Shown: one piece after another, positions 1-64,000 of the stretch
How positions within the stretch are numbered: the first letter of the stretch is position 1
How the letters are laid out: every line of letters starts with the position of its first letter
NCBI GenBank assembly: GCA_050260175.1
Contig: JBLNBS010000156.1
Location: 6,098 to 70,097, forward strand
Length of the DNA: 64,000 bases
From: Patescibacteria group bacterium
Lineage (GTDB): Bacteria; Bacillota; UBA4882; JAAYXC01
Reading direction: 5' to 3'
Translations under genes and position numbers: made by a program
Notes under the pieces: generated by a model
What the model was told of the DNA's origin: nothing
Database searches by the model: none
Seen by the model: only the letters and a program-made list of their open reading frames with translations

Positions 1-485
1 GGGTTTTCCGCGGCGACAGACTGGTGGGCGAGTTGACCGGACGCGAGACACAGGCGTTCGGCCTGCTAACGGCCAGGGCGGACAATGCGGTGCTGCGCGT
101 GCCCATGGGGCGCGATGGTCAGATGATCGTTTGCTTCATCAAGGCAAGGACCAGTGTGAGGATCGCGCCCGGCAACCGCCCCCGTTTCCTGACCACTGTG
201 CATGCCCACGGCTTCATGTCGGAGATGAGCGTGCCCCGTTCACCTTTGCCTCCCGCGCGCCTCAGGGGCATCACCCAAGCCGCCGCCCGCACGCTCGGAA
301 AGGATCTTCGCCACGTGGTACGCCGCCTCCAGCAGCTGAACGCCGATATCCTGGGTTACGGGGAGCTGCTCCGCGCGAAGCGGCCCGATCTCTGGCGGCG
401 GATCGACTGGCAAAAGGAATTCCCGCGAACGAAGATCCGGGTCCGGGTCGATTTCGAGATCGGGCGGACCGGGAGACATCGATGA
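1..485 (+). CDS. Spore germination protein, Ger(x)C family lipoprotein, C-terminal part (5' end outside window)
   Basis: Frame 3 is open from the window edge (VFRGDRLVGELTGRETQAFGLL...). The C-terminal pattern ...LNADILGYGELLRAKRPDLWRRIDWQKEFPRTKIRVRVDFEIGRTG matches the Ger(x)C C-terminal domain as I recall it. Confidence 0.7.
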   Translation, partial: VFRGDRLVGELTGRETQAFGLLTARADNAVLRVPMGRDGQMIVCFIKARTSVRIAPGNRPRFLTTVHAHGFMSEMSVPRSPLPPARLRGITQAAARTLGKDLRHVVRRLQQLNADILGYGELLRAKRPDLWRRIDWQKEFPRTKIRVRVDFEIGRTGRHR

Positions 486-674
486 ATCGAATGGCCGGAT
501 GCGAAGCCTGCTGCGCCTTTGGCGCGTGAGGTCGACCAAGGTCGCAGGCAACCAAGGTACCTTTAAATCCGGGAAGAATGCCCGAGTCCCGCCGGGTCAA
601 AGACACTGGTCCGCCGGCCGCCCTTCCGCTGTACTCTTGTAACAAAGAAGAGAGTGAGAGGAGCGCCTGACGGG

Positions 675-1256
675 ATGCCCGCACCAGAACCCAAGCCGGA
701 ATCCACCCAACTGACCTTCGTCGGCGCCGGCAGACAGGGGAGCGTCTACCGCCTCGACGCCGGCCGGTGCATCAAGTATTACGCGCGCCGCAAGTTCCTC
801 CGCCGCGAGCTGGCCGCTCTGCAGCAGGCGGGCGGAGATCCCCTCCTCCCCCGCGTCCTGGCTTTTGGCGACGACTTTATCATCAGGGAGTACCTGGAGG
901 GGACGCCGCTCGACCGATACCTCTCCCTCGAGGGGCGCGGACTGACCCAGGCCCTGGCCGTCAAGCTCCTGCGGGTCTATGAAACCCTGGTCAGATTGGG
1001 CTATCGCCGCGCGGACCTGAGGCTCGCCCATGTCATCCTCACGCCCGCCGGCGATCTCCGGGTTATCGATCCCACCAACATGATGAAGGAAGACCGCAGG
1101 TTTCCCAAAAAGCTCCTCCACGACCTGGCGAGGCTCGGCGGGCTGGAAGTCTTCATGGCCGTCCTGGCGCGCCACCGGCCGGATCTCCTGCAATCCTGGC
1201 GTAAACGCCTGTCATACGCACCGGGGGGAGAGACAGCCCCAGAGATGGGAGCTTGA
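675..1256 (+). CDS. Small protein-kinase-fold protein (RIO/Kdo/Bud32-like), function unknown
   Basis: About 190 aa. G-rich loop VGAGRQGSVY, a conserved-looking K in CIKYY, a catalytic-loop-like ADLRLAHVILTPAGDLRVIDPTN. ATG at 675 is preceded by GAGAGGAG. Confidence 0.45.
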   Translation: MPAPEPKPESTQLTFVGAGRQGSVYRLDAGRCIKYYARRKFLRRELAALQQAGGDPLLPRVLAFGDDFIIREYLEGTPLDRYLSLEGRGLTQALAVKLLRVYETLVRLGYRRADLRLAHVILTPAGDLRVIDPTNMMKEDRRFPKKLLHDLARLGGLEVFMAVLARHRPDLLQSWRKRLSYAPGGETAPEMGA

Positions 1257-1345
1257 AGCTCGAATCCGCGGCCATCGTTCACATCAGGTTCGTCCAAAGG
1301 TGTCGCGGATTCGGGGGATAATAGCCCCGGAGGTGGCGATGCGAG

Positions 1346-2215
1346 GTGGGCGAAAGCGACGAGATGATATCCAGCAGGATCAAAACCCGCCTGGATGAGG
1401 CCGGGCTGGGGCGGTACGGCTTGCGGGTGAGGTGTGTCGAGGGCCTCGTGACCCTGCAGGGGATCGTGGATGTCTTGGCGGACAAGCAGGCTGCAGGACG
1501 GGTGGCCAGGGAGATCGCGGGGGCCGGACGCGTGGAGAATGCCATCACGGTTTGCACGGACGGCCGCGTGACTGACGGAGACGTGGCCATGGAGGTCGCC
1601 CAGGAATTGGCGGCGGGTCCCGCGCGGGGCATCGGCGTTGAAGTGAGCGGCGGCCGGGTAAAGCTGGTCGGGCAGGTGGCCACGGCGGGCGAGGCGGCCT
1701 TGGCGATCAGGACGGCCAGCAAGGCGCGGGGCGTGCGCGAGGTCCAGAGCGGCCTGGCGATGACTTCCGAGGCACTCATGGACGATCCGAGTCTCGTCAA
1801 CCTTGTCGAAACGGCCCTGGCGGATCTCCTGGGACCGCCGGCCCGGCGGATCATGGTCTCGGCCAGGAAAGGCGCGGTAACCCTCGCCGGCAGGGTGGCC
1901 GACGGACAGACGGCCGAAAAGGCCGCACGCGTCGTCATGTCGATCCCCGGCGTCAGGAAAGTGGAGAACAGACTGCTGCCCCATATCGAGCCGCACGATC
2001 TGGTCATCCGCGAGCTGCAGGAGCGCATCGGGGCCAATCCCTTCCTGAACGGGGCGCCGCTGCGCTTCACCGTGCGCGATGGCCGCCTGGTGGTCGAGGG
2101 GGAGGTTCCGGATCTCAAGGCCAAACGCGCTTTGGAACAGGCCATCCGCGACGTATGGTCGGAACGCCGCGACATCCTGCGCGGCCTGGACAACCGGGTG
2201 CGCGTCTCCCGGTGA
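1346..2215 (+). CDS. BON-domain protein (OsmY-like, several BON repeats)
   Basis: Repeated units of the type V..G.VTL.G.V......A...A..I.GV..V.N.I (VEGLVTLQGIVDV, GGRVKLVGQVAT, KGAVTLAGRVAD, DGRLVVEGEVPD). The start could instead be ATG 1364. Confidence 0.75.
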   Translation: MGESDEMISSRIKTRLDEAGLGRYGLRVRCVEGLVTLQGIVDVLADKQAAGRVAREIAGAGRVENAITVCTDGRVTDGDVAMEVAQELAAGPARGIGVEVSGGRVKLVGQVATAGEAALAIRTASKARGVREVQSGLAMTSEALMDDPSLVNLVETALADLLGPPARRIMVSARKGAVTLAGRVADGQTAEKAARVVMSIPGVRKVENRLLPHIEPHDLVIRELQERIGANPFLNGAPLRFTVRDGRLVVEGEVPDLKAKRALEQAIRDVWSERRDILRGLDNRVRVSR

Positions 2216-2360
2216 TCCGGAACAGGATTATTCCGTTCAAAGGCGAAAGGGTGACAAGGTGAGGGCGGGTTCTCCGGTGATTCCCAGCAGGATGCTCCTC
2301 CTGATCGTCGAAGCCACAGTTAGAAGCCATTTGCATGACTGCCAGAAGGAGGTAGGACCG

Positions 2361-2984
2361 ATGCATCGTTTCCTGACCCGTACTCTCCCTCTCGTGACTC
2401 TCCTGCCGGCCGTGCTTCTGCTGGCCTGTGCCCCGGCCGCCCTGGGCGCGGGCCGCTTTGGCGCCACCGACGTGATGGACGTGCCGACCAGCGGCATCCT
2501 GAACGACGGCGCTTTCGGACTGTATGCCAACGCCGAGGACGGCCTGACCGTGCTGGGGATGGATTTTGGCCTCCTCCCCAACCTCGAAGCGGGCTTGCAG
2601 GCCCTGCTCTCGGGCGGTTGGACCAGCGCCGGCCTGCGTCTCAAGTACCACCTGCTCTCCGAGAAGAGGGACGGGTTCGGCCTGGCCGTCGGGCTCCAGG
2701 ATATCGGCCAGACGTTTACCACGCCGTACATCGTCGCCGGCAAGACCCTGGGCCGTGGTTTCCAAGGCTACCTCGGCATCGGCGGCGGCTGGCTCGATGG
2801 GGTCTTTTTCGCCCTGACCAAAAGGCTCGACACCTCGCTGGGAGCCGATCTCTTCCTCGAGTACGACGGCTCGGGAGTGAACGCCGGCGCCCGGCTGCCC
2901 CTCACCCCCGGGCTCAACCTCGACCTGGGCGCGCCCGACCTCGACCATTTAGTCGTGGGCGTTTCGTACGTGAGCAGGTTCTAA
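2361..2984 (+). CDS. Exported beta-rich protein, candidate small outer-membrane barrel
   Basis: RBS AGGAGG lies upstream of ATG 2361. Signal peptide MHRFLTRTLPLVTLLPAVLLLACAPAALGA. Alternating Gly/aromatic beta-like segments. C-terminus ...VGVSYVSRF ends in Phe, as in OM barrel sorting signals. The 2079 start in the ORF track would overlap the BON gene. Confidence 0.5.
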   Translation: MHRFLTRTLPLVTLLPAVLLLACAPAALGAGRFGATDVMDVPTSGILNDGAFGLYANAEDGLTVLGMDFGLLPNLEAGLQALLSGGWTSAGLRLKYHLLSEKRDGFGLAVGLQDIGQTFTTPYIVAGKTLGRGFQGYLGIGGGWLDGVFFALTKRLDTSLGADLFLEYDGSGVNAGARLPLTPGLNLDLGAPDLDHLVVGVSYVSRF

Positions 2985-3006
2985 TCCAGGACCCTCACCC
3001 CTCCGG

Positions 3007-3037
3007 CCCCCTCCCCCGCGCCGAGCGGGGGAGGGGG
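3007..3037 (+). terminator. GC-rich hairpin after the 2361-2984 gene
   Basis: CCCCCTCCCCCG / CGGGGGAGGGGG 12-bp stem with a 7-nt loop, followed by TGTGTGG (weak U-tract). Confidence 0.4.
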
Positions 3038-3146
3038 TGTGTGGCCGGTTTTCCCCTCCCTGCGCCGAAAAAGAGGGAATCGAAGAGGTGAGGGGACACG
3101 CTTTACCCGGACAAGGCAGGATTCCCCGGGCTGGGCAGCGAAAAGG

Positions 3147-4880
3147 ATGGCATCACCAAGACAAAGGGTGAAACGTGTGACCCTCCTCGCCGACTGCGAA
3201 GCTCTGGGAGCGATCCTCGTGCGCCGGGGATCGATCGACGCGGACCAGCTCGAGCGGGCCCTGGCCGAGCAGAAGGAATCCGGCCGCCCGCTCGGCGCCG
3301 TCCTCGTGGAGAGGGGCTATGCCGCGGAGACCGCCGTGGCGCAGGCCCTCGCCGAGCAGCTCGGCCTCGAATACTGCGAGCCCGCCGCGATGGAGATCCC
3401 GTCCGCGGCCCTGGCCGCCCTCACTCCCCGCCTGGCCGAGCGTTTCAAGGTGGTGCCGCTGCGGTTGGAGGAAGGCCGCTTGACCGTGGCGGTCTCCGAT
3501 CCGTTCGACCTGGAGCGGCTCGACCTCCTGCGCGACCTGACGGGCCTGGCGCTCCGCCCGGCCCTGGCCACCGGCCAAGCCATCGAGGACGCCCTCCGGC
3601 GTTATTACAGGGGTGGCGGCGAAACGGTCGCGGCCGTGCTGGAAGGACTCGACGAGACGGACCTCCTCATCCTCCAGAACGAGGAAGGCATCTCGGATCT
3701 GGCCGCGCTCGAGTCCATCGCCAACGAGGCGCCCATCATCCGCCTGGTCAACCTGCTCCTGGTCAACGCGGTCAAGGCCGAGGCCTCCGATGTGCATCTC
3801 GAGCCCTTTGAGGACGAGGTCAAGGTCCGATACCGCATCGACGGCATCCTGTACGAGGTCGACGCCCCGCCCAAACGCCTCTACCCCGCGGTCCTCTCCC
3901 GCATCAAGCTCATGGCGGGCATGGACATCACGGAAAAGCGCCTGCCCCAGGACGGCCGCATCCGCCTGCGCATGGCCGAGCGGGACCTGGACCTCCGTGT
4001 GGCCGTGGCGCCCACCCTCCACGGCGAGAGCGTCGTGCTGCGCATCCTGAACCGCCAGAACATGCTCTTTTCCCTCGAGACGCTGGGGTTTTCCCCCCAT
4101 ACGCTCGCGCAGTTCACCAAGCTCATCGAGCGGCCCCACGGCATGATCCTGGTCACCGGGCCCACCGGCAGCGGCAAGACGACCACCCTCTACGCGGTGC
4201 TCGCCAAGCTCAACATCACGGGCCGCAAGATTATCACCATCGAGGACCCGGTGGAGTACGAGCTCAAAGGCGTCAACCAGATGCAGGTCAACCCCAAGAT
4301 CAACTTCGGCTTTGCCCAGGGTATGAGGACCATCGTCCGCCACGACCCAGACGTCATCCTGGTGGGCGAGATCCGCGACCGCGAGACGGCCGAGGTGGCC
4401 ATCCAGTCCGCGCTCACCGGCCATCTCGTCTTTTCCACCCTGCACACCAACGACGCGGCGGGCGCCTTTACCCGCCTCTTGGACATGGGCATCGAGGAGT
4501 ACCTGGTGGCCTCCACCATCCGCGGCGTCCTGGCCCAGCGCCTGGTCAGGCGCATCTGCCCGGCGTGCCGGACCAGCCGGTCCATCACCGCGGAGGAGTT
4601 GGAGCGCCTGGGCGCGGAGATTCCCCCCGGGCAGACGGTGCATTGGGGCGCGGGATGCCCGCGGTGCAACCGGATCGGCTACCGGGGCCAGGTGGGCCTC
4701 TACGAGCTGCTCCTGACCTCCCCGGAGATCGAGAGTATGGTCATGGCCAGGACCAGCAGCAGCCGCCTGCGGGAGCAGGCCGTCAAGGAGGGGTTGGTGA
4801 CGTTGCGCCAGGACGGCGTGGCCAAGGTCAGGGAAGGCGTCACGAGCGTCGGCGAGGTGCTGCGCGTGACCCAGGAGTGA
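3147..4880 (+). CDS. gspE: Type II secretion / type IV pilus assembly ATPase GspE
   Basis: N-terminal MshEN/T2SSE_N-like domain (LGAILVRRGSIDADQLERALAEQKESGRPLGAVLVERG). Walker A GPTGSGKTT, Walker B ILVGEIRD, His box GHLVFSTLHTNDA. Tetracysteine motif CPAC...CPRC, typical of GspE-class ATPases. Confidence 0.93.
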   Translation: MASPRQRVKRVTLLADCEALGAILVRRGSIDADQLERALAEQKESGRPLGAVLVERGYAAETAVAQALAEQLGLEYCEPAAMEIPSAALAALTPRLAERFKVVPLRLEEGRLTVAVSDPFDLERLDLLRDLTGLALRPALATGQAIEDALRRYYRGGGETVAAVLEGLDETDLLILQNEEGISDLAALESIANEAPIIRLVNLLLVNAVKAEASDVHLEPFEDEVKVRYRIDGILYEVDAPPKRLYPAVLSRIKLMAGMDITEKRLPQDGRIRLRMAERDLDLRVAVAPTLHGESVVLRILNRQNMLFSLETLGFSPHTLAQFTKLIERPHGMILVTGPTGSGKTTTLYAVLAKLNITGRKIITIEDPVEYELKGVNQMQVNPKINFGFAQGMRTIVRHDPDVILVGEIRDRETAEVAIQSALTGHLVFSTLHTNDAAGAFTRLLDMGIEEYLVASTIRGVLAQRLVRRICPACRTSRSITAEELERLGAEIPPGQTVHWGAGCPRCNRIGYRGQVGLYELLLTSPEIESMVMARTSSSRLREQAVKEGLVTLRQDGVAKVREGVTSVGEVLRVTQE

Positions 4881-4890
4881 CCCAGAAGAA

Positions 4891-4980
4891 CCCCCGGGTT
4901 GAAACCCGGGGAAGCTTTGGTACATCCGTGTACGTCGCTTACCCTTTAGCCCATCCTGGGCGGGGGCGGCTTTGGTACAT
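4891..4980 (+). repeat. Copy of modular REP family (modules H+G+partial G)
   Basis: CCCCCGGGTTGAAACCCGGGG hairpin followed by AGCTTTGGTACATCCGTGTACGTCGC...GGGCGGCTTTGGTACAT. Near-identical to the units at 16241, 17127 and 17939. Confidence 0.85.
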
Positions 4981-5019
4981 AGAATCGCATGAAATCGGTA
5001 TGTTGCCTGATCTGCATAA

Positions 5020-5175
5020 TTGCTTTACGTGATTAGAAATGATTTAACAAGATTAACATGATTTCATGATTTACACAGATTATTTGTCTATTAGTTTATC
5101 TTTATTAATGATTTTAATCTTAAATCTTGTTAATCCCATTAATCATGTAAATCATGTGATGTCGTTTCCTGTTTT
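5020..5175 (+). repeat. AT-rich island with phased TAATC/GATTA repeats and a GTTAATCC core
   Basis: ...TTTTAATCTTAAATCTTGTTAATCCCATTAATCATGTAAATCATGTG... in an otherwise GC-rich context. Lies between gspE and gspF. Confidence 0.7.
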
Positions 5176-5259
5176 ATGTGTTTATCAGTCCAAGAACGGT
5201 TTTTCACAGCGCTTCTAGTATGTGTAATACTAGTTTGTACCAGGGGTGGTCTTTGCTCC

Positions 5260-6465
5260 ATGGCGGACTTTACTTACCAGGCGGCGGACGCGGGCGGCCG
5301 CACCACGAGCGGTCGCATCAACGCGCCGTCGCGGCACGAGGCCATGGACGCCCTCCGCGCCAAGGGGCTTATTCCGTTACGTCTGGCCGAAGCCGCGGCC
5401 CGAGAGACGCGGCGCGATTCCGCGGGCAAGCCCAAAAGCCGGGATGTGCTCGCCTTTACCCAGCAGCTGGCGACCCTGGTGGGAGCGGGCCTGCAGCTGG
5501 ACCGGGCGCTCGCGATCATGGCGGGGCTCGCGCGCGGGGACCGGATGGGCGCCACGCTCGCCGCCATCCGCCGCGACGTCCAGGAAGGGGTCGCGTTTTC
5601 CACTGCGCTGGAGCAGCATCCGCGGCTTTTCAGCCGGATCTACGTCAACATGGTGCGCGCCGGCGAGGCGGGCGGCGTGCTGCCCGTCGTCCTGCGGCGG
5701 CTGGCCCAGACCATCGAGGAGGAACGCGAACTCCGTTCCTTCGTTATGGGCGCCCTGCTCTATCCGGCGGTTGTGGCCGCGGTCAGTTTTCTCGCCGCCT
5801 GCGTGCTGCTGCTCGTCGTCGTCCCCTCCTTCGAACGGATTTTTGCCAAGATTAACCAGGATCTCCCCGCCATCACCCGTCTGACCGTGGCGGTCAGCCA
5901 CGGCCTCAAGGCATACGGCCTCTGGATCGCCGGGGGCCTAGCCGCCGCGGCCCTCGCGGCCTGGCGGGCCGTCCGGCAGCCGGCGGGCAGGGCGGTCCTG
6001 GACCGCGTTTACCTGCGTTTTCCTTACTTCGGCGTCCTCTACCTCAAGGTGTTGACCGTAAGGTTGACGCGGACCATGGCCATGCTGGTGGGAGCCGGGG
6101 TCTCCGTGCTGCAGACCTTTGCCGTGGTCAAGGAGACGGTGGGCAACAGTGTCGTGGCCGCCGCCCTGGCCCGCGCCGGGCAGGAGATCAAGGAGGGCGG
6201 CGGCGTCGCCAGGCGGCTCGAGGCCCAGCGCATCCTCCCCCCCCTGGCCGTGCAGATGATCGCCGTGGGCGAGGAGACCGGGGAACTGGCCTCCATGCTC
6301 GACCAGGTCGCCAAGGGCTACGACGCAGAGGTCCGCCTGGCGGTGAGGAACCTCCTTTCCCTGATGGAACCGGTTTTGATCCTCTGCCTGACGGCGATGA
6401 CGCTCCTCATCGCCCTCTCGATCCTTATCCCCCTGGTGAGCATGAATACGGGCGGTGTTTTTTAG
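5260..6465 (+). CDS. gspF: Type II secretion inner-membrane platform protein GspF
   Basis: N-terminus MADFTYQAADAGGRTTSGRINAPSRHEAMDALRAKGLIPLRL is typical of GspF/PilC. Two GspF-type repeats (LATLVGAGLQLDRAL, MLVGAGVSVLQTF). Hydrophobic TM segments. Confidence 0.92.
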   Translation: MADFTYQAADAGGRTTSGRINAPSRHEAMDALRAKGLIPLRLAEAAARETRRDSAGKPKSRDVLAFTQQLATLVGAGLQLDRALAIMAGLARGDRMGATLAAIRRDVQEGVAFSTALEQHPRLFSRIYVNMVRAGEAGGVLPVVLRRLAQTIEEERELRSFVMGALLYPAVVAAVSFLAACVLLLVVVPSFERIFAKINQDLPAITRLTVAVSHGLKAYGLWIAGGLAAAALAAWRAVRQPAGRAVLDRVYLRFPYFGVLYLKVLTVRLTRTMAMLVGAGVSVLQTFAVVKETVGNSVVAAALARAGQEIKEGGGVARRLEAQRILPPLAVQMIAVGEETGELASMLDQVAKGYDAEVRLAVRNLLSLMEPVLILCLTAMTLLIALSILIPLVSMNTGGVF

Positions 6466-6500
6466 TCCGGAACAAATCGGCATAATGGGGTGTGATCGTG

Positions 6501-6938
6501 ATGCGTCGTTCCGAGCGCGGGTTTTCCCTGATCGAGATCACCGCGGTATTGCTCCTCATGGCCGCTTTCGCGGTGATCGTGGCGCCCCAGGTCATCCGGT
6601 CGGTGGAAAAAGGCAGGGTCAACGCGGGCAAGTCGCAGATCCAGAGCCTCAAAAGCGTCCTGAACCAGTACAAGCTGGAAAACGGAGCCTACCCCACAAC
6701 GGAGCAGGGCCTCGACGCCCTCTACGAAAAGCCCACCGTGCCGCCGGTCCCGGAGAACTGGGACGGGCCCTACGTCGAGGACCCGGTCAAGGAGGACCCC
6801 TGGCACCACCCGCTGGTATACAGGTGCCCGGGATTGCACAACAAGAACGGCTACGACCTCATGAGCTACGGCGCTGACGGCGTCGAGGGCGGCACGGGTT
6901 ACGACGCAGACATCACCAACTGGACGCAGACCAGATGA
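6501..6938 (+). CDS. gspG: Major pseudopilin GspG
   Basis: Class III signal MRRSERG|FSLIEITAVLLLMA with Glu at +5. GspG body: QIQSLKSVLNQYKLENGAYPTTEQGLDALYEKP...WDGPYVE...DPWHHPLVYRCPG...YDLMSYGADGVEGGTGYDADITNW. Confidence 0.92.
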   Translation: MRRSERGFSLIEITAVLLLMAAFAVIVAPQVIRSVEKGRVNAGKSQIQSLKSVLNQYKLENGAYPTTEQGLDALYEKPTVPPVPENWDGPYVEDPVKEDPWHHPLVYRCPGLHNKNGYDLMSYGADGVEGGTGYDADITNWTQTR

Positions 6939-7360
6939 AGGTGCATCCCGGCGGTTTCACCCTGCTGGAGGTCACGGCGGTCCTGGTCGTCCTGGCCCTG
7001 TTGACGGTCTTTGCCCTGCCGGGCCTCGTCAGGGGCACGGCAGGAGCGGAGGTGCGGCTCTGCCGCGACCAGCTCCGCCGCGATCTCCGTGCGGCGCGGG
7101 CCGAAGCGGTAGGCAAGATGCGCGAGACGGCCGTGTTTTTCCAGGGCACCGTCTATACCATGGATCTCGGCGGTGAACCACTCGAGCGAAGCCTGCCGGG
7201 AGGGTTCTCCTTCGTGCGGGTGGCCCTGGGGGGAGAGGTGGAGGAGGGGCTGAGGTTTTGGCCGGACGGGCGCAGTAACGGCGCGGCCATCGAGGCGGCG
7301 GCCGGGGGGCGCGTCTGCCGGGTCACGGTGCGGGAGGACGGCAGCCTTGTCTTTGAATAG
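6935..7360 (+). CDS. gspH: Minor pseudopilin, GspH-like
   Basis: Prepilin-type N-terminus GGFTLLEVTAVLVVLALL. Size and operon position after gspG. Start overlaps the gspG stop. Confidence 0.7.
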   Translation: MKVHPGGFTLLEVTAVLVVLALLTVFALPGLVRGTAGAEVRLCRDQLRRDLRAARAEAVGKMRETAVFFQGTVYTMDLGGEPLERSLPGGFSFVRVALGGEVEEGLRFWPDGRSNGAAIEAAAGGRVCRVTVREDGSLVFE

Positions 7361-7706
7361 GGGCACCCGCGGCTTTACCCTGCTCGAGGTGGTGGCGGCC
7401 ATGATGCTGCTCGGCGTGGGCCTCGCCATCCTCTACACCGGCTACATGCAGGCGGCAAACCTCGAGGCCAAAGCGGCCGAGACGGGCACGGCCTATATCC
7501 TGGCCCGGGCAAAGCTGGCCCAGGCGGAGGCGGGCGAGGAGACGGGCGCCGCGGGGCGATGCGAGGGCGCGCCCGGCTTTGCCTGGAAGCTGGAACGCGC
7601 GCCGCTCCCCGGCACAGGGCTGGCGCGCCTGTCGGCCACGGTCTCCTGGCAGGACGCGCGGGAGCGCTCCGTGACGGTCTGGACGCTGGTGAACGATGGC
7701 ACGTAG
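7347..7706 (+). CDS. gspI: Minor pseudopilin, GspI-like
   Basis: RGFTLLEVVAAMMLLGVGLAIL N-terminus, about 119 aa, overlaps both neighbours. Confidence 0.7.
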   Translation: MSLNRGTRGFTLLEVVAAMMLLGVGLAILYTGYMQAANLEAKAAETGTAYILARAKLAQAEAGEETGAAGRCEGAPGFAWKLERAPLPGTGLARLSATVSWQDARERSVTVWTLVNDGT

Positions 7707-8292
7707 AGGGCAAGAAGGCATGACCCTGCTCGAGCTGAACGCCGCGCTCCTCGTCACGAGCCTGGTCGTGCTCACCGTGGCCTCGTCGCTGGGGGCGATC
7801 TCCGGGGCCTGGGACCGGAGCGAGCGCCAGGCGGCGGGCAGGGAGGCCACCAGGGTCCTGGCCCGCCGTCTGGGCAGGGAACTGGGCTCCCTGAGCCGGG
7901 GCCCCTTCGGCTTGGAGCCCGGGTTCAGCGGCGAAGCGGATGGCATGAGTTTTACCGCCGTGGGCGACGAGGGCGCGCGCCGCGTCTCGCTCGCCCTGCG
8001 CGCGGGAAGGATCGTGCTCACGGAGACCCTGCTCCTGCGCGCCGATGATCAAAACGTCAAGGAGATCCCCCTGGCCGACGGGGTGAGGGAGTGGCGGCTC
8101 GCCTATTACGATCCAGCCGCAAAGCAGTGGCGGGACCGCTGGTCCCCGGAGGAGCGGGGGCGCCCCCCCTCGCTCGTGCGGATCGAGGTGTTCCTGACCG
8201 GGGCCGCAAGGACGCGCCGCGCGCCCGTCCTGGTCGTCCCCCTTTACATGGGCGGCATCGCGGCCGCCGGGGAGGCGGATCCCGGTGGCTGA
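7696..8292 (+). CDS. gspJ: Minor pseudopilin, GspJ-like
   Basis: EGMTLLELNAALLVTSLVVL N-terminus, about 198 aa, position between the I-like and K-like genes. Confidence 0.65.
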   Translation: MARRGQEGMTLLELNAALLVTSLVVLTVASSLGAISGAWDRSERQAAGREATRVLARRLGRELGSLSRGPFGLEPGFSGEADGMSFTAVGDEGARRVSLALRAGRIVLTETLLLRADDQNVKEIPLADGVREWRLAYYDPAAKQWRDRWSPEERGRPPSLVRIEVFLTGAARTRRAPVLVVPLYMGGIAAAGEADPGG

Positions 8293-9508
8293 ACGGAACC
8301 GCGCAAGCGGCGCCGCGCTGCTCGTCGTCATCTGGGCGCTGGCCGTCATCGGCGCGGTCGTCGCAGCCTATTTCGGCCGCGGCCTGCTCGAGGTCAAGCT
8401 AGCCCAGGACCTGCGGCAGGAGATGGAGGCCAGGGCCCTGGCCCAGGCGGGCCTCGCCTGTTTCATCCGCCGCTTCCTGGACGACCGGGACGGGACGGAC
8501 GATGCGGGTTCGGCCTGGCTGTTCGCCGGGGACGACGCGCCGCCTGATTTTCCCGAGGGCAGCGTCGAGGTGAGGGTGGCCGATCTCGGCAGCAGGATCA
8601 ACCTCAACCTGGACGGCGAGGACGGGCTCCTGCAGGCCTTTGGGGGCAGAAGAGAGCCGGTCGACGCCATCCTGGACTGGCGCGACGCCGATGACGAGCC
8701 GCGCACCGGCGGCGCCGAGGCGGACTACTACGCCGGGCTGACCCCTCCCATGCGGGCGGCCAACGGCATGTTCCGCAGCCCCGAGGAGGCGCTCCTCGTC
8801 AAGGGTCTGGCCAAGTTCCCGAGGACCCTGGCGAACGAGACCACGGTCTTTGGCCGGGCCAATCCCAACCTGATCGGCACGGAGACCTGGACCGCGATCC
8901 TCGTGGCCGCCGGTTTCGACGAGCTCCGGGTCGAGCTGCTCTCCGAGCAGTTCACCCAGGTCCGGGGCGACGCCATCAAGGCGGGCCGCGTACCCTTTGC
9001 CCAGCCGGACGATCTAAAACAGCTCCAGAGCGCCACCTACCTGACGCTGGAGCGGTTGCTCCCCTATCTCACCTTTACGGGGCGGATCAATCCCAATCTG
9101 GCGAGCGAGCGGTCCCTGCGGGCGGCCCTGGCCGTCCTGGGGGTACAGGCGGATAAAGCTAAGGCCATCGTCGCGGCCAGGGACGCCGCCCCATTTCGAG
9201 AGCTAGGCGCGCTGCAGGGCTTTCTGGTCAAGACCGATCAAAAATTAGTCAGCAAGGACTGGACCGACCAGGTCTTTACCCTCCAGACGACCCTGGCGGG
9301 CGTGGAGATCGTCGGCAAGACAAAAAGCGGCGCCCTCCACCGCCTCGTGGCCGTGGTGGAGAGGTTTCATCCGCCGCGGGAAACGGAGCTTTGGCAATGC
9401 CGGTTCCTCTACTGGCGCGAGTGGCCTGGCGAGGGCTTCCCCGTCCTGCCCGAGGAGGACGGGGAACAGGGCGCCGGGGAGCCGGAACTCGAGGAAACGG
9501 CGGGCTGA
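8285..9508 (+). CDS. gspK: Minor pseudopilin GspK
   Basis: N-terminal hydrophobic segment without Glu+5 (SGAALLVVIWALAVIGAV), as in GspK. Signature ILDWRDADDEPRTGGAEADYYAGLTPPMRAANGMFRSPEEALLVKG. Confidence 0.85.
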   Translation: MAERNRASGAALLVVIWALAVIGAVVAAYFGRGLLEVKLAQDLRQEMEARALAQAGLACFIRRFLDDRDGTDDAGSAWLFAGDDAPPDFPEGSVEVRVADLGSRINLNLDGEDGLLQAFGGRREPVDAILDWRDADDEPRTGGAEADYYAGLTPPMRAANGMFRSPEEALLVKGLAKFPRTLANETTVFGRANPNLIGTETWTAILVAAGFDELRVELLSEQFTQVRGDAIKAGRVPFAQPDDLKQLQSATYLTLERLLPYLTFTGRINPNLASERSLRAALAVLGVQADKAKAIVAARDAAPFRELGALQGFLVKTDQKLVSKDWTDQVFTLQTTLAGVEIVGKTKSGALHRLVAVVERFHPPRETELWQCRFLYWREWPGEGFPVLPEEDGEQGAGEPELEETAG

Positions 9509-9535
9509 GCCGGTCTTGCAACCGGCTCCCCGCGC

Positions 9536-11065
9536 GTGATCGGAGGTCGCAAGGTGCGCCCACACTCTTTCTTTGGCTCTCGCGCCCATCCTGGCGGCGT
9601 GGTGGGATTCGACTGCGACGGCGATGAACTACACGCCGCGGAACTCCGCCTGACCGCGGGCGGCCCCTGCCTGGTTGCGGCCAGATCCATGCGCGTGGCG
9701 GGTGAGGTCTCCTCCCGCGGTGAACTGCTCTCCACCTACCTCCTGGAGATGCTCCGCGAGGGCGGCTTCCGCGCTGCGGCCGGGGCCATGGCCGTCCCCC
9801 GCGCCGGGGCCGTCGCCCGCGTCCTGGACCTCCCCCCGCTCAAGGCGGAATCGACCGGGCTGGCCGCGGCCGCCGCGCTCGAGGACCAGCTCCCCTTCCC
9901 CCCGTCCGAGCTCTGCCTGGGCTGGCGACGACAGGCCGGAAGCCGGGTGGTGCGCGCCGCCGCCGCCCGCCGCGCCGCGGTCGAGGAATGCCGGGCCGCC
10001 ATGACGGCCGCGGGTCTTTCCCCATCCCGCGTCGACGTGCGGCCCCTGGCAGCCGCCGCCGCTTTACATTACTGGCACGGCAGGAGTCTCGGCAATCGCA
10101 CCGCCGTCCTCCTGGAGCTGAGGCGCGCGGAGTCGGCCTTGATCTGCCTGCGCAAAGGCGAGGTTACTTACTCCCGTGCCCTGCCGGGCCTGGGGGAGGA
10201 GCCCGCGGCCGGCCTGCCGGGACTCGCGGCGGAACTCTCCTCCAGCCTCGCCATCCTGCGCGCCCGGCCGGACTGGGACGACCCGGGTTGCCTCTGGCTC
10301 GCCGGGATCTGTGCCGCGGATGCGGAGGTCCGCCGGACCTTGGCCGGGCTGCTCGGCCTGGCGCCCGAGGTCTGCCGGGCGGCATCGATCCCCGTCGCGG
10401 AAGGATCCCGCTTTGTCCAGGGAGCCGCGGCCGATCGTTTCGGTATGGGCCCCGAGGCCCCCCGGGAACTGGGGCCCGAGATGCTGGTCCCAATCGGGCT
10501 CTGCCTGGGCGCTCTGGGCCTGGCGGACATGGGACCTGACCTCCTGCCGGGGCTTTCCACGGACAAGCGGACCCGCCATCCCTTCCTCTCCCTCGCCGTC
10601 CCCCTGGGACTGACCGTGATCCTCGCCCTGGGCGGCCTCAGGTTCCTGGCGGCGGCCGGGCGCAGGCGGATGGAAGTGCGGCGGGCATGGCTCTCGGCCA
10701 ACGCCGGGCGGATCGCCGCCCTGGAGCGGCTGCAGGCCGAGACGGCGTCGCAGGCGCGCAGCTTTGCGCATCTCGACGGGTACGGGAAGGAATCCGCGGC
10801 GTATCTGGACTTTCTCCTTGCGCTGGACCAGGCCCTGCCGGCCGAGACCATCGTGACCCGCCTCTCGCTGGCCGGCGGGCGCGTGCAGACCCTCGAGGGC
10901 TACACGCCGTCGGTCTCCGTCCTTTTACGGCGGCTCAAGGCCGATCCGTCGCTCGCCCGCCTGAACCTGCGCGGCCAGGCCGTGGCCAGGACCGTCGGCG
11001 GGCGCACCATGGAGGTATTCGCGCTGGCGGGACCCATCGGCCGGGGTGGGGAGGAAAAGCCATGA
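9536..11065 (+). CDS. GspL-like assembly protein (PilM-like cytoplasmic actin-fold domain + TM + PilN-like periplasmic domain)
   Basis: About 500 aa in the position after gspK. N-terminus VGFDCDGDELHAAELRL... resembles PilM/GspL cytoplasmic domains. One TM (FLSLAVPLGLTVILALGGLRFL) followed by a roughly 130-aa tail. The start codon is uncertain. Confidence 0.6.
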   Translation: MIGGRKVRPHSFFGSRAHPGGVVGFDCDGDELHAAELRLTAGGPCLVAARSMRVAGEVSSRGELLSTYLLEMLREGGFRAAAGAMAVPRAGAVARVLDLPPLKAESTGLAAAAALEDQLPFPPSELCLGWRRQAGSRVVRAAAARRAAVEECRAAMTAAGLSPSRVDVRPLAAAAALHYWHGRSLGNRTAVLLELRRAESALICLRKGEVTYSRALPGLGEEPAAGLPGLAAELSSSLAILRARPDWDDPGCLWLAGICAADAEVRRTLAGLLGLAPEVCRAASIPVAEGSRFVQGAAADRFGMGPEAPRELGPEMLVPIGLCLGALGLADMGPDLLPGLSTDKRTRHPFLSLAVPLGLTVILALGGLRFLAAAGRRRMEVRRAWLSANAGRIAALERLQAETASQARSFAHLDGYGKESAAYLDFLLALDQALPAETIVTRLSLAGGRVQTLEGYTPSVSVLLRRLKADPSLARLNLRGQAVARTVGGRTMEVFALAGPIGRGGEEKP

Positions 11066-11616
11066 AACTCAGCCATTCCGAGCGGCGCACGCTGGGCGTG
11101 GTCGGCGCCGCGCTTTTCCTGCTCCTCGTCTTTACCTATGGCATACAACCCCTCCTGGGCGCCGGGTTGAGCGGAGAGGACAAGGCGCTGGCGAACCGGG
11201 TGGCGCGGGCAAGGCTCCTCCTTGCCAAGGCGGCGGGCATTCACGCTCGCCACGCGGCGCAGGCCGAGGCGCTCGCCGGGGCAATGGCCCATTTCCCGCC
11301 CGACGCCAAGACGGATCGGGGCGGCCTCTCGCTCCTTGCCGGCGTGGAAAAAGCAGCGCTTGCCGCGGGGCTGACCCTGACCGCCAAGGGCCTCGGCCCG
11401 GCCGGGCGCGGCACCCCGCCCGAGGTCAGCGTGGCCATAGCCGGCCAGGGCGAACCCGCCGCGGTCTTTGGCTTTCTTTACAGGCTCCGCGCCGGCGCGG
11501 TGCGAGTGGAGATCAAGCGCCTGGACCTGGCGGCGGGCGAGGAGCGCATCCTCCAAATCCAGGCGGAGATCGCCACCATCCTGCCGCGGGCCAAGGGGGT
11601 TCCGGCTGATGAGTAA
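11062..11616 (+). CDS. GspM/PilO-like bitopic assembly protein
   Basis: ATGA overlap with the upstream gene. N-terminal TM (LGVVGAALFLLLVF), a coiled segment and a small C-terminal domain. Called from position and topology only. Confidence 0.5.
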   Translation: MKLSHSERRTLGVVGAALFLLLVFTYGIQPLLGAGLSGEDKALANRVARARLLLAKAAGIHARHAAQAEALAGAMAHFPPDAKTDRGGLSLLAGVEKAALAAGLTLTAKGLGPAGRGTPPEVSVAIAGQGEPAAVFGFLYRLRAGAVRVEIKRLDLAAGEERILQIQAEIATILPRAKGVPADE

Positions 11617-12076
11617 GCTTTTATCCCCGCGCCTGCTGTGGCTGGCGGCCGCCCTCGCCGCCGCGTTCTGCGCCTACGGGTTTTGGTCCTATGCGGTCGC
11701 CGGCCGGCCGGTCGAGCCCGTCAAACCCCGCGCCGCAACAGCGGCGGGCCCCGTCCGCGCCGCGAAGAACGTGCCCGGTCCCGGCCTTTACGCGGGCCTG
11801 GCCGGGGGGAGGATGTTCTTTGGCGAGGCGCAGACCGCCGCGGGCGGGGACGGGAGTCCCGGCGTCTACGTCTCCGCGCTGGTCCTGCGGGGCATCGTGC
11901 TCGGCGGGGGGCGGAAACCACTGGCCATCCTGGCGCGGGCCGGTTCGCCGCCCGAGGCGGAGTCATGGACCGTGAGCGTGGGCCAGACCGTGGAGGGCGA
12001 GACGGTGGTCGCCATCAACCGGGACAGCGTGACCCTGGCGCGCGGCGGCCAGGTGACCGTGCTTTTTCTACAGTGA
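11609..12076 (+). CDS. GspC/PilP-like protein
   Basis: N-terminal TM (LLWLAAALAAAFCAYGFW). C-terminus VLRGIVLGGGRKPLAILARAG...WTVSVGQTVEGETVVAINRDSVTLARGGQVTVLFL resembles the GspC HR / PilP secretin-binding domain. Confidence 0.55.
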   Translation: MSKLLSPRLLWLAAALAAAFCAYGFWSYAVAGRPVEPVKPRAATAAGPVRAAKNVPGPGLYAGLAGGRMFFGEAQTAAGGDGSPGVYVSALVLRGIVLGGGRKPLAILARAGSPPEAESWTVSVGQTVEGETVVAINRDSVTLARGGQVTVLFLQ

Positions 12077-12213
12077 CGGCTTTCTTTCGGATCAAGTTTA
12101 GAGAGGTTTGACAACCCAAAAAAACTGTTCTCGCGCGGAGACGCGGATTACCATGAGTTCCAGTAAGATAAAATCCTGTTAATCCTGTCCATTTCTATGC
12201 GGGAGGCACAAAA

Positions 12214-12990
12214 GTGCAACAGGCTGTGGAACTGGCGGTCGGCGGACGGACGCTCCGGGGCATGCTGCACGTCCCCGCGGCTGGCGGACGCTGCCCGGTG
12301 GCCGCGATCTATCACGGCTTTACCGGCCAGCGCATGGAGCCCCATTTCATCATGGTCAAGCTCTCGCGCGCCCTGGCGGCCGCGGGCATCGCCAGCGTGA
12401 GATTTGACTTTGGCGGCAGCGGCGAGAGCGACGGTGAATTCGCGGAGATGACCCTCACAAGCGAGGTCGCCGAGGCCAAGGCCATCCTGGACTATGCCCG
12501 GGCCCTGCCCTTTGCCGATCCTTCGCGCGCCTTCCTGGTCGGCCTCTCCATGGGCGGGGCCGTCGCCAGCGTCGTGGCGGGGGACGAGCCTGACAAGGTG
12601 CGGGCCATAGCCCTCTGGTCCGCCGCCGGCAACCTGCCGGAGCTCTTCGCCGCCCGCCAAAGCCCGGAAGGACAGGAGGCCCTGGCCAGGCTGGGCAGGG
12701 TGGATCTGGGCGGCCTGTGGCTGGGCAAGGGGTTCCTTGACGACCTGGCCCAATGGGACATCTACCGGCGGGCTGCTCCCTACCGGGGCCGCGTCCTCCT
12801 TTTGCACGGCGGCGCGGACGAGACCGTGCCCCTGTCCGCCTCGGAAAGGTACCGGGAGATCTACGGCGGCCGCGCCGAAATGCACGTCATCGCCGGAGCG
12901 GACCATACCTTCAACCGTTGCGACTGGGAGGAGGAGGTCATCGGGAGAACGGTGGAGTTTTTCACTTCAATCTCAGGCGGATCGTCTTGA
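12214..12990 (+). CDS. Alpha/beta hydrolase (serine hydrolase)
   Basis: Nucleophile elbow GLSMGGAVAS. Late D and H (LLLHGGADETVP, GADHTF). GTG start preceded by GGGAGG. Confidence 0.85.
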   Translation: MQQAVELAVGGRTLRGMLHVPAAGGRCPVAAIYHGFTGQRMEPHFIMVKLSRALAAAGIASVRFDFGGSGESDGEFAEMTLTSEVAEAKAILDYARALPFADPSRAFLVGLSMGGAVASVVAGDEPDKVRAIALWSAAGNLPELFAARQSPEGQEALARLGRVDLGGLWLGKGFLDDLAQWDIYRRAAPYRGRVLLLHGGADETVPLSASERYREIYGGRAEMHVIAGADHTFNRCDWEEEVIGRTVEFFTSISGGSS

Positions 12991-15900
12991 TCTCGAACGG
13001 CCGGAAATCGAGCGCGATCTCCTCTCCGCCGGGGAGTGACCGGATCGGGCGCTCGAGCATGTCCGCTTCCGCCGCCCCGCCGGCCGGCAGGGAGGTCCGC
13101 AAACGACAGTTGGTCGCCGTGCGCATGGCCTCGTAGAGGCGGACCACGATGTCACCGGAACCGTCGTCCGCCGGCTTGACGGTCTCGATGACCACGTTGG
13201 GCGCGGAGAGCGCGAAGAGGGATGCCTCGCCCGCCGCTCCCGGGGTTACCGTCACGGGGCAGTTGAGATCGTAAGCCTCCCGCGGGACGCCGCTCTCCAT
13301 GAGACTCCCGCCCCAAAAGTAAAAGGCGTACGCGAACTCCTGCCTGCCCCGGTCGGCGTCCATGTCCGGCGCCAGGGGTGAGCGGAGCAGGGTCAGGGAG
13401 ATGGTCCGCCCGAGGACGCTCACGCCGTACTTGCAGTCGTTCAGCACCGCGGCGCCCCGGCCCTCCTCGCAGAGGGCGGTCCACTTGTGGTTGCAGACCT
13501 CGAAACGGTCGGCGTCAAAGGGCCGCGAGCGGTGGTTGGGCCGGCGGATGTGGCCGAACTGGATCTCGTGCACGGCCTCGTGCGCGTGCACGTCCACGGG
13601 GAAAGCCACCTTGAGGAGCTTGTGCCGCTCGCGCCAGTCGATCGTGGTCCAAAAGTCGATGCGCCGGCTGCCGCGGCGCAGGACGATCTCCTGCGTCATG
13701 CGGGAATCGTGCAGGCGCCGCGCCACCCGCACCGCGGCCCAGAGCGGGCCCGCGGCGACGGCCTCGACCTCGGCCTCCTCCGGCAGATCGACCGGACACA
13801 GCTCGTACTGGCTGTCGATGTCCCACGCGTCGAACCAGGCGGGGATGTCGCGAAACATGCGGAACTCGTTGCAGACACCGGCTGAGATCTCCCGGCCCGT
13901 CTCTTTGTCAAGGATGCTTCTGATCCCGCCCCTGGCATCTATCTCCACGCGGATGAGCTCGTTCTCCAGGCAGTCCGGCGCGGCCCGCAGCGCATGAGCG
14001 GGGGCCGCCGCGAGGGCCGCCGGCCACAGCGTGGCCCAGCCGCAGGCGGGCACCGCCGCCTCCGCGTATTTGCCGTCCCCCGTCTCCTGCACGGGCAGGG
14101 GATTGCCCGCCCCATCAGCCGCGCCGTCCCAGCCCGCCGGCAGCCGCACCAGCGCCCGCCGCGCCCAGGATAGCGAGTTAAAGACCGCCGCCGCCTCCCC
14201 CGGCGCCGCGAGGGAGGCCCTGGCCGCGCCCGCCGTCATTTCGGCAAAAGCGAGTACCCGGGCCTGGGCGGCCTCCGCTTCCTCGTAGACGCGGTGGATC
14301 GAGGAGCCGGGCAGGATGTCGTGGAACTGGTGGAGCAAGAGTTCCCGCCAGGCCTCGTCCATGGCCGCGGCGGGATAGGCGAAGCCGCGCAGGGCCCCGG
14401 CCGCCGCCCCCCATATCTCCGCCTCGCGCAAGGCGAATTCGCACTTGCGGTTCCCCCGCTTGGTCCGGGCTTGCGTGGTGTAGGTGCCGCGGTGGGCCTG
14501 GAAATACAGCTCGCCCACGTAGCGTTCGCCGGGCGCGCCCCGCGCCTCGAGATCCCTGAAGAACTCGGCCGGCCCCGCCATCCTCGTCCTGGGCGCGCCC
14601 TCGAGATCGCCGAGCCGGCGCAGGAACTCCAGGTGGTTCCTGGTGGCGCCGCCGCCGCCGTCGCCGTGGCCAAAGGGATAGAGCCGCGTACTGATGCCGT
14701 CTTTTTGCACCCTCTCGCGCCAGCGGCCGATGACGGAGGCGGGATCGGTCATGGCGTTGTAGTCGTTGTGCAGGTGCGTCAGGATCGTGCTGCCGTCGAT
14801 CCCTTCCCAGAGGAAGGTATTGTACGGGAAGGGCTCGCCGCCGTTGTAGTTCCAGAAGATCTTTTGCGTCGAGAAATACCTGATGCCGCAGCCCCGCATG
14901 ATCTGGGGCAGGGCGCCGGTATAGCCAAAGACGTCGGGCAGCCAGAGGAGCTCGCAGTCCACGCCGAACTCCTCCCGGAAGAACCGCTTGCCCAAGAGGA
15001 GCTGCCGGATCAGGCTCTCGCCGCCCGTGACGTTGGTGTCCGCCTCGACCCACATGCCGCCCTCGGGGATGAAACGCCCGGACGCGGCCGCCTCCTTTAT
15101 GCGGGTATAGAGCCCGGGGTAGCGCTCCTTGACCATCCGGTAGAGGAGCGGCTGGCTCTGGAGGAAACGGTACTCCGGATATTCCTCCATGAGCGCGAGC
15201 TGGGTGCCAAAGGTCCGCGCGCACTTGCGCATCGTCTCCGCCAGGGGCCAGAGCCAGGCCACGTCGATGTGGGCGTGGCCGAAACAGAAGAAAAGCGGCG
15301 CCGTGGAGCCGTTGACGCAGGCCAAAAGCGGCGCCAGCCTCTCCCGGCACCGCCGGCACGCGGCGAGCATCTCCTCCCGCGGCAGCTCGAGATCGGCGAT
15401 GAGGGTAAAATCCCGCAGGCCCCGGTCGATCTCGGCCGCGCGCAGGGACTCCTGGTCGATATTCATCCTGAGCTGGTAGAGCGTCTCGACATCCAGCCAG
15501 AGCTGATAGACGTCCTCCTGCCAGACGCCGTAGGTCGACTCGCCCACCATCCGCTGCGCCGGCCCCGGGTCGGGCACGGTCACCCGCTCCGGCGGCGCGG
15601 GCCCGCCCTCGCAGGGCGTTGGGCCGTGGCCCGCGTAGGCCTCGAGCAGAATCTCGTACCGCGCGCCGGGCGCGCCCGACCGGCTGAGCGTGATCTCCGC
15701 GTGCTGGCTGTCGACAGCGCCCGCGTGCCGCCCGTTCACGAGCACCATGGCCTCGGCGCCCACGTCGGGGCGGAGGACGATCCGCTCCCCCGCAACTTCC
15801 GGCGGCAGGACCACCTCGCCTTTGAACCAGGCATACTCCCACTTGCCGCCCCAGGCCGTGCCGGGGGGCATGGGGGCGAAGTCCCCCCGCGCCGCCAGGT

Positions 15901-16024
15901 CCGGATCGAGCTGCTCGCTCGTCACGAAACCCCGGAGCGGCACGGTGCCCAACGGACGGTAGAAATGGCGCGTAAGTTCGTTGCGCCAGGCGTCGATGCG
16001 GTGGAGCCATTCGGGCGTGAACAT
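12962..16024 (-). CDS. Glycoside hydrolase family 38 alpha-mannosidase
   Basis: 1020 aa. GH38 N-terminal motifs FGHAHIDVAWLWP and EGGMWVEADTN, followed by central and C-terminal GH38-type regions. Confidence 0.9.
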   Translation of the reverse strand: MFTPEWLHRIDAWRNELTRHFYRPLGTVPLRGFVTSEQLDPDLAARGDFAPMPPGTAWGGKWEYAWFKGEVVLPPEVAGERIVLRPDVGAEAMVLVNGRHAGAVDSQHAEITLSRSGAPGARYEILLEAYAGHGPTPCEGGPAPPERVTVPDPGPAQRMVGESTYGVWQEDVYQLWLDVETLYQLRMNIDQESLRAAEIDRGLRDFTLIADLELPREEMLAACRRCRERLAPLLACVNGSTAPLFFCFGHAHIDVAWLWPLAETMRKCARTFGTQLALMEEYPEYRFLQSQPLLYRMVKERYPGLYTRIKEAAASGRFIPEGGMWVEADTNVTGGESLIRQLLLGKRFFREEFGVDCELLWLPDVFGYTGALPQIMRGCGIRYFSTQKIFWNYNGGEPFPYNTFLWEGIDGSTILTHLHNDYNAMTDPASVIGRWRERVQKDGISTRLYPFGHGDGGGGATRNHLEFLRRLGDLEGAPRTRMAGPAEFFRDLEARGAPGERYVGELYFQAHRGTYTTQARTKRGNRKCEFALREAEIWGAAAGALRGFAYPAAAMDEAWRELLLHQFHDILPGSSIHRVYEEAEAAQARVLAFAEMTAGAARASLAAPGEAAAVFNSLSWARRALVRLPAGWDGAADGAGNPLPVQETGDGKYAEAAVPACGWATLWPAALAAAPAHALRAAPDCLENELIRVEIDARGGIRSILDKETGREISAGVCNEFRMFRDIPAWFDAWDIDSQYELCPVDLPEEAEVEAVAAGPLWAAVRVARRLHDSRMTQEIVLRRGSRRIDFWTTIDWRERHKLLKVAFPVDVHAHEAVHEIQFGHIRRPNHRSRPFDADRFEVCNHKWTALCEEGRGAAVLNDCKYGVSVLGRTISLTLLRSPLAPDMDADRGRQEFAYAFYFWGGSLMESGVPREAYDLNCPVTVTPGAAGEASLFALSAPNVVIETVKPADDGSGDIVVRLYEAMRTATNCRLRTSLPAGGAAEADMLERPIRSLPGGEEIALDFRPFEIKTIRLRLK

Positions 16025-16240
16025 GGCGGCGGCCTCCGATCGGTGAGGGATGTGTATGGACGGGAATGGATGGATGAAGATGGGGTGTTCGGGATCAAAT
16101 TAGATGTCTGGGCGTGGATCCCCTTCCTTGATCGGGTCCGCTTGTCAGAGGTGTCACCCTCAGGTTGGGCAATTCACACTGAAATTCCGCGCTTCTGACG
16201 CTAATTCAGCGGATAGGTCTCGAATTCGTGAATAACCACG

Positions 16241-16478
16241 TTCCCCGGGCTGAACCCCGGGGCGGCTTTGGTACGTCCTTGTACGTCGCTCGCCCTTTAG
16301 CCCTTCCTGGGCGGGGGCGGCTTTGGTACGTCCTTGTACGTCGCCGCTTTTATGCCCATCCTGGGCGGAGCTAATCTCACCAACCCATCCATGGGTGATC
16401 CGGCCCATCCGTTCCCAGGGCCATTCATGGCCCTTCGTGAGATTAGCGCCGGTTTTTAGGCCGGCGTCGACCCATAAC
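16241..16478 (+). repeat. REP array (modules H, G, G, L, T)
   Basis: H = CCCCGGGCTGAACCCCGGGG. G = CGGCTTTGGTACGTCCTTGTACGTCGC (twice). L = GCTAATCTCACCAACCCATCCATGGG...CAGGGCCATTCATGGCCCTTCGTGAGATTAGC (long hairpin with a nested hairpin). T = GCGCCGGTTTTTAGGCCGGCGTC. Confidence 0.9.
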
Positions 16479-16794
16479 ATCCTGCCCAAATATCGGAAAA
16501 TTCGCCCGCTCGCTCCCCGACTCCTGCCAATCACCTGCCATTTGATGACAATGACAAACGAGACCGCCATATGCTGACGGCCTTCCAAAAAACAGTCATG
16601 AGTCGCGGGTCAGTCCCCAGTCACAGTCTCCGGTCCCCAGTCAAAAGCCTAAAAGTCGAAAGTCATAAAGCCCAAAGCCTAGATTCAACTAGGTGCCCCA
16701 TTGGCAAGCCGGAATCAGCGACCAACATTCCCGACTTGAAAACATCATCGGCGAGTCCTTATTATGTTTTAAGGCCCGCAAAACACAATAAGGA

Positions 16795-16960
16795 TTATCG
16801 TCCTTGATTTTGGTCCCTAAAGACCTGTAAGTATTGGTCAAAGACAAACAGCCGATTGCGCCGCCAGCCGGTGATCTCCTTCAGAGTCCCCATCTCAACC
16901 AGCGTGGCCACCAATTGATTGGCCGTGACATACCGCGATTCCTCATTTCGACTTCCTGTC
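16795..16960 (-). pseudogene. Remnant of a Fic-family-like protein C-terminus (winged-helix tail)
   Basis: Minus-strand frame reads ...EESRYVTANQLVATLVEMGTLKEITGWRRNRLFVFDQYLQVFRDQNQGR*. There is no upstream body and the frame is cut off by the REP array at about 16965. Lower-GC segment. Confidence 0.35.
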
Positions 16961-16965
16961 TGAAT

Positions 16966-17472
16966 CCCGGGGCTAATCTCACGAACCCATCCATGGGTGA
17001 TCCGATCTATCCGGTCTCTTAGTCCATCCGGCCCCAGGGCCGTTCACGGCCCTTCGTGAGATTAGCGCCGGTCTTTAGGCCGGCGTCGACCCATAACGCC
17101 GTTGGCCCAAAACCATCCCACATCTCTCCCCCCGGGTTGAAACCCGGGGCGGCTTTGGTACGTCCGTGTACGTCGCCGCTTTTATGCCCATCCTGGGCGG
17201 AGCTAATCTCACGAACCCATCCATGGATGGATCCGTTCCATCCGTTCCCAGGGCCGTTCACGGCCCTTCGTAAGATTAGCGCCGGTCTTTAGGCCGGCGT
17301 CAGCCAAAAATGCCGTTAGCCCAAAAACCATCCCACATCCCCCCCGGGTTGAAACCCGGGGCTAATCTCACGAACCCATCCATGGGTGATCCGGTTCATC
17401 CGATCTCAGGGTTCCATTCCCAGGGCCGTTCACGGCCCTCCGTAAGATTAGCGCCGGTCTTTAGGCCGGCGT
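16966..17472 (+). repeat. Three tandem, variably composed REP units (L+T; H+G+L+T; H+L+T)
   Basis: Units start near 16966, 17127 and 17340. The spacers themselves are repeated (GCCGTTGGCCCAAAACCATCCCACATC). The last T module contains the transposase stop codon. Confidence 0.9.
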
Positions 17473-17895
17473 CGATTCCCCGTCATCCCCGGTAATCTCC
17501 AACTCCTCCCTCAAAGTCCCCTTCCGATGGTGCATTTCCTGGTCAAGAACGTAATCCGTCACGTCTTGTTGGTCGCCGGGCGAGACGGTGAAAAGGCCGT
17601 AGCCGCTCTGCCAGGCGAATCCGCCGTTCGGCTCGGCCACATGGTTGACCCAGTGCGAGCTGGCGCCTTTCAGGTTGCCGATAAACTCAGCCACGGCGAG
17701 CCGCGGCGGGATGAAGACCAAACAATGAACGTGATTCGCTATGCCTCCCACGGCATAGGGGATGCCGTCCATCTGCCGGATCTTGGTTTTCATGTAATCA
17801 TGCAGCGCGCCCCGGTAGTGTTCGCCGATCAGCTTCTCCCGCATCTTTGTGCTCCAGACCACGTGGTACAATAGGCGGCAGAATTGCTTGGGCAC
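17461..17895 (-). CDS. IS200/IS605-family Y1 (HUH) transposase, RAYT-like
   Basis: YHVVWSTKMREKLI N-terminal motif. HUH motif HVHCLV. C-terminal catalytic Tyr motif YVLDQEMHH. 144 aa. Confidence 0.9.
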   Translation of the reverse strand: MPKQFCRLLYHVVWSTKMREKLIGEHYRGALHDYMKTKIRQMDGIPYAVGGIANHVHCLVFIPPRLAVAEFIGNLKGASSHWVNHVAEPNGGFAWQSGYGLFTVSPGDQQDVTDYVLDQEMHHRKGTLREELEITGDDGESTPA

Positions 17896-17938
17896 GATCG
17901 ATACCCCTCTCCCCCGCCTTCCATGGATTTATTCCATT

Positions 17939-18110
17939 TCCCCGGGTTGAAACCCGGGGCGGCTTTGGTACGTCCGTGTACGTCGCTCGCCCTTTAGCCC
18001 TTCCTGGGCGGGGGCGGCTTTGGTACGTCCGTGTACGTCGCCGCTTTTATGCCCATCCTGGGCGGGGCTAATCTCACCAACCCATCCATAGGCCGGCGTC
18101 AGCCCATAAC
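17939..18110 (+). repeat. REP array (H, G, G, internally deleted L, T)
   Basis: Near-identical to 16241-16478 except for a deletion inside module L (CCATCCAT|AGGCCGGCGTC). Confidence 0.9.
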
Positions 18111-18276
18111 ATCCTCGCGGGTCGCGAGTCAGCCGCTCACCCCGGTGTTTGAGATACCACCACTCTCTTACATAAAAGCGAGTGGCCTCATTTGCTTACG
18201 ATCTCGGTTCTCGCTTGCGCAAAAGGCCGCGGGACTCAAGATGCTCCCTGGCCAAACGGTTGAGAATGGCAAATAA

Positions 18277-19707
18277 TTACCCTCGTCCCATCTCCACCCC
18301 GGCGATCCCCAGCCGCTCGCATTCACGCCGCCATTCCTCGCGGGACAGCCGGCCGGCAACCGCGTCCTCGACCATCGCGTGAGGGTCGATGTCCCTGCCG
18401 CCGATCTCGACCAGGATCGGCTCCCCCGGCATGGCATGCGGCCGTCCACCCTTCCTGGCCAGGGCCAGGCCGAACGCCATACCAAGCGTCTGTAGGGCAA
18501 GCTCGCTCGCCTTCGCCTCGGGCAGGTTGGGCGAGAGGAGACGGCCCAGCCGCGCCAGGTCCCCGGCCAAACCCGGGATGGACTCGGGCGTCAAGCCCCT
18601 GAGGATGGCCGCCCGCTCGCGGACGCACCTTTCCCACCCCGTGACAAAGACCTTACCCGGTAGTTCCTCCCAGGCCACGGCCTGCAGGAGCCGGCCGTCC
18701 GCGATGTAATTGGCAAAGAGCTCCGCCTCAAGCCCGGGCACATTCTCGAGCAGAGTGGCGGCGCTGGCCGTGTCGTCCTTCAAGTCGCCGGGAGGCAGGT
18801 GCCTGACGGCCATGATCCGTTCCTGGTCCGAGGGATGCGTGTCATAGGGGCCGGCCGACGGCACGAGGGCCGGGGTGCGGGCCAGCGCCGCCGCCACGCG
18901 CGGCGCCCGCAGATATCGGCTGAAACCCTCGGCATACGGCGGCCGGAACCCCGCTTCCAGCACCGGCGCCATCTCCTCCTGCCAATAACTGCGGATCGCC
19001 CAGGCCATGTGGCGTATGGGGATCCGGCGCTCGATCGCCGCCCGCGAGCCCGCGTAGCGCGCGGCCAGGACATCGGCCGCTAGTTCCTGCTCGCGTTTTA
19101 TGGCGGAGGTGGTGCGGAGGAAGAACCGCCCATACCAGACAAAGGGCCAGCGCAGCGCCGAACCCCGCCGACTTAGACCCGCCAGGGTTCGCTCGATTCG
19201 ATCGCGGGTCTTGAAGATCCAGGGGCCCAGCGCGACATCGCCGCCGCAAAAATGGCCGAACTCATGGGCGATGACGGCGCGGAACTGGGAGACCGTCAAC
19301 TCCTGGACCATGAGCAGGCCGAGGAACATCACCCGGCGGGCGCCGATCCCCATCCATCCCCCGTAGTGAGCCACCCCGGCATTGTAATCCGCCGTCAGGT
19401 AGATCTCGGACGGCAAAGGCTGCCGCAGAGCCTCCGCGACCCGCCGGATCTCGGCAAAGAGCCGTGGATGCTCGGACGGCTTCAATACCGGTCCCGGCGG
19501 CACGAATCGATCCCACCGGGGGATGATGGACCAGAGGATCGTGAGCGCGCCGGCCGCGCAGAGAAGAGCGGACCGGGCGTGGATCCGTCCGGCATAAACG
19601 TATTGAGCGTAGGGGATGTACAGCAACAGGCCCGCCAGGCCCAGGGCCAGGAGGTAGAAACCGGAGACGAGGAGTAGCACCAGAAAAGCGCGGGCGGCCA
19701 GTTTCAT
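18277..19707 (-). CDS. Membrane-anchored M48-family zinc metallopeptidase
   Basis: HEXXH motif in VIAHEFGHF with a downstream E (REQELAAD). Two N-terminal TM segments. Long C-terminal extension of unknown function. Confidence 0.8.
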   Translation of the reverse strand: MKLAARAFLVLLLVSGFYLLALGLAGLLLYIPYAQYVYAGRIHARSALLCAAGALTILWSIIPRWDRFVPPGPVLKPSEHPRLFAEIRRVAEALRQPLPSEIYLTADYNAGVAHYGGWMGIGARRVMFLGLLMVQELTVSQFRAVIAHEFGHFCGGDVALGPWIFKTRDRIERTLAGLSRRGSALRWPFVWYGRFFLRTTSAIKREQELAADVLAARYAGSRAAIERRIPIRHMAWAIRSYWQEEMAPVLEAGFRPPYAEGFSRYLRAPRVAAALARTPALVPSAGPYDTHPSDQERIMAVRHLPPGDLKDDTASAATLLENVPGLEAELFANYIADGRLLQAVAWEELPGKVFVTGWERCVRERAAILRGLTPESIPGLAGDLARLGRLLSPNLPEAKASELALQTLGMAFGLALARKGGRPHAMPGEPILVEIGGRDIDPHAMVEDAVAGRLSREEWRRECERLGIAGVEMGRG

Positions 19708-19899
19708 GGGGATTCCCCTTTCACGGCGCCAATCGTGCGCAAATTACGCGAACTTTCGCCACATTTCCCTTGGTTTCCTGCCAAAAGGAAGCGGAAACGA
19801 CGCCATCGCATATGCCGGGCGGCGGCAGGATTTGCGACCGCGGCGGTGTAATCCTAAGCTCCGTGGCAAAATCCAGATCGGCACGACACGGAGGTACAG

Positions 19900-20766
19900 A
19901 TGCGCACCAGACCCGAATGCCTGCCCTGCTCGCTCCGGCAGATCGTTACCATCGCGGACCGCGTGACCAGGGACGATGACCTGCGGATGGATCTCCTCCG
20001 CCGGGGTATGAGGTACCTCGGGGAAGCCTCCCCGGAGCGCACCCCGGCCGAGCTCTCCACGGATCTCTTTCACCTCGTGGCGGAGGCCCTGGGTTCGCCC
20101 GACCCCTACGGCCCGGAAAAGGAACGCTACAACCGGGAAGCGATGGCCCTCTATCCCGTTCTGCGAAAGACCATCGCGGACAGCGCGGACCCGCTGCACA
20201 CGGCCGTGCTGGTCTCCGTGGCCGGCAACCTGATCGACCTCGGCATCCTGGCGCCCGTGGCCGTGGAGGAGGCGGTTGCAGGGATCTTAAAGAAGGGCCT
20301 GGCCCGCAATGACCTGGCGGCGCTCCGCGAGGATCTGGCCCGGGCGGAGAGCCTGCTCTTCGTGGGTGACAACGCGGGGGAGATCGCCTTTGACCGGCTG
20401 CTCGTCGAGGAGATCAGGCGGGAGTATCCGGCGGTCGCGGTCACCTTTGCCGTCAAGAGCGGCCCCTGCATGAACGACGCCACGCGGGCCGATGCCGAGG
20501 CGGTCGGGATGGGGGAGATCGCGGCGGTGATCGAGACCGGCGGGGCGCACCTTGGCGCGCCGCGGGCGGGCCTCTCGCCCGCCTTCCGGGAGGCCTTCCG
20601 CCGGGCCGGCGCCGTCATCGCCAAGGGCCACGCCAACTACGAGACCCTGGACGAGCAGCCCCGCCCAGCCCTCTACTTCCTCCTCACGGTCAAATGCGCC
20701 GTCGTGGCCGCGGCGCTCGGGGTGCGGGAGGGCGACTCCGTGCTGGCCGGGGCGGCCGCCCGCTGA
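19900..20766 (+). CDS. DUF89 (ARMT1-like damage-control phosphatase family) protein
   Basis: N-terminal CLPC motif, FVGDNAGEIAFD, AKGHANYETL, about 288 aa. Confidence 0.75.
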   Translation: MRTRPECLPCSLRQIVTIADRVTRDDDLRMDLLRRGMRYLGEASPERTPAELSTDLFHLVAEALGSPDPYGPEKERYNREAMALYPVLRKTIADSADPLHTAVLVSVAGNLIDLGILAPVAVEEAVAGILKKGLARNDLAALREDLARAESLLFVGDNAGEIAFDRLLVEEIRREYPAVAVTFAVKSGPCMNDATRADAEAVGMGEIAAVIETGGAHLGAPRAGLSPAFREAFRRAGAVIAKGHANYETLDEQPRPALYFLLTVKCAVVAAALGVREGDSVLAGAAAR

Positions 20767-21575
20767 TGCGACCCGTGCTTGCGGCCAACTACTCCGCGGC
20801 GCTCGCGGGGCTCTTGGCGGAGGAGCCCGGCATCGTGGACGCGGTCAAGGTCTCCGAGTTCAACCCGGAGTACCTGCAGGACTACCGTCTCCTTCGCGCG
20901 GCCAAACCCCTCATCCTCCACGGTCTGGCCCAAGGGGCGATGCCGGGCAACCCCGGGTTTCGGGCCGTCTTCGATCCGGAGATCCTTGAGGCGGCGATCC
21001 GTGAAACCGGTCCCGCCTACCTCTCCGTCCACCTCGAATACTGGGCGGACGGCGGTCAAGAACAAGGCCGCGAGGCGTATCTCTCCCGTCTCGCGGAGGA
21101 TCTGACCCTGCTGCGCGCGACGACCGGCCTCCCAATCCACCTGGAAAACGCGCACGCTATGCGGCCCGAACCGGGCGGGCTTTGCCTCGCGGCTTTTGTC
21201 ACCGATCCTGGTTTCATCACCCATGCCTTGGATGCGACCGGTTCGCGGTTCCTGCTGGACTTGGCCCACGCCCGGATCACCGCCTGGCACCTCGGGGTGC
21301 CCCTCCGCTCATACCTGCGCGATCTGCCTCTCCACCTCGTGGACGAGGTCCACCTCGTCGGGGTGGAGGAGATCGCCGGCGAGCCGCGCGATAAACACGC
21401 GGAGATGGGCGGGGAAGACTACGCGCTCCTCTCAGCGCTGCTGCAGGAGACCCCCGTGCGAACCGTCACGCTGGAGTACGGCGGCGTCGGCCCGCTTTTC
21501 GCGGCGCGATCCGACCGCGACGCCCTGCGCCGCCAGCTCCTGAGGCTGCGGGAGATCTGCGAGAGATCAGCCTGA
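20766..21575 (+). CDS. DUF692-like TIM-barrel protein (MbnB/TglH-type multinuclear non-heme iron enzyme family), divergent
   Basis: ATGA overlap with the DUF89 stop. The motif order SVHLEY ... PIHLEN ... LLDLAH ... EVHLVG ... DKHAEM ... TLEYGG parallels the DUF692 metal-ligand blocks as I recall them. Confidence 0.5.
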   Translation: MRPVLAANYSAALAGLLAEEPGIVDAVKVSEFNPEYLQDYRLLRAAKPLILHGLAQGAMPGNPGFRAVFDPEILEAAIRETGPAYLSVHLEYWADGGQEQGREAYLSRLAEDLTLLRATTGLPIHLENAHAMRPEPGGLCLAAFVTDPGFITHALDATGSRFLLDLAHARITAWHLGVPLRSYLRDLPLHLVDEVHLVGVEEIAGEPRDKHAEMGGEDYALLSALLQETPVRTVTLEYGGVGPLFAARSDRDALRRQLLRLREICERSA

Positions 21576-21606
21576 TGCCGCGCGCTGAAGCGGGTTGCCT
21601 TTCGAT

Positions 21607-21631
21607 CCACCAAGGGTTATACTATTGGTGG
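21607..21631 (+). promoter_or_regulatory. Palindromic operator overlapping a -10-like box upstream of the antitoxin gene
   Basis: CCACCAA-GGGTTATACTA-TTGGTGG. The TATACT lies inside the loop. It sits 18 nt upstream of the GTG start. Confidence 0.5.
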
Positions 21632-21648
21632 AAAGGATGGTATGAACA

Positions 21649-21900
21649 GTGCCCAACATCAAGACCGCGGTTTCTTTGCCCGGCCCTCTCTTTACCAAGG
21701 CGGAACGCCTGGCCAAGGAATTGAAGATCTCGCGCAGCCGGCTCTTCGCGCTGGCGTTGGAGGACTTTCTGGCGGCGCGGGAAAACGCCGCCCTCCTCTC
21801 GCGGATCAACGCCGTTCATGACGAAGCGGGCGACGGGGACGATTCTTACCAGGCACGGAGGAAGGATGCCCACCGGCGGCTGGTGAGGGGTGAATGGTGA
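21649..21900 (+). CDS. Ribbon-helix-helix (CopG/MazE-type) antitoxin
   Basis: IKTAVSLPGPLFTKAERLAKELKISRSRLFALALEDFL is an RHH fold pattern. Acidic/disordered tail. Overlaps the toxin gene by 7 nt. Confidence 0.75.
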   Translation: MPNIKTAVSLPGPLFTKAERLAKELKISRSRLFALALEDFLAARENAALLSRINAVHDEAGDGDDSYQARRKDAHRRLVRGEW

Positions 21901-22268
21901 TCGCGCAGGGCGATGTCTACTGGATCGACCTGGGGCCGCCCGAGGGCTCGGGGCCCGGCTACCTGCATCCCCACGTCGTGGTCCAGAACAATCTCTTCAG
22001 CGGCAGCTCGATCCGGACCGTGGTGGTATGCGCGTTGACCTCGAACCTGCGGTTCGCCAACTCCCCGGGGAACGTGCTCCTGGAACCGGGGGAGGCGGGG
22101 TTGCCCAAACAGAGCGTCGTGAATGTAACCCAGATCTTCACCGTTGACAAGCGGGACCTCAGGGAAAAGATCGGCTCGCTCTCGCCGCAGAGGGTGGGGG
22201 AGATCCTGGACGGGATCAAGCTGGTGCTGGAACCGAGGGAGGTGAGAGGGTCTCGCTCTCTCGGTTAA
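21894..22268 (+). CDS. mazF: MazF/PemK-family endoribonuclease toxin
   Basis: GDVYWIDLGPPEGSGPGYLHPHVVVQNN...VVVCALTSN...NVLLEPGEAGLPKQSVVNVTQIFTVDKRDL. Confidence 0.85.
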   Translation: MVIAQGDVYWIDLGPPEGSGPGYLHPHVVVQNNLFSGSSIRTVVVCALTSNLRFANSPGNVLLEPGEAGLPKQSVVNVTQIFTVDKRDLREKIGSLSPQRVGEILDGIKLVLEPREVRGSRSLG

Positions 22269-22353
22269 GCTTCTTCGATCAACCTTTGCTCCCTCTGGGA
22301 GAAAGAGGGCTTCTTCGTCGATCCACCCCGACAGTTCCACGGCTGCAAAGGTG

Positions 22354-22929
22354 TCAACGCATCCCGCAGCACTCCTCGAGAAAATACCTGTGCAGCCGCG
22401 CGTCCTCCGTCAGCTCCGGGTGGAAGGCGGCCGCCAGGCAGCGCCCCTGCCTCACGAGGACGATGCGCCCCTCGTGGCGCGCCAGGATCTCAACCCCCGG
22501 CCCGGCCGCGAGCACCTCCGGCCCGCGGATGAAGACGGCCCGCAGGGGCTCGGGCCCCAGGGCGGGCACGTCCAGATCGGTCTCAAAGCTGTCGACCTGG
22601 CGGCCGAAGGCGTTGCGCCTGACGGTCATGTCGATCAGGCCGAGCCGCGGCTGGTCCGAGCTCTCGATGTAGGACGCCAGCAGGATCAACCCCGTGCAGG
22701 TGCCAAAGATCGCCATGCCGGCCCGTGCCTTTTCCTTTACCGGCTCGAGCATCCCGTAGCGGACGAGCAGCTTGCCCACGGTGGTGCTCTCCCCGCCGGG
22801 GATGACGAGCCCGTCCAGACCGGCGAGCGCGGCGGGCGTCTTGACCGGCCTGCCCTCGACGCCGCAACGCGCCAGAGCCCAGAGGTGTTCGCGGACCGCG
22901 CCCTGCAGGGCCAAGACGCCGATTTCCAC
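22354..22929 (-). CDS. pdxT: Pyridoxal 5'-phosphate synthase glutaminase subunit PdxT
   Basis: MEIGVLALQGAVREH..., GLVIPGGESTT, C-terminal AAFHPELT. Confidence 0.93.
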   Translation of the reverse strand: MEIGVLALQGAVREHLWALARCGVEGRPVKTPAALAGLDGLVIPGGESTTVGKLLVRYGMLEPVKEKARAGMAIFGTCTGLILLASYIESSDQPRLGLIDMTVRRNAFGRQVDSFETDLDVPALGPEPLRAVFIRGPEVLAAGPGVEILARHEGRIVLVRQGRCLAAAFHPELTEDARLHRYFLEECCGMR

Positions 22930-22932
22930 CGC

Positions 22933-23820
22933 CTACCAGCCCCGCCCCGCGATGCGTTCCTTGTCCGGCATGCCGCCGACGAAGGTGCCGCGCATGGGCT
23001 CGCCGATGCCCCGCGAAATCTCGGCCAGGAGCGCGGGGTCGTCGTGATGCGTGGTAGCTTCCACGATGGCCTTGGCCCGGGCCGCGGGATTGTCGGACTT
23101 GAAGATGCCGGAGCCGACGAAGACGCCGTCGCAGCCGAGCTGCATCATGAGGGCCGCGTCCGCGGGCGTGGCGATGCCTCCCGCGGCAAAATTGACCACC
23201 GGCAGCCGGCCCAGGCGCTTGACCTCGAGCAGGAGCTCGTACGGGGCGCCCAGTTCCTTGGCCATGGTCATGAGCTCCTCGGCGGGCGCGTTCTGGACGG
23301 CGCGGATCTCCTCCATGACCGTGCGCACGTGCCGGACCGCCTCGACCACGTCGCCGGTGCCCGCCTCACCCTTGGTCCTGATCATCGCCGCCCCCTCGCC
23401 GATGCGGCGCAGGGCTTCGCCCAGGTTGCGCGCGCCGCAGACAAAGGGGACCGTGAACCGGTGCTTGTCGATGTGGTACCGCTCGTCCGCCGGCGTCAGG
23501 ACCTCGCTCTCGTCGATGTAGTCCACGCCCATGGCCTCCAGGATCCGGGCCTCGACGAAGTGGCCGATCCTGCACTTGGCCATGACCGGGATGCTGACGG
23601 CGTCCATGATCCGCTGGACGATCTCCGGGTCCGCCATGCGGGCCACACCCCCGGCGGCCCTGATGTCGGCGGGGACGCGTTCGAGGGCCATGACCGAGAC
23701 CGCGCCGGCCTCCTCGGCGATCTTGGCCTGTTCCGGCGTGGTGACGTCCATGATGACGCCGCCCTTTAACATCTCGGCCAAGCCCGACTTGACGGTCAAC
23801 GTGCCTTTTTCGGCCATCAC
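22933..23820 (-). CDS. pdxS: Pyridoxal 5'-phosphate synthase lyase subunit PdxS
   Basis: [46 protein letters not shown] and FVGSGIFKS. Confidence 0.95.
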
Positions 23821-24051
23821 GCATTCCCCCCGGCATTTGCCATGGTTTGTAACCTATTTTACACCACCGTGCCTGTACGCGCAATCCACCGCCGTCGCCC
23901 CGGCGCACATAAAGGAGAATGCATTTTCCTGCCGAACCATGTCTTGGGAAGAAAGATGCGAGAGGTGGGGAAAGGCGGAATCTCTTCGTGGAATCCCCGT
24001 CGGATGACCTTTGCCATATAAGCGGACTTGACCCAATAGGAGGTTTTGGCG

Positions 24052-25098
24052 ATGAAGCGCTTGCTCGGCATCCTTCTCGGCCTGCTGCTCGTCCTGGCGC
24101 CGGCCCACGCGGTTCTGGCAGATGCTGTTCTGGCAGATTTCGGCGACGAGCTCGGCGTGGGCGCCCGCGCCCTGGCCATGGGCGGGGCCTTTGTCGCCGT
24201 GGCCGACGACGGCACGGCGGCGTACTGGAATCCGGCCGGCATCACCCAGCTAAAGGTCTTCGGCCTCACGCCCTCCATCTTCCTGGCCGGAGACTGGATG
24301 GACTTCTCCATGGACATCGGCGAGCAGTGGCCGCCCAATCTGGGCAATCTCGATCTGCAGCTCGGCGGGATGTTCGGGGTCAACTTCAGCCACGTCGGTT
24401 TATCGCTGCTCGTCTTCGCCGACGGCTGGAGCGTCTACCAGGATGGCCCGAGCATCGACATGAGCGGGGGTTACGTGGAGGTCTGGGCGGCCGGCATGGT
24501 CACCCTGGCGGCGGAGTTCACGGACTTTTTGTCGGTCGGCGTCAATCTCAAGTATATCTATGGCCAGGACCTCTACTTCTCCGGCCACGGCATTCCCGGG
24601 GACGTAGGCTCCCAGGACGGCCACTATTCCATGGGCGAAGCCACGGGCTACGCCGCCGACGCTGGCGTCATGCTCAAGCTCGGCAAGCTCTTCCGGCTCG
24701 GCGCCGTCGTTCAGAACTACGGCCGGGTCGACTGGACAGACCAGAATTATCGTCCCGACGGCTCGGAGAGCGGCCCCCCTTCCGATACCGTGGAGGAACT
24801 CACGCCCATCCTCCATGTGGGCCTGGCCTTCCAGCCGCCCGTCATCGGCACCCTGATCGCGGTCCAGGCGGACAGACCGCTCGAGGGCGGAGACATCAAG
24901 TACCGGATCGGCATCGAGCAGAGCATCCTCATTCTGAAGCTGCGCGCGGGCGCCATCATGGAGGAGGATTTCGCCGTCGATTACTACACGGCGGGTCTCG
25001 GCCTCAAGCTCGGCCCGGTGGTTCTCGACCTGGCGGCCATGGCCGACGCCGGCCTGAACCTGGAAGCAGCCGTGCTGACGGCGGGATTTACCTTCTAA
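24052..25098 (+). CDS. Outer-membrane beta-barrel candidate (PorV/FadL-like N-terminal motif)
   Basis: Signal peptide MKRLLGILLGLLLVLAPAHA. GVGARALAMGGAFVAVADDGTAAYWNPAGI motif. Alternating beta pattern. C-terminus ...VLTAGFTF ends in Phe. Confidence 0.6.
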   Translation: MKRLLGILLGLLLVLAPAHAVLADAVLADFGDELGVGARALAMGGAFVAVADDGTAAYWNPAGITQLKVFGLTPSIFLAGDWMDFSMDIGEQWPPNLGNLDLQLGGMFGVNFSHVGLSLLVFADGWSVYQDGPSIDMSGGYVEVWAAGMVTLAAEFTDFLSVGVNLKYIYGQDLYFSGHGIPGDVGSQDGHYSMGEATGYAADAGVMLKLGKLFRLGAVVQNYGRVDWTDQNYRPDGSESGPPSDTVEELTPILHVGLAFQPPVIGTLIAVQADRPLEGGDIKYRIGIEQSILILKLRAGAIMEEDFAVDYYTAGLGLKLGPVVLDLAAMADAGLNLEAAVLTAGFTF

Positions 25099-25126
25099 CA
25101 AGTATTACCTGAGCAGTCTTTTACGC

Positions 25127-25158
25127 ATGCGGCGGTCGCGGGACCGCCGCATCTTTTT
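25127..25158 (+). terminator. Rho-independent terminator
   Basis: ATGCGGCGGTC-GCGG-GACCGCCGCAT 11-bp stem followed by CTTTTTGA. Confidence 0.75.
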
Positions 25159-25240
25159 GAAGGTTTCCAGCCGCTTTTGGCGAAAAGCACCGGAGGATGC
25201 CGATCGCGGCGGGGCGCACCGCGCCCGCCGGAGATCGCGC

Positions 25241-26173
25241 ATGGGGAAAGAGTGGTGCCAGACGAAAGCAAAACGCTACCTCCTGCTAGGAGGCGGAGCC
25301 CTTCTATTGGCCGCCGGCGTCATCGCCTTCCTTTTCCTGACGCGGCCGGCGCGGCCCCGCGCCAAACCGGCGGCGGCGCGCCTGGTCAGAACCACCAACA
25401 TCCTGATCATCGGCACGGACAAACCCACCATCGGCAAGAAGGGCACCGTGGAAAAACGCACCGACGTCCTGCTCCTGGCTTCCTGCGATCCGGGCAGGGG
25501 CAGGGTTGCTTTGCTTTCCATCCCCAGGGATACCCTGGTGGACATCCCGGGGCACGGGATGGACCGCATCAACGCCGCCAACGTCTATGGCGGCCTGGAA
25601 TTGACGAGACTGATGGTGGAAAAGCTCACCGGCCTGACGGTCCATAAGCACCTGGCCGTGGACTTCAACGCCTTTGTCGAGCTCGTGGATCTCCTGGGCG
25701 GCGTGGAGATCGAGGTGGACAAGCGCATGCACTACCGCGACAGCTCCCAGGGCCTCCTCATCGACCTGCGCAAGGGCCGCCAGGTCTTGAACGGCCGCCA
25801 GGCGCTGGGTTTCGTCAGGTACAGGCTCGATCCCATGGGCGACATCTCGAGGATACAGCGCCAGCAACGCCTCATTCAGGCGATCGTGGCCAAGGCCGCC
25901 AGGGAGCGCCTCTGGAACAAGATCATCGCCCTGTACCGGCTCAAGCGGCGCTATATCCGCACGGATCTCAACCTGATCGATCTTTACCGGCTCAAGAGTT
26001 TCAGCAGTTGCCTGAACGATCCGGCCGGGCTGGCCGGGTTCACCGTGCCGGGCTGGTTCGCCGGGCCGGCCTGGCGCGCCGATGCCAAATCCCTGGCCGC
26101 GTTGATCGCCCGCGAGTTCCGGCCGGTCCCGCCGAACGCGGCGACGAGAAAGGAGATGCCCGGTGCATCTTGA
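25241..26173 (+). CDS. LytR-CpsA-Psr (LCP) family protein
   Basis: N-terminal TM. NILIIGTD...RTDVLLLASC...LLSIPRDTLVDIPGHG...NGRQALGFVRYR. The ATG chosen lies downstream of the terminator at 25127. Confidence 0.88.
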   Translation: MGKEWCQTKAKRYLLLGGGALLLAAGVIAFLFLTRPARPRAKPAAARLVRTTNILIIGTDKPTIGKKGTVEKRTDVLLLASCDPGRGRVALLSIPRDTLVDIPGHGMDRINAANVYGGLELTRLMVEKLTGLTVHKHLAVDFNAFVELVDLLGGVEIEVDKRMHYRDSSQGLLIDLRKGRQVLNGRQALGFVRYRLDPMGDISRIQRQQRLIQAIVAKAARERLWNKIIALYRLKRRYIRTDLNLIDLYRLKSFSSCLNDPAGLAGFTVPGWFAGPAWRADAKSLAALIAREFRPVPPNAATRKEMPGAS

Positions 26174-26888
26174 CGTCGTTTTCCTCCCGGGGGGGATCGG
26201 GGGGCTCTCCGGCCGCACCGGCGTCGTCATCGACGTCCTGCGCGCCACGACCACTGTCATCAATGCCCTTGCCAACGGCTGCCCCGGGGTCCTGCCCGTG
26301 GATCAGCCCGAGGAGGCCATCGAGCTCGCCCGGCGCCTGGGGCGCGACAGCCACCTCATCGGCGGCGAGCGCAAGGGGGAAAAGGTCGAGGGCTTTGACC
26401 TCGGCAACTCCCCCCTGGAGTACGGCCGTGTAGCCCTGGCGGGCCGCAAGGTCATCCTTTGCACGACCAACGGCACCCGCGCCGTCAAGCGCGCCGCGGC
26501 CGCCGGAGCCCGGCCCCTTCTTTTGGCCGCCCTGACCAACGCCCCCGCCGTGGCCGCCCACCTGCTGGGGGCGGGTGCGCCCGCCACGCTCGTCTGCGCC
26601 GGGCGCGAGGAGGCGTTCTCCCTGGAGGACGCCCTCTGCGCCGGCCTGATCTGTGACGCGATCCTGCGCGACAGGCATTGGACCGGCACCGACGCGGCGC
26701 GCGCCGCGGCGGCCCTCTGGGCCAGGTTCGGCCGGGCAAGAACCCCCGCGGCCCTGGCCGGCTCCGATCACGGCCGTTATCTCCTCTCGCTCGGCTATGC
26801 CGGAGATCTCGATTTTGCCGCGCGCGTGGGGAGCACCGCTCTCATACCGGCGCTGCGGGACGGGTACCTCGTCCCGCTTGGGGGGTGA
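26163..26888 (+). CDS. comB: 2-phosphosulfolactate phosphatase family protein (ComB)
   Basis: VIDVLRATTTVINAL, GGERKGEKVEGFDLGNSPLEY. Confidence 0.85.
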   Translation: MHLDVVFLPGGIGGLSGRTGVVIDVLRATTTVINALANGCPGVLPVDQPEEAIELARRLGRDSHLIGGERKGEKVEGFDLGNSPLEYGRVALAGRKVILCTTNGTRAVKRAAAAGARPLLLAALTNAPAVAAHLLGAGAPATLVCAGREEAFSLEDALCAGLICDAILRDRHWTGTDAARAAAALWARFGRARTPAALAGSDHGRYLLSLGYAGDLDFAARVGSTALIPALRDGYLVPLGG

Positions 26889-27259
26889 TGTGCGTGCCGG
26901 GCGATTGCGTCCGCCTCTTGAACATGGTTTTCTACACCTACCACGGCGCTTATGCCGCGGAAAAGGAACTGGGGCAGCGCCTGGAGGTGGATGTGGAGCT
27001 GACGCGCGATCTTTCACAGCCCGGGACGAGCGACGACCTGGAGACGGCCGTCAATTACGCGGAGGTATACGCCCTGGTCCGCGAGATCGTGGAGGAACGC
27101 GAGTTCGCCCTCCTCGAGGCCATCGCCGAGACCGTGGCCGCCGAACTACTCGCGGCCCACGAGCTCGAGGAAGTCGCCGTCCGCGTGCGCAAGCCCAACC
27201 CACCGGTGGGCGGACCGGTGGATTGCGCGGAGGTGGAGATCAGGCGGCGGCCCAGGTGA
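26888..27259 (+). CDS. folB: Dihydroneopterin aldolase FolB
   Basis: VFYTYHGAYAAEKELGQRLEVDVEL...VNYAEVYALV...LLEAIAETVA...VRVRKPNPPV. ATG overlaps the comB stop. Confidence 0.85.
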   Translation: MCVPGDCVRLLNMVFYTYHGAYAAEKELGQRLEVDVELTRDLSQPGTSDDLETAVNYAEVYALVREIVEEREFALLEAIAETVAAELLAAHELEEVAVRVRKPNPPVGGPVDCAEVEIRRRPR

Positions 27260-27260
27260 C

Positions 27261-27440
27261 TTGCGGCGCGCGTGCGCCGGTGGTATAATCTGCATGTCGG
27301 CGCCAAAGGACGGTATCCAAAAACGGGAACCGTACCGTATTGGGTGTTGTGTTCAGTGACAGGATTCCGCTTGGATCCCTTGGACCGAGACGGAGCAGAG
27401 GGTAGGCCGCGCCTTCCGCACGTGTCGGAGGGCTTTTTTG
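27261..27440 (+). promoter_or_regulatory. Candidate promoter plus a roughly 145-nt terminated leader or small RNA upstream of the pan operon
   Basis: TTGCGG, 17 nt, then extended -10 TGGTATAAT (27281-27289). Hairpin GCCTTCCG-CACGTGT-CGGAGGGC (27411-27433) followed by TTTTTTGTTT. Confidence 0.45.
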
Positions 27441-27539
27441 TTTATCCCGGCGGTACCCTCACCCCCAACCCCTCTCCCGCGTGCGGGAGATGGGTGCATG
27501 GCGGGGTGAGGCCGCAAGCCGGGCCAAAGGAGGCACGGG

Positions 27540-28412
27540 ATGAAGATCGGCATCATCGGCGCGGGACGGGCCGGATCCGCCATGGCTCTGGCCCTGGCCG
27601 GGGCCGGGCACCAGGTGGCGGGTGTGGCCGACATAGCCCCGGAGCGGGCCGCCGCCCTGGCGCGGGAGGTTTCGGCAGAGGTCCTGGACCCCGCCGGCGT
27701 GGCCGGCGCGGCCGAGGTGATCGTTCTCGCCGTGCCCGACGGCGCCGTCGGTGAGGCCGCTCTCCGGCTGGCGCAAGAGGTGGAAGGCCTCGCGGGCCGA
27801 ACTTTCCTCCACCTCTCGGGCGCCCTCCCGGCGGAGGCGCTCCGCCCCCTGGCGCGCGCCGGCGCCATCGGTTCCTGCCATCCACTGCTCGCCGTGGCCG
27901 AACCGCGCGGCGCCGCCCTGATGCTCTCCGGCTGCCATTTCGCGGTCGAGGGTGAACCAGCCGCGGTCGCCGTGGCGGAGGAACTGGTGCGCAGCCTCGG
28001 CGGCAAGGCGATCCGCCTGCGGCCGGAGGATAAAGCGCTCTATCACGCCGCCGCCGTGATGGCCTCCAATTATCTCGTCACTCTCCTGGACGCGGCCCTC
28101 TCTCTTTACGAAAGCCTCGGCCTGGAGCGGGCCGGGGCGCTGGAGGCCATCCGTCCGCTCATCGAGGGCACCCTAACCAATGTGTACGCGCTGGGCCCCG
28201 AGGCGGCGCTCACCGGACCCATCAGCCGCGGGGACGCGGGCACGATCGCCGCCCACCTGGCGGACCTGGCGCGCCGCGGGCGGCCCGCGAACGGCCTCTA
28301 CCGGGCCATGGGCCGCGCCACGGCCGCCCTGGCCCTGCGCGCGGGTAGGATCGACGCCCGGCAGGCGCGGACCCTGGAGGAGATGCTGGCGGACTCGGGG
28401 GTTGGGTTCTGA
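27540..28412 (+). CDS. Rossmann-fold NAD(P)-binding protein with DUF2520-type C-terminus (candidate ketopantoate reductase substitute)
   Basis: MKIGIIGAGRAGSAMALAL dinucleotide-binding motif. C-terminal ...GPISRGD... block. First gene of the panBCD operon. Confidence 0.7.
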   Translation: MKIGIIGAGRAGSAMALALAGAGHQVAGVADIAPERAAALAREVSAEVLDPAGVAGAAEVIVLAVPDGAVGEAALRLAQEVEGLAGRTFLHLSGALPAEALRPLARAGAIGSCHPLLAVAEPRGAALMLSGCHFAVEGEPAAVAVAEELVRSLGGKAIRLRPEDKALYHAAAVMASNYLVTLLDAALSLYESLGLERAGALEAIRPLIEGTLTNVYALGPEAALTGPISRGDAGTIAAHLADLARRGRPANGLYRAMGRATAALALRAGRIDARQARTLEEMLADSGVGF

Positions 28413-28505
28413 TCCGGCATCCCGGTCGTTTAAACTTGCCTTATTGCCAAAGATCGGATATCTCGAAGATTCAAGGCAACGCCGCACGCGGGAGGATGAT
28501 TGTCG

Positions 28506-29372
28506 ATGAGCGAGACAGGGCGCGTCACGGTGGAAACCTTTCGCCGCAAGAAGGCGGCGGGGGAAAAGATCGTCATGCTCACGGCCTATGACTACACCGC
28601 GGCCCAACTGGTGGACGGAGCCGGGGTGGACTGCATCCTGGTCGGTGATTCCCTGGGCATGGTCATGCTGGGGCATGAGACCACCCTGCCCGTGACCATG
28701 GAAGACATGCTCCTCCACGTCAAGGCCGTGGCGCGGGGCGCGCGCCGCGCCCTGGTCGTGGCCGACATGCCGTTCCTCTCCTACCAGGTCAACGCGGACG
28801 AGGCCTTGCGCAACGCCGGGCGCTTCCTGCAGGAGGCGGGCGCGGCCGCGGTCAAGCTCGAGGGCGGCCGTGAGATCGCCCCCCTGGCGGCGCGCCTCGT
28901 CTCGGCGGGCATTCCGGTCATGGGCCACCTGGGCCTGACGCCGCAGTCCATCAACCAGTTAGGGGGCTACGGACTCCAGGCCAAGGAGGCGGGACGGGCC
29001 GCGGCGCTGCTCGAGGACGCTGAATCACTGGCGGGCGCGGGCGTTTTCGCCGTGGTGCTGGAAAAGATACCCCGCGAGGTGGCGGCGGAGGCCACCCGGC
29101 GGCTCGCGGTGCCGACCATCGGCATCGGCTCGGGGTCCGACTGCGACGGGCAGGTGCTGGTCTACCACGACATGCTGGGGTTATACACGGATTTCCGGCC
29201 GAAGTTCGTCAAGCAATACGCCGCCGTGGGCGAGATAATCCGGAGCGCGGTCGGGCAATACGCGGTGGAGGTCAGAAACGGCGCCTTCCCCGCCGCGGAG
29301 CACGCCTGGTCCATGGACCCCGGCGAGCTTGCCGCCTTTCGCGGCGCGCTGGATTCCGGCCGGAACGCATGA
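28506..29372 (+). CDS. panB: 3-methyl-2-oxobutanoate hydroxymethyltransferase PanB
   Basis: MLTAYDY, ILVGDSLGMVMLGH, VKLEGG. GGAGG lies 10 nt upstream of ATG 28506. Confidence 0.95.
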   Translation: MSETGRVTVETFRRKKAAGEKIVMLTAYDYTAAQLVDGAGVDCILVGDSLGMVMLGHETTLPVTMEDMLLHVKAVARGARRALVVADMPFLSYQVNADEALRNAGRFLQEAGAAAVKLEGGREIAPLAARLVSAGIPVMGHLGLTPQSINQLGGYGLQAKEAGRAAALLEDAESLAGAGVFAVVLEKIPREVAAEATRRLAVPTIGIGSGSDCDGQVLVYHDMLGLYTDFRPKFVKQYAAVGEIIRSAVGQYAVEVRNGAFPAAEHAWSMDPGELAAFRGALDSGRNA

Positions 29373-29395
29373 TCCGTCGTTACCTGCACTAATTT

Positions 29396-29443
29396 CAGGG
29401 CCATTCATGGTCCTTCGTGAGATTAGCGGCGTCCTTTAGGGCA
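29396..29443 (+). repeat. Partial, diverged REP unit (3' half of module L + T)
   Basis: CAGGGCCATTCATGGTCCTTCGTGAGATTAGCGGCGTCCTTTAGGGC. Followed by a TAATC-phased AT-rich stretch (29461-29527). Confidence 0.8.
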
Positions 29444-29573
29444 CCGTTGGCAGAAAAGCAGTTATTACAACATCTATGCCTGGTTTATTGGAATCTGTGT
29501 TAATCCGTGTAATCTGTGGTTAAAAACCGGCTCTCGGTTTCGTTTCCTGTCTCTTGAAAAGGGGCGACTAAGC

Positions 29574-30440
29574 ATGAAGGTCTGCCGGACCATCGCCGAG
29601 CTGAGGGAAGCCCTGGCCCCGTCCCGTTCCGCCGGGCGGAGCATCGGCTTCGTGCCCACCATGGGCTACCTCCACGCGGGCCACCTCGCCCTCGCGGCTC
29701 GGGCCCGTACGGAGAACGACGTGGTGGTGGTGAGCATCTTCGTCAATCCGACGCAGTTCGGTCCCGCGGAGGATCTGGCGCGCTACCCCCGCGACCTGCC
29801 GCGCGATCTAAAGCTCTGCGAGGAAGCGGGGGTGGATCTCGTCTTTGCCCCGGAGCCCGGGGAGATGTACCCCGCCGGCTTTCAGACCCACGTGGAGGTG
29901 GAAAACCTCAGCAGGGGGCTCTGCGGCGCCAGGCGCCCCGGGCACTTTCGCGGCGTGGCCACGGTCGTGGTCAAGCTCTTCAACATCGTCCAGCCTACGC
30001 GGGCCTATTTCGGCGAAAAGGACGCCCAGCAACTCAGGGTCATCAGGCGCCTGGTCCGCGACCTGGACCTGCCGCTCGCGATCGTGCCCGTGCCCACCGT
30101 GCGCGAGCCGGACGGCCTGGCCATGAGCTCGCGCAATGTCTACCTGAGCGCCGAGGAGAGACGGGCGGCCCTGGTCCTCTACCGCGCCCTGCGCCTGGCG
30201 GAGGATCTTTTCGCCAGAGGCGAACGCGACGCCGCCGCCATCGCGGCCGGGATGGAGGCCCTGATCGCCGCCGAACCCCTGGCCAGGATGGACTATCTGG
30301 AGGTTGTGGACGACGAGACCCTTGAGCCCGTGCAAAAGCTGGAGCGGCCCGCGCTGGTCGCACTGGCTGTGTATATCGGCAAAACGAGGCTGATCGACAA
30401 CACGGTATTGAGGGAAAAGGGGAAAGGGGAAAGGCAATAG
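29574..30440 (+). CDS. panC: Pantoate-beta-alanine ligase PanC
   Basis: VPTMGYLHAGHLAL (HxGH). VSIFVNPTQF. The C-terminal tail REKGKGERQ is encoded by the start of the purine-rich repeat array. Confidence 0.95.
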   Translation: MKVCRTIAELREALAPSRSAGRSIGFVPTMGYLHAGHLALAARARTENDVVVVSIFVNPTQFGPAEDLARYPRDLPRDLKLCEEAGVDLVFAPEPGEMYPAGFQTHVEVENLSRGLCGARRPGHFRGVATVVVKLFNIVQPTRAYFGEKDAQQLRVIRRLVRDLDLPLAIVPVPTVREPDGLAMSSRNVYLSAEERRAALVLYRALRLAEDLFARGERDAAAIAAGMEALIAAEPLARMDYLEVVDDETLEPVQKLERPALVALAVYIGKTRLIDNTVLREKGKGERQ

Positions 30441-30750
30441 GCAATAGGGGAAAGGCGCGTATAGGGAAAAGGCAAAAGGCAAAAGGGGAAAGGGGAAAGG
30501 CAACTATAGAAGGCAATAGGGGAAAGGCATTAGGCAATAGGGAAACTACGAAGGCAATCGGCAATAAGGGAAAGTAAACAACGCTAACACCGCACGCCTT
30601 GCGGCTCACGCCTAATGGCTCGGCATATTGCCTATTGCCTCGTGCCTATTGCCTACCGGGGGTCAATTGCCTCAAGCCTATTGCCTGCTACGGCTATTGC
30701 CTCATGCCTATCGCCTACTATTGCCTATTGCCCATTGCCTATTGCCAAAG
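30405..30750. repeat. Mirrored short-repeat array: purine-rich GGCAATAGG/GGAAAGG arm and complementary CCTATTGCC arm
   Basis: Left arm about 30405-30572 holds at least 4 perfect GGCAATAG plus variants. Right arm about 30620-30750 holds at least 7 perfect CTATTGCC plus variants. A central unique segment of about 50 nt separates them. Confidence 0.9.
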
Positions 30751-30760
30751 GAGGGATCGC

Positions 30761-31111
30761 ATGCTAAGACACATGTGCAAGTCGAAGATACACCGGGCCG
30801 TGGTGACCGAGGCCAACCTGAGCTATGTCGGGAGCATTACCGTGGATGCGGATCTCCTCGCGCTGGCCGACATCCTCCCCTACGAGCAGGTGCAGGTGGT
30901 CAACGTCAATAACGGCAGCCGTTTCGAGACCTACGTCATCCCCGGGGCCGCGGGCTCGGGCACGATCTGCGTAAACGGCGCCGCCGCGCGGCTGGCCATG
31001 CCGGGCGATCTCGTCATCATCATGGCTTATGCCCTGTACGGCCCCGAGGAACTGGCCGGCTTTCAGCCCCGCGTCGTGCACGTGGACGCGGCCAACAAGC
31101 CCCTGGCCTGA
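30761..31111 (+). CDS. panD: Aspartate 1-decarboxylase PanD
   Basis: [29 protein letters not shown], with the Gly-Ser self-processing site. RBS AAAGGAGGG precedes the ATG. Confidence 0.95.
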
Positions 31112-31115
31112 GGCC

Positions 31116-31592
31116 ATGCGCATCCGCATCCTCGCCGTGGGCAGGCTCCGGGAGGACTACCTCCGCGCCGCCGCGGCCGATTACGCCGGGCGGTTGCGCC
31201 CCTACGCGCAGCTTGAAGTGGTGGAGGTGCCCGGCCTCCCCGACCCCGCGCGTCCCACCGCAGCCGCGGTGGCCAAGGTCCGCGGCGAGGAGGCCGCCCT
31301 TCTCCTTCGCCGCATGAAACCCGACGAGACGCTTGTGGCCCTGGATCCCGGGGGGAGGACGCTGACGTCGGAGGAGTTCGCGGCCTTCCTCCAGCCCCAC
31401 GAGGCGGCCGGCAAAACGCTCGTCTTCGCCGTGGGAGGGTCCTGGGGTTTGGGCCGGGAGCTCCTGGAACGAGCGGCGGCGAGGATCTCGCTCTCCGCCA
31501 TGACCTTCCCGCACGGCCTGGCGCGGGTCATCCTCATGGAACAGCTCTTCAGGGCGTTCAGGATCATGCGCGGCGAGGTGTACCACAAGTAG
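31116..31592 (+). CDS. rlmH: 23S rRNA (pseudouridine1915-N3)-methyltransferase RlmH
   Basis: MRIRILAVGRLRE...Y..R. C-terminal SPOUT knot FAVGGSWGL...SLSAMTFPHGLARVILMEQLFRAFRI. Confidence 0.9.
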   Translation: MRIRILAVGRLREDYLRAAAADYAGRLRPYAQLEVVEVPGLPDPARPTAAAVAKVRGEEAALLLRRMKPDETLVALDPGGRTLTSEEFAAFLQPHEAAGKTLVFAVGGSWGLGRELLERAAARISLSAMTFPHGLARVILMEQLFRAFRIMRGEVYHK

Positions 31593-31649
31593 GCCGGGGC
31601 ATAACACCCTCCCTCCCTAGGCATATTAAGCCTCCGGAGGGATCGCGGT

Positions 31650-33011
31650 ATGCGCATACGCGAACGACTGCTCTGGCCTTTTTTGGGCCTGGCCATCCTG
31701 CTCGTGGGGGCCTGGGGATTCAGCCAGTACTCCGCGCGGCGGCTGTGGGAGAACCGGGTGGAAACCCAGTACCAGCGGGCTTTTAACGACCTGACCCAGA
31801 ACCTGGGCGGGCTCGAGACGCAGCTCGCCAAGGCCTCGGTCAGCGGCACGCCGCGGTTTCTACGCTCCACCCTGGCCGAGATCTGGCGGCTGGCGTACGC
31901 GGCCCAGGAAAAACTGGGGCTGCTGCCGCTCGGCGCCGTGGAGCTGACCAGGATGAAGATGCTCCTGGCCAAGGTGGGCGCTTTTTCCTACCGCGTCACC
32001 GACCGGCCGGCCGAGGAGATCCGCCTCACGGATCAGGAATGGAACACCCTGCAGGGCCTGCGCAGTCAGGCCCGGTACGTCTCGGGCCAGCTCACGTCCA
32101 TGCAGACCAACATCATCCAGAACAACCTGCGTTGGGTGGACGTGGACCGCCTGGGCCGCGGCACGCGTCTGACCGCCGCTGCCCTGGCGCGGCGCGTGGG
32201 CGTCAACAAGGTCACCAAGAGCCTCGTCATGGTCGAGAACGGCCTGCGGCGCATGCCCGAGCCTGGTTTTCCCGAGAGCGAGGTCATTTTCCCATATAAA
32301 CCCAAGGGCCTGACCGGCGCGAAGATCACGCCGGCCGCGGGCCGCCGCATCGCCTCCACCTTCGCCGGCGGGGGCGAGGCGCGCTATCTCGGCCGGACCA
32401 GGGGTGACTTCCCGACCTTTATCTACTCCGTCGCCAAGGGCGGCAAGGCGGGCGCCGCCGCTCCCACCAGGATCAGCGTGACCGAAAAGGGCGGCCACGT
32501 GGCCTGGATGCTCTCCGAGCGCATACTGGGTCCGCGCAGGATCAACCTTGCCAGGGCCACCGCGGCCGCGCGGGATTTTGCGGAAAAGAAGGGCCTGCGC
32601 GACATGGCCGTCGTCTCGCGGGAGGAGTTCGGCGCCGTCGATGTCATCACCATGGTTCCCTGCGTGGACGGCGTCTGGTACTACCCCGAGATGGTCAAGA
32701 TCTCGGTCGCCATGGACGACGGCCGTGTGGTGGGGTATGAGGGCGTCCCGTACCTGACCTTTCACGATCCCGCCCGGCGCCCCCAGCCCGCGCGGCTCAC
32801 CGAGGAGGACGCGCGGCGCCGCGTCAACCCTCGCCTCGTGGTGAGGGGCGTGCGCCGGGCGGTCACGCTCGGCCAAAAGAACAAGGAGGTCATGGCCTAC
32901 GAGGTGGACGGCACCATGAAGGGGGAGCGTTTCCTCGTTTACATCGACGCCGCTGACGGCAGCGAGGTCAAGATCCGCCGGGTCGACGCGAACGGGGTGG
33001 AGATCGACTGA
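31650..33011 (+). CDS. ypeB: Germination protein YpeB
   Basis: N-terminal TM. YpeB-type N-domain (ENRVETQYQRAFNDLTQNLGGLETQLAKA...). C-terminal PepSY-like repeats. Confidence 0.85.
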   Translation: MRIRERLLWPFLGLAILLVGAWGFSQYSARRLWENRVETQYQRAFNDLTQNLGGLETQLAKASVSGTPRFLRSTLAEIWRLAYAAQEKLGLLPLGAVELTRMKMLLAKVGAFSYRVTDRPAEEIRLTDQEWNTLQGLRSQARYVSGQLTSMQTNIIQNNLRWVDVDRLGRGTRLTAAALARRVGVNKVTKSLVMVENGLRRMPEPGFPESEVIFPYKPKGLTGAKITPAAGRRIASTFAGGGEARYLGRTRGDFPTFIYSVAKGGKAGAAAPTRISVTEKGGHVAWMLSERILGPRRINLARATAAARDFAEKKGLRDMAVVSREEFGAVDVITMVPCVDGVWYYPEMVKISVAMDDGRVVGYEGVPYLTFHDPARRPQPARLTEEDARRRVNPRLVVRGVRRAVTLGQKNKEVMAYEVDGTMKGERFLVYIDAADGSEVKIRRVDANGVEID

Positions 33012-33014
33012 ACA

Positions 33015-33039
33015 CCGGGCGGCAGCCGCCCGGGCTTTT
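33015..33039 (+). terminator. Hairpin terminator after ypeB
   Basis: CCGGGCGG-CAG-CCGCCCGG followed by GCTTTTA. Confidence 0.5.
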
Positions 33040-33217
33040 ACCAGGGCCCGTTCCCGGGTTCCCTCGGGGGAAAACCGAAACGGGCCTTTTCGCCTGCATC
33101 GGGCGCAAACACGGTGCGCGGGGGATGGGTTTGGCTGTAAACCGTTCCCAGCGCAAGGGATCCCTCCGGGCGATGTCGAACCCCCTTTCGGATTGACGCA
33201 TCCGCCGGAGTGATCGC

Positions 33218-34918
33218 ATGCCTCTCACGCTGCGGGAAGCGCTGACCGTCGCCGAGCCCCTGCGCCGTTCGCGCGTGGTCGCCGGATCGCGCGGGCTCGA
33301 CAACGTGGTGCGGTTCATCAACGTCATGGAAGTACCGGACATCCTGGACTGGGTCCACCCCGGCGAGCTCCTGGTGACGACGATGTACCCCCTCCGAGAC
33401 GACGCGGCCGCCGTGGAGGATTTGATTCCAAAGCTCGCCGGCAAAGGCCTGGCCGGCCTGGCCATCACCCCGGGCTACATCGGCCGGATCACGTCCGGCA
33501 TGATCGAAGCCGCGGACAGGCTGGATTTCCCCCTAATCGAGCTCCCCAGGAACGTCTCCTTCAGCGAGATCATCCTACCGCTCACCGGCAAGATCCTCGA
33601 CCTGCAGGCCCAGGAGCTCATCCAGTCCGAGAACATCCACCGTGAATTCATCGACCTCGTGCTCGGCGGCGGGGGCTACCCCGAGATCGCTCAGGGCCTG
33701 GCCCATCTCTTGCAGCGGCCCGTCTCCATCGTCGACCGGTTCCGCCGCATCCTGGCCAACGGCCTCCTGCTCGGGGAGGCGCTGCCGCTGGCGCGGCAGG
33801 CGAGGGACGAGGCGACCGGCGATACGTATCTCACCGAGGATTTCCGGCCGGATTCCCAAAAAGAAATCCCGGGGAGCGCGGCAAGGCTCGAGGCGGTAGC
33901 CGCCGGGTCGGCCGAGGGGGACCTGCACCTGGTCTACCCCATCAAAGTCGGCGCGCAGACATTGGGCCGCATCATCGTCTGGGGGCCGCTCGCCCACCCG
34001 CCACAACCCGCCGACCTCGTCGCCATCGAGCACGGCGCCACGGTGACGGCTCTGAAGATGATGGAGGAACGCTCTGTCCGCGAGATGGAGCAGCGGTTCC
34101 GCAACGAGATCCTCGAGGGCCTGCTCTCCGACCATCCCGCCTCGCACGACCGGGCCGTCCGCCAGTTGCGTGAGACGGGCCAGAGCCTGGACCCGCCCTT
34201 CGCCCTCGTCATGGTCTCGCCGGATCTGCCCCCGGGGACGCTCCTCATGCGCGCCGAGCGCGCGGAACAGGCCAACGTCAGCTCGAGCTTACATCTGGCG
34301 ACGAGGTACATCCGGTCCGTCTGGCCGGGAGCCGCGTTCTGGCACCAGGGCCCGCGCCTGGTCGTTTTCCTCCCCCTGCAGGCCGGCCGGGCCCCGGCGG
34401 CCAAAGCCTTCCTCACCGACGAACTGCGCAAGGTCTGCCGCCGCATCGAGGCGGAGAACGCCCCCTACACGGTCTCCATGGGGATCAGCGGCCCCGCCGC
34501 GGAACTGGGACGCTTTCGCGAGGCATACGACTGTGCCAGGCAGAGCCTGGAGATGGGCCGGACGCTCAGGGATGAGGCGCGCAGCCTGGTCACGCACTAC
34601 GAGGACCTCGGCATCTTTCGCGTCACGTCGCTCTCCGCGTCCCCATCCAGCATGGAGCGCTTTTGCCGGGAGACGATCGGCCCCCTCCTGGAGTACGACC
34701 GCCAATACGGCGCCGATCTCGTCCGGACGCTCCGCATCTACCTCGAGCAGAACCAGAATGCGGCCCGGGCCGCCAAGGCGCTGCATATCCACTACAATAC
34801 GCTCCGCTATAGGCTGGAGAAGATCAAGGAACTCCTGGGCGACGTCCTGGCTAACCCGCAAGAGAGGCTGGTCCTGGAAGTGGCCCTGCAGATCCGGAAC
34901 CTGACCGCTCCGGCATGA
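33218..34918 (+). CDS. PucR-family transcriptional regulator
   Basis: N-terminal purine catabolism PurC-like domain pattern. C-terminal HTH AARAAKALHIHYNTLRYRLEKIKELLG. Confidence 0.88.
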   Translation: MPLTLREALTVAEPLRRSRVVAGSRGLDNVVRFINVMEVPDILDWVHPGELLVTTMYPLRDDAAAVEDLIPKLAGKGLAGLAITPGYIGRITSGMIEAADRLDFPLIELPRNVSFSEIILPLTGKILDLQAQELIQSENIHREFIDLVLGGGGYPEIAQGLAHLLQRPVSIVDRFRRILANGLLLGEALPLARQARDEATGDTYLTEDFRPDSQKEIPGSAARLEAVAAGSAEGDLHLVYPIKVGAQTLGRIIVWGPLAHPPQPADLVAIEHGATVTALKMMEERSVREMEQRFRNEILEGLLSDHPASHDRAVRQLRETGQSLDPPFALVMVSPDLPPGTLLMRAERAEQANVSSSLHLATRYIRSVWPGAAFWHQGPRLVVFLPLQAGRAPAAKAFLTDELRKVCRRIEAENAPYTVSMGISGPAAELGRFREAYDCARQSLEMGRTLRDEARSLVTHYEDLGIFRVTSLSASPSSMERFCRETIGPLLEYDRQYGADLVRTLRIYLEQNQNAARAAKALHIHYNTLRYRLEKIKELLGDVLANPQERLVLEVALQIRNLTAPA

Positions 34919-35144
34919 CGGCGTCCCGGCGAAAGCCGCGCGCCGCCGTGACGCTTGCGCGGCCTGGCTCACGGGATCCCTTGTAGAGTTGTCACAAAAA
35001 CATCCTGCCGGATCGTCAGGTTTTTACATTTTCCCTTCTTCGCGGACCTGCTAGGATGGGATCGGGAAGAGGCCGCCGGCCGGCGGGACCATGGTTTTGA
35101 AACACGGACTCGATCCGGCAGGGAAAGGAATTGAGGCCGGAAAG

Positions 35145-36686
35145 ATGAATACCGCCGCGGTTCATGAACCGCTCGTCGCCATGCGGGGGATCACCAAGAG
35201 GTTTCCCGGCGTCCTCGCCAACGACCGTGTGGACCTGGAGATCCGCCCGGGTGAGATCCACGCCCTGTTGGGCGAGAACGGGGCCGGCAAGAGCACGCTC
35301 ATGAAGGTGCTCTATGGTTACTTCAGGGCCGACGCGGGCGAGATCCGCCTGGACGGGCGCCCCGCGCGCATCCTGTCCCCCAACGACGCGCGCCGCCTGG
35401 GGATCGGCATGGTCTTCCAGAGTTTTACCCTGATCCCCGCCCTGACCGTCGCAGAGAACATCGCTCTCTATCTGCCGAAACTCCCCGCCGTCCTGAACAG
35501 GCGGCACATCAACGAGCGCATCAGGGAGACGGCGGAGCGGTACGGCCTGGCCGTGGACCCGCAAGTCGCTGTCAAGCACCTCTCCGTGGGCGAGCAACAG
35601 CGGGTGGAGATCGTCAAGCTGCTCCTGGCGGAGGCGCGCATCCTCATCTTTGACGAACCCACCAAGGTGCTGGCCCCCCACGAGGTCGAGGGGTTGCTGC
35701 GGGTCTTTGACAATCTCAAGCGCGACGGTTACGCCGTGGTCTTTATCACGCACAAGCTCCAGGAGGCTCTGCACTGCGCGGATCGCATCACTGTGATGCG
35801 CGGCGGCAGGGTCGCGGGGACGCTGCCCGGCGCGGGGGCCACGGAGAGCGGGCTCGTCTCGCTCATGTTCGAGGCGGCCGTGCCCGAACCCGCCTATCAC
35901 CGCGCCGCGGCCGGATCCGGCACGCCCCTTTTGGAGTTGAGGCGGATCGGCACCCGCGGCGCCGGCGGCACCGTCGCCCTGGAGGAGATCGACCTCGCGG
36001 TCCAGCCCGGCGAGATCGTGGGCGTGGCCGGCGTAGCCGGCAACGGCCAGCGCGAGCTGGGCGATGTCGTCTTGGGCGTTCTGCCGTGCACGCGCGGAGC
36101 CAAGCTCATCGCCGGGCGTGACGCCACCCGCTGGCCCGTGGCCCAGGTTCGCGCCGCCGGTGTGGCCTTTGTGCCTGAGGATCCGTTCATGGCCGCCGTG
36201 CCGGGCATGAGTGTGCTCGAGAACATGGCGCTCGGCGCGACACGCGCCTACGCCCGCCGGGGCGGATTCGCCATGGACTGGCGCGCGGTTCGCGTGGATA
36301 CCACGAGTTTCCTGCAGCGCCTGGGGATGAGGATCCCGCCCCTGGAGAGCCGCGCCGCGGCTCTCTCCGGGGGCAACCTGCAGCGGATCGTCCTGGCCCG
36401 GGAGCTGTCCCGCGGCCCAAAGCTGATCGTGGCCTTTTATCCCACGCGCGGCCTCGATGTGCCGAGCGCCGCCAGGGCCCGCGAGCTGCTCATGGCGGCC
36501 CGGGACGGCGGCGCGGGCGTGCTCCTGATCTCGGAGGACCTGGGCGAGCTGTTCTCCCTCGGCGACCGGCTCGTCGTCCTCCACCGCGGCAGGATCGCCG
36601 GGGTTTTCCGGCCGGAGGAGACTACCGTCAACGCTGTCGGACACCTGATGACGGGCTCGAGGAGCAGAGATGGAAACAGCGCCTAG
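35145..36686 (+). CDS. ABC transporter ATP-binding protein, duplicated ATPase (sugar/nucleoside CUT2 type)
   Basis: Walker A GENGAGKST and GVAGNGQRE. Signatures LSVGEQQR and LSGGNLQR. Confidence 0.92.
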   Translation: MNTAAVHEPLVAMRGITKRFPGVLANDRVDLEIRPGEIHALLGENGAGKSTLMKVLYGYFRADAGEIRLDGRPARILSPNDARRLGIGMVFQSFTLIPALTVAENIALYLPKLPAVLNRRHINERIRETAERYGLAVDPQVAVKHLSVGEQQRVEIVKLLLAEARILIFDEPTKVLAPHEVEGLLRVFDNLKRDGYAVVFITHKLQEALHCADRITVMRGGRVAGTLPGAGATESGLVSLMFEAAVPEPAYHRAAAGSGTPLLELRRIGTRGAGGTVALEEIDLAVQPGEIVGVAGVAGNGQRELGDVVLGVLPCTRGAKLIAGRDATRWPVAQVRAAGVAFVPEDPFMAAVPGMSVLENMALGATRAYARRGGFAMDWRAVRVDTTSFLQRLGMRIPPLESRAAALSGGNLQRIVLARELSRGPKLIVAFYPTRGLDVPSAARARELLMAARDGGAGVLLISEDLGELFSLGDRLVVLHRGRIAGVFRPEETTVNAVGHLMTGSRSRDGNSA

Positions 36687-37725
36687 CCGTATGTGGAAGA
36701 CCATCCTCACCCGGGGCGGAACCGCCGGGATCCTCCGGTTCCTCCTCGCTTTCGCCCTGGCTTTCCTGGCTTTTGCCCTCGTCCTCTTACTCGCGGGCAA
36801 GAATCCGCTCCAGGCCTACGTCGATATCTTCGCCGGCGCCTTTAGCAACACCTACGGCTTTTCCGAGGTGTTGGTCAGGATGATCCCGCTCATGCTCACG
36901 GCCGTGGCCGTGGCCCTGCCGGCCAGGATCGGGCTGATTAACGTCGGCGCGGAGGGGCAGCTGTACATCGGCGCCCTCTTTGCCACCTGGGGCGCCCTCA
37001 ATCTCAGCGGCCTGCCGCAGGCCGTCCTCCTGCCCGCCATGTTCGTCCTATCCTTTCTGGGCGGCGGCCTGTGGGCCGCCATTTCGGGTTTCCTGCGCGC
37101 CCGCGGCTGGGTCAGCGAGACCATCTCCACCCTCCTCTCGAACTACGTCGCCATCCTACTCATCAACTTCTTCGTCTTCGGGCCCTGGCGGGATCCGCTG
37201 AGCGCCAATTATCCCCAGAGCCCGGAGTTCACCGCCGCGGCCAGGCTGCCCATGCTCGCCGGCACAAGAATCCACCTGGGCCTGGTCTTTGCCGTGGCGG
37301 CCCTGATCCTTTTCCATCTCCTGCTCAAAAAGACCAGGTGGGGCCTTGAGATGCGGGCCATCGGCGGCAACCAGGATGCCGCGCGTCGCAACGGCATCAA
37401 CATCGGCCGGTACATTCTCGGCGTCATGCTGGCCGGCGGCGGGATCGCGGGCTTGGCCGGCCTGGGCGAGGTGGCCGCCATCCAGGGCCGCCTCCGTCCC
37501 AGCCTCTCGCCGGGTTACGGCTTCATCGGCTTTCTCGTGGCCTGGCTTTCGGGCGGTTCACCGCCCGGGATCGCGGCTGCCGCTTTCCTCATGGCCGTGA
37601 TCAGCGCGGGCGGGGATACCCTCCAGATCGTGCACGGCTTGCCCGGCGCGGCGGTGGACATTCTTATGGCCCTCATGCTTTTCGTGGTCCTGGCCCAGCG
37701 CGGACGGAAGGCGGGTGTCCGATGA
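36670..37725 (+). CDS. ABC transporter permease (BPD_transp_2 type)
   Basis: Multi-TM protein. INVGAEGQLYIGALFATW block. Overlaps the ATPase gene 3' end. Confidence 0.88.
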   Translation: METAPSRMWKTILTRGGTAGILRFLLAFALAFLAFALVLLLAGKNPLQAYVDIFAGAFSNTYGFSEVLVRMIPLMLTAVAVALPARIGLINVGAEGQLYIGALFATWGALNLSGLPQAVLLPAMFVLSFLGGGLWAAISGFLRARGWVSETISTLLSNYVAILLINFFVFGPWRDPLSANYPQSPEFTAAARLPMLAGTRIHLGLVFAVAALILFHLLLKKTRWGLEMRAIGGNQDAARRNGINIGRYILGVMLAGGGIAGLAGLGEVAAIQGRLRPSLSPGYGFIGFLVAWLSGGSPPGIAAAAFLMAVISAGGDTLQIVHGLPGAAVDILMALMLFVVLAQRGRKAGVR

Positions 37726-38621
37726 CCATCAATTTCTGGGCGAGCGTGCTTGCTGGCTCGATCCTCTCCGCGACCTCGGTCCTCTACGCCACACTGGGCG
37801 AGGTCATCGAACAACGCGCGGGAATCGTCAACCTGGGCCTCGAGGGGATCATCCTCATGGGTGCCGTGGCCGGCTTTGCCGTGGCCGCGCGCACCGGCGA
37901 CGCCACCCTGGCCGTACTGGCCGCGGCCTTGGCCGGGGTGCTCTTCAACATGATCTTCGGCTTTCTCGTCATCACCTGCCGCGCCAACCAGTTGGCCAGC
38001 GGGCTCGCCCTGATGTTCTGCGGCTTCGGCCTGAGCGCCCTGCTCGGCACGGACTACGTCGGCAGCCAGATCGACGGGCTCGCCGCCATCAGGCTCCCCT
38101 TTATCCGTTCCGGTATCTTTGACTATGACATCCTGGTATACCTGGTGGTCCCCGTGGCCGTCCTGGTATACCTCATGCTCTACCACACCCGTTTCGGTCT
38201 CCGCTTGCGGGCTACGGGCGAGAACGCCGCCGCCGCCTTTGCCGCGGGCCTCAATCCCACGGTCCTTCGCTACGAGGCCCTGATCCTGGGCGGCCTCCTG
38301 GGCGGCCTGGGCGGCGCCCACCTTTCACTGGCCTTTACCAAGACCTGGGCGGAGGGAATGTCCGCCGGCCGCGGCTTTATCGCCGTCGCGCTGGTCATCT
38401 TCTCCAAATGGCACCCGCTACGGGCGATCTTCGGCGCGCTGCTCTTTGGCGGGGCCGTCGCCCTGCAGTTGCAACTCCAGGCGCGCGGCGCCCGCATCTC
38501 GCCTTTTCTCCTGGATATGCTGCCCTATCTCCTGAGCCTGGGCGTGCTGCTCGTCTGGGGCGGCTCGCGCAGGCACACGGCGCCCGCGGGATTGGGCCAG
38601 GTCTATAGGGGAACCGAATAG
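37722..38621 (+). CDS. ABC transporter permease (second subunit)
   Basis: EVIEQRAGIVNLGLEGIILMGAV block. Multi-TM protein. ATGA overlap with the previous gene. Confidence 0.88.
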   Translation: MTINFWASVLAGSILSATSVLYATLGEVIEQRAGIVNLGLEGIILMGAVAGFAVAARTGDATLAVLAAALAGVLFNMIFGFLVITCRANQLASGLALMFCGFGLSALLGTDYVGSQIDGLAAIRLPFIRSGIFDYDILVYLVVPVAVLVYLMLYHTRFGLRLRATGENAAAAFAAGLNPTVLRYEALILGGLLGGLGGAHLSLAFTKTWAEGMSAGRGFIAVALVIFSKWHPLRAIFGALLFGGAVALQLQLQARGARISPFLLDMLPYLLSLGVLLVWGGSRRHTAPAGLGQVYRGTE

Positions 38622-38705
38622 GCGCGGAAAGGGGTGGGAGCGCATCGCGTACGGAACCGGGGGGCAAAAAGCGTATAAATCAAACGAAGGAGGTTTGCGG
38701 AGAAG

Positions 38706-39788
38706 ATGAGACGTAAAGTTTTTCGGGCGGTTTTCCTCATCGGCATCGTCCTCATGGCCGCCGTGGTATGCGGGCAAGCCGCGGCGCCAAAGCTGATCGT
38801 CGGCATCCTACATGTGGGTTCGGTCACGGACGCCGGGTACAACCAGGCTCACCACGAAGGCGTCACCGTCATGAAGAAGAACCTCCCCTGGGTCAAGGTG
38901 ATCTCCGCCGAGAAGATCCCCGAGGGAGCCGAGGCCGAACGGGTCATGGAAAACATGATCCAGCGCGGCGCCAAGCTGATCATCCCGGCCAGCTACGGGT
39001 ATATGGACCCCGCGCTCAACGTGGCCAAAAGGCATCCCAACGTCTTCTTCGAGCATCCCGGCGGCTACAAGCTGGCCCCGAACATGGGCGTCTACTGGGC
39101 CGACACCACCGGGGCCTTTTATCTCATGGGCATCGCAGCGGGCCTGACGACCAAGACCAACAAGCTCGGTTTCGTCTGCGCCATGCCCATCGCGTTCCTG
39201 CTCGGCAACATCAACGCCTTCCAGCTCGGCGCCAAGTCCGTCAATCCCCAGGTCACGACCCGCGTGGTCTTTACGGGCGGCTGGGTCGATCCTGCCAAGG
39301 AGGCCATGGCGGCCAACGCCCTGATCGACGAGGGCGTCGACACCGTGGGCGCGATCGTGGACTCGCCCATCTCGGTTGTCAAAACGGCTGAAAAACGGGG
39401 TGTCTTCTCCGTCGGCTACCATTACGTGGGGGTGCGCAAGTTCGCCCCCAAGGGCTGGATCAGCGGCGTGGCCTTTAGCTGGGGCGAATTATACACCAAG
39501 TTCGCCAAGCAGGTCGTGGAGGGCACCTGGAAGAGCCAGAACATCAACGGCAACCTCGGCGACGACTTCCTCGTTATCGCGCCGTTCGGACCGGCCGTCC
39601 CGACCAAGGCCGAGGACCTGGTGAACCAGAAGAAGAAGGAGCTCATCCAGGGCAAATTCCATGTCTTCCAGGGGCCGCTCAAGGACAACCAGGGCGTGGA
39701 GCGCGTCCCAGCGGGCAAGGCCTATCCCCTCTGGGAACTGTACAAGCTCGACTGGCTGGTCGAAGGCGTGATCGGCCAGGCTAAGTAG
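38706..39788 (+). CDS. BMP-family (Med/PnrA-like) substrate-binding protein
   Basis: Signal/anchor VFLIGIVLMAAVVCG. ILHVGSVTDAGYNQAHHEGV. Typical BMP layout. Confidence 0.88.
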   Translation: MRRKVFRAVFLIGIVLMAAVVCGQAAAPKLIVGILHVGSVTDAGYNQAHHEGVTVMKKNLPWVKVISAEKIPEGAEAERVMENMIQRGAKLIIPASYGYMDPALNVAKRHPNVFFEHPGGYKLAPNMGVYWADTTGAFYLMGIAAGLTTKTNKLGFVCAMPIAFLLGNINAFQLGAKSVNPQVTTRVVFTGGWVDPAKEAMAANALIDEGVDTVGAIVDSPISVVKTAEKRGVFSVGYHYVGVRKFAPKGWISGVAFSWGELYTKFAKQVVEGTWKSQNINGNLGDDFLVIAPFGPAVPTKAEDLVNQKKKELIQGKFHVFQGPLKDNQGVERVPAGKAYPLWELYKLDWLVEGVIGQAK

Positions 39789-39796
39789 GTTTTTCC

Positions 39797-40828
39797 ATGC
39801 CAAGCGGTGATCCGTTCCCCGTCCTTCCCACCCCGGGGTTGAATACCGTCGCCACCGGGGGGGAGGGGCGGGGAACCCACCGCCGGGCGAGGCTAGTCGG
39901 GGTAGCGGCCCATGGGCTGCTCGTACGGGCGGCGACGTTTTCGGGCCGCGTCGCGGCGGCCGTCACCGGTGCTGTTTATCTGGAGGGCAGAGGCGGCGAG
40001 ATCCTGTGGATCGCCCCGCCCGGCTCGCCGGCCCACGCGCGCGCCGCGATCGCCAGCCTGCCCCCGGGCATCGCGCGAACCGGGATGGCGGCGGCTTCGG
40101 AAAGCGGCATCCTGCGTATCGGCCCGGCCGTGCTCGACCTGAACGCGGCGGTGGTCTGGGATCCCTGTACGCTCCGGCCGCGGGAGGCGGCGCCGCCCGC
40201 CCGGGTGCACGCCCAGGCGAGGCGCGCTCTGCAGGGCTTGGCTTCCCGGGCCGGGGCGGACTCTTTCGGCCGGATCACGCCCCTGTTCATCGACGGAGCC
40301 GACGGCGGCCTTGGATTTACGCAAGAAATACCGCCCCATGTTGGTATGGCTCTGCCTGTCTTGGCGGCTCTCCGCCGCGCCTGCCTCGCGCTTGACGCCG
40401 AGGCGGTGGCGCGGCAAGGCGAGGAGCTCATCGGTCTCGGGCCGGGGCTGACTCCCGCGGGGGACGATTTCCTTGGCGGCCTGCTCTTTGCCGCGCACCA
40501 TCTGATGCTGACTTATCCCGCCCGTATCCGTTGGGATGCCCGGCCTCTCCTGGATCTGACGCAAAAGGCCTGCGCGCGGACCAACCCGATCAGCCGCGCC
40601 ATCCTCGGTGACCTGATCCTCGGCCGCGGGCCCGAGCCGCTCCACTCCTTTTTCGCCCGCCTCCTCGGGGGCAAAGCGGCGAATCCGGACGGCGGCGCCG
40701 CGGCCCGCTTGGCCCGCATCGGCCACACGACGGGCCGGGACATGATGACCGGAGCTCTGGCCGGCGCGCTCCTTTTGACCGGAGCCGCGCTCGGGCGCGG
40801 CGCGCCATGCGAACACAGCGGCCGATGA
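39797..40828 (+). CDS. DUF2877 protein (YlbF/AllH-like)
   Basis: GLGPGLTPAGDDFLGGLLFA motif. Position upstream of the DUF1116 and FdrA genes. The start codon is uncertain. Confidence 0.65.
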   Translation: MPSGDPFPVLPTPGLNTVATGGEGRGTHRRARLVGVAAHGLLVRAATFSGRVAAAVTGAVYLEGRGGEILWIAPPGSPAHARAAIASLPPGIARTGMAAASESGILRIGPAVLDLNAAVVWDPCTLRPREAAPPARVHAQARRALQGLASRAGADSFGRITPLFIDGADGGLGFTQEIPPHVGMALPVLAALRRACLALDAEAVARQGEELIGLGPGLTPAGDDFLGGLLFAAHHLMLTYPARIRWDARPLLDLTQKACARTNPISRAILGDLILGRGPEPLHSFFARLLGGKAANPDGGAAARLARIGHTTGRDMMTGALAGALLLTGAALGRGAPCEHSGR

Positions 40829-40880
40829 AGGGCTGATCCGGGGAGGCGCGAAAGCCGCCCCGCTGCAAAGGAGAATAACC

Positions 40881-42143
40881 ATGTCAGAGGAGCTAAAGCG
40901 CAAGATCGAGAGCGCCAACGCTGAGGTCGCCAGGCGCATCATCGCCGCCGAGCCTGTGCTCGTCGATATCGCCCCGGCGCGGGAGGTCATCCCCGGCCTG
41001 CGTGACCGGATGATCCTGCACTCGGGCCCGCCGGTGGACTGGGAGCACATGTGCGGCGCCCAGCGGGGCGCGGCGATCGGCACGGCCATCCTCGAGGGCT
41101 GGGCCAGGGACGCGGGCGAGGCGGTAAAGCTCTTGCAGAGCGGCGCCATCACTTTGGAGCCGAACCACCACCATCAGGCCGTGGGGCCCATGGCCGGTAC
41201 GATCGCCGCCTCGCAGCCCGTCTTTGTCGTGGAAAACAGGGCCTTCGGCAACCGGGCCTTCTGCCGGCAGGTCGAGGGCCGCCAGCAGTTTGGGGATTAC
41301 AGCGACGAGGCCCTGCAGGCCCTGCGCGCCTGGCGGGATGTCTTTGCACCCGCCCTCAGGAAGGGCCTGCGCTGGATGAAGGGCCTGCCGCTCAAACCCA
41401 TCATCGCCAAGGCCCTGCATATGGGGGACGAGTTGCACAACCGGCAGACGGCCGCTTCCAGCCTCTTTGCAAACGCCATGGCCGCGCCCATGCTCTCGGC
41501 GGGCGTGGGCAAGTCCCAATTCCTGAAGACCATGGACTTGCTCACCCACCACGAGCTCTTCTTCCTCGGGCTTGCCATGGCCGCGGGCAAGGCCGCCGCC
41601 GATCCCGCCCTGGGCGTCGAGTACGGCACGGTCGTGGTGGCCATGGCCCGCAACGGCACCGAGTTCGGCATCCGCGTCGCCGGGCTAGGCACGGAGTGGT
41701 TCACCGCGCCCTCGCCGCGCGTCGAGGGGCTTTTCCTGCCCGGTTTCAGCGAAAAGGACGCCGGTTTTGACATGGGCGACTCGGCCATTACCGAGACCGT
41801 GGGCTGGGGCGGGTTCGTCCTGGCGGGGGCCGCAGGCATCCTCAGCCTGGTCGGCGGCACGCCCGAGGAGGCCGTGGCTTACTGCCGCGACATGCGCCAG
41901 ATCACCGTCGCCTCCCATCCCGTCTATTCCACGCCGGCCCTCGGCTTTGCCGGCGCGCCGGTCGGCATCGACATCCGCCGGGTGGTGCAGACGGGCATCC
42001 TCCCCGTCATCGACACCGCCATGGCGCACAGGGAGCCGGGCCATCCCATCATCGGCGCCGGCCTGGTCCGTCCCCCCATGGATTGCTTCAAGAAAGCCCT
42101 GGCAGCGTTCGGCCGCAAATACGGTCTCGCGGGCGGCGCCTGA
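40881..42143 (+). CDS. DUF1116 protein (YlbE/AllG-like)
   Basis: About 420 aa. ILHSGPPVDWEHMCGAQRGA block. Conserved synteny with fdrA and carbamate kinase. Confidence 0.7.
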   Translation: MSEELKRKIESANAEVARRIIAAEPVLVDIAPAREVIPGLRDRMILHSGPPVDWEHMCGAQRGAAIGTAILEGWARDAGEAVKLLQSGAITLEPNHHHQAVGPMAGTIAASQPVFVVENRAFGNRAFCRQVEGRQQFGDYSDEALQALRAWRDVFAPALRKGLRWMKGLPLKPIIAKALHMGDELHNRQTAASSLFANAMAAPMLSAGVGKSQFLKTMDLLTHHELFFLGLAMAAGKAAADPALGVEYGTVVVAMARNGTEFGIRVAGLGTEWFTAPSPRVEGLFLPGFSEKDAGFDMGDSAITETVGWGGFVLAGAAGILSLVGGTPEEAVAYCRDMRQITVASHPVYSTPALGFAGAPVGIDIRRVVQTGILPVIDTAMAHREPGHPIIGAGLVRPPMDCFKKALAAFGRKYGLAGGA

Positions 42144-42215
42144 GCCGCGGAGGCCCGGTAGCCCCGGAGCGCGGTCGCGTTGCGAAACGGTTATGGCGGG
42201 AGCGGAGGGGTGCGC

Positions 42216-43778
42216 ATGCAGTCCGGCTACATCGTCAAGAGGAACGAGTACAAAGACTCCGTCTTTCTCATGCGCGTGGCCAAGGAATTGGCGAGCCAGG
42301 ACGGCATCACGGGGACCGCGGCCCTCATGGCCACCGCGAAAAATAAGCAGCTCCTGGCGGAGATGGACGTGGCGGGGCCGGAGATCGAGACAGCCGGCCC
42401 CAACGACCTCGTCCTGGCCGCCAAGGGCGAGAGCATGGAAAAGATCGAGGCCGCGCTGGCGCGGGCCGAAGTCTTGCTTCACCCGGAGCCGGGGCGGGAC
42501 GGGGTCTCCTCCTCCTTTCGCACCCTGGACGCGGCCCTGGCGAGCCAGCCCCGGGCCAACCTGGCGGTCATCTCCGTGCCCGGCGAGTATGCCGGCGCGG
42601 AGGCGCAGAGGGCCCTGGAGCGCGGGCTGAATGTCTTTCTCTTTAGCAACGGCGTACCCCTCGAGGACGAGCTTTCCCTCAAGCGATACGCGCGGGACCA
42701 CGGGCTCATCGTCATGGGGCCCGATTGCGGCACAGCCATCATCGGCGGGGTGGGCGTCGGCTTCGCCAACGCCGTCAGAAGGGGGCCCGTCGGCGCGATC
42801 GGTTCCTCCGGCACGGGCCTGCAGGAGTTCACCACCCTGGTCCACAACGCAGGCGCCGGCATCTCCCACGCCATCGGCACGGGCAGCGCCGACCTCTCCG
42901 ATGCGGTGGGCGGCCTCTCCACCCTGTCCGCCCTCGACGCCCTGGAGTCGGATACCGGCACCACCGTGATCGCGGTCATCGCCAAGCCCCCCGGCGCGGA
43001 GACGCTGGCCCGCCTCTTGGACCGGATCGGCCGGGCGCGCAAACCGGTCGTCGCCTGCCTGCTCGGCGCGGGCACGGCGCAGGCCGGGCCGTGCAAGGGA
43101 TGCACGATCGTGCGGACGCTCGACGAGGCGGCCTTGCTCGCCCTTGGGCTCGCGGCCGGCCGTCCATCCCCTCCTTTCCCCGGCGGCGCCGTGGAGCTGG
43201 AGGCTTTCGCCGCCCGCGAGCTTTCGGGCATGAGCCCGGCGCAACGCTACCTCCGCGGCCTTTTCGCCGGGGGCACCCTGTGTTACCAAGCGCAGCAGAT
43301 CCTGGCCGACGCCGGCCTCGCGGTCCATGCCAACGCCCCCCTGCCGGGCAATCCAGTCCTGCCCGACCCAAGGCGCAGCCAGGGCCACAGCCTGATCGAC
43401 ATGGGGGCCGAGATCTTTACCCAGGGCAGGCCTCACCCCATGATCGACCCGGCGCTGCGCCGCGAGCGCCTGCTCGAGGAGGCCGCCGATCCGGAGACGG
43501 CCGTGATCCTGCTCGATTTCATCCTGGGTTACAACGCCTCCCCCGACCCAGCGGGCGAACTGGCCGGCGCCATCAAGGAGGCCAGGGCCTTGGCGGCCGG
43601 GCGGGGCGGTTACCTGAGCGTGGTGGCCTCCGTCTGCGGAACGGACGGGGATCCGCAGGGCCTGCGGGGCCAGATCGAGGCGCTCGAGGGCGCGGGGGCG
43701 GTCGTCCTGCCTACCGGCGCGCGCGCTGCCATGCTCTGCCGGGATATGGTCAAGCTTCTCGAGAAAAAAGCGGGGTGA
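42216..43778 (+). CDS. fdrA: FdrA-family acyl-CoA synthetase-like protein (succinyl-CoA ligase alpha-like folds)
   Basis: VISVPGEYAGAEAQRALERGLNVFLFSNGV, IVMGPDCGTAIIGG, GAIGSSGTGLQE. RBS GGAGGGG precedes ATG 42216. Confidence 0.85.
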   Translation: MQSGYIVKRNEYKDSVFLMRVAKELASQDGITGTAALMATAKNKQLLAEMDVAGPEIETAGPNDLVLAAKGESMEKIEAALARAEVLLHPEPGRDGVSSSFRTLDAALASQPRANLAVISVPGEYAGAEAQRALERGLNVFLFSNGVPLEDELSLKRYARDHGLIVMGPDCGTAIIGGVGVGFANAVRRGPVGAIGSSGTGLQEFTTLVHNAGAGISHAIGTGSADLSDAVGGLSTLSALDALESDTGTTVIAVIAKPPGAETLARLLDRIGRARKPVVACLLGAGTAQAGPCKGCTIVRTLDEAALLALGLAAGRPSPPFPGGAVELEAFAARELSGMSPAQRYLRGLFAGGTLCYQAQQILADAGLAVHANAPLPGNPVLPDPRRSQGHSLIDMGAEIFTQGRPHPMIDPALRRERLLEEAADPETAVILLDFILGYNASPDPAGELAGAIKEARALAAGRGGYLSVVASVCGTDGDPQGLRGQIEALEGAGAVVLPTGARAAMLCRDMVKLLEKKAG

Positions 43779-43784
43779 GACGGT

Positions 43785-43955
43785 ATGGCCGGGGTGGACG
43801 ATCTCCTGGCGCGCGGCGTGACCGCGATCAACGTGGGGCTGCCGGGCTTTGCCGAGAGCCTCAGGTCCCAGGGAGCGCAGGCCGCGCAGGTGGACTGGAT
43901 CCCGCCTGCCGGCGGAGACCGGGAGATGCTCGATCTCCTGGCGGAGCTGCTCTGA
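43785..43955 (+). CDS. 56-aa ORF, possibly a detached FdrA C-terminal module
   Basis: MAGVDDLLARGVTAINVGLPGFAESLRSQGAQAAQVDWIPPAGGDREMLDLLAELL. Tightly packed, 6 nt after the fdrA stop and 1 nt before the carbamate kinase ATG. Codon usage looks like that of its neighbours. Too short for the ORF track. Confidence 0.5.
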   Translation: MAGVDDLLARGVTAINVGLPGFAESLRSQGAQAAQVDWIPPAGGDREMLDLLAELL

Positions 43956-43956
43956 G

Positions 43957-44898
43957 ATGGCCCGCCTGGCCGTGGTGGCCGTGGGCGGCAACGCGCTGAT
44001 CAGGGACGCGGGCCACCAGTCCATCCCCGACCAGTGCGTGGCAGCGGCCGCCGCCTGCGGGCAGATCGCCGCGATGGTCGCGCGCGGCTGGCAGATCGTG
44101 CTCACGCACGGCAACGGGCCCCAGGTCGGTTTCATCCAGCGCCGCGCCGAGCTCGCCCTCTCCGAGCTTCCCCCGGTGCCCCTCGACCATTGCGGCGCGG
44201 CCTCCCAGGGCGATATCGGCTACATCCTCCAGCGCGCGCTCGGCAACGAGCTGCGCAAGAGGGGTTGCCGCAGGCAGGTGGTCTCCCTCGTCACCCAGAC
44301 GCTCGTGCAAAGGGACGACCCGGCTTTTGCGAACCCCACCAAGCCCATCGGCTCTTTTATGGATGCGGCGGTCGCCCGGAGGCGCGGCGAGGAAGAGGGC
44401 TGGCAGGTCGGGGAGGACGCGGGCCGCGGTTGGCGGCGCATGGTGCCCTCGCCCCTCCCGCGGCGCATCGTCGAGCTGGACGTCATCCGCACCCTGGTGC
44501 GCGCGGGGGCGATCGTCATCTGTCTAGGCGGCGGGGGCATACCCGTTTGCGAAAACGAGGCGGGGGAGCTCGAGGGCCTCGAGGCGGTGATCGACAAGGA
44601 TCGCGCCAGTTCGCTCCTGGCGCGCGGCCTCCGGGCCGATCTCTTCCTCATCACGACCGGGGTGGAAAAGGTGGCGCTGCGCTACAACCAGCCGGGCGAA
44701 ACTTGGCTGGATCGCCTCACCCTGGCCGAGGCCAGGCGCCTCCTGGGTGAGGGCCACTTTCCCCCGGGCTCGATGGGGCCAAAGATCGAGGCCGCCGTCG
44801 GCTACCTGGAGTCGGGCGGCAGGGAGGTCCTCATCACCAGTCCGGACAGCCTGGCGCGCGCCCTGCGCGGCGAGACGGGCACCAGGATCACGGCCTGA
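43957..44898 (+). CDS. arcC: Carbamate kinase
   Basis: VVAVGGNAL, LTHGNGPQVG, VIDKDRAS, FPPGSMGPKIEAA. Confidence 0.93.
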   Translation: MARLAVVAVGGNALIRDAGHQSIPDQCVAAAAACGQIAAMVARGWQIVLTHGNGPQVGFIQRRAELALSELPPVPLDHCGAASQGDIGYILQRALGNELRKRGCRRQVVSLVTQTLVQRDDPAFANPTKPIGSFMDAAVARRRGEEEGWQVGEDAGRGWRRMVPSPLPRRIVELDVIRTLVRAGAIVICLGGGGIPVCENEAGELEGLEAVIDKDRASSLLARGLRADLFLITTGVEKVALRYNQPGETWLDRLTLAEARRLLGEGHFPPGSMGPKIEAAVGYLESGGREVLITSPDSLARALRGETGTRITA

Positions 44899-45117
44899 GG
44901 CATTCGCGAAGGCGACTACCTGCAGGTTACCCTGGATGGGAGCGGCATCCATATGAGGAAGATCGAACCGGTGCAGCCGTTGAGCGCGGGCGATCCCATC
45001 TGGCGGCTGATTGGCGCCGGCGTAGGCGGGCGGGAGGATGTCTCGGCTAATCACGACAAATATCTGGCTGCGGAGGAAACCAGGCTTCCCCTCATTTCTA
45101 CCCCCATATGCGGCTGA
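44899..45117 (+). pseudogene. 5'-truncated AbrB/SpoVT-type antitoxin remnant
   Basis: The frame opens directly after the arcC TGA: GIREGDYLQVTLDGSGIHMRKIEPVQPLSAGDPIWRLIGAGVGGREDVSANHDKYLAAEE... This is the second half of a swapped-hairpin domain plus tail. The N-terminal half is absent. Confidence 0.45.
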
Positions 45118-45286
45118 ACTCGTCCACCAACGCCCGATCGTACCGGAAACCGGAGCAAGCGCCCGCGGCCTCGTTGTAGAGCGGCAGGAATGAAGGCAGC
45201 CGCTCCACGCAGGCCACGATCCTATCCTTTTCGTAGAATGAGGCCATGGTTTCAATAACGCCATCGCACTCGATCCTGACTGCCAT
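45098..45286 (-). CDS. Small hypothetical protein (62 aa)
   Basis: Good RBS (AAGAAGGAGATCAGAATG). MAVRIECDGVIETMASFYEKDRIVACVERLPSFLPLYNEAAGACSGFRYDRALVDEFSRIWG. I do not recognise a family. Confidence 0.4.
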   Translation of the reverse strand: MAVRIECDGVIETMASFYEKDRIVACVERLPSFLPLYNEAAGACSGFRYDRALVDEFSRIWG

Positions 45287-45317
45287 TCTGATCTCCTTCT
45301 TTGACGGCGTTGAGATC

Positions 45318-45341
45318 AGGGGCGCAGCATGCTGCGCCCCT
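45318..45341. repeat. Perfect 24-nt palindrome with flanking GTAG (minus-strand sense)
   Basis: AGGGGCGCAGCATGCTGCGCCCCT followed by AC. It reads GTAGGGGCGCAGCATGCTGCGCCCCT on the minus strand. Confidence 0.85.
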
Positions 45342-45389
45342 ACGCGAGAACGGGATGCCGCGGTTACGTAATCCAACGGTCCTCTGTAG

Positions 45390-45411
45390 GGGCGTAATAT
45401 ATATTACGCCC
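45390..45411. repeat. Perfect 22-nt palindrome preceded by GTAG
   Basis: TGTAG-GGGCGTAATATATATTACGCCC. Shares the GTAGGGGCG head with the neighbouring palindrome, in inverted orientation. Confidence 0.85.
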
Positions 45412-45425
45412 GGCCGGAATCGGGT

Positions 45426-45716
45426 TCAAGTGAGCCGCAAATACGGCTGGAAACGCGGGTCATTCCTGTTCACGCAGGCGAAAAACCCGAAAGGATTCGG
45501 GATATCGGCCGCCCTGCCGACGACGGCGGCGAGATAGGCCGCGAATCCCCGCCACCACTCGTAATCGAGCCCGGTATCGGAAAAGAGGATCGCCGCACGG
45601 ATCTCACCGGCCCTAGCCTCGGGGAGGCTCCTCTGCCGGGCCCAGGCCGAGAGCAGACGATCGAGTTCTTCGTCGACCTCGGCGGGCAGGCCGCGGTTTG
45701 TTTCGTCCTTCTTCAT
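45426..45716 (-). CDS. Hypothetical protein, possible non-canonical anti-sigma factor
   Basis: 4-nt overlap with the upstream ECF sigma gene. 96 aa. No zinc-binding anti-sigma motif. One weakly hydrophobic stretch (WWRGFAAYLAAVVG). Confidence 0.4.
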   Translation of the reverse strand: MKKDETNRGLPAEVDEELDRLLSAWARQRSLPEARAGEIRAAILFSDTGLDYEWWRGFAAYLAAVVGRAADIPNPFGFFACVNRNDPRFQPYLRLT

Positions 45717-46267
45717 CTAGTCATACCCCCGTCCAAGAGGCCGATCTCTTTCGCCAGGCGCCGGCGCGCCTCGTGGAGGCCGTAACGGACGGAGCCGGCG
45801 GGTTTGCCGAGCGCCGCGCCGATCTCCCCGCTTTTCATCCCGCCGAGCGTTCCGAGGAACAAGATCGTGCGCAGGTCCTCGGGAAGCCGCCGGATCGCGC
45901 CGTCAAGGAGCGCCAGCTCTTCTCTTGCCAAGGCTTTCGCTTCCGGGGTTTCGGCGAGGGTGGCCGGGTCCTCGGCGGCGAGGGCCATCTCCTCCTCCGT
46001 CATGGGCCTGGCCGCGCGCCGCCGGTAGTGGTCGGCCAGGATGTTCTTTGCCACCGCGAAAAGCCAGTACCGCACCCGCTCGGCTTCGAGCCCGCGCAAG
46101 GCGCCGATGTGCCGCCACGCCCTGAGGAATAACTCCTGCAGGAGATCGGCGGCCGTCTCGGATTCGCCTGTTCTGGCAAGGAAGTATGCGTAAAGCGCCC
46201 GCCGATGCAGGTCGTATACCACATCGAAGAGAGCCTCGGCACCGGCGGACTCATGATCCTTGGCCAT
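45713..46267 (-). CDS. ECF-type sigma-70 family sigma factor
   Basis: Region 2 (LYAYFLARTG...AADLLQELFLRAWRH...YWLFAVAKNILADHYRR). Region 4 HTH (SGEIGAALGKPAGSVRYGLHEARRRL). Confidence 0.88.
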   Translation of the reverse strand: MAKDHESAGAEALFDVVYDLHRRALYAYFLARTGESETAADLLQELFLRAWRHIGALRGLEAERVRYWLFAVAKNILADHYRRRAARPMTEEEMALAAEDPATLAETPEAKALAREELALLDGAIRRLPEDLRTILFLGTLGGMKSGEIGAALGKPAGSVRYGLHEARRRLAKEIGLLDGGMTR

Positions 46268-46273
46268 GGCCGC

Positions 46274-46990
46274 TCACGCTTCGGCTTCTTCCGCCGGTAT
46301 TTCGTCCATGTCCACGATTTTTCCGTAAGCCTCCGTCAGCATCTGCAGCATGGGCAATAACGCCTTTGGCGCCGCGAGGTTGCCCATGAGGATGATCCCC
46401 GCGAGCTTCTCCTTGAGGAGTGCCGCCGGCACATCGCGCTCCACTGTGCAGTTGCCCATGATCACCAGGGTCGCGGGCGCGTCGAGCAGCTCGAGAAAAT
46501 CCCTCGAGAAGCACGTGTCCCCGGTAAAGACGCGGGGGTTCCCGTTGTGGTACGCCACCATGCCGGTCAGGCGCGTGATCCCCGCCGTCAGGGCGGCCTC
46601 GCTACCCTTGGGGGCCAAAAGCTGCCCGATGACGTGCAGTTGTTTGTAGCCAACTTTTTCGACCGGCGAGGTGATGACCGTGATGCCCGTGACGACCAGG
46701 ATGTCGTCCTCCCGGCCGCCCGGATTGGCCAACACTTTACCGGGGATCTTCGTGATGCCGGTCTGCATCCTGACGTTCGCGCCCTCGGGTACCGGCGCGA
46801 TGCATCCCACGCACTCCATGGGCACGCCCATCAGGGCCTTGTTCAAGCTCTCCGGCACGAGGATCAGGCCCACGTTCTTGATACCGGTGACATCCTTCAG
46901 GTTGTCCGGGGATTTCATGCCGGTGAGGTCCAGGAGGCCGATGTTCTGAATCAAGCCGTCGGGACGGGTTTCCAGCTCGTTTGGTTCCAT
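46274..46990 (-). CDS. Hypothetical protein with internal repeats, first gene of the ECF sigma operon
   Basis: RBS GGGGAGG is followed by a second ATG (MEPNELE...). Recurrent blocks VGLILVPESLNKAL / VIGQLLAPKGSEAAL / LVIMGNCTVERDVPAAL / IILMGNLAAPKALLPML. Acidic tail. I do not recognise a family. Confidence 0.55.
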   Translation of the reverse strand: MEPNELETRPDGLIQNIGLLDLTGMKSPDNLKDVTGIKNVGLILVPESLNKALMGVPMECVGCIAPVPEGANVRMQTGITKIPGKVLANPGGREDDILVVTGITVITSPVEKVGYKQLHVIGQLLAPKGSEAALTAGITRLTGMVAYHNGNPRVFTGDTCFSRDFLELLDAPATLVIMGNCTVERDVPAALLKEKLAGIILMGNLAAPKALLPMLQMLTEAYGKIVDMDEIPAEEAEA

Positions 46991-47083
46991 CTCCATCCTC
47001 CCCTTTGCGCGCGGGCGCAAGCCATCGCCCTTCATCAGTTAAGACGATGGAACGGGCCGGGTGTTGGGTCCGCCCAAGACAAA

Positions 47084-47105
47084 GCGCCGCCCGCTTGGGC
47101 GGCGC
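47084..47105 (-). terminator. Hairpin terminator downstream of the secretin gene
   Basis: GCGCCGCCC-GCTT-GGGCGGCGC. On the minus strand it is followed by TTTGTCTTG. Confidence 0.55.
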
Positions 47106-47224
47106 CCGTATTCTCATGCCAAGTGCTCAGTTCGTGGTGGTGATTGATCTTTTTTAGGACGTGTATTTGGGCCAAGGGTGCAGCCCGACCCGGATGCATG
47201 GCTAGCAACATAAGCGGTCCTGCG

Positions 47225-49744
47225 TCATTTCTTATCCTCGTCCATGTCGATGACGATGGGGCCCGCGGTGCTGCCCGTGCCCTGTATATCGGCCACGATC
47301 TGGTTGATCTGCGCGGGATCCTCGATCAGGCGCGGCGTGATGATGATGACGAACTCGTCCTGGCGCTTGACCCGCTTCGTGTTTTGAAAGAGCTTGCCGA
47401 TGATGGGGAGGTAGCCGAGGATGGGCACCTTGGAAACGTTGATGTCCTCGGATTCCTGGATAAAACCGCTGATGACCACGGTGTAACCGTCCATGATCCG
47501 CACGGTGCTCTGGGTGGAGCGCTCCATGACGCCGGGCAGGGCCGCGATCTCGCTGCTCACCTCGGGGCTCGTGGTGAACTGGCTGATGCTGGGCTTGAGC
47601 TCCAGCGTGATCTCCTTGTTCGCGGAGACCCAGGGGGTCATGGTCAGCTGGATACCGGAGTCGATGGTGATGTAACGGTACTCCGTGGTCGTGGTCGTCG
47701 TGGAGCTGCTCGTCGTGGGCACGGGGTAATTGTATTTCGTGACGACGTTGAACTGGGCCGCGAAACCGCTCAGGGTGGCGATCTTTGGGTTGGCCCTCAC
47801 CCTGGCCCGGCCGCTCGTGATGGCCGCGTTGATGCTGGCCGTGAGCTGGGCCGCGGCCGGCGTGTTGGGGCTGATGATCGTGCCGATCAGGCTGCCCAGG
47901 TCCCATTTGAGCGTCTGCCCGTCGAGGGTGAGCGTGGCCGAGGAGAGACCGCCGCCCTTGGTCTCGGTCTCTGAAAACTGCAAAACCAGCGTATCGAAGA
48001 GGATCATCGGCGCCATGACGTCGATCTTGGCCAGGAAATCGCGGACCTGCGCCCGGTATCCCTCGTTGCCGGTCACCACGATGCTGTTCGTCTCCTTGAC
48101 GAGCACCAGCTCGGTCTTGGGAATGCCCGGCGGGAAGAGCTTAAGGGCGTCCTCGGCCTTCATGTGCCTTAACGCCACGACTTCCGACCTGATCGTCTCC
48201 TGGGGCACATCCACCTTGGCGAGGAAGGCCTTGAGCGCCGCGATGAGCTTGGGCGTGCCGTTGACGAGGAGGGAGTTGGTCTCCTTGAGCAGGATGATGT
48301 TCTGCCTCGGGTAGACCGTCGGCAACGAGTTCCAGATGCTCTCGGCCGTGATGTAGCGGAGGGGGATGACCTCGGACTGGATGAAATCCGTGTCGCCCTG
48401 GCGGAAATTGACGCCCTCCCCGACCAGGTAGGTGTCGCCGTCCTTGCGGAACGTGAAGGTGGTTCCCGCCAGGAGCCTGCCCAGCGCCTCCTCGAAACTA
48501 GCGTTCACCAGGCGGACGCTGGTGACGTTCCAGTTCACGTTGGCGTAGATGACGAGGTTGTAGTTCTTCTTCTTGGCCAGTTCGGTGGCTGCCGTGGCCA
48601 GACTGGCGTTGTTGACCTCGAGATCGATCGTGCCGTCCTCGTTGATGGAGATGACGATGCTCTGGCCGGTCATGAGCCTCTTTACCGTAAAGGCGTTCCC
48701 CTCGCGTTCGAGCACGAAGCCGTTGGCCTCCAGGAAGGCCGAGAGGCCCTCCACCAGGCCGGCTTGGGCGATATTGCCGCTGGCGCGGCCGCTCACGTCA
48801 CGATCCGGCAGGATGGTGATGCCGGCCTGCCGCGCCACCTCGGAGAGGATCTCCGTGATCTCCGCGTTGCGCACGTCCAGGGTTAATAGGCCCCCGCTGA
48901 CCTTGACGCCCCCCGTGCTCTCGCCCCGGGAGAAGCGGTAGTGCCCGCCTTCCTTGAAGACGCGCAGCCCGTTGGCGGCGGCGATGGCGCCCAGCGCCTC
49001 GTCCAGGGGCAGAGGCGCGAAAAAGACGTTCACCTGCACGGCCGCGGCAGCCTGGTCGCAGATGACCGCCAGGCCCGTGCGGCTCGACAACTCCCGCACG
49101 AGGACGCTCAGGGGCACGCCCGACAGGTCGGCGCTGAGCCGGCCCTCCTCGTATTTGACGGACATGCTGCCGAGGCTGGCGACCTGGCGGAAGATATAGG
49201 CGCCGCTGCGCTTTTCCACCTGGCAGCGGGCGCTCTCCGCCAAAAGCGAGATGAGATCTGCCAGGGGGAGCCTGCCCAGAACCAGGTTGAGGTGTTCGGT
49301 GGGCTCCTGCCCGGTGAGGGTGAGGTTCACGCCGGTGACGCGGGTCAGCTCGGCCAGGACCGCGCGGAGCTTGGCCATCTGTAGCTCCAGCGAGTAAAGG
49401 CCCTCGGCCTCTTTCGTCACCTTGATAATCTGGCGCGTGACCGTGTAGAACCTGCCTTCCTTTTTGACCTGGAGGCGGTACATGGCGGCCAGCCTGTTCA
49501 GGCAGTCCTCAAAGGTCACGTTCTCGAAATGGAAAGAGACCGCGCCGGTCACGGTCTCGTCCATGAAAACGCTCACCCCGGCCTGGGCCGCCAGGGCGTT
49601 CAGCACGTCGCGCAGGTCGGCGTTCTTGTAGTTGACGGAGTCCAGGACCTGGTTCGCAGCGGTCACGGAAAGGGAGACGATCAGCAAGCCGAGGAGCACC
49701 AGGCCCAAAAGGCGCCGCAAATAAGGACTGGCACTGTTACGCAT
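47225..49744 (-). CDS. gspD: Secretin (GspD/PilQ family) with five N0/STN-like modules
   Basis: Signal peptide. Five roughly 70-aa modules of the pattern ...A.L..VL..LA...G....... Two N1-type domains (IPLRYITAESI..., VVALRHMKAEDA...). C-terminal secretin domain with VSKVPILGYLPIIGKLFQ. Confidence 0.88.
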   Translation of the reverse strand: MRNSASPYLRRLLGLVLLGLLIVSLSVTAANQVLDSVNYKNADLRDVLNALAAQAGVSVFMDETVTGAVSFHFENVTFEDCLNRLAAMYRLQVKKEGRFYTVTRQIIKVTKEAEGLYSLELQMAKLRAVLAELTRVTGVNLTLTGQEPTEHLNLVLGRLPLADLISLLAESARCQVEKRSGAYIFRQVASLGSMSVKYEEGRLSADLSGVPLSVLVRELSSRTGLAVICDQAAAAVQVNVFFAPLPLDEALGAIAAANGLRVFKEGGHYRFSRGESTGGVKVSGGLLTLDVRNAEITEILSEVARQAGITILPDRDVSGRASGNIAQAGLVEGLSAFLEANGFVLEREGNAFTVKRLMTGQSIVISINEDGTIDLEVNNASLATAATELAKKKNYNLVIYANVNWNVTSVRLVNASFEEALGRLLAGTTFTFRKDGDTYLVGEGVNFRQGDTDFIQSEVIPLRYITAESIWNSLPTVYPRQNIILLKETNSLLVNGTPKLIAALKAFLAKVDVPQETIRSEVVALRHMKAEDALKLFPPGIPKTELVLVKETNSIVVTGNEGYRAQVRDFLAKIDVMAPMILFDTLVLQFSETETKGGGLSSATLTLDGQTLKWDLGSLIGTIISPNTPAAAQLTASINAAITSGRARVRANPKIATLSGFAAQFNVVTKYNYPVPTTSSSTTTTTTEYRYITIDSGIQLTMTPWVSANKEITLELKPSISQFTTSPEVSSEIAALPGVMERSTQSTVRIMDGYTVVISGFIQESEDINVSKVPILGYLPIIGKLFQNTKRVKRQDEFVIIITPRLIEDPAQINQIVADIQGTGSTAGPIVIDMDEDKK

Positions 49745-50120
49745 GACAAAAGCCTCCTGCCGATGCGCCGGGGTCGCCGGCGCGATTACGCTAATAAAAA
49801 GGATTATTATGGCCGTCGATCCAGCCGTTCGTCAAGGGGTCCGTCCCAGAGTTTGTGCTCCATTGGCGTTAATCGGGTTTGTCGTACAAACTCCAAGGTG
49901 AATGATTCGCGCCGCGGGGAGCCGATTCCTGCCCTGGAAAACGCGGATCGTGCCGACCGGCCGCCGCGTCCCCGCAAGGCAGGGGGTTTGCCGCGGATTC
50001 GCGCGGCCGCAGCGGGCGGCGCCGGCCGCAGGAATGAACTGGGGACGGGCCGCGGCAGGAATAGCGGCCACGGGGGCGAATGATGGGGAAGGTTCACCAA
50101 ACTGCGGCATATTGCGGGGT

Positions 50121-51818
50121 ATGGACTTGTATAAGAGGCTATTCGCTCCCCTGATCGCGGCCTTGCTGATCGCGGCCGGCCCCCCGGCCATGGCGAAGCT
50201 CTCCTATGTTCCCCTGGCCCAGATCAGGGCCGGTCAAAAAGCCACGGGTTACACGGTCGTCTCCGGCACCAGGATCCGGCCCTTTGCCGTGGAGATCCTG
50301 GGGGTCCTCCAAAACCAGGCCCGCGACCGCAGTTTCATCCTCGTCAGGGTCTCGGGCTCCCTGCTCCGCGAGAGCAAGGGTATCGCGGCGGGTATGAGCG
50401 GCAGCCCGGTCTATATCTCCGGGAGGCTGGCCGGGGCCGTCTCGTATGCTTTTGACAGGGCCGATCCCAGTTACGGCCTGGTCACGCCCATCGAGGACAT
50501 GCTCCGTCTCTGGGAGGGAGAGGGCGCCGCGGAGGTGGCCCTGGCCCCCTCGCGGCTGCTCCCGGCGGGCGCGGCCCGTGCCGTGCCGGTCGCCACCCCG
50601 CTCCTCGTCAGTGGCAGGAGGGCGCCGCCCCTCCTCGCCGAGGCGGCCGCGCGGGCGGGGATGAGCCTCGTGGCCGCGGGCGAGGCCATGGGGGCCCATG
50701 GCGGAAGTACGCCGCCCCTCAGGCCCGGCGGCGCCGTCGCGGCCGTTTTTGCCCTGGGCGATTACAGCGCGGCCGCCATCGGCACCGTGACGTGGGTGGA
50801 CGGGGGGCGGTTCCTCGCCTTTGGCCATCCCGTGGCCAACCTGGGCAGGGTGGATTACCCGGCCACGGGGGCCTATATCCACGCCGTCGTGCCCAGCGCG
50901 GACCTGCCGTTCAAGATCGGCTCCCCCCTGGAACCGGTGGGCCGTTTCGCCCAGGATCGGGGCGCCGGGGCCGCCGGCCTGGCGGGCGAACGGGCGGAGA
51001 CCGTCCTCGTCAAAGCCTCGATCGAGGACGCGGGCACCGGGCGCCGCCGCGCCTACGAGACCAGGGTGGTCAGAGAGCCCGCGCTGCTCAAGGCTGTGGC
51101 CGTCGCGGCTCTGCTCGACGCCTGCGACCAGACGTTCGACCGGTACACCGGGGGCACCGCCGAGGTCGGCCTGACTTTGACCGCCGATGGTCTCAAGGAA
51201 CCCTTGACGCGGCGAAACGTCTATTATGATGCCAAGGACGTGGCCAACGCCGCCCTGGCCGAGGTGGGCGAAGCCGTCGACCTGGTGCTGGGGAACGCCT
51301 TTTTGGATCTCCGCCTGCGGACGATCGAGCTCGAGGTCAGGATGCGGCCCGTGACGCTCCTGGCCAGTATCGCCGGGATACGCGCCGACCGCGAGCAGGT
51401 GAAGCCCGGCGACGAGGTCAAGCTGGACGTCTCGCTCCGGCCTTTCCGCGCCGAGCCGGTCACGGCGGCCTTCACCTTTACCGTGCCCAAGACGGCCCGC
51501 CCCGGCAAACTGGTGGTGACCGTCCGCGGCGGGTTCGTGGAGCGCCGGGAGGAGAACGGCAAGGAGCTCGGCCTGGGGCAGATTTCTTTACCCGGCGACG
51601 AGCCGGGCAGCCTTGCCGAGGCGCTCACCCGCTTTACCAACCGTCCACGCAACAACGACCTGCTGCTCGAGTTCCTGGCCTTGCCCGCCGAACGCGGCAA
51701 CGGGGACGAAGCTGGGGCGGAAACGATCAAACTTGTCAAGAGCTGCGATTATGTCGTCAAGGGCCAGTCGCAGCTCATCCTCACCATCCAACCCACGAAC
51801 GGAAGCGGTGCGGGCTGA
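50121..51818 (+). CDS. Peptidase S55 (SpoIVB-type) domain protein
   Basis: Signal peptide MDLYKRLFAPLIAALLIAAGPPAMA. GTRIRPFAVEILGVL...FILVRVSG...AAGMSGSPVYISGRLAGAVSYAF serine-protease block. No obvious PDZ domain. Confidence 0.75.
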   Translation: MDLYKRLFAPLIAALLIAAGPPAMAKLSYVPLAQIRAGQKATGYTVVSGTRIRPFAVEILGVLQNQARDRSFILVRVSGSLLRESKGIAAGMSGSPVYISGRLAGAVSYAFDRADPSYGLVTPIEDMLRLWEGEGAAEVALAPSRLLPAGAARAVPVATPLLVSGRRAPPLLAEAAARAGMSLVAAGEAMGAHGGSTPPLRPGGAVAAVFALGDYSAAAIGTVTWVDGGRFLAFGHPVANLGRVDYPATGAYIHAVVPSADLPFKIGSPLEPVGRFAQDRGAGAAGLAGERAETVLVKASIEDAGTGRRRAYETRVVREPALLKAVAVAALLDACDQTFDRYTGGTAEVGLTLTADGLKEPLTRRNVYYDAKDVANAALAEVGEAVDLVLGNAFLDLRLRTIELEVRMRPVTLLASIAGIRADREQVKPGDEVKLDVSLRPFRAEPVTAAFTFTVPKTARPGKLVVTVRGGFVERREENGKELGLGQISLPGDEPGSLAEALTRFTNRPRNNDLLLEFLALPAERGNGDEAGAETIKLVKSCDYVVKGQSQLILTIQPTNGSGAG

Positions 51819-51947
51819 ACCTGGCTGGAACCGGTGCACGCAGATTACGCAGATCTTAATCTGCGTTAATCCCCATAATCTACGTTCCGTTACCTTTTCA
51901 CGCTCTTTAGTAACCTGGCATCGAAGGGCGGGAAGCCGGTAAGCTTT

Positions 51948-54900
51948 ATGAATAGAAAGCTCGTGCGCAACGCCAAGGTGCTCGTGCTGGCCCTGGGTCT
52001 TTTGTGGCTCGCCGCGCAAGCCGGGGTCTATTTCCTGCTGCGCCAGGACCGGCTGCTTGACCGGATTGAGCACAGCCTCACCCGCGGCTTGGCCGAGCCA
52101 TACGGCATCGGCCTGCGTGTGGAGAGCCTCAAGGCCGGCCCCGGCCTGGGCCTGGAGGCGGCCGGGATCGCGCTTGCCGATCTGCGCCAGCCCGGGAGCC
52201 CGGTCGTCGCCCGGGCGGCGCACGCCTACATCAGGCTCAATCCATTCAGGCTGATCACCGGTTTCCGCCATCCCGAGAGCGCGGTCGGCGAGTTCCTGCT
52301 CGACCGGGTCGAGATCCGCATCGACCGGGGCCGCGACGGCTCATGGCTCTGGGAACGGTTCACCGCCTCCGGCCGCAAGCTCTTGATCCACCCCGTCATC
52401 AGGCTGCACGAGGTCGTGGTGGATTTTCGCGCCGCGCCCCTACCCCACCCCATCGGCCGCGTCAGACTGCCCGAGGCGGTGGTGGATCTCCGCGCGCATC
52501 CCCGCATCAGAGCCGGGGGCGTGCTGCGTACCGATCTCGATCCCGCGCTGCGCCTGGAGTTCAATGGCATCTACGATTTGGCGCGGCGGGCCGGCTGGGC
52601 GGACTTGGCCTGGCAAGAGGCGTCCCTGCCGCGCTGGCAGGCGTCGGGGTGGCTGCCCGCCGGGGATTTGCAGATGCTGGGAGGCGCGCTGCGCGGCCGG
52701 GCGCGATTAGCGCTGGGGCCCCGGCCGGGCCTGGAAAGCGGCTTTGCGGTATTGGCCGGCGGCCGGGTGCGGATCCCCGGGCTTGTCCCTGGCACCGTCG
52801 CCGTGCAGGGCAGGGCGGACCTCGCCGGCCGCAGGCTGCGGATCCGGGATCTCGCGCTGCAAACCTCCCGAGGGGGCCTGGCGGGAACGCTCCAATGCGA
52901 CCTGGAAGCCAAGAATCCCATGGTACGAGGGGATCTACAGCTCAAGAACCTGGAACTGGGGCAGTTCGCTGCGGTCCTGAACCTGCCGCCAAAGGCCAGC
53001 CTCGGGGGCAGGGTCTCCGGCCGATTGGCCGTTGCCGGCCGGCTGGCCGGACCGTCAATGTCCGGCCGGCTCTCCCTGTTCGGCGGTACGCTCTCGTACC
53101 CGCCCCTGCCCGCGGCCGAGGAGGGCGGGTTGCGGGGACGCTTTGCCGGCAGGGCCCTCCGCGTGGATTCCATCCGGGCCCGCCTGGGCGGCGGCCGGGT
53201 GACGGGCAGCGGCAGCCTGCTTTTCCTGCCCTCGCTCAATCTGGAGATGGACCTGCGGGCGACGGGCATCACCGCCGGCGAGCTGCTGGACGGCCTTGGC
53301 CAGCCGGGCTGGCGGGGCCGGATCGACGCAAAGGGCCGCCTGGCCTTTGCCGCCGGGCGATGGAGTATCGGCGCCGACCTGGACTGGGCGGGGCTCTCCT
53401 GGCGCGGCCGGGCCCTGCCGGGCGGGAACGCCTCGGTGAAATGCACCTCCAGGGGCGGGGAGATGGATTTTGACCTCACGGGCCGGATCGGGCGGGGCGG
53501 GATCGAGGCGCGGGGGCGGAAGACGAACGGCCGGTGGCACGCGACCGGCCGTATCCGTGACGTGGGGCTGGGGCCTTTGGCTTCATTCATGCCCGCCGGC
53601 CTGCGGGATCTGGACGGTACGGCCACCGCCGATCTTCTCTGGCGCTCGGGCGAAGGGGATCCAGATCTGAGCATCACAGGCAGAGCCCGCACGGTACGGA
53701 TAGGCGGACGCGTCCTCGACGAGGTGATCGGCAGCCTCCGCTGGCGCGGGCGCGAGATCATCGTCCAGGCCGGGCAGGCCAGGATGGGCCGGGCGAGCGC
53801 CTCCCTGAGCGGCCGGTTCGACACGGAGCGGGACGAGATTTCCCTCGATCTTGCCCTGCATCGCTTCCCCCTGGCCTCGTTCGTGGACGGCGCCGGGGGC
53901 CTCGCCGAGGGCCGCCTGCGGCTCATGGGGCGCTGGCCGTCGGGGCTTTCCGGCGCGGGCTGGGCGCACTTGCAGGATCTCTCCTGGCAAGGCACGCCCC
54001 TGGGCCTGGCCGATCTCGACCTGGAGCTGGCGGGCGACCGGGTGCGCCTGCGCCGCGCGCACCTCGAATCCGCGGACGGCCGGGCCGATCTCTCCGGTGA
54101 ACTGCCCCTCTCGGATCGGGGCGCGCTCGATCTGGTGATCGGCGGGTTCGACTGGGAGGCCGCGTCTTTGGCGCGCCTTTTTACCGCCCCGGCCGATCTG
54201 CGCGGCAGGATCAAAGGTGAAGGCCGCGTAACGGGCACGTGGCGGGCTCCGGCCGCCGAGGCCCATCTTGAGGCCGGTCCCGGCGAAGTCTACGACCTGC
54301 AATGGCGGAAAGCCTCCGCCGATCTACGCCTCGCCGGGCAAAGAATCATCGTCGAACGAGCCTCCGCCACCCTGGCCGGGATGGAGGTCATCGCCCGCGG
54401 CGCCTTTGGCCCCGCCGGCTGGGATCTGAAGGTCGAGGCGCCCGGGGCGGATTTGGCCGCGGTCATGGCGACGCTACCGTACGAGCCGCCCTACCCGTTC
54501 AGCGGCCTGGGAGGCCAAGCCGCGATCAGCGCCCGGATCGGCGGCCCCCTGTCCCGCCCCAGCCTGGCCGGGGAGGCGGCGGTAAAGGATCTCGTCCTGG
54601 GGGGGTTCGTCAGCGAGCACTTAGCCCTGCGCTTCAGCCTCGATGGATCCCGGCTCCAAATCCAGGCGCTGCAAGCCAGTACCGGCGAGCAGCAATACAC
54701 CGCGTCGGGATCCGTGGATCTGGCCACCCTCGAGGCGTCGCTCGTCTTTACCGCGGCGAGGGGAGATCTGGCCGGCCTCCTGGCCCTCTCCGGGCAGCGC
54801 CTGCCCTGGCCGGTGCGGGGGCGGGTCACGGGCGAGGCGAGGCTGGAAGGCAGTTTGCGCAATCCGACGTGCAACGCCTCGCTCACCCTGGCCGAGGGCA

Positions 54901-56603
54901 TGATCGGCGAAATGGCGGTCTCAGGCGAGCTGGGCATGCGGTACGACGGCTCCACTCTCACCCTCGACGGCCTGCGCCTCGAGCATGAGCAGGGGGAGCT
55001 GACGGCCGTGGGCAGATTCGCCGCTGCCAAGTTCAGCCTGGCCGTGGCCGGCAGGGATCTGCCCCTGGGGGAAATCGCCTCACTGGCCGGCCTGCGCGAT
55101 ATCCAGGGCCGGGGAAACCTCCAGATCCTCCTCGATCGATCCGGCGGCGCGATGCAGGGCCGGTTCCAGCTCCAGATCCACCCCGGCAGTCTGTGGGCGG
55201 GCATTCCGCTGGAGAGCGTGGCAGTGGAGGGGGAGATCAAAGACCGCGCTATCGTGCTCACCCGCGGAGAGATGGCGTCCGGCGGCCATCTCCTCTCCGC
55301 CGCCGGGCGGTTTCCCCTGCCGCCGCTCGGCTCCCTGGAACGCTTCCTGCAGGGCGTGCCGCCCGGCCCGGATCGCCTGGAGCTGCGGATCGACGGCACG
55401 GATCTCCCGCTGCCCATCCTCAACCCGATCCTGCCCGGCGCCGGCTTGCTAAAGTTTACCAGCGGCAGAATCACCCTCGCGGCCGTGGTGGGCGGGACCT
55501 GGAACAGGCCGGAGGTCGAGGGCGCCGTGTATCTGAGCGAGGCCGAAGGCCGCGCGAGTGTCCTGCCCGACCCGTTCAGACATCTCAATATCGAGGCCAG
55601 GCTGGCCGGCCAGACCCTGCACATCGAGGAAGCCCGCGCCGAACTGGGCACGGGCGCGGCCGGCGCCGCCGGCACGATCGCGCTCGGCTCCGCTGGGCTG
55701 GCATACGACCTGCGCATCCAAGGGAACGCCATCCGCTACAAGAACTCCTTCTTTGACGGCAGCATTTCCAGCGCGCGGCTCGCCCTAAAAGGCTCGCCGC
55801 TGCCGGCCGTCTCCGGCACGCTCGAGATAGGCGAGGGCAAGATCACCCTCGGTCCGGCCGAGCCCAAGGCCGCGATTCCGCCCCTGCCTCTCGACGTGCG
55901 TCTCGTGGCCGGCGGGGACGTCAGGTTCTCATTTCCGGCAGTGGCCGACGTGCCCGTCAGCGGCGAGCTGCGGGTCGGCGGCACGCTGAGCTCCCCGACG
56001 CTGGACGGGATGATCACCGCCACGCGGGGCTCGATCTACGTCTACGGCGAGCGGTTCAACCTCACGGCGGGCATCGCGACCTTCGCCCCGAGCCGGGGAT
56101 ACCTGCCCTACGTGGAATTACAGGGCAACAAGGCTGTCAGGGACTTCAAGATCTTCATGTCCGCGCGCGGCGAGATCACCGCGGCGGGACTGCCCATCAC
56201 CCTCTGGTCCGAGCCACCCCTGAGCCAGCAGGAGATCCTCGACCTCTTGCGCTGGTCGGCGCCGCCCGGCATCGGCGAGAGCGCGCCCGAGGTCGGCAAG
56301 TTCTTCCTCGGAGGCCTGGAGCTGGTCATGGATACCGTATTCGGCGAATTATCCGAGGATTTCCGCCGCCTGCTGGACGCCGACAGCGTCGAACTGGGCC
56401 TGGATCAATCGGGCGCCCTCAGCCTGCAGATGGGCAAGTATGTGCTGGAGGATTTCTACCTTTCCTACCAGATGCTGTTTGACCAATTCTCGACGCGGAT
56501 CTGGTCGTTCAACTTCTACATCACCCCCCAACTCGTCCTGAACGGCGTCTTCAGCACCACGGAAGGGACTGAATGGAGCCTGACCTACCAATACGCTTTC
56601 TAG
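51948..56603 (+). CDS. tamB: TamB/AsmA-like translocation and assembly module protein
   Basis: 1551 aa. N-terminal anchor VLVLALGLLWLAAQAGVYFLL. Long repetitive beta-rich body. DUF490-like C-terminus ...GKYVLEDFYLSYQMLFDQ...WSLTYQYAF. Confidence 0.85.
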   Translation: MNRKLVRNAKVLVLALGLLWLAAQAGVYFLLRQDRLLDRIEHSLTRGLAEPYGIGLRVESLKAGPGLGLEAAGIALADLRQPGSPVVARAAHAYIRLNPFRLITGFRHPESAVGEFLLDRVEIRIDRGRDGSWLWERFTASGRKLLIHPVIRLHEVVVDFRAAPLPHPIGRVRLPEAVVDLRAHPRIRAGGVLRTDLDPALRLEFNGIYDLARRAGWADLAWQEASLPRWQASGWLPAGDLQMLGGALRGRARLALGPRPGLESGFAVLAGGRVRIPGLVPGTVAVQGRADLAGRRLRIRDLALQTSRGGLAGTLQCDLEAKNPMVRGDLQLKNLELGQFAAVLNLPPKASLGGRVSGRLAVAGRLAGPSMSGRLSLFGGTLSYPPLPAAEEGGLRGRFAGRALRVDSIRARLGGGRVTGSGSLLFLPSLNLEMDLRATGITAGELLDGLGQPGWRGRIDAKGRLAFAAGRWSIGADLDWAGLSWRGRALPGGNASVKCTSRGGEMDFDLTGRIGRGGIEARGRKTNGRWHATGRIRDVGLGPLASFMPAGLRDLDGTATADLLWRSGEGDPDLSITGRARTVRIGGRVLDEVIGSLRWRGREIIVQAGQARMGRASASLSGRFDTERDEISLDLALHRFPLASFVDGAGGLAEGRLRLMGRWPSGLSGAGWAHLQDLSWQGTPLGLADLDLELAGDRVRLRRAHLESADGRADLSGELPLSDRGALDLVIGGFDWEAASLARLFTAPADLRGRIKGEGRVTGTWRAPAAEAHLEAGPGEVYDLQWRKASADLRLAGQRIIVERASATLAGMEVIARGAFGPAGWDLKVEAPGADLAAVMATLPYEPPYPFSGLGGQAAISARIGGPLSRPSLAGEAAVKDLVLGGFVSEHLALRFSLDGSRLQIQALQASTGEQQYTASGSVDLATLEASLVFTAARGDLAGLLALSGQRLPWPVRGRVTGEARLEGSLRNPTCNASLTLAEGMIGEMAVSGELGMRYDGSTLTLDGLRLEHEQGELTAVGRFAAAKFSLAVAGRDLPLGEIASLAGLRDIQGRGNLQILLDRSGGAMQGRFQLQIHPGSLWAGIPLESVAVEGEIKDRAIVLTRGEMASGGHLLSAAGRFPLPPLGSLERFLQGVPPGPDRLELRIDGTDLPLPILNPILPGAGLLKFTSGRITLAAVVGGTWNRPEVEGAVYLSEAEGRASVLPDPFRHLNIEARLAGQTLHIEEARAELGTGAAGAAGTIALGSAGLAYDLRIQGNAIRYKNSFFDGSISSARLALKGSPLPAVSGTLEIGEGKITLGPAEPKAAIPPLPLDVRLVAGGDVRFSFPAVADVPVSGELRVGGTLSSPTLDGMITATRGSIYVYGERFNLTAGIATFAPSRGYLPYVELQGNKAVRDFKIFMSARGEITAAGLPITLWSEPPLSQQEILDLLRWSAPPGIGESAPEVGKFFLGGLELVMDTVFGELSEDFRRLLDADSVELGLDQSGALSLQMGKYVLEDFYLSYQMLFDQFSTRIWSFNFYITPQLVLNGVFSTTEGTEWSLTYQYAF

Positions 56604-56835
56604 TTCTAGCGCGCCGGAACCATTCCCGCGCCACGCGCGTTGGCCTAGCCGGGATAACTTGCGCATAAAGCTCCTTCCCCTTTGAAAGCGGCGCTATTCT
56701 CTGGTGGAACCTTCCGCTGGTCCCTGCAAGTGCCGGGAGATCGAGGCAGGAGAAGAGGCGGGGGAAGGAGAAGCCTCGAAGGCGACTTAAGCGGCTGGTA
56801 TTCTTCCGGGTCCTTGACATCGGGGTGGTGGCCGT

Positions 56836-57483
56836 TTGTTCCAGGAGTACCTGGCAGAACTCAGTAAACTGCGGCTGCTGGGCGCCGAGGAGGAACGGGC
56901 TCTCTGGCATTCCTTCAAGGAGGAGGGAAAGCGCGAGAGCCGTCAATGTCTGATCGAATCATATCAGCCGCTGGTGCTCAAGCTCGCCATGCGGTTCGCC
57001 ACGGACGAACCGCTCTGTCTCGAACTCATCCAGGAGGGCACCCTGGGATTGATCGAAGCCGTGGAAGGATTCTCCCCGGCCCGGGATATCAAGTTCAGCA
57101 CCTACGCCCAATACCGTATCCGCGGGCGCATGCTCGATTTCCTGCGCCGGGCGGCCCGTCCGTCCCAATCCGCCCTGATGCTCGCCTCGTTTGACGGGGA
57201 GATCGACGAATTCCTCTCGCTCGTCCATGACGATCGGGCGGAGGTGGAGGAAGAGGTCGACCGGCGGGCGATCCTTTCCGCCTTGCGCCAGGCCCTGTCC
57301 CGGCTGACCGACAGGGAACGCCAGGTGGTGGAGGGCATTTACCTGGACGGGCTAACCCCGTTGGAAGTGGCGGCCAGGCTCGGCATCAGCCCTTCATACC
57401 TGTACAAAACGCAAAAGAAGGCCCTCCGCCGCCTGCGGGGCCTTTTGGTCAGGGTCAGGGCGGAGCTGAAGGCGCCGGGGTGA
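56836..57483 (+). CDS. Sigma-70 family sigma factor (group 3-like: regions 2, 3 and 4)
   Basis: LIESYQPLVLKLAMRF, ELIQEGTLGLIEAVEGF, KFSTYAQYRIRGRMLDFLRR. Region 4 TPLEVAARLGISPSYLYKTQKKALRRLR. Putative TTG start. Confidence 0.8.
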   Translation: MFQEYLAELSKLRLLGAEEERALWHSFKEEGKRESRQCLIESYQPLVLKLAMRFATDEPLCLELIQEGTLGLIEAVEGFSPARDIKFSTYAQYRIRGRMLDFLRRAARPSQSALMLASFDGEIDEFLSLVHDDRAEVEEEVDRRAILSALRQALSRLTDRERQVVEGIYLDGLTPLEVAARLGISPSYLYKTQKKALRRLRGLLVRVRAELKAPG

Positions 57484-57712
57484 CTACTTTTTCGGGTTTT
57501 ACGGCGATGATCCGCCTGAAGGGGATGGAGGGGGCAAACCGTTCAGAAAATGGGCCATGGACGGGTCCCTGACGGCGGCATGGTGCCGCAGGGCCGGCAG
57601 ACGGCCGAGGATGGCGCGTGAGGTCTGGACGAAACCGGAACGGCGCCGCAGACATTATGATCGGCGGGATCGCGTTGCCCCGCCCAAAAAGACCGTGGAA
57701 GGGTGTTCGAGC

Positions 57713-58360
57713 ATGTCCGGCACGCAGCAGGAAGCGGTCCTGGCCCACATCGACGACGCCGCTTCCTGGCTCTCACGGGCCAGGAACGCTTACCGGGCGG
57801 CCAACCGCGCCCGCGCCGAACTCGATCTCTGCCTGGCCCAGGCCGAGGTGAGATACGCCTGGGAGATCAGCCGCGGGCCGCGGCGGATCTCCCATCCCGG
57901 GATCGCCCGCGACGGCGGCAGATGGCGGCTGGCGCTCGCCGCCTGCCTGGGTCTGGTATTGACGGCCTCGGCCCTCGCGCCGTTTCTCCTCGCCCGCCTG
58001 GACAAGCCCGGCGGGCGCGGGCGGACGGACACGGCCGCCGGGCGCGCCGGGGCGCGATCCGCGCCGCGGAGCCTTGCTCCCACCGTGGCAAAGAGCCAGG
58101 ACGAGGCGGCCCAACCCGGTAGAGCGCAGAGCGAGATTCAGGCCGGCGCGCGCGATCGCCGCGCCCCATCGCCCGTGGTCGCCGTGCGGAATACCGGCGC
58201 GGCGGCGGCCATCGGCCCGAAAGACCGCGCCGCGGCCCCGGTTGCCGGCGGCCAACCCGCCCCCGCGGAGGGCCGCTTGATGGTGGATATGGGTGAATTG
58301 GCAAAACTGGCCCAGGAGACACTGATCAAAGGCGATGCTACCGCAGAAACACAACGCTGA
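57713..58360 (+). CDS. Bitopic membrane protein, Ala/Pro/Arg-rich C-terminal region (possible anti-sigma partner)
   Basis: N-terminal helical region, one TM (WRLALAACLGLVLTASALAPFLLA) and a low-complexity exported tail. Directly follows the sigma gene. Confidence 0.5.
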   Translation: MSGTQQEAVLAHIDDAASWLSRARNAYRAANRARAELDLCLAQAEVRYAWEISRGPRRISHPGIARDGGRWRLALAACLGLVLTASALAPFLLARLDKPGGRGRTDTAAGRAGARSAPRSLAPTVAKSQDEAAQPGRAQSEIQAGARDRRAPSPVVAVRNTGAAAAIGPKDRAAAPVAGGQPAPAEGRLMVDMGELAKLAQETLIKGDATAETQR

Positions 58361-58395
58361 TTGGTGCTGCCTGACTTGGTAAAGGAGGCAACAGA

Positions 58396-60213
58396 ATGCG
58401 TTCTCGATCCTTATCCCTGCGACTCAGAGGCATACTGGCCTTTTTGGCCGCGATCCTGGCCCTGGCGGCCGCGGCGCCCGCCGGCCGCGCCGAGGACCAG
58501 AGCCCCATGGTGATCATGGTGGCGATCGAAGGCAACAAGGAAGTGCCGACCGACGAGATCCTGGCGGCGGTCAGGTCCACCCAGATCGGCGCCCCGCTCA
58601 ACCTGGACGCGGTCAGAGCCGACCAAAAGGCCATCTACGACCTGGGGTATTTCACCGAGGTCCTGCCGCCCGAGTTCCGCAAGGTTCTCGGGGGGGTCAA
58701 GGTCGTCTTCCGGGTGGTCGAGTTCCCCCTCCTCAAGGAGATCAAGATCACGGGCCTGACCAGGATGCCCCTGTCAAAGGCCCTGGCGGTCTTTGCCAGC
58801 AAGCCGGGGCTCGTCATCAACCGGCTCACCCTGGCCAAGGACCTGCGCGAGCTGCAAAAGGTGGCGCAAGAACAATACGGCCTCCTGCTCAAATCGCCGC
58901 TGCCCCGCATCAGCCCGGACGGCGTGGTCGAGATCAGCCTCGTGGAAATGAAGCTGCGCCGCCTGACCATCACCGGCCTGGAAAAGACCAGGGAGGAAGT
59001 GGTCCGGCGCGAGATCACGGCCGTGGAAGGCGAGATCTTTGACATCAAGACCTTCGGCCAGGATCTCCAGGACCTGTTCATGCTGGGGTACTTTGAATCG
59101 ATCAAGCCCACGATCACCGAGAGCGAAGAGGACGACAAGGTCGATGTGGCCCTCGAATTCAAAGAGCGCAAGACCGGCTCGATCATGGGCGGCATCTCAT
59201 ACAGCACCAAGGACGGGGAGCTCTCCGGCCTGCTCAAGGTGGGCGACGCCAACCTCTTTGGCACCGGCAACAGGCTGAGCCTCGCCCTGGAGATCAACCC
59301 CGACCTGCGCAACATCGATCTGGAGTATGTGGACCCCTGGCTGGATTCCCGCCACACCTCGCTGACTCTCCACCTCTACAGCGATTTTGACGGCTACCTG
59401 GTCGCCCTCGACCACGGCCTGATCGTGGTGGCCGAGGAGAACCGCTACGGCGGGGAGATCGGGCTCGGGCGTCCGCTGACCAGGAACACGACCCTCACGG
59501 TCTTTACCAAGCACGAGTACCTCAACGTGACGAAGATCGCCGATTGGCCGCCCGAGGAGATCGAGGATCCCGATAACCCGGGCGAGATGATCCCCAATCC
59601 CGACTACACCGAGCCGCCGGAGAACCCGCCCGACCTGACGAACGGCGGCATCGTGACGAACAGCGTCTCGCTGCAGCTCGACTACGCCAAGCTCACGCCC
59701 CAGGAAGCCAAGTACGTCTACGTGGCGGACGGGCTAAAGCTCAAGCTGAGCACCGAGTTCGCCGGGGGATGGCTGGGCGGCGACACCCAGTACAACCGCT
59801 ACCTGGCCGAGGGCGCCTATTTCAAGTCCGTCTCGCCCCGGGACGTCTTTGCCCTGCGGCTCATGGGCGGCATCGTGGACGCGCCCCCGGGCGGAGACCC
59901 GCTGGGCACGGCCGATTTCATCTCGGGTGGCGCGGAGACGTTGCGGGGTTATTCCTATCGCGATTTCGTCTCGACCCAGATGGCCCTCGGCAACCTGGAA
60001 TTCAGGCACAGATTCAGCGACACCATCGAGGGCGTCCTCTTTTACGACATCGGCCAGTTCTACTCCGTGGACACCGGGTGGCAGACGGCCAGCGGTTACG
60101 GCCTGGGCGTCCGCGTCTGGGTGCCCTACCTCGGCCAGCTCCGCTTCGATTACGGCTGGCCTACCAACGGGGAGGGCGCGCAGTTCTATTTCTCCATCGG
60201 AGAGGTCTTTTAG
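58396..60213 (+). CDS. bamA: Outer membrane protein assembly factor BamA (Omp85)
   Basis: RBS AAAGGAGG. Signal peptide. POTRA-type repeats (IEGNKEVPTDEI..., ITGLTRMP..., ITGLEKTREEVVRREI...). Omp85 barrel. C-terminus ...FYFSIGEVF. Confidence 0.9.
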   Translation: MRSRSLSLRLRGILAFLAAILALAAAAPAGRAEDQSPMVIMVAIEGNKEVPTDEILAAVRSTQIGAPLNLDAVRADQKAIYDLGYFTEVLPPEFRKVLGGVKVVFRVVEFPLLKEIKITGLTRMPLSKALAVFASKPGLVINRLTLAKDLRELQKVAQEQYGLLLKSPLPRISPDGVVEISLVEMKLRRLTITGLEKTREEVVRREITAVEGEIFDIKTFGQDLQDLFMLGYFESIKPTITESEEDDKVDVALEFKERKTGSIMGGISYSTKDGELSGLLKVGDANLFGTGNRLSLALEINPDLRNIDLEYVDPWLDSRHTSLTLHLYSDFDGYLVALDHGLIVVAEENRYGGEIGLGRPLTRNTTLTVFTKHEYLNVTKIADWPPEEIEDPDNPGEMIPNPDYTEPPENPPDLTNGGIVTNSVSLQLDYAKLTPQEAKYVYVADGLKLKLSTEFAGGWLGGDTQYNRYLAEGAYFKSVSPRDVFALRLMGGIVDAPPGGDPLGTADFISGGAETLRGYSYRDFVSTQMALGNLEFRHRFSDTIEGVLFYDIGQFYSVDTGWQTASGYGLGVRVWVPYLGQLRFDYGWPTNGEGAQFYFSIGEVF

Positions 60214-60306
60214 GATCGGCGCCTGCACGGGCCGCCGCCGGGGCCCGCGCCCCGGCGGCGGTGCCGCGGATGGGAACGGACGGACGGGGTGGGGGCGGTG
60301 AGCGCG

Positions 60307-61605
60307 ATGCCGCGCGCGGCGTTCTTTTTTCTCATACCCCTTTTGCTCGTGGCGGGGAACGTGCTCCGGCCCGCCGGGGCCGCGCCCCCGTTGCCCGAGC
60401 AGGAAACAAGGCGGGTGGAGCGCGTAGCCGTGGCCGTGCAGACCGCGGCGCGCCTCCCCGCCGTGCTCCGCGCCCGGCTTGAAACCAGCGTGGCCAAGGT
60501 CGCGGAGCGCATCATGCTGGGGCGCCCGGTGCATGTGATACATAGCCAGGAGGAGTATTGCGCCCGCATCATCAGGGATGTCTTTACTAAGATACTGACC
60601 GGTTTTTACCTGGACGAACTCGCGGTCGAGGTCGACGTGGAGACGCGCATCACCATCCGCCTCTCCCCCGACGGACCGGTCATCGAGCGGATCGAGATCC
60701 CGCTCGACCTGCCCGGGCTGGCCGGCCCGGCCCGCGCCCTGCTCGAGGAGGAGATCTCGGCTCTATACCCTGAACTCTCGGATTTTCTCCTGGGCCTGCC
60801 CATCGCGTCGATGGCCTGGGCGGACCCGATCCTGACCGCCGCCATCGCGGACCGGCTGCGGCTGGAGTTCCCGGGATTCGAGCCTGGCGTCTCCATCCGG
60901 CCGGGCGCGAGCGCGGCCCTGGATCTGACCATGGTGCCAGACCGGCCGGCGGTGGAACGGATCGTGGTCGAGATTACCTCGGAAACCCTGCCGCGGTTTC
61001 TGGCCAGGACATGGACCGGACGCGCGGCGAGCCATTTCCAGGCCTGCAAGGGGTTGCCCCTGGCCTTTCTCCGCCGCAGGCTGATCCGCCTGGAGAACCT
61101 GGGGCAACGGCTGCTGCAGGAGGATCCCGCCTCGACCAGGCTGGGGCTTCGCTGGGAGGTGGCGCTCTACCCGGGCGAGACCACCGTGGCCAGGCTGGCC
61201 GTGGAAGCCGGGGCCTGCTCCCTGCAGACGCAGGCAAGGCTCACGTTCTCCGATCCGCTCGTCTTTGGGTTCGCGCTGTGCGTCGGATACCGGCCTTACG
61301 CGGGTTGGGAGATCTCCGGCCGGCTGGGCCTCGACACGGGCGGCGCCGGGGCCGACTGGTCTGGCTCGCTCAGCTACGCCATGTCTCCCGCGATGAGCCT
61401 GGGTTTTACCTACTCGACGCTGGCCGCCGAGCATCTTCTCTGGTTGCGCTATGAGGAAGAGGGTTACCTGCTTGTGCTGGGGGGGGAAGTGGGCTCGGGC
61501 AGGCTCCTGGCTGCCATCGGTATCGCGACCGCGGAGGATCTGATGCTGATCCTGTCCGTGGATTCGCTGCGGCAATACCGGCTCGCGCTGGAGATGAACC
61601 TCTAA
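60307..61605 (+). CDS. Exported hypothetical protein of the OM cluster
   Basis: Signal peptide MPRAAFFFLIPLLLVAGNVLRPAGA. The C-terminal third has alternating beta-like segments. I do not recognise a family. Confidence 0.55.
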   Translation: MPRAAFFFLIPLLLVAGNVLRPAGAAPPLPEQETRRVERVAVAVQTAARLPAVLRARLETSVAKVAERIMLGRPVHVIHSQEEYCARIIRDVFTKILTGFYLDELAVEVDVETRITIRLSPDGPVIERIEIPLDLPGLAGPARALLEEEISALYPELSDFLLGLPIASMAWADPILTAAIADRLRLEFPGFEPGVSIRPGASAALDLTMVPDRPAVERIVVEITSETLPRFLARTWTGRAASHFQACKGLPLAFLRRRLIRLENLGQRLLQEDPASTRLGLRWEVALYPGETTVARLAVEAGACSLQTQARLTFSDPLVFGFALCVGYRPYAGWEISGRLGLDTGGAGADWSGSLSYAMSPAMSLGFTYSTLAAEHLLWLRYEEEGYLLVLGGEVGSGRLLAAIGIATAEDLMLILSVDSLRQYRLALEMNL

Positions 61606-61705
61606 GCCCTGGAAGAGTCGGGATCTGCGTCGGTATCAGGGTCGATTCCGATGCGATACCGACACCGGTCCATACGACTGGAGCAAGGAAAGGAGTGGTT
61701 GTGCC

Positions 61706-62269
61706 ATGATCGAACGCAGGATGGCGGTGATCCTGGCGGGGGCGATCATGCTCGCCGTGGCGGTGCTGGGTCCGATGGGCCTGAGCGCCCAGGGCAAAAC
61801 CGGCGGGCTCACGGCGGCGGCCATCGCCGTGATCGATCCCGCCACGATCCGAGCCAAGATTCCGGAATACGCCCGCTTGAAGGATCTCAAGAAGGCCTAC
61901 GAGAACGAGCTGAACGGCTATATGGTCTACCTGCAGAGCCAGTTGGACAGCTTTGTCGCTGAGCTGAAAAAGAAGGAAGAGGTAGAGATCGAGGGCAAAT
62001 CCTCCGAGGAGCAAAAGGCCATCAAGGCCAGGTATACCAAGGAAGCCCAGGCCAAACAGGCGGAGAGCAACCAGCTGATCAAGGCGAAAAGCAAGGAACT
62101 GCAGGACAAGCTCAATGCGGAGATGGCAAAGGTCGACCAGCGGGTCAAGGAGATCATCGCCGCCGTCTGCCGGGAAAAAGGGCTGGCCATCGCCTTGAAC
62201 AAGGACATCGTCCTTTTTGGCGGCACCGACATCACCGGCGAGGTCGTCGCGCGGAGCGGCAAAAAGTAA
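61706..62269 (+). CDS. skp: Periplasmic chaperone Skp/OmpH
   Basis: Signal peptide. IAVIDPATIRAKIPEYARLKDLKKAYENEL... Lys/Glu-rich coiled arms. C-terminus REKGLAIALNKDIVLFGGTDITGEVV. Confidence 0.85.
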   Translation: MIERRMAVILAGAIMLAVAVLGPMGLSAQGKTGGLTAAAIAVIDPATIRAKIPEYARLKDLKKAYENELNGYMVYLQSQLDSFVAELKKKEEVEIEGKSSEEQKAIKARYTKEAQAKQAESNQLIKAKSKELQDKLNAEMAKVDQRVKEIIAAVCREKGLAIALNKDIVLFGGTDITGEVVARSGKK

Positions 62270-62293
62270 ATATGGGGAAAAGGAGAGAATGAC

Positions 62294-62887
62294 GTGTCCA
62301 AGAAGAAACTCCTGCTGACCATCGTGACGGCCATCGTCATTTTTACGGCTATCCTTGCCTTTGTGGCCAGCGGCGCGAGCAAATCCTCGGCGAACCCGAT
62401 GACGGCCGAGTCGATCGGGATCGTCGATACCGCCCAGGTCTATGAAAAGCTGAACGATTACATCCGCATCAAGGATCTCCGCAAAGCCTATGACGGGGAG
62501 TTGAATAACTACACCACCTACCAGCGTCAGGTTCTCGCGAGCTACGTGACTGAGTTGGAACAGAAGAAACAGGAAGAGGAAAAAGGCAAGACAGACGCGG
62601 AAAAGCAGGAGATCAACCGCAAGTACGAGACGCTCGCCAGGGACAAGGCCACGGAGATCCAACAGCTCATCCAGGCCAAGATGAAGGAACTCCAGGACAA
62701 GCTCAGCGCGGAGATGGCCAAGGCCGACGAGCGCCTGCGCCAGGTCATCGCCGCGGTCGGCGAGGACAAGGGGCTCCAGCTCGTGCTGGCCAAATCTTTC
62801 GCGGGCAGCGGCGCGGTGGTTTATTACGGTGGCACGGACGTTACCGCCGATGTCATCGCCAAGGGCAATGAGCCGCCCAAGAAGTGA
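62294..62887 (+). CDS. skp: Periplasmic chaperone Skp/OmpH (second paralogue)
   Basis: Same architecture as the first: IGIVDTAQVYEKLNDYIRIKDLRKAYDGEL ... EDKGLQLVLAKS...YYGGTDVTADVI. Confidence 0.85.
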   Translation: MSKKKLLLTIVTAIVIFTAILAFVASGASKSSANPMTAESIGIVDTAQVYEKLNDYIRIKDLRKAYDGELNNYTTYQRQVLASYVTELEQKKQEEEKGKTDAEKQEINRKYETLARDKATEIQQLIQAKMKELQDKLSAEMAKADERLRQVIAAVGEDKGLQLVLAKSFAGSGAVVYYGGTDVTADVIAKGNEPPKK

Positions 62888-63749
62888 GTTAATCCCGCGC
62901 CTCAAGCGCCTCGGCGCCGTGGCGCTAGACAACCCCTTGCTCACGGCCGCGGCCCTGCTCGTGGCCTGTCTGGCCCTGTTGCCCTTTTCAGGCGCGGGGC
63001 CGCGGCCTGTATGGGCACGCGCCTGGCGGCTCACCCTGCCGTCCGCCAGGTGGGCCGCGGCCGGGCCGGCCTTTGGCCGGGATGACCTGGCGGGTTTGCG
63101 GCTTCCCCGGCCCGCGGCGCGGAATCATGCGGACACCGGCGCGGATCGCGCGGCTTTGGCTCCGCCGGGCGACCCGGGCCTCATCGCCGGCATCTTTGCC
63201 GAGGTCAGGGAGACCGAGGACTTGCAGCGCCGGGCTGCCCTGGGCGACTGGAGCGGCTATCTCAGGGCGCTCACCGCCCGGCGCCTGAGCGAGGCGCGGT
63301 CATGGTGGGAGGAGCGGCTGCGGGATCTGGCCATCGAGTTCGGCCAGGCCAACGATAGCCTGCTCGCGGCCTTTGCGGCCCAGGCCAGGCAGGAATCGCT
63401 GCCCATGGTCAGCGCCCTGCAGATCGAGATCACGCTCTGCGACGATCCCGAGTACCGGCCGGTGCTCGAGGAAAAGCTGAGACGGGTCTTTAGCGATATG
63501 GAGGACCGCATCGCCATGCGCCGCGAGGAACTCTCCCGGCAGTGCGCCGCGGAACTGGAGAACCTGCGGGAACAGGCCAGTAAAGCCCTGGACGATCTCG
63601 CCGCGCAACTCCTGGAGATGGAGCGCCGGTCCCTGGATGAATTCCGCGCCGTGCAGGAAAGCGCCTACGCCGAGTGGTCCCGGACACTCGCGGAAGCTGA
63701 GGCGTCGGCACTGGCTGCCTGGGGAGAATTAGCCGATGATGAGAGATGA
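62868..63749 (+). CDS. Membrane-anchored coiled-coil protein (OmpH-like?)
   Basis: TM LLTAAALLVACLALLPF, then an Arg/Glu/Ala-rich helical region. Start uncertain (62829, 62850 or 62868). Confidence 0.45.
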   Translation: MSRPRSELIPRLKRLGAVALDNPLLTAAALLVACLALLPFSGAGPRPVWARAWRLTLPSARWAAAGPAFGRDDLAGLRLPRPAARNHADTGADRAALAPPGDPGLIAGIFAEVRETEDLQRRAALGDWSGYLRALTARRLSEARSWWEERLRDLAIEFGQANDSLLAAFAAQARQESLPMVSALQIEITLCDDPEYRPVLEEKLRRVFSDMEDRIAMRREELSRQCAAELENLREQASKALDDLAAQLLEMERRSLDEFRAVQESAYAEWSRTLAEAEASALAAWGELADDER

Positions 63750-63810
63750 GACGTAACTGTAACTGCGAGCAGTTGTGATAAGAGGACCAAAAAAGAAGGG
63801 GGCCAATATC

Positions 63811-64000
63811 ATGGGCCGGTGGTGGCAATTGGCGATCGCGGCCGCGGCAGGTTTGGCAATCGGGATCCTGGCGGTCTCGCTCCTGGGTCTCGGCGGCGGC
63901 CAGCGGATCGGTATGGTCGATCTCGACCGCGTGCTGCGCGAGTCAGAGCCGGGTAAATCCTACCAGAAAAAGCTGGACGAACGCACGGCCGAGATCAAGG
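63811..64000 (+). CDS. Skp/OmpH-like protein, N-terminal part (3' end outside window)
   Basis: RBS AAGAAGGGGG. MGRWWQLAIAAAAGLAIGILAVSLLG... IGMVDLDRVLRESEPGKSYQKKLDERTAEIK matches the Skp N-terminal pattern. Confidence 0.65.
   Translation, partial: MGRWWQLAIAAAAGLAIGILAVSLLGLGGGQRIGMVDLDRVLRESEPGKSYQKKLDERTAEIK

What the first reader, a model, noticed from the sequence alone, without database searches (positions are those of the whole stretch)
3147..12076. Complete-looking T2SS inner-membrane and pseudopilus operon in a putative diderm spore-former, lacking secretin and prepilin peptidase
Seen in sequence:
- The genes run gspE, F, G, H, I, J and K, followed by L-like, M-like and C/PilP-like genes.
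- From gspG onward all are translationally coupled.
- GspG has the canonical T2SS body (…GPYVE…DPW…Y…G.DG), not a ComGC or type IVa pilin body.
- GspK lacks Glu+5, as expected for GspK.
- GspE has the CxxC...CxxC zinc motif.
- No gspD or gspO/pilD lies in the operon.
- The only secretin in the window is 35 kb away on the opposite strand.

Established knowledge: classical T2SS is characterised almost exclusively in Proteobacteria and a few other Gram-negative phyla.

Inference: a bona fide T2SS in a Limnochordia/Negativicutes-like lineage would be a poorly described system, and its substrates are unknown. The adjacent hydrolase and GH38 genes are not obviously exported.
Basis: partly seen in the sequence, partly recalled or inferred. 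Interest (0 to 1): 0.62.

Follow-up and report, generated by a model that had tools for sequence, protein, structure and literature searches.

The report
Type II secretion operon, diderm Bacillota
A spore-forming soil bacterium with an outer membrane carries a real ten-gene type II secretion operon; its outer-membrane pore gene lies 35 kb away and its pilin-processing peptidase is borrowed from a separate pilus cluster, making this an unstudied variant of a well-known protein-export machine.

Summary
Window 3147-12076 encodes gspE-F-G-H-I-J-K, a fused PilM/PilN-type GspL, a GspM-like protein and a short GspC-like protein.

- **Classification.** GspE, GspG, GspJ, GspK and GspC pass curated family cut-offs. 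Trees of the ATPase and the platform protein put both inside the T2SS clade (99/99 and 92/91 support). This genome's own PilB and PilC fall outside it.
- **Missing parts.** The genome has only two secretins, one prepilin peptidase and three T2SSE-family ATPases. A complete type IVa pilus cluster on another contig accounts for PilB, PilT, PilQ and PilD. The second secretin (window 47225-49744) has full-length orthologues beside gspE in eight related Bacillota genomes, so it is the likely pore.
- **Distribution.** The operon is conserved in about 27 Bacillota species, including cultured Capillibacterium thermochitinicola.
- **Differences from textbook T2SS.** GspE carries an N-terminal MshEN (c-di-GMP) module. 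GspL keeps a full PilM fold. GspC is the HR domain only. The secretin has five tandem N0 modules.

Protein secretion and substrates are inferred, not shown. Verdict: a new variant of a known kind, of moderate interest.

The parts
2361..2984 (+). Conserved upstream neighbour: a small exported, YjbH-like, probable outer-membrane protein. Whether it belongs to the system is uncertain.
   Evidence: It has a signal-peptide-like N-terminus and a C-terminal ...SYVSRF. Pfam YjbH scores 31.7 bits against a cut-off of 24. Homologues at 35-39% identity lie directly upstream of gspE in L005, L008, L018 and L023.
3147..4880 (+). gspE: T2SS-type assembly ATPase with an N-terminal MshEN (c-di-GMP-type) module.
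   Evidence: TIGR02533 scores 639 bits (cut-off 630). The NF053729 c-di-GMP motif scores 63 bits (cut-off 38) at residues 20-71. It has CPAC/CPRC and a Walker A motif. It sits inside the T2SS ATPase clade with 99/99 support. The AU test rejects grouping it with Firmicute PilB (p = 0.004).
4881..5259 (.). gspE-gspF spacer made of dispersed repeats: a REP-like hairpin at about 4891-4980 and a 240-nt AT-rich element at about 4979-5218.
   Evidence: blastn finds more than 40 copies of the AT-rich element across the genome, and REP copies at window ~16.2-18.0 kb. GC drops to 18-32%. There is a hairpin after gspE and promoter-like hexamers at 5203-5231. The closest relative L004 has E and F about 15 nt apart. 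Logan contigs do not span the spacer.
5260..6465 (+). gspF: inner-membrane platform protein.
   Evidence: Pfam T2SSF is matched twice. TIGR02120 is the best model at 377 bits. It sits inside the T2SS-type platform clade at 92/91, while the genome's own PilC falls outside.
6492..6938 (+). gspG: major pseudopilin.
   Evidence: TIGR01710 scores 140 bits (cut-off 89) and Pfam T2SSG 127 bits. Eight of the nine PDB sequence matches are GspG proteins; the ninth is only the N-terminal helix of a Geobacter pilin. Identity to E. coli GspG is 38%; there is no match to the genome's own PilA.
6935..7360 (+). gspH-like minor pseudopilin.
   Evidence: It has a prepilin leader with G-1 and E+5, and only weak XpsH/GspH hits. 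Its position between G and I is conserved in relatives.
7347..7706 (+). gspI-like minor pseudopilin.
   Evidence: N_methyl scores 30 bits. The XpsI hit is weak. It has G-1 and E+5.
7696..8292 (+). gspJ minor pseudopilin.
   Evidence: Pfam T2SSJ scores 35 bits against a cut-off of 28. The leader reads G|MTLLE.
8285..9508 (+). gspK minor pseudopilin (tip subunit, no Glu+5).
   Evidence: Pfam T2SSK_1st scores 51 bits against 26. NF037980 GspK scores 97 bits, below its cut-off of 130. The only PDB sequence hit is XcpX/GspK. The leader reads G|AALLV.
9536..11065 (+). gspL-equivalent: a covalent PilM-PilN fusion.
   Evidence: Pfam matches PilM_2 (residues 65-215) and PilN (residues 427-493). The AF2 model has pLDDT 78 and shows an actin-like fold, a TM/coiled-coil segment and a ferredoxin-like domain. 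The best Foldseek matches are PilM (TM 0.72-0.73); cyto-EpsL/GspL score lower at 0.56-0.67. The protein is fused in all 16 orthologues that the BLAST search found.
11062..11616 (+). gspM-like bitopic protein.
   Evidence: NF040576 GspM scores 31 bits (cut-off 60) and Pfam T2SSM 21 bits (cut-off 28). These are the best and only hits. The position is conserved in relatives.
11609..12076 (+). gspC-like protein: TM segment plus HR domain only, with no PDZ or coiled-coil domain.
   Evidence: Pfam T2SSC scores 35.9 bits against 27 and covers residues 11-154, the whole profile. The protein is 155 aa. Equivalents of about 150 aa are found in relatives and on the Comamonas plasmid.
47225..49744 (-). 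Probable cognate outer-membrane secretin (839 aa): five N0/STN modules, two Secretin_N domains and the secretin barrel.
   Evidence: Pfam matches Secretin, STN, Secretin_N and GspD_N0. The AF2 secondary structure shows five repeated modules, which share 18-25% identity with one another. The top Foldseek hit is PulD. Orthologues aligning over most or all of their length (313-507 bits) lie divergently beside gspE, or convergently after the operon, in eight relatives. It is one of only two secretins in the genome.

Best explanation
This is the inner-membrane and pseudopilus half of a working type II secretion system in a diderm, spore-forming Bacillota. Two parts encoded elsewhere in the genome complete it: the 839-aa secretin at window 47225-49744, and the single prepilin peptidase PilD in the T4aP cluster on contig C25.

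**Proposed mechanism, by homology with Gsp/Eps/Xcp systems**
1. Substrates reach the periplasm through Sec or Tat.
2. PilD cleaves the G|F-type leaders of GspG, H, I, J and K.
3. The GspE hexamer has a Walker A motif and a CxxC...CxxC zinc site. It docks on the PilM-like cytoplasmic domain of the fused GspL and on the GspF platform.
4. ATP hydrolysis polymerises a short GspG pseudopilus capped by H-I-J-K.
5. The HR domain of the short GspC links the platform to the N0 modules of the secretin.
6. The growing pseudopilus pushes folded proteins through the secretin.
7. The N-terminal MshEN module of GspE may put assembly under c-di-GMP control.

**Shown here:** gene content, family and clade membership, synteny of the secretin in relatives, and the predicted folds of L and the secretin.

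**Inferred:** that the parts work together, that the output is protein secretion, which proteins are secreted, and c-di-GMP binding.
For: **Family models**
- GspE, GspG, T2SSJ, T2SSK_1st and T2SSC score above their curated cut-offs.
- GspG matches only GspG structures in the PDB, apart from one pilin N-terminal helix.

**Phylogeny**
- ATPase tree: the window's protein and 12 Bacillota orthologues lie in a 99/99 clade with E. coli GspE, XcpR, Ralstonia GspE, Aeromonas ExeE and Myxococcota gspD-E-F-G loci. All PilB references, including this genome's own, lie outside.
- The AU test rejects a Firmicute PilB grouping (p = 0.004).
- The platform tree agrees, at 92/91.

**Genome inventory**
- Three T2SSE-family ATPases: GspE, PilB and PilT.
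- Two platform proteins, two secretins and one A24 peptidase.
- A complete pilB-pilT-pilC-pilA-pilD-pilMNOP-pilQ cluster on C25 uses up the pilus parts.

**Secretin synteny**
- Secretins of 822-874 aa align with the window's secretin over most or all of their length at 27-37% identity and 313-507 bits. They score only 59-79 bits against the genome's own PilQ.
- They lie next to gspE in L012, L013, L024, L028, L029 and L030, and just after the operon in L020 and L021.

**Conservation**
- The ten-gene order is conserved in about 27 Bacillota species, including a locus encoding the Capillibacterium thermochitinicola protein.
- A Comamonas plasmid operon that PGAP annotates as T2SS has the same order, E-F-G-H-I-J-K-L(PilN domain)-M-x-D, and is sister in both trees.

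**Envelope**
- TamB and BamA in the window show that an outer membrane exists.
- Secretins occur in 40 of 41 sampled genomes of the class.
Against: - No functional or expression data exist, and no substrate was identified. The neighbouring alpha/beta hydrolase and GH38 lack signal peptides.
- The E and F family models discriminate poorly. This genome's PilB scores 606 bits on the GspE model, and its PilC scores 408 bits on the GspF model, higher than the window's GspF.
- By pairwise BLAST, F is closer to the genome's own PilC (36%) than to E. coli GspF (29%).
- L matches the PilM and PilN families and the PilM fold better than GspL.
- H, I and M have only weak hits.
- The secretin falls far below the GspD equivalog cut-off (154 bits against 351). 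It scores the same on the PilQ model, and its top PDB sequence hit is Tad RcpA.
- The secretin is unlinked in this genome and in its closest relative L004.
- gspE and gspF are separated by repeat insertions with a hairpin just after gspE. Public contigs do not confirm the assembly across this spacer.
- The leading Arg of both MshEN half-motifs is replaced, by Ala and by Pro.
Confidence: 0.7

Rival explanations
1. The operon builds a non-secretory type IV filament. This would be an adhesive, DNA-uptake or other surface or periplasmic fibre assembled by T2SS-like parts, not a protein exporter.
For: - L keeps a full PilM fold.
- The ATPase carries the MshEN module typical of MshE and PilB-type pilus ATPases.
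- The sub-clade that holds it (Omnitrophota, Terriglobia, a Comamonas plasmid) has no characterised member that I found.
- T2SS descends from T4aP (PMC6668835).
- No substrate gene is linked to the operon.
Against: - The major subunit is an unambiguous GspG-type pseudopilin with the conserved C-terminal DG...D.DITNW region.
- No retraction ATPase is attached to the system.
- The genome already has a complete T4aP cluster.
- The E and F trees place it with secretion systems.
Confidence: 0.15
2. The locus is a decaying or silent remnant. It would be uncoupled from its secretin, split by mobile repeats between gspE and gspF, and no longer functional in this organism.
For: - The 379-nt E-F spacer consists of a REP-like hairpin and a >40-copy AT-rich element, with a hairpin directly after gspE.
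- The secretin is 35 kb away, although eight relatives keep it adjacent.
- Five of the 14 class genomes in the phylum sample lack a GspG above cut-off, so loss does happen.
Against: - All ten ORFs and the secretin are intact, full length, and keep their motifs.
- Third-position GC is 83-90%, as in other genes.
- The closest relative shares the unlinked arrangement.
- Promoter-like hexamers sit at the 3' end of the inserted element, in front of gspF.
Confidence: 0.07
3. The operon is an accessory module of the T4aP machine. It would supply alternative minor or major pilins and an alternative motor that use PilQ and PilT from contig C25, with the long secretin serving something else.
For: - PilD must be shared in any case.
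- The ATPase is 44% identical to the genome's own PilB and the platform 36% identical to its own PilC.
- The secretin is not linked to the operon in this genome.
Against: - The operon encodes its own complete alignment set (L, M, C), which duplicates PilMNOP.
- The long secretin travels with the operon in eight relatives.
- The E and F trees separate the two systems deeply.
Confidence: 0.05

Closest known systems
Canonical Gsp-type T2SS of Proteobacteria (E. coli K-12 gspC-O, Klebsiella Pul, Vibrio Eps, Aeromonas Exe, P. aeruginosa Xcp)
   Same: - It has the same component set: E, F, G, H, I, J, K, L, M and C, plus a secretin and a prepilin peptidase.
- GspG is 38% identical to E. coli GspG.
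- GspK lacks Glu+5, and GspE has the zinc CxxC pair.
- No PilT belongs to the system.
- The ATPase and platform fall in the same clade.
- Sharing PilD with the pilus system has a precedent in P. aeruginosa PilD/XcpA (own knowledge).
   Different: - The gene order starts with E, and the operon holds no C-D at its front and no O.
- GspE has an extra N-terminal MshEN module.
- L is a full PilM fold fused to PilN and does not match the GspL families.
- C is 155 aa with no PDZ or coiled-coil domain.
- The secretin has five N0 modules and two N1/N3-type domains instead of N0-N1-N2-N3, and it is unlinked.
- The host is a spore-forming Bacillota.
Uncharacterised 'E-first' T2SS operons, such as the Comamonas odontotermitis plasmid NZ_CP083452.1 (gspE-F-G-H-I-J-K-'PilN domain protein'-gspM-hyp-gspD), with Terriglobia and Omnitrophota loci
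   Same: - They are the sister group in both the ATPase tree (91/82) and the platform tree (87/87).
- The gene order is the same.
- GspE has the long N-terminus with the MshEN motif.
- L is annotated only as PilN-domain.
- They have a C-like protein of about 150 aa.
   Different: - The Comamonas secretin is the last gene of the operon. It has the usual one N0 and three Secretin_N domains.
- The Bacillota version has five N0/STN modules and sits divergently, convergently or unlinked.
Type IVa pilus machine (this genome's own cluster on contig C25; Thermus and Pseudomonas PilM/N/O/P/Q)
   Same: - It shares homologous parts throughout.
- L resembles PilM plus PilN, M resembles PilO, and the C HR domain resembles PilP.
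- Both ATPases carry MshEN.
- The two systems share the prepilin peptidase.
   Different: - There is no PilT.
- L is fused, whereas PilM and PilN are separate.
- The major subunit is GspG-type rather than PilA-type.
- The two systems fall in separate clades for both ATPase and platform.
- The secretin is different: the genome's PilQ has one N0, one Secretin_N and C-terminal LysM repeats.
The single T2SS reported among six secretin-bearing type IV filament systems of diderm Firmicutes (Denise, Abby & Rocha 2019, PMC6668835)
   Same: It is a computational detection of a T2SS in an outer-membrane-bearing Firmicute.
   Different: That report concerns Halanaerobiales and Negativicutes and states that the secretins 'lacked distinctive domain architecture'. 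Here the lineage includes Hydrogenispora and Capillibacterium relatives, and the secretin does have a distinctive five-N0 architecture. I could not check whether the two systems are orthologous.

Membership tests
Type II secretion system (T2SS) | Assembly ATPase of the GspE lineage | tested here: met
   TIGR02533 scores 639 bits against a cut-off of 630. It lies inside the 99/99 T2SS ATPase clade with PilB references outside. The AU test gives p = 0.004 against a Firmicute PilB grouping. Caveat: the HMM alone discriminates weakly, since the genome's own PilB scores 606 bits.
Type II secretion system (T2SS) | Platform protein of the GspF lineage | tested here: met
   The platform tree gives a T2SS-type clade at 92/91, and the genome's own PilC falls outside it. 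TIGR02120 is the best model but scores below cut-off (377 against 424) and is not specific.
Type II secretion system (T2SS) | Major pseudopilin GspG | tested here: met
   TIGR01710 scores 140 bits against 89, and Pfam T2SSG 127 bits against 21. Eight of the nine PDB matches are GspG proteins.
Type II secretion system (T2SS) | Minor pseudopilins H, I, J and K, with K lacking Glu+5 | tested here: met
   J and K pass Pfam cut-offs. H and I have prepilin leaders and weak XpsH/XpsI hits. K reads G|AALLV, and the other three have E+5.
Type II secretion system (T2SS) | GspL: a bitopic protein with an actin-like cytoplasmic domain and a ferredoxin-like periplasmic domain in one chain | tested here: met
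   The AF2 model shows this architecture. The protein is fused in all 16 orthologues that the BLAST search found.
Type II secretion system (T2SS) | Sequence membership of L in the GspL families (Pfam T2SSL / GspL_C) | tested here: not met
   Only PilM_2 and PilN are matched. The only PDB sequence hit is Thermus PilM. The fold is closer to PilM (TM 0.72-0.73) than to cyto-EpsL (0.56-0.67).
Type II secretion system (T2SS) | GspM | tested here: inconclusive
   The only hits are GspM models, but both fall below cut-off: NF040576 at 31 against 60, and Pfam T2SSM at 21 against 28. The genome's own PilO also hits the GspM model, at 41 bits.
Type II secretion system (T2SS) | GspC with an HR domain that contacts the secretin | tested here: met
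   Pfam T2SSC scores 35.9 bits against 27 over the whole profile. A second domain (PDZ or coiled coil) is absent. Contact with the secretin was not tested.
Type II secretion system (T2SS) | Dedicated GspD-type secretin | tested here: inconclusive
   A second secretin exists, and its orthologues are syntenic with the operon in eight relatives. The top Foldseek hit is PulD. Against that, TIGR02517 scores 154 bits against a cut-off of 351, the same as on the PilQ model. PDB sequence hits are mixed, and the N-domain architecture is atypical.
Type II secretion system (T2SS) | Prepilin peptidase available (GspO/PilD) | tested here: met
   One A24 peptidase is present in the genome, in the T4aP cluster on C25. 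Sharing it between the two systems is inferred.
Type II secretion system (T2SS) | No retraction ATPase belonging to the system | tested here: met
   The genome has only three T2SSE-family ATPases. The single PilT lies next to pilB on C25.
Type II secretion system (T2SS) | Secretes folded periplasmic proteins across the outer membrane | not testable with these tools
   No expression, proteome or mutant data are available. Cultured carriers exist.
Type IVa pilus (T4aP) | PilB-lineage ATPase with PilT, separate PilM/N/O/P and a PilA-type major pilin in the system | tested here: not met
   The ATPase and platform lie outside the PilB and PilC groups. The locus has no PilT. M and N are fused. The major subunit is GspG-type. 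A separate full T4aP cluster exists.
Competence (Com) pilus | ComGA / ComGB / ComGC equivalogs | tested here: not met
   ComGA scores 272 bits against 300 and is far below the best models. ComGB scores 96 against 240, and ComGC 22 against 75.

The most novel reading that the evidence does not exclude
The operon would represent a distinct, uncharacterised T2SS lineage: the 'E-first' sub-clade shared with Omnitrophota, Terriglobia and a Comamonas plasmid. This lineage keeps T4aP-like traits, namely a full PilM-fold L and an MshEN c-di-GMP module on the ATPase. In diderm spore-formers it would have gained a secretin with five tandem N0 modules, perhaps to span a wider periplasm or thicker wall. 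It would be an old, vertically inherited component of the outer-membrane-bearing Bacillota class and its main route for exporting folded hydrolases.
Probability: 0.35. Interest if true: 0.65.

Novelty: new variant of a known kind. Interest (0 to 1): 0.45.

Why it matters
- **An unstudied T2SS setting.** T2SS is understood almost only from Proteobacteria. A conserved T2SS in outer-membrane-bearing, spore-forming Bacillota gives a second, distant system in which to ask what is essential. Examples are a PilM-like GspL, a C protein with the HR domain only, and a five-N0 secretin.
- **Envelope evolution.** It adds a marker to the debate on whether the Firmicute outer membrane and its machines are ancestral.
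- **Ecology.** These lineages are common in soil, compost and digesters, and one cultured carrier is chitinolytic by name. The system is therefore a candidate export route for polymer-degrading enzymes.
- **Testability.** Cultured carriers (Capillibacterium thermochitinicola, Hydrogenispora ethanolica) make the question testable by experiment.

Tried and rejected
- **First ATPase tree.** It used only the loci fetched by similarity plus E. coli GspE and HofB. It had no proper T2SS or T4aP references or outgroup and gave an unresolved, misleading placement. I replaced it with the referenced trees.
- **Tree.** It contained two sequences translated in the wrong frame (Aeromonas ExeE and the Acetoanaerobium ComGA-like protein). 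I corrected this.
- **The search for homologous proteins on GspE.** It returned only close Bacillota orthologues. It gave organism names but no reference sequences.
- **PDB sequence searches.** These were not decisive for the ATPase: PilF and PilB score higher over the full length because of the MshEN region, while Vibrio GspE scores higher over the core. They were also not decisive for the secretin.
- **Family-model scores for E and F.** They cannot separate T2SS from T4aP here, because this genome's PilB and PilC score about as well.
- **Gene downstream of the secretin.** I looked for a conserved partner. The 253-aa protein and the ECF sigma factor are not conserved beside the secretin in relatives.
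- **Laying public contigs on the E-F spacer.** The contigs break at the repeats, so they neither confirm nor refute the assembly there.
- **Literature searches.** Searches for T2SS in Limnochordia, Limnochorda or Hydrogenispora found nothing specific.
- **Earlier notes of this scan.** There were none on similar sequences in other genomes.
- **Com pilus, Tad and MSH.** I considered these identities and rejected them on model scores and gene content.

Full report
**1. What is in the sequence**

Window 3147-12076 carries ten same-strand ORFs with high third-position GC (83-90%). They are E 3147-4880, F 5260-6465, G 6492-6938, H 6935-7360, I 7347-7706, J 7696-8292, K 8285-9508, L-like 9536-11065, M-like 11062-11616 and C-like 11609-12076.

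Pfam and NCBIfam scans gave these results:
- GspE: TIGR02533 at 639 bits (cut-off 630), against PilB TIGR02538 at 594 bits (cut-off 676).
- GspF: best model at 377 bits, below its cut-off of 424.
- GspG: TIGR01710 at 140 bits (cut-off 89), and Pfam T2SSG at 127 bits.
- T2SSJ: 35 bits against 28.
- T2SSK_1st: 51 bits against 26.
- GspM: weak hits only.
- T2SSC: 35.9 bits against 27, across the whole profile.
- L-like protein: PilM_2 at its N-terminus and PilN at its C-terminus.

- The leaders read G|FSLIE, G|FTLLE, G|FTLLE and G|MTLLE in G to J.
- K reads G|AALLV, with no Glu+5.
- GspE has CPAC at residue 471, CPRC at 504 and a Walker A motif.
- Junctions G/H, H/I, I/J, J/K, L/M and M/C overlap by 4-14 nt.
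- K to L has a 27-nt gap, F to G 26 nt and E to F 379 nt.

**2. Is it T2SS or a pilus?**

The family models for E and F are poor discriminators here. This genome's own PilB scores 606 bits on the GspE model, and its own PilC scores 408 bits on the GspF model. By BLAST, F is closer to the genome's own PilC than to E. coli GspF. I therefore built trees with named references:
- E. coli GspE and HofB.
- P. aeruginosa XcpR, Ralstonia GspE and a Comamonas plasmid GspE.
- Aeromonas ExeE and a second Aeromonas PilB/MshE-type ATPase, and Acetoanaerobium PilB with its PilT.
- A Deinococcus PilF-like protein.
- Actinomycetota PilB-PilT-PilC loci and Myxococcota gspD-E-F-G loci.

With PilT as outgroup, the window's ATPase and 12 Bacillota orthologues (100/100) fall inside a 99/99 clade that holds every T2SS reference. 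All PilB references, including the genome's own, lie outside. Forcing the Bacillota group together with Firmicute PilB costs 40 log-likelihood units (AU p = 0.004). I named that group after seeing the tree, which weakens the test somewhat.

The platform tree is congruent. It gives a T2SS-type clade at 92/91, with the genome's own PilC outside.

Within the T2SS clade the Bacillota proteins belong to a sub-clade (91/82 for E, 87/87 for F) with Omnitrophota, a Terriglobia locus and the Comamonas plasmid. PGAP annotates that plasmid operon as T2SS, and it has the same order: E-F-G-H-I-J-K-L(PilN domain)-M-small protein-D.

The major subunit is unambiguous. Eight of its nine PDB matches are GspG proteins. 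The ninth covers only the N-terminal helix of a Geobacter pilin.

**3. The missing parts**

The genome is 3.17 Mb in 174 contigs and 98% complete. It has:
- exactly two secretins;
- one A24 prepilin peptidase;
- three T2SSE-family ATPases;
- two platform proteins.

Contig C25 holds a complete T4aP cluster, pilB-pilT-pilC-pilA-pilD-pilM-pilN-pilO-pilP-pilQ, followed by aro genes. The retraction ATPase and pilus-type pilin therefore belong to a separate system. PilD must be shared, as P. aeruginosa PilD/XcpA is shared (own knowledge).

The other secretin is the 839-aa protein at window 47225-49744. In relatives, secretins of 822-874 aa align with it over most or all of their length, at 27-37% identity and 313-507 bits. 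They score only 59-79 bits against the genome's own PilQ. These secretins lie divergently next to gspE in L012, L013, L024, L028, L029 and L030, and convergently just after the operon in L020 and L021. A further partial copy, cut by the contig end, lies in L016. This synteny is the main argument that the distant secretin is the system's pore. In this genome it lies next to an outer-membrane biogenesis cluster with TamB and BamA.

**4. How this system differs from textbook T2SS**

*GspE.* It has an extra N-terminal MshEN module (NF053729, 63 bits against 38). Both 24-residue half-motifs described by Wang et al. 2016 (PMC5013675) keep their Leu, Gly and Gln positions. The leading Arg is replaced in each, by Ala and by Pro. 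That paper reports that Arg changes alter affinity less than fivefold, so c-di-GMP binding is plausible but unproven.

*GspL.* The AF2 model (pLDDT 78) shows an actin-like domain, a TM helix with a long coiled coil, and a ferredoxin-like domain. This is the GspL architecture. The best fold matches, however, are PilM from Pseudomonas and Thermus (TM 0.72-0.73), ahead of cyto-EpsL and GspL (0.56-0.67). No GspL family model is matched.

*GspC.* It is 155 aa and consists of the HR domain only.

*Secretin.* It has five tandem N0/STN-like modules of about 75 aa:
- The AF2 secondary structure repeats five times.
- The modules share 18-25% identity with one another.
- Pfam matches STN and GspD_N0.
- Two Secretin_N domains and the barrel follow.
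- The top Foldseek hit is PulD, with T4P PilQ proteins ranking lower.
- The Comamonas GspD has the usual one N0 and three Secretin_N domains, so the five-N0 form seems specific to the Bacillota group.

**5. Distribution and host**
- About 27 species-level Bacillota MAGs carry the operon with GspE at 56-74% identity.
- Named carriers are Hydrogenispora ethanolica and Capillibacterium thermochitinicola.
- The locus that encodes the Capillibacterium protein has the same ten-gene order.
- GspG scores above cut-off in 22 of 401 sampled genomes of the phylum, and in 9 of the 14 class members within that sample.
- Secretins occur in 40 of 41 class genomes, many of them 840-890 aa long.
- The window also carries a GerxC germination gene and a SpoIVB-like peptidase, so 'diderm spore-former' is reasonable.
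- The source is a soil metagenome.

**6. Mechanism**

By homology, PilD processes the five pseudopilins. GspE docks on L and F and polymerises a GspG pseudopilus capped by H-I-J-K. C links the platform to the secretin's N0 modules. Folded periplasmic proteins are then pushed out through the secretin.

Membership, synteny and predicted folds are shown here. Cooperation of the parts, secretion itself, the substrates and c-di-GMP control are inferred.

**7. Caveats**
- The gspE-gspF spacer is filled by a REP-like hairpin and a 240-nt AT-rich element that has more than 40 genomic copies. The closest relative has no such spacer.
- Public Logan contigs break at these repeats, so the assembly there is unverified, although it agrees with the gene order in relatives.
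- No expression data were found.

**8. Novelty**

T2SS is rare outside Proteobacteria (PMC4793230). Denise et al. 2019 counted one T2SS in diderm Firmicutes and noted no distinctive secretin architecture. PGAP already names several orthologues GspE. The system is therefore not categorically new. It is an unstudied variant with several unusual traits and with cultured carriers available.

Noticed in passing
window 4881-5259: The gspE-gspF spacer is built from two dispersed repeats. One is an ~87-nt GC hairpin unit, also found in the IS200/REP arrays at window ~16.2-18.0 kb. The other is a ~240-nt AT-rich element (GC 18-32%) with more than 40 copies at 85-93% identity on more than 35 contigs, so it looks MITE-like. 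The nearest relative lacks the insertion.
   Followed up: partly
window 47225-49744 (-): The secretin carries five tandem N0/STN-like modules. It also has a Ser/Thr-rich run (PTTSSSTTTTTTE, about residues 676-688) inside the barrel region, where the AF2 model loses confidence. The five-N0 form is shared by Bacillota orthologues but not by the Comamonas GspD.
   Followed up: partly
G000 contig C25:26892-28829 (L084:2892-4829, -): The T4aP secretin PilQ of this genome ends in two LysM peptidoglycan-binding repeats (Pfam LysM, 120 bits). This is an unusual C-terminal addition for a secretin.
   Followed up: no
window 2361-2984 (+): A small exported protein with a weak YjbH-like N-terminal match and a C-terminal ...SYVSRF is conserved directly upstream of gspE in four relatives (L005, L008, L018, L023). 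It may be an outer-membrane accessory of the system.
   Followed up: partly
window 45098-47035 (-): Downstream of the secretin lie a 253-aa protein with no family match, an ECF sigma factor (45713-46267) and two small ORFs. None of these is conserved beside the secretin in relatives.
   Followed up: partly
window 51948-60213 (+): An outer-membrane biogenesis cluster holds TamB (1551 aa), a sigma factor (56836-57483) and a BamA homologue (58396-60213). A SpoIVB-like S55 peptidase (49902-51818) precedes it, divergent from the secretin.
   Followed up: partly
window 27307-27397 (+): An Rfam 'pan' motif (RF01749, 51 bits against a gathering score of 36) lies upstream of the pantothenate genes. It is the only Rfam match in the window.
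   Followed up: no
L004, L014 (NCBI JBLNCE010000009.1, JBLNDC010000630.1): Two MAGs labelled 'Bacteroidota bacterium' carry this operon at up to 74% GspE identity and nest inside the Bacillota clade in the tree. Their taxonomic labels look wrong.
   Followed up: no
L087 / L090 (PLSDB NZ_AP026896.1, NZ_CP154629.1): Two PLSDB 'plasmid' records are 4.9 Mb (Aeromonas caviae) and 2.6 Mb (Acetoanaerobium noterae). They carry chromosomal T2SS and T4P loci, so they are chromosomes filed as plasmids.
   Followed up: no
window 654-2215 (+): Upstream of the locus lie a small kinase-like protein (654-1256, weak Ser/Thr kinase hits) and a four-BON-domain protein (1346-2215). Any link to the operon is unknown.
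   Followed up: no

Follow-up and report, generated by a model that had tools for sequence, protein, structure and literature searches.

Phased AT-rich islands of a bacterial genome are very probably parts of a dispersed MITE family with IS1182-like ends

An AT-Rich Island between gspE and gspF

The window, by which we mean the whole 64,000-nt stretch of DNA analysed here, carries at its gspE/gspF junction an island (positions 5020-5175) of 70-88% A+T. Six GATT words lie in its left part and five AATC words in its right part, and the island is therefore a large imperfect palindrome. It belongs to one copy of a repeat family, whose parts are listed in Table 1 together with related fragments found elsewhere in the window. 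The left end of this copy has been truncated or replaced by a GC-rich REP unit, and GC-rich units of the same kind also surround the IS200-type Y1 gene at 17461-17895. Within the left arm, AGATTAAC at 5051-5058 corresponds to a minus-strand GTTAATCC, the 8-mer discussed below, mutated by G>A.

Table 1. Components of the MITE copy at the gspE/gspF junction and related fragments in the window
Coordinates	Strand	Feature	Evidence
4891..4980	+	GC-rich REP hairpin unit of another repeat family, abutting and truncating the MITE	sequence
4958..5218	+	one copy of the ~315-bp A-family MITE (model positions 50-311); full MITE copy containing the 8-mer at 5129-5136	family HMM match, nhmmer E=5e-73
4981..5028	+	remnant of the 71-nt nested mini-hairpin module, AATC orientation	variant alignments
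5029..5082	-	left arm: six GATT-type units 9-10 nt apart (reverse complement of AATC)	sequence, spacing
5083..5113	.	AT-rich central loop between the arms	sequence, predicted fold
5114..5160	+	right arm: five AATC units 7-9 nt apart, with GTTAATCC at 5129-5136	sequence, spacing
5198..5214	+	right TIR GGTTTTTCACAGCGCTT, including a -35-like TTCACA facing gspF	TIR consensus; matches IS1182-like ends
5215..5218	.	CTAG, right-side flanking target tetranucleotide (YTAR)	sequence
12170..12188	+	19-nt arm fragment AAAATCCTGTTAATCCTGT	canonical arm end, also found in other phyla
29491..29517	+	possible degenerate arm fragment GAATCTGTGTTAATCCGTGTAATCTGT in the panB/panC spacer	borderline
51835..51915	+	solo terminal module of the same MITE family, GTTAATCCCCATAATCTACGTTCCGTTACC-TTTTCAC..CTCTTTAG	8-mer at 51865

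The junction measures 380 nt here, made up of the REP unit and the MITE, against 16 nt in G002 and an overlap of the two genes in G001, two genomes of the same family that are too diverged for an exact empty-site comparison. A MITE copy and a REP unit would thus appear to have been inserted into a junction that is normally tight. Soil-metagenome contigs break at the element, within which the summed depth reaches several hundred, compared with about 6 in the flanks, and no empty allele was found among these broken contigs. The orthologous locus chosen in AT-rich relatives is itself rich in repeats. A sigma-70-like consensus match at 5203-5231 joins TTCACA in the right end of the MITE to a flanking TG-AATACT, 30 nt upstream of gspF, and we speculate that it may be a candidate hybrid promoter for this gene. 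Essential-looking operons (gspE/gspF, possibly also panB/panC) tolerate insertions of several hundred nucleotides, which raises the question of read-through or of promoters borne by the element.

The 8-mer in the Window and in the Genome

A first-pass annotation of this DNA had listed five copies of the 8-mer GTTAATCC, at 5129, 12178, 29499, 51865 and 62888, every one on the plus strand, and a near match GTTAATCG at 49868; the near match is present, and an exact search recovers the five sites and their strand. It estimated that the 8-mer should occur by chance well under once per strand in 64 kb; 100 dinucleotide-preserving shuffles of the window average 0.61 copies and never exceed 3, against the 5 observed. 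The G+C content assumed there, about 70%, was too high, the window measuring 66.8% and the whole genome 64.3%. Runs of TAATC/AAATC, described around every site, are found at 5129, 29499 and 51865 and partly at 12178, but not at 62888 or 49868.

The genome (3.17 Mb in 174 contigs) contains 147 copies of GTTAATCC against about 22-26 expected from Markov models, divided into 74 on the plus and 73 on the minus strand. By rough gene calls from a self-trained dicodon model (2,753 genes, 83% coding), 133 of the 147 are intergenic, 58 pointing toward a gene start and 67 toward a gene end, and their distances to the next gene start range from 19 to 646 nt without a mode. The strict orientation seen in the window is therefore lost at the scale of the genome. 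Since about 48 of the 58 predicted genes of the window are on the plus strand, a position upstream of plus-strand genes is nearly automatic, and the window copies all seem one-stranded partly because the G>A change noted above destroyed the left-arm 8-mer. The oriented, promoter-like appearance is an accident of the window.

One dispersed repeat family explains the genome-wide excess, which is real: 120 of the 147 copies lie inside its 102 loci, and most contexts are the two arms of one element, on opposite strands and 80 bp apart. The 27 copies that remain match third- and fifth-order Markov expectation, both in coding (12 against about 10) and in intergenic DNA (15 against 12-16). A genome-wide count, proposed earlier as the check on the motif, thus finds the 8-mer in excess overall, yet at composition expectation outside the repeat family, and the original observation is real but mis-scoped.

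Among the other window sites, the module at 51835..51915 has a local alignment score of 54 against a shuffled maximum of 24, and the fragment at 12170..12188 scores 33 against 31. The stretch at 29491..29517 scores 27, where the 95th percentile of the shuffles is 24 and their maximum 33. Those at 62888 and 49868 stand alone and cannot be told apart from chance matches. Four non-family copies of GTTAATCC fall in the 64-kb window against about 0.5 expected from the 27 genome-wide, and at least two of them are therefore degenerate fragments of the element and not chance matches.

A Repeat Family with Inverted Ends and a Target-Site Duplication

Aligning 85 anchored copies gave a consensus about 315 bp long whose ends are inverted. 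The HMM derived from it (nhmmer) finds 102 non-overlapping loci across many contigs, 35 of them near full length, and the copies share 92-98% identity with the consensus (BLAST). Size classes of about 227-244 and 300-315 bp can be distinguished, all AT-rich, palindromic and with no apparent coding frame; the 315-bp and 244-bp variants differ by a 71-nt nested mini-hairpin module, and one further size variant is short by exactly one 9-nt unit. Tandemly repeated hairpin versions that have no ends occur on contigs C62 and C126. Elements are also seen at many contig ends, and the family accounts for much of the fragmentation of the assembly.

The terminal inverted repeats (TIRs) are 15 nt long and read AAGCG(G/C)TGTGAAAAA, full-length copies carrying AAGCGGTGTGAAAAAGG at one end and CCGTTTTTCACAGCGCTT at the other. 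Such copies start with (Y)TA(R) followed by AAGCGGTGTGAAAAAGGTACCG and end with CGGTTTTTCACAGCGCTT followed by (Y)TA(R). The flanking tetramers are YTAR in 26 of 29 cases on one side and 25 of 29 on the other, and the two tetramers of a pair are identical in 17 of 29 copies, against 7.5 +/- 2.0 when partners are permuted (P ~1e-4). This identity is a 4-bp YTAR target-site duplication (TSD). A further 72 TIR-like ends lie outside the family, a few of them being chance matches within genes, and the same ends bound other repeat families with unrelated cores, for example a GC-rich element of about 210 bp. REP units were found inserted in other MITEs with the same TIR.

Element-bearing spacers are tandem in 66 cases, convergent in 14 and divergent in 3, where 10-19 divergent ones would be expected. 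The element runs in the same direction as its flanking genes in 31 cases and in the opposite direction in 35. Neither orientation nor distance to gene starts is fixed and divergent spacers are not enriched, as they would be for a promoter or an operator; this insertion pattern is as expected for selfish DNA under purifying selection.

Short and non-coding, with TIRs, a TSD, many dispersed copies and an IS with the same ends in the genome, the family has the properties of a MITE. We hold it very probable that the islands are parts of this MITE, present in about 100 copies and moved by an IS1182-type transposase, and that they are neither promoters nor regulator sites. The MITE family is new; it is an ordinary kind of thing with an unusual core. 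For annotation, this means masking some 100 AT-rich intergenic islands as copies of a MITE family and not labelling them promoters or regulator sites.

A Probable IS1182-Like Partner

A search with PF01609 (DDE_Tnp_1) found a 441-aa DDE transposase at C45:51-1373, which exceeds the cut-off of that model. Among NCBIfam models it matches IS1182 (NF033551) best, at 250.3 bits, just short of the curated cut-off of 270, and IS5 models score lower. The right end of the IS, ...CGGGTTTTTCACAACGCTT followed by CTAA, comes directly after the stop codon of the transposase. Its left end, CTAA followed by AAGCGTTGTGAAAAAGTCCCG (CTAA and then AAGCGTTGTGAAAAAG...), is supplied by contig C78, which in reverse orientation shares 121 nt with the start of C45. 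The joined autonomous element measures about 1.45 kb, is assembled in one copy, and is flanked by a CTAA duplication. At this locus a small MITE, the AATC MITE and the IS stand head to tail with shared YTAR boundaries.

The ends of the IS, AAGCGTTGTGAAAAA, are identical to the MITE ends at 14 of 15 positions, and the two kinds of element share both their ends and their target duplication. Like members of the IS1182 and IS5 families (NF033551, NF033581; PF01609), the parent element encodes a single DDE_Tnp_1 transposase between inverted ends of 15 nt and is flanked by a 4-bp duplication, here CTAA. Judging from these ends, the C45 transposase presumably carries out the transposition of the MITE: an IS1182/IS5-type DDE enzyme, encoded once in the genome on C78/C45, would recognise the shared ends AAGCGNTGTGAAAAA, duplicate a 4-bp YTAR target and so mobilise a MITE of about 100 loci in trans. 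Other TIR pairs considered as a possible autonomous element, at C66:34102-35708 and on C170, enclose only ordinary genes.

The Phased Core and its Folding

From left to right, the consensus consists of the left end, the 71-nt mini-hairpin, a GATT arm of about seven units, an AT-rich loop, an AATC arm of five units and the right end. The phasing of TAATC described in the first-pass annotation is found inside the repeat family, where the spacing between AATC or GATT words of the same orientation is 9 nt in 397 cases and 10 nt in 156, compared with a far flatter background showing only a small 9-nt peak. Both GTTAATCC and its phasing are the repeat units of two inverted arrays (ACAGGATTW / WAATCCTGT) and not host regulatory signals.

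For the consensus, nested hairpins are predicted on either strand, with dG of -93 and -86 kcal/mol (z about -5.8); predicted folding of the truncated window copy is weak, at z of -2.5 and -1.7. Conservation within the genome is 0.92 for the AATC tetramers and 0.90 for the spacers, a difference that is not significant (P=0.10); so weak a contrast is as expected after a recent burst. Each arm complements its own partner better than the partners of other copies, modestly so (37 of 61, P=0.02), and in 11 simple elements of 3+3 units the variable ninth position (W) is mirrored between the arms in none. Selection for a perfect stem was considered and is unsupported, because the excess of complementarity is only weakly significant (P=0.02) and W is mirrored in 0 of 11. 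Eight conserved positions and a free ninth in each unit would fit unit-wise recognition by a protein somewhat better than selection for a perfect stem.

Folding potential also invites a reading at the RNA level, in which the palindrome would act as an operon hairpin, processed by RNase III, that uncouples or stabilises the flanking cistrons. Such processing would parallel that of Correia elements and of 23S rRNA intervening sequences; the nested long hairpin predicted for both strands of the consensus, the slight excess of own-partner complementarity and the copies within operon junctions (gspE/gspF, possibly panB/panC) speak in its favor. However, any inverted repeat folds, the window copy does so weakly, the W positions are uncompensated and Rfam has no match, and we regard this additional role as unlikely.

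Arms in Relatives and in Other Phyla

Among 40 relatives compared by BLAST, substantial lengths of the element were matched only in G002, of the same family. Another family of the same class matches only consensus positions 132-175 (ACAGGATTAACATGATTTTCAGGATTTACACGGATT, a core of 43 nt), many times per genome; there the element is about 200-250 bp long, has different flanks, and its right arm holds a variable number of AAATCCTGT units. A strict 25-nt pattern gave no match in 21 relatives or in the studied genome itself, the pattern being over-strict.

A cross-phylum search, with one genome per species, used the pattern GGATTAAC N1-12 GGATTTAYA N0-2 GGATT. The matches listed number at least 117 stretches and come from at least a dozen phyla, several genomes having multiple copies, where a rough estimate under uniform composition puts chance matches for the whole scan at about 20. 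By their record titles, the hosts listed belong to Verrucomicrobiota, Kiritimatiellia, Lentisphaerota, Planctomycetota, Armatimonadota, Chloroflexota, Acidobacteriota, Beta- and Gammaproteobacteria (Pseudomonadota), Desulfobacterota, Bacillota, Bacteroidota and cyanobacteria. Cultured hosts of the arms include Pelotomaculum propionicicum MGP, Thiobaca trueperi DSM 13587, Caldilinea aerophila, Thioalkalivibrio sulfidiphilus and Flavihumibacter soli. One match, L075 in Fructobacillus, is a false positive from a coding repeat for a collagen-like Gly-X-Y protein. The phage collection gave no arm matches, and the plasmid collection gave a few copies, all unannotated.

The general form of the arms is TTTTA joined to GACAGGATTAACAGGATTTACAGGATT, a loop of 12-120 nt, and AATCCTGTAAATCCTGTTAATCCTGTC joined to TAAAA. 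As a logo, the unit reads A(.87) C(.93) A(.92) G(.91) G A T T W, and its period is 9 nt in 228 of 283 spacings. In these loci inverted arrays of 9-10-nt units, 2-6 to an arm, enclose loops of 12-583 nt, the layout of phased-repeat hairpins. The palindromic module appears from this distribution to be much older and more widespread than the MITE, occurring as stand-alone hairpin elements in many phyla. No Rfam family was found on the window element, on the elements of relatives or on 15 cross-phylum loci, the arm sequences were not found in the searchable literature, and no description of the module was found in either source. Rfam matches unrelated to the element are a pan motif at 27307-27397 and tRNAs elsewhere. 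The core ties the studied genome to a near-identical hairpin module of 9-nt units across phyla, with a concrete mechanism of mobilisation proposed here. That the 9-nt unit is so extremely conserved across phyla could reflect a trans-acting protein, which could be relevant in the studied genome too.

GxxExxY Genes in Long Loops

Loop lengths cluster below 200 nt, and among the matches listed six loops are 381-449 nt and one is 583 nt long. A GxxExxY gene, lying in either orientation, occupies five of these seven long loops (TIGR04256, E ~1e-39 to 1e-41), with examples in Muproteobacteria and Verrucomicrobiota; the sixth encodes a small SAF/CpaB-like protein, and the seventh holds a 99-aa ORF with no family match, a toxin-antitoxin-like gene by an unconfirmed assignment. 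When 1,953 ORFs neighbouring the arms were compared all against all, GxxExxY (7 loci) was the only plausible recurrent neighbour, and no recurrent transposase was found among them. The link between gene and arms is loose, as 2 of 5 GxxExxY genes are bracketed in three arm-bearing genomes. GxxExxY has few mentions in the searched literature. A GxxExxY gene (TIGR04256/PF13366) was not found in the studied genome, and such a protein was accordingly rejected as the mobiliser here. The palindromic module has evidently been taken up between IS ends in this genome and multiplied as a passenger.

Ssn nucleases of the GIY-YIG type, associated with NTS repeats, offer a described case of small nuclease genes flanked by repeats (Chenal et al., 2025; PMC11893778). 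As in that system, a short repeat is present in many gene-less copies per genome and brackets a small nuclease gene at some loci, here the ACAGGATTW arms around GxxExxY at 5 loci. The studied genome differs in having no GxxExxY gene and in copies that presumably spread with a DDE transposase; cleavage of the arms by GxxExxY would be no more than a candidate activity.

It is conceivable, though we would sooner doubt it than adopt it, that the ACAGGATTW arrays are the recognition arms of an undescribed multi-phylum hairpin element whose full form carries a GxxExxY nuclease, and that a gene-less version was captured by an IS1182 element and amplified about 100-fold here by its DDE transposase. 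If true, the studied genome would display a second tier of parasitism, the spread of gene-less copies without the nuclease would be explained, and a class of elements in which no movement has yet been seen would gain a tractable handle in the form of a TIR, a TSD and a known transposase.

Regulatory Sites, REP Modules and Known Systems

The first-pass annotation had offered three explanations for the islands, of which a repeat module comes closest; the promoter and regulator readings do not survive the refutation criteria set there. An array of sites for a nucleoid-associated protein or global regulator was one of them, taken here as host operators that control the downstream genes. Across phyla, 8 of the 9 positions of ACAGGATTW are conserved, its units stand in tandem arrays of 2-6 like the sites of cooperative binders, and the arms are not strict mirrors at W (0/11), which fits unit-wise recognition by a protein over selection for a perfect hairpin. 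Against such an operator array, the copies carry TIRs and target duplications, bear no relation to gene starts in orientation or distance and are scarcer than expected in divergent spacers; outside the repeat family the 8-mer stays at background frequency, and the 9-nt period is off the helical repeat. We consider host operators of this kind very unlikely. Each 9-nt unit could still be a protein-binding site, which would then be a property of the mobile module and not of host promoters.

The proposal of another module of the REP family holds insofar as the element is a dispersed repeat; it fails in that the element is a MITE bearing TIRs and a TSD and not a GC-rich REP hairpin module. Mobilisation as such a module by the IS200-type (RAYT-like) Y1 transposase of the window is suggested by the REP unit that adjoins the window copy, by REP units inserted in other MITEs of the same TIR, and by the intergenic, repetitive nature of both elements. 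Yet 15-nt TIRs and a 4-bp duplication are hallmarks of DDE enzymes that Y1/HUH enzymes do not produce, a DDE IS with matching ends is present in the genome, and the REP modules share no sequence with the family save a trivial AATC in 'TAATCTCAC', all of which makes this origin highly improbable. The remaining proposal, a promoter class for an alternative sigma factor, is hardly credible: the islands are AT-rich, lie upstream of several window genes and in one copy overlap a sigma-70-like hybrid site, but their direction relative to genes is unbiased (31 against 35), copies are depleted in divergent spacers and many lie between convergent genes, the 8-mer stands on both strands of one element 80 bp apart, and the distances of 19 to 646 nt to the next start have no mode.

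The MITE reading has well-known parallels. Correia/NEMIS of Neisseria, RUP, ERIC/IRU and Nezha are MITEs derived from IS elements. Our family resembles those of the Correia/NEMIS type in being small and non-coding, in its TIRs and short target duplication, in the roughly 100 intergenic copies dispersed over the genome, and also in its size variants due to internal indels, its insertions at operon junctions, its -35-like ends and its hairpin potential. It differs in its ends, which match the IS1182/IS5 type, in a duplication that is 4-bp YTAR and not TA, and in its core, which is a separately evolving phased 9-nt palindrome and not the deleted interior of an IS. MetJ metboxes and the heptads of omega repressor are tandem short-unit operators of ribbon-helix-helix proteins; the likeness to them is purely formal, consisting of contiguous 7-9-nt units in direct and inverted arrays. 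With REP/BIME/REPIN sequences and their RAYTs the family has in common that it consists of abundant intergenic palindromic repeats, whereas REPs, mobilised by an HUH Y1 enzyme, carry neither TIR nor TSD, and the AATC element has both along with a DDE partner. A Y1 gene and GC-rich hairpin units are present in the same window, nested with MITEs.

Probable Mobility and Duplication of the AATC-Arm Module

One autonomous IS1182-like element is divided between two contigs of the genome that overlap by 121 nt, and two MITEs lie head to tail with this element, with boundaries at the 4-bp target-site duplication YTAR common to all. The AATC MITE, whose core carries two inverted arrays (arms) of a 9-nt unit, shares its ends (AAGCGGTGTGAAAAA) with a second, GC-rich MITE family found genome-wide and with several smaller families, the cores of which are hairpin-rich and unrelated and which are often interrupted by REP units. 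In the window, the AATC MITE is cut short on its left side by an adjoining REP unit; the two are nested insertions of repeat systems without relation to each other. The arm module also occurs in tandem arrays whose units are all hairpin elements bearing AATC arms but lacking the IS ends, and therefore the module multiplies by tandem duplication too.

Features of the repeat systems and of the window (C, contigs of the genome under study)
Feature	Location	Strand	Remarks
IS1182-like insertion sequence	C78:1-160 + C45:1-1413		autonomous, single, ~1.45 kb; encodes 441-aa DDE transposase
GC-rich MITE, ~210 bp	C9:494-688; C37:10430-10623; C126:5439-5632		example copies
Tandem arrays	C62:2850-3420; C126:3150-3950; also L025/L053 (genome G027)		3-4 units of 140-205 bp
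GC-rich REP hairpin units	window 4891-4980 and 16241-18110		same family as units around IS200-type Y1 gene 17461-17895
L102, MITE copy	G002:C158 (JBLNCE010000158.1)		4,966-bp contig
Rfam 'pan motif' RF01749	window 27307-27397	+	51 bits; upstream of pantothenate genes

Arm-Pattern Loci in Other Genomes

The record of the contig carrying L102 is labeled "Bacteroidota bacterium", and its genome, G002, is itself placed in the family of the genome under study. Because of this label, and because the MITE copy is 92% identical to that of the studied genome versus only ~72% identity between housekeeping proteins, the contig may be mis-binned or the copy recently transferred. Arms of the same type enclose cargo other than the GxxExxY nuclease gene in a Kiritimatiellia MAG (L063) and a Kiritimatiellae MAG (L048). 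The former encloses a 99-aa ORF that had no match in a family search and reads like a candidate RelE/ParE-type toxin, and the latter a small SAF/CpaB-like protein with a signal peptide. One hit, L075 in Fructobacillus broussonetiae (NZ_JAAMFK010000003.1, 5427-5450), is a false positive of the arm-pattern scan: the match falls in coding sequence for a collagen-like Gly-X-Y repeat (GGA TTA ACA GGA TTT ACA...), and a 9-nt period equals three codons.

Directly after the MITE end in the window lies a small palindrome, CTAGTAT-GTGTA-ATACTAG (5215-5235), overlapping a possible -10 region for gspF.

Follow-up and report, generated by a model that had tools for sequence, protein, structure and literature searches.

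A tnpA gene embedded in modular repeat units

The 64-kb window (the whole stretch of DNA that was analysed) holds one copy of tnpA, a gene for a 144-aa HUH/Y1 single-strand DNA transposase that was identified from the ORF list, Pfam, NCBIfam, PDB and motifs. The gene is embedded in five same-orientation units (A–E) built from the modules H, G, L and T. The composite units are modular and 135–245 nt long. All of them are oriented as tnpA, and in the orientation of the gene their order is T′-L′-(G′)-H′. The initial annotation had described such a transposase between same-orientation H/G/L/T arrays, and we found the gene and the arrays at the places it gave. The features of the locus, and the copies away from it, are as follows, with the modules of units A–E in the order in which they read on the plus strand.

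4891..4978, minus strand: partial unit that consists of a truncated G, sp, G and H; match to unit E by blastn with E = 2e-32
16241..16483, minus strand: unit A, complete (H G sp G sp2 L T); nhmmer E = 9.1e-27; H variant 16243-16262, G 16264-16289, sp, G 16319-16344, sp2, L 16370-16447, T 16446-16468, leader 16469-16483
16795..16938, minus strand: 3′ remnant of a small ORF (47 codons and stop); 77% identity to protein P0015 (77 aa) over its last 47 residues
16955..17102, minus strand: unit B (degenerate/partial H, L, T); repeat families, module scans and nhmmer; H 16955-16971, L 16972-17066, T 17065-17087, leader
17103-17127: repeated spacer, joins unit B to unit C
17128..17316, minus strand: unit C (H G sp2 L T); nhmmer E = 6.3e-29; H 17130-17149, G 17151-17176, sp2, L 17202-17280, T 17279-17301, leader
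17317-17339: repeated spacer, joins unit C to unit D
17340..17475, minus strand: unit D (H L T), immediately downstream of tnpA; nhmmer E = 6.7e-26; H 17342-17361, L 17361-17452, T 17451-17473
17461..17895, minus strand: tnpA
17896..17937, minus strand: unique leader of 42 nt, from the H hairpin of unit E to the tnpA start
17938..18115, minus strand: unit E (H G sp G sp2, L–T fusion), upstream of tnpA; repeat family D3; H 17940-17959, G 17961-17986, sp, G 18016-18041, sp2, L left-arm remnant 18067-18088, T remnant 18089-18100, leader 18101-18115
29389..29449, minus strand: partial unit (leader, variant T, L left arm, inner hairpin) that belongs to a second subfamily; nhmmer E = 5.1e-11

Across the 64-kb window we counted 5 sites of module H, 6 of G, 4 of T and 10 of the L arm, against 0.11, 0.00, 0.00 and 0.22 expected from dinucleotide shuffles, respectively. 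Units A and E share the leader AGGATGTTATGGG and are 96% identical over 155 nt (family D3); in unit E, the remnants of L and T are joined through an internal deletion of ∼62 nt. The B–C and C–D spacers are themselves repeats, matching at 88% (repeat family D7), as the initial annotation had noticed. Its observation that a T module encodes the end of the transposase was also borne out: tnpA runs into module T of unit D for its final four codons and its stop, with the stop TAA (17461-17463) forming the T loop and STPA being encoded by the T 3′ arm.

About 470 nt of non-repeat DNA (16484-16954) separate units A and B. The 5′ part of the small ORF at 16795-16938 is missing where unit B starts. This remnant has no Pfam match and was read as winged-helix-like. 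A suspected likeness to a Fic-protein C-terminus had no Pfam support either, and the sole match is the unannotated 77-aa protein; we therefore call it a small ORF remnant and not Fic.

TnpA is closer to IS200 enzymes than to RayT

The tnpA gene starts with GTG, and the unique leader upstream of it carries the purine-rich ribosome-binding stretch GGGGGAGAGGGG. A consensus scan gave no sigma-70-like promoter or terminator pattern tied to tnpA or to the units. The protein has the motifs YHVVWSTK, HVHCLV, NHVH, WQ (AWQSGYG) and YVLDQEMHH (Y---Q--HH). Its residues 7–119 matched Pfam PF01797 (Y1_Tnp) with E = 3.9e-21. The NCBIfam IS200 model (NF033573) scored 64.4 bits, above its curated cut-off of 55, and the RayT model (NF047646) scored 15.4 bits, far under its cut-off of 80. 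The top PDB matches were the ISDra2-type TnpA entries 2fyx and 2xm3; in the alignment to ISDra2-type TnpA, the HuH corresponds to H55-V-H57 and the Tyr to Y115. A match of the 4ER8 type was absent from the PDB search, and E. coli RayT showed no similarity by BLASTP (E = 6.9). The tyrosine motif YVLDQ is the class-1 form Y---Q, and the class-2 form Y---NP is absent. The NCBIfam, PDB, motif and BLASTP evidence thus agrees with the initial annotation, which had placed the enzyme nearer to IS200 TnpA than to the E. coli-type RAYT.

The motifs WQ and Y---Q--HH occur in all 14 homologues compared, and Y---Q--HH in 67 of the 81 relatives, whose median length is 146 aa. The HuH motif is NHVH in TnpA, and DH[VIA]H in homologues P0002–P0006 and in most of the 81 relatives. 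On the basis of its motifs, TnpA is assigned to TnpAY1 subclass 1.2. The initial annotation's suggestion of an independent domestication needs revision: this is no isolated event in one genome, as the protein, by its motifs, belongs to a described, widespread subclass related to IS200 (PMC6006769). Our search of the literature found no biochemically characterised member of subclass 1.2.

Anatomy, folding and covariation of the units

Read along the gene, a unit begins with a short leader and the hairpin T′, whose GC stem carries a single conserved mismatch and whose loop is TAAA or TGAA. In the palindrome L′ that follows, long invariant arms (GCTAATCTCAC ... AGATTAGC) enclose two inner elements, a small hairpin with covariation and the palindrome CCATCCATGGATGG, which is likewise invariant. 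The G′ modules are optional, and the hairpin H′ has the loop TTCA. The initial annotation had taken L for a hairpin of roughly 75 nt; it is a hairpin, but its actual length is 78–95 nt. At the hairpin feet, AGATTAGC lies ahead of H′ and YYGAC ahead of T′, and the REP tag GT[AG]G is absent. In unit B (pair I2), H together with the left arm pairs with the right arm and T at 81% complementarity across 31 nt. Because H and the left arm inversely repeat the right arm and T, the unit is a REPIN-like doublet of two elements, each comprising a conserved tag and a GC hairpin; the inverted doublet looked for is therefore the H-L-T unit itself.

As single-stranded DNA, unit C folds with z = −5.4 (plus strand) and z = −4.6 (minus strand) relative to shuffles. 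Compensatory changes were observed at 3 pairs in two stems, and one of these pairs shows four pair types. No covariation was seen in the L arms or in the inner palindrome, whose sequences are conserved; this combination points to a protein recognising the nucleic-acid sequence. G-T wobble pairs occur solely on the sense strand (alignment columns 97/108, 29/119 and 34/114). No Rfam family scored above threshold on the units; the sub-threshold matches to Acido-Lenti-1 and HgcC, obtained with permissive thresholds, were rejected.

Units away from tnpA

The two outlying copies reported near 4891 and 29396 are real, and their limits were refined to 4891-4978 and 29389-29449. The former directly follows the stop of the T2SS ATPase gene, and its end is exactly the H hairpin. 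The latter lies between panB and panC, and a complete unit of the same subfamily is found in contig L110. Sensitive blastn and nhmmer searches gave no further copies in the 64-kb window.

Units lacking tnpA were also found elsewhere: contig L095 has two tandem units, and L110, from the metagenome collection, has a solo unit after pdxS. The L-hairpin pattern matched 26 loci in the genome collection, among which L095 alone is real; the other 25 are chance single matches in unrelated taxa. The pattern of inner palindrome plus arm matched L095 and L109 in the genomes, and L110 and L111 in the metagenomes. L111 was read as chance, because it matches by the pattern alone. The exact L–T junction had no match in the genome collection, which consists of GTDB representatives and excludes the host species. 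Looking up the exact sequences of TnpA and of homologue P0003 yielded no contig either.

Flanking repeats and layout in the relatives

We found 78 relatives in 78 different genomes, complete chromosomes included, with one match in each; the relatives span at least ten phyla. Repeats common to both flanks were present in 54 of 77 relatives, compared with 3/78 and 1/50 in the two control sets (4/128), and hairpins were 3.6 times commoner in the flanks than in control DNA (772 versus 212). A systematic hairpin scan showed no universal tag 5′ of the hairpins across the subclass, and the idea of such a tag (xTAGC) was dropped.

The layout of hairpin, long-armed palindrome, hairpin, gene and then a second such unit is kept down to 36% identity. 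We observed it in the closer homologues L081 (71% identity), L082 (64%) and L109, and in the distant homologues L112, L113, L116 and L133 (38–51%) and L190 (36%). Additional repeat copies within ±3 kb were seen at 4 of 49 relative loci. L190 has none in 20 kb, and on the complete 601-kb replicon (a chromid) of Bernardetia the flanking repeat is found nowhere beyond the gene. As the repeats of the relatives are mostly restricted to the two flanks, they fit IS ends as well as REPs.

Neighbourhood, movement and host

In the window, the neighbours of tnpA encode a GH38 mannosidase and an M48 peptidase. We detected no tnpB/OrfB domain in the 20 window ORFs scanned or in L190/L191, and the transposase gene is single-copy in the 64-kb window; both results support the reading of the initial annotation. 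Plasmids gave no close relative (best identity 33%), and neither did viral contigs, where the best full-length match reached 34% and one match, a partial one, 40%.

Synteny is kept across species in several clades, to 55–60% TnpA identity, and in Zixibacteria, Verrucomicrobiota, Cyclobacteriaceae/Roseivirga and others, different species carry the gene at a common chromosomal position. The Anaerolineales relatives, with TnpAs 81–92% identical, lie in several different neighbourhoods, and highly similar TnpAs of Acidobacteriota and 'Clostridia' MAGs have unrelated ones. Homology between L081 and L109 stops ∼10 nt past the stop codon. The shifts among the Anaerolineales and this divergence after the stop suggest that the gene cassette itself moves. 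With some clades suggesting fixation and others movement, the subclass offers a natural series for the transition from IS to resident enzyme.

The T2SS ATPase encoded in the window is nearest to that of an uncultured Bacillota (59% identity), and genes for a secretin and for the spore-germination protein YpeB lie in the window too. The host is thus consistent with a diderm Firmicute, as had been proposed.

Interpretation of the locus

On balance, we favour the view that the locus is a REPtron-like cognate pair, made of a single-copy subclass 1.2 tnpA and its composite palindromic units. The cognate structured repeats that the initial annotation had postulated are indeed present on both flanks, with copies also away from the gene. 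The composite units are most likely DNA sites recognised by TnpA. By analogy with IS608, ISDra2 and E. coli TnpAREP, TnpA would bind the hairpins of the units in single-stranded DNA, for example on the lagging-strand template, cleave beside them through a 5′-phosphotyrosine link and rejoin the strands. Units could in this way be excised and reinserted independently of tnpA, and the outcome in the host lineage would be a tandem array beside the gene with a few solo or partial copies elsewhere. What we observed is the anatomy of the locus, the family to which TnpA belongs, a layout conserved among relatives, covarying stems, units without the gene and a gene in single copy; binding and cleavage by TnpA, the active strand and any benefit to the host are inferred.

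The locus might instead be an autonomous low-copy IS of the IS200 type with unit–tnpA–unit ends, in which nothing is domesticated and the tandem units, solo units and fragments would have arisen as MITE/PATE-like deletion derivatives, or as solo ends after recombination between the direct repeats on either side of the gene. The protein does exceed the NCBIfam IS200 equivalog cut-off, the units flank the gene as one-strand direct repeats like IS200/IS605 ends, and unit B adjoins a truncated ORF. The confinement of most of the relatives' repeats to two flanks, the unrelated neighbourhoods of similar TnpAs (in Anaerolineales, and in Acidobacteriota versus 'Clostridia' MAGs) and the loss of L081/L109 homology ∼10 nt after the stop fit this explanation too. 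We nevertheless consider an autonomous IS less likely than the cognate pair. One match per genome in 78 genomes contrasts with the mean of 4.8 near-identical copies reported for true IS200, and the subclass was previously judged to be without IS properties (PMC6006769). The absence of tnpB from the window ORFs scanned and from L190/L191, and of close relatives from plasmids and phages, also argues against it, as do the fixed chromosomal place of the gene across species in several clades and the units without any nearby gene (L095 and L110).

That the units act mainly as structured RNA (a 5′/3′ UTR element, a small RNA that controls or assists TnpA, or a general mRNA stabiliser or attenuator) and not as DNA substrates appears improbable to us. 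All the units are oriented as tnpA, one of them just before the start codon and another across the stop; their structure is backed by covariation, with G-T wobble on the sense strand only; and the dispersed copies lie just behind or between genes. However, Rfam gave no family above threshold, and neither a sigma-70 promoter nor an intrinsic terminator pattern is linked to the units, while the long arms and inner palindrome are kept in sequence without covariation, and tandem multiplication with truncated copies is typical of mobile DNA. Moreover, Y1 transposases such as those of IS608 and ISDra2 use DNA hairpins, and no RNA partner of a Y1 transposase is known. Chance resemblance or an assembly artefact would be conceivable in a metagenomic-type contig, where repeats are prone to mis-assembly, but its probability is negligible: the module counts far exceed those of shuffles, the same architecture recurs in independent assemblies of other organisms, and the units differ by point changes and indels and are therefore not collapsed duplicates.

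Beyond the REPtron-like pair that we favour at this locus, we tentatively put forward a wider possibility, in which subclass 1.2, an offshoot within the IS200 clade, would form another lineage of single-strand DNA enzymes associated with repeats, differing in sequence from the class-2 RAYTs, with long modular REPIN-like units (hairpin, long-armed palindrome, hairpin) as substrates that may be actively multiplying in the host lineage. On this view, the 2018 survey would have missed these units by looking for GTAG-tagged REPs and by drawing mainly on Cyanobacteria and Bacteroidetes.

The REP/RAYT pair is the best-studied case of a single-copy transposase with spreading small non-autonomous palindromes, and the locus bears on how often such a pair has arisen. 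The present locus adds an enzyme of the IS200 clade that appears to have a RAYT-like life-style, but with different and much larger modular DNA units, in poorly studied phyla. The conserved arms, the covarying hairpins, and the conserved mismatch and loops define candidate DNA substrates for biochemical work.

Comparison with known systems

The closest family by sequence and structure is IS200/IS605 (IS200, IS608, ISDra2). As at the ends of these elements, hairpins of one strand lie to either side of tnpA; here they are T′ and H′, within composite units that share one orientation and are putative ends. A short conserved stretch precedes each hairpin foot on its 5′ side, at the position of the guide sequences in IS608. 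Unlike the single hairpins of ∼20–30 nt of IS200/IS605, the putative ends here are whole composite palindromes of 110–245 nt; no tnpB was detected in the ORFs scanned, one match per genome was found in 78 genomes, and no close relative on plasmids.

TnpAY1 subclass 1.2 was described as low-copy, without IS properties and with 'REP: no'; typical terminal hairpins were not reported, the members came mostly from Cyanobacteria and Bacteroidetes, the median length was 148 aa, and the HuH motif was DH[IV]H (Quentin et al. 2018, BMC Genomics 19:475, PMC6006769). The present TnpA resembles this subclass in being a short core-only protein (144 aa) with WQ, Y---Q--HH and a short conserved C-terminal tail, and in being near IS200 by sequence yet low in copy number and without IS behaviour. 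It differs in its NHVH motif, and in that the gene and most of its relatives are flanked on both sides by elaborate structured repeats. The relatives also extend the published range, coming, as per their sequence records, from Chloroflexota, Acidobacteriota, Verrucomicrobiota, Armatimonadota, Zixibacteria and Bacillota. Flank-shared repeats, a conserved layout, doublet units and gene-free units are thus new for a subclass that was published as repeat-free.

A canonical REP has GT[AG]G at the 5′ foot of an imperfect hairpin of 20–40 nt. In REPtrons, REP/BIME/REPIN sequences surround a RAYT/TnpAREP gene (Nunvar 2010; Bertels & Rainey 2011, PMC3116915; Ton-Hoang 2012, PMC3333891). Their repeats number tens to hundreds in the intergenic regions of a genome. 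Like REPtrons, the locus has a Y1 gene, single-copy in the 64-kb window, with palindromic repeats of a family of its own on both sides; these repeats are inverted doublets, fall into subfamilies and occur also at other intergenic sites. Unlike in REPtrons, the enzyme is not of class 2 (Y---Q and not Y---NP; RayT score 15 bits), the repeats have no GT[AG]G tag and form modular units of 135–245 nt that surround the gene as direct repeats, and the units appear to be few per genome, judging from the loci of the relatives and from the two extra partial copies in 62 kb here.

The 'IS200 Group 3' was described as IS200-like, without duplicates, with none on plasmids and with abundant flanking 16-mers (Bertels, Gallie & Rainey 2017, PMC5581495). 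That paper left the repeats themselves undescribed, unlike here; the RAYT-like behaviour described for this group matches what is seen at the present locus.

Composite repeat units around a Y1 transposase gene

The initial annotation had described a Y1 transposase gene amid arrays of a four-module repeat, and we recovered this arrangement. In the region 16241-18115, we found five units of one shared orientation, composed of the modules H, G, L and T, together with an intact transposase gene, tnpA.

Features of the locus and dispersed copies (window positions)
4891-4978, partial copy, directly 3' of the T2SS ATPase gene
16241-16483, unit A
16795-16938, minus strand, 3' remnant of a small ORF, its 5' part absent where unit B adjoins
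16955-17102, unit B
17128-17316, unit C
17340-17475, unit D
17461-17895, minus strand, tnpA, intact 144-aa ORF with a GTG start after GGGGGAGAGGGG
17938-18115, unit E
29389-29449, partial copy, between panB and panC

The module composition varies among the units, a deletion of ~62 nt in unit E having joined the left arm of L to the right half of T, and the B-C and C-D spacers are repeated as well, as had been noticed earlier for this side of tnpA. Also as proposed, the stop codon of tnpA lies within a T module: its TAA is the T loop of unit D. Module counts in the window were 4-10, compared with 0-0.2 expected from dinucleotide shuffles, and unit C, folded as single-stranded DNA, gave z = −5.4 and −4.6 (one per strand) against shuffles. 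The further copies claimed outside the array turned out to be partial, and blastn and nhmmer searches of the window found no copies beyond units A-E and these two.

Directly downstream of both dispersed fragments, and shortly before the gene that follows (T2SS-F at 5176, panC at 29574), are AT-rich stretches (4985-5175 and 29445-29560; the genome is 67% G+C). They have in common TAATC..GT.AATC.GTG (5140-5157; 29501-29518) and CGTTTCCTGT, and may contain promoters or represent a further small repeat. The ORF remnant beside unit B is 77% identical to the C-terminus of a 77-aa database protein (P0015), and beyond it, at 16484-16794, are ~300 nt of lower-G+C, low-complexity, AGTC-rich DNA; remnant and stretch may be left from earlier cargo, or from a neighbour of the element that was disrupted.

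The window (G+C ~67%) encodes a secretin, other T2SS/pilus parts, YpeB and a LytR-CpsA-Psr protein. Its T2SS ATPase is nearest to uncultured Bacillota MAGs (56-59% identity), the next phyla reaching at most 48%, save one Armatimonadota segment at 54%. These features are consistent with the 'Firmicutes-like diderm' host suggested earlier. That ypeB, which serves spore germination, is found together with a secretin and a cluster for T2SS/type IV pili (31650-33011, 47225-49744, 3039-11065) is unusual, and hints at a sporulating diderm Bacillota lineage.

The transposase has the motifs of a known IS200-related subclass

The TnpA protein carries the motifs YHVVWSTK, HVHCLV and YVLDQEMHH and matches Pfam Y1_Tnp (E = 3.9e-21); tblastn found no second tnpA in the window. 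The view that the enzyme is nearer to IS200 TnpA than to the E. coli RAYT was borne out by the NCBIfam models, where it scored 64.4 bits with the IS200/IS605 equivalog (cut-off 55) and just 15.4 bits with the REP-associated tyrosine transposase model, below its cut-off of 80. Among solved structures, the closest were the Deinococcus ISDra2-type TnpA entries 2fyx and 2xm3 (E ~1e-9 to 1e-10), followed by Sulfolobus and IS608 proteins; E. coli TnpAREP was absent from these matches, and BLASTP against E. coli K-12 RayT gave E = 6.9. The WQ and Y---Q--HH motifs, the length and a short conserved C-terminal tail are kept in 14/14 database homologues. Because these two motifs exactly match the signature of Quentin et al. 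2018 (PMC6006769), we assign the protein, on its motif signature, to the known TnpAY1 subclass 1.2. The locus is neither an E. coli-type RAYT nor a typical IS200.

Each unit is an inverted doublet

Read on the tnpA sense strand (modules marked with a prime), a unit runs as a ~15-nt leader, T', L', an optional one or two G', and H'. L' is a long palindrome with arms GCTAATCTCAC and GTGAGATTAGC, between which lie a small hairpin (AGGGCCGTGAACGGCCCT) and the palindrome CCATCCATGGATGG; the G' modules contain small hairpins of their own, and the H' hairpin is CCCCGGGTTTCAACCCGGGG. Inverted doublets (REPINs) had been suggested as something to look for, and we observed that the right arm plus T is 81% complementary to H plus the left arm over 31 nt (pair I2), so that the unit itself is an inverted doublet. 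It consists of two 'conserved tag + GC hairpin' elements, inverted with a spacer between them, as in a REPIN. At borders with unique DNA (unit A, the 4891 fragment and a unit on another contig, L110), similarity ends within 0-1 nt of the H' stem on one side and ~15-20 nt before T' on the other.

Close homologues of TnpA are rare (14 proteins in a search of 5.8 billion). The T'-L'-H' unit adjoins tnpA in two homologue contigs, L081 (71% identity) and L082 (64%); L082 has a unit on each side, and in the upstream one the final 20 nt of tnpA are repeated in slightly altered form. A Bacillota MAG locus, L109, has two tandem units upstream of tnpA and none downstream, and its gene-adjoining H' hairpin is deleted. 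Units also occur apart from the gene: L095 has a tandem pair of T'-L'-G'-H' units with no tnpA within 8 kb of contig, and L110 has a solo T'-L'-H' unit 3' of pdxS, which shares its subfamily with the 29389 fragment of the window. The L arms, inner palindrome and loops do not vary among these organisms; compensatory substitutions occur in the stem of T' and in the small hairpin inside L' (three pairs, one with four pair types), and the H' loop-closing pair alternates between T-A and C-G.

Flanking repeats occur across the subclass

Scanning one genome per species with a profile gave 78 loci in 78 genomes, none matched twice, in phyla named in the records as Chloroflexota, Bacteroidota, Acidobacteriota, Verrucomicrobiota, Armatimonadota, Zixibacteria, Bacillota and others; Y---Q--HH was present in 67/81 relatives. 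When the 700 nt upstream of the gene were compared with the 700 nt downstream by blastn, a repeat common to both flanks was found in 54/77 loci, mostly right beside the gene, compared with 3/78 pseudo-genes in the same loci and 1/50 T2SS loci. The best match was direct in 28 loci and inverted in 26, and flank hairpins were enriched 3.6-fold (772 vs 212). Such repeats were frequent in Chloroflexota (21/26) and least so in Bacteroidota (6/15).

Five loci (L112, L113, L116, L133, L190) share the plan of these units, with TGAA- or TTCA-loop GC hairpins around a long-armed palindrome, often in tandem, and this plan persists down to 36% protein identity. At a Bacteroidota subclass-1.2 gene on a Bernardetia sp. 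chromid (NZ_CP147018.1, L193), it is replaced by inverted 32-nt copies of AAGCTGCGTAGCTGCGTAATATTTGTAGAAAT, two upstream and two downstream (1386-1482, 1992-2064); tblastn matched tnpA at two places of the record.

Y1 enzymes normally work as dimers. The best-scoring relatives in a 1.84-billion-protein library (P0016-P0035) have 270-300 aa and two tandem Y1_Tnp domains, and look like single-chain pseudo-dimers; P0016 has a degenerate first HuH (DRVH) and an intact second one (DHVH), with Y---Q--HH in both halves.

Resident and moving copies

Several observations point to residence. There is one locus per genome in the 78 genomes, and no tnpB was found among the 20 window ORFs scanned or in L190/L191. 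Neither plasmids nor viral contigs yielded a close relative: the best plasmid match had 33% identity, the best full-length viral match 34%, and one partial viral match 40%. The neighbourhood (compared among L129-L137, L151 and L152 vs L133/L146/L158/L179 and L177/L178/L182) is shared by different species within Zixibacteria, Verrucomicrobiota, Cyclobacteriaceae/Roseivirga and several Chloroflexota pairs, with TnpA identity as low as 55-60% (Zixibacteria/Verrucomicrobiota ~57-70%). Other observations point to movement of the cassette. Anaerolineales TnpAs of 81-92% identity occupy at least four neighbourhoods, several of them unrelated, and the members of a 91% pair are in a Chloracidobacterium MAG and a 'Clostridia' MAG. 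The tnpA genes of L081 (1-620) and L109 (1-700, minus strand) are 97% identical in DNA, with similarity ending ~10 nt past the stop codon and different AT-rich genes beyond, a HAD hydrolase in one and an unrelated ORF in the other. It appears that some copies within the subclass move and others are fixed.

Outside the gene flanks, repeats were found within ±3 kb in 4/49 loci, none in 20 kb of L190, and none of the Bernardetia flank repeat elsewhere in its 601-kb replicon; their abundance is low where examined. With five units at tnpA and, on each side, one fragment 12 kb away, the window marks the proliferative extreme of these cases.

Possible mechanism and comparison with known systems

The best-supported reading, drawn from unit anatomy and homology, is that the units would be the sites where the Y1 enzyme recognises and cleaves single-stranded DNA, in the manner known from IS608, ISDra2 and E. 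coli TnpAREP. The conserved 5'-foot sequences, AGATTAGC before H' and YYGAC before T', could act as guide or tag, and the conserved T' mismatch and T-rich tetraloops as recognition features; units excised and reinserted without the gene would come to lie in tandem or singly.

A rival reading, an autonomous IS of low copy number that has long ends and gives rise to solo ends, would suit the moving copies, and has the kept neighbourhoods and the missing tnpB against it; we regard it as less likely. G-T wobbles in the unit stems are confined to the sense strand, which hints that the sense strand is the folded one, and top-strand DNA or RNA fit this equally; that the units act mainly at the RNA level is improbable. 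An artefact is hardly conceivable beside the shuffle controls and the recurrence of the architecture in independent assemblies. The closest described systems are as follows.

The 'IS200 Group 3' of Bertels et al. 2017 (PMC5581495), compared with the window tnpA by description only, lacks duplicated members, is absent from plasmids and has many 16-mers at its flanks. In the literature searched, we found no account of these elaborate composite units of REPIN type, or of how general they are within the subclass. Subclass 1.2 was described as close to IS200, low-copy and without IS properties, mostly from Cyanobacteria and Bacteroidetes, and entered as 'REP: no' (PMC6006769); repeats may have gone unseen there because GTAG-tagged REPs were searched and flank repeats are least frequent in Bacteroidota. 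The initial REPtron-like interpretation, a Y1 gene flanked by cognate palindromic repeats, was largely right as to architecture, and by its motifs the enzyme is of this already known subclass.
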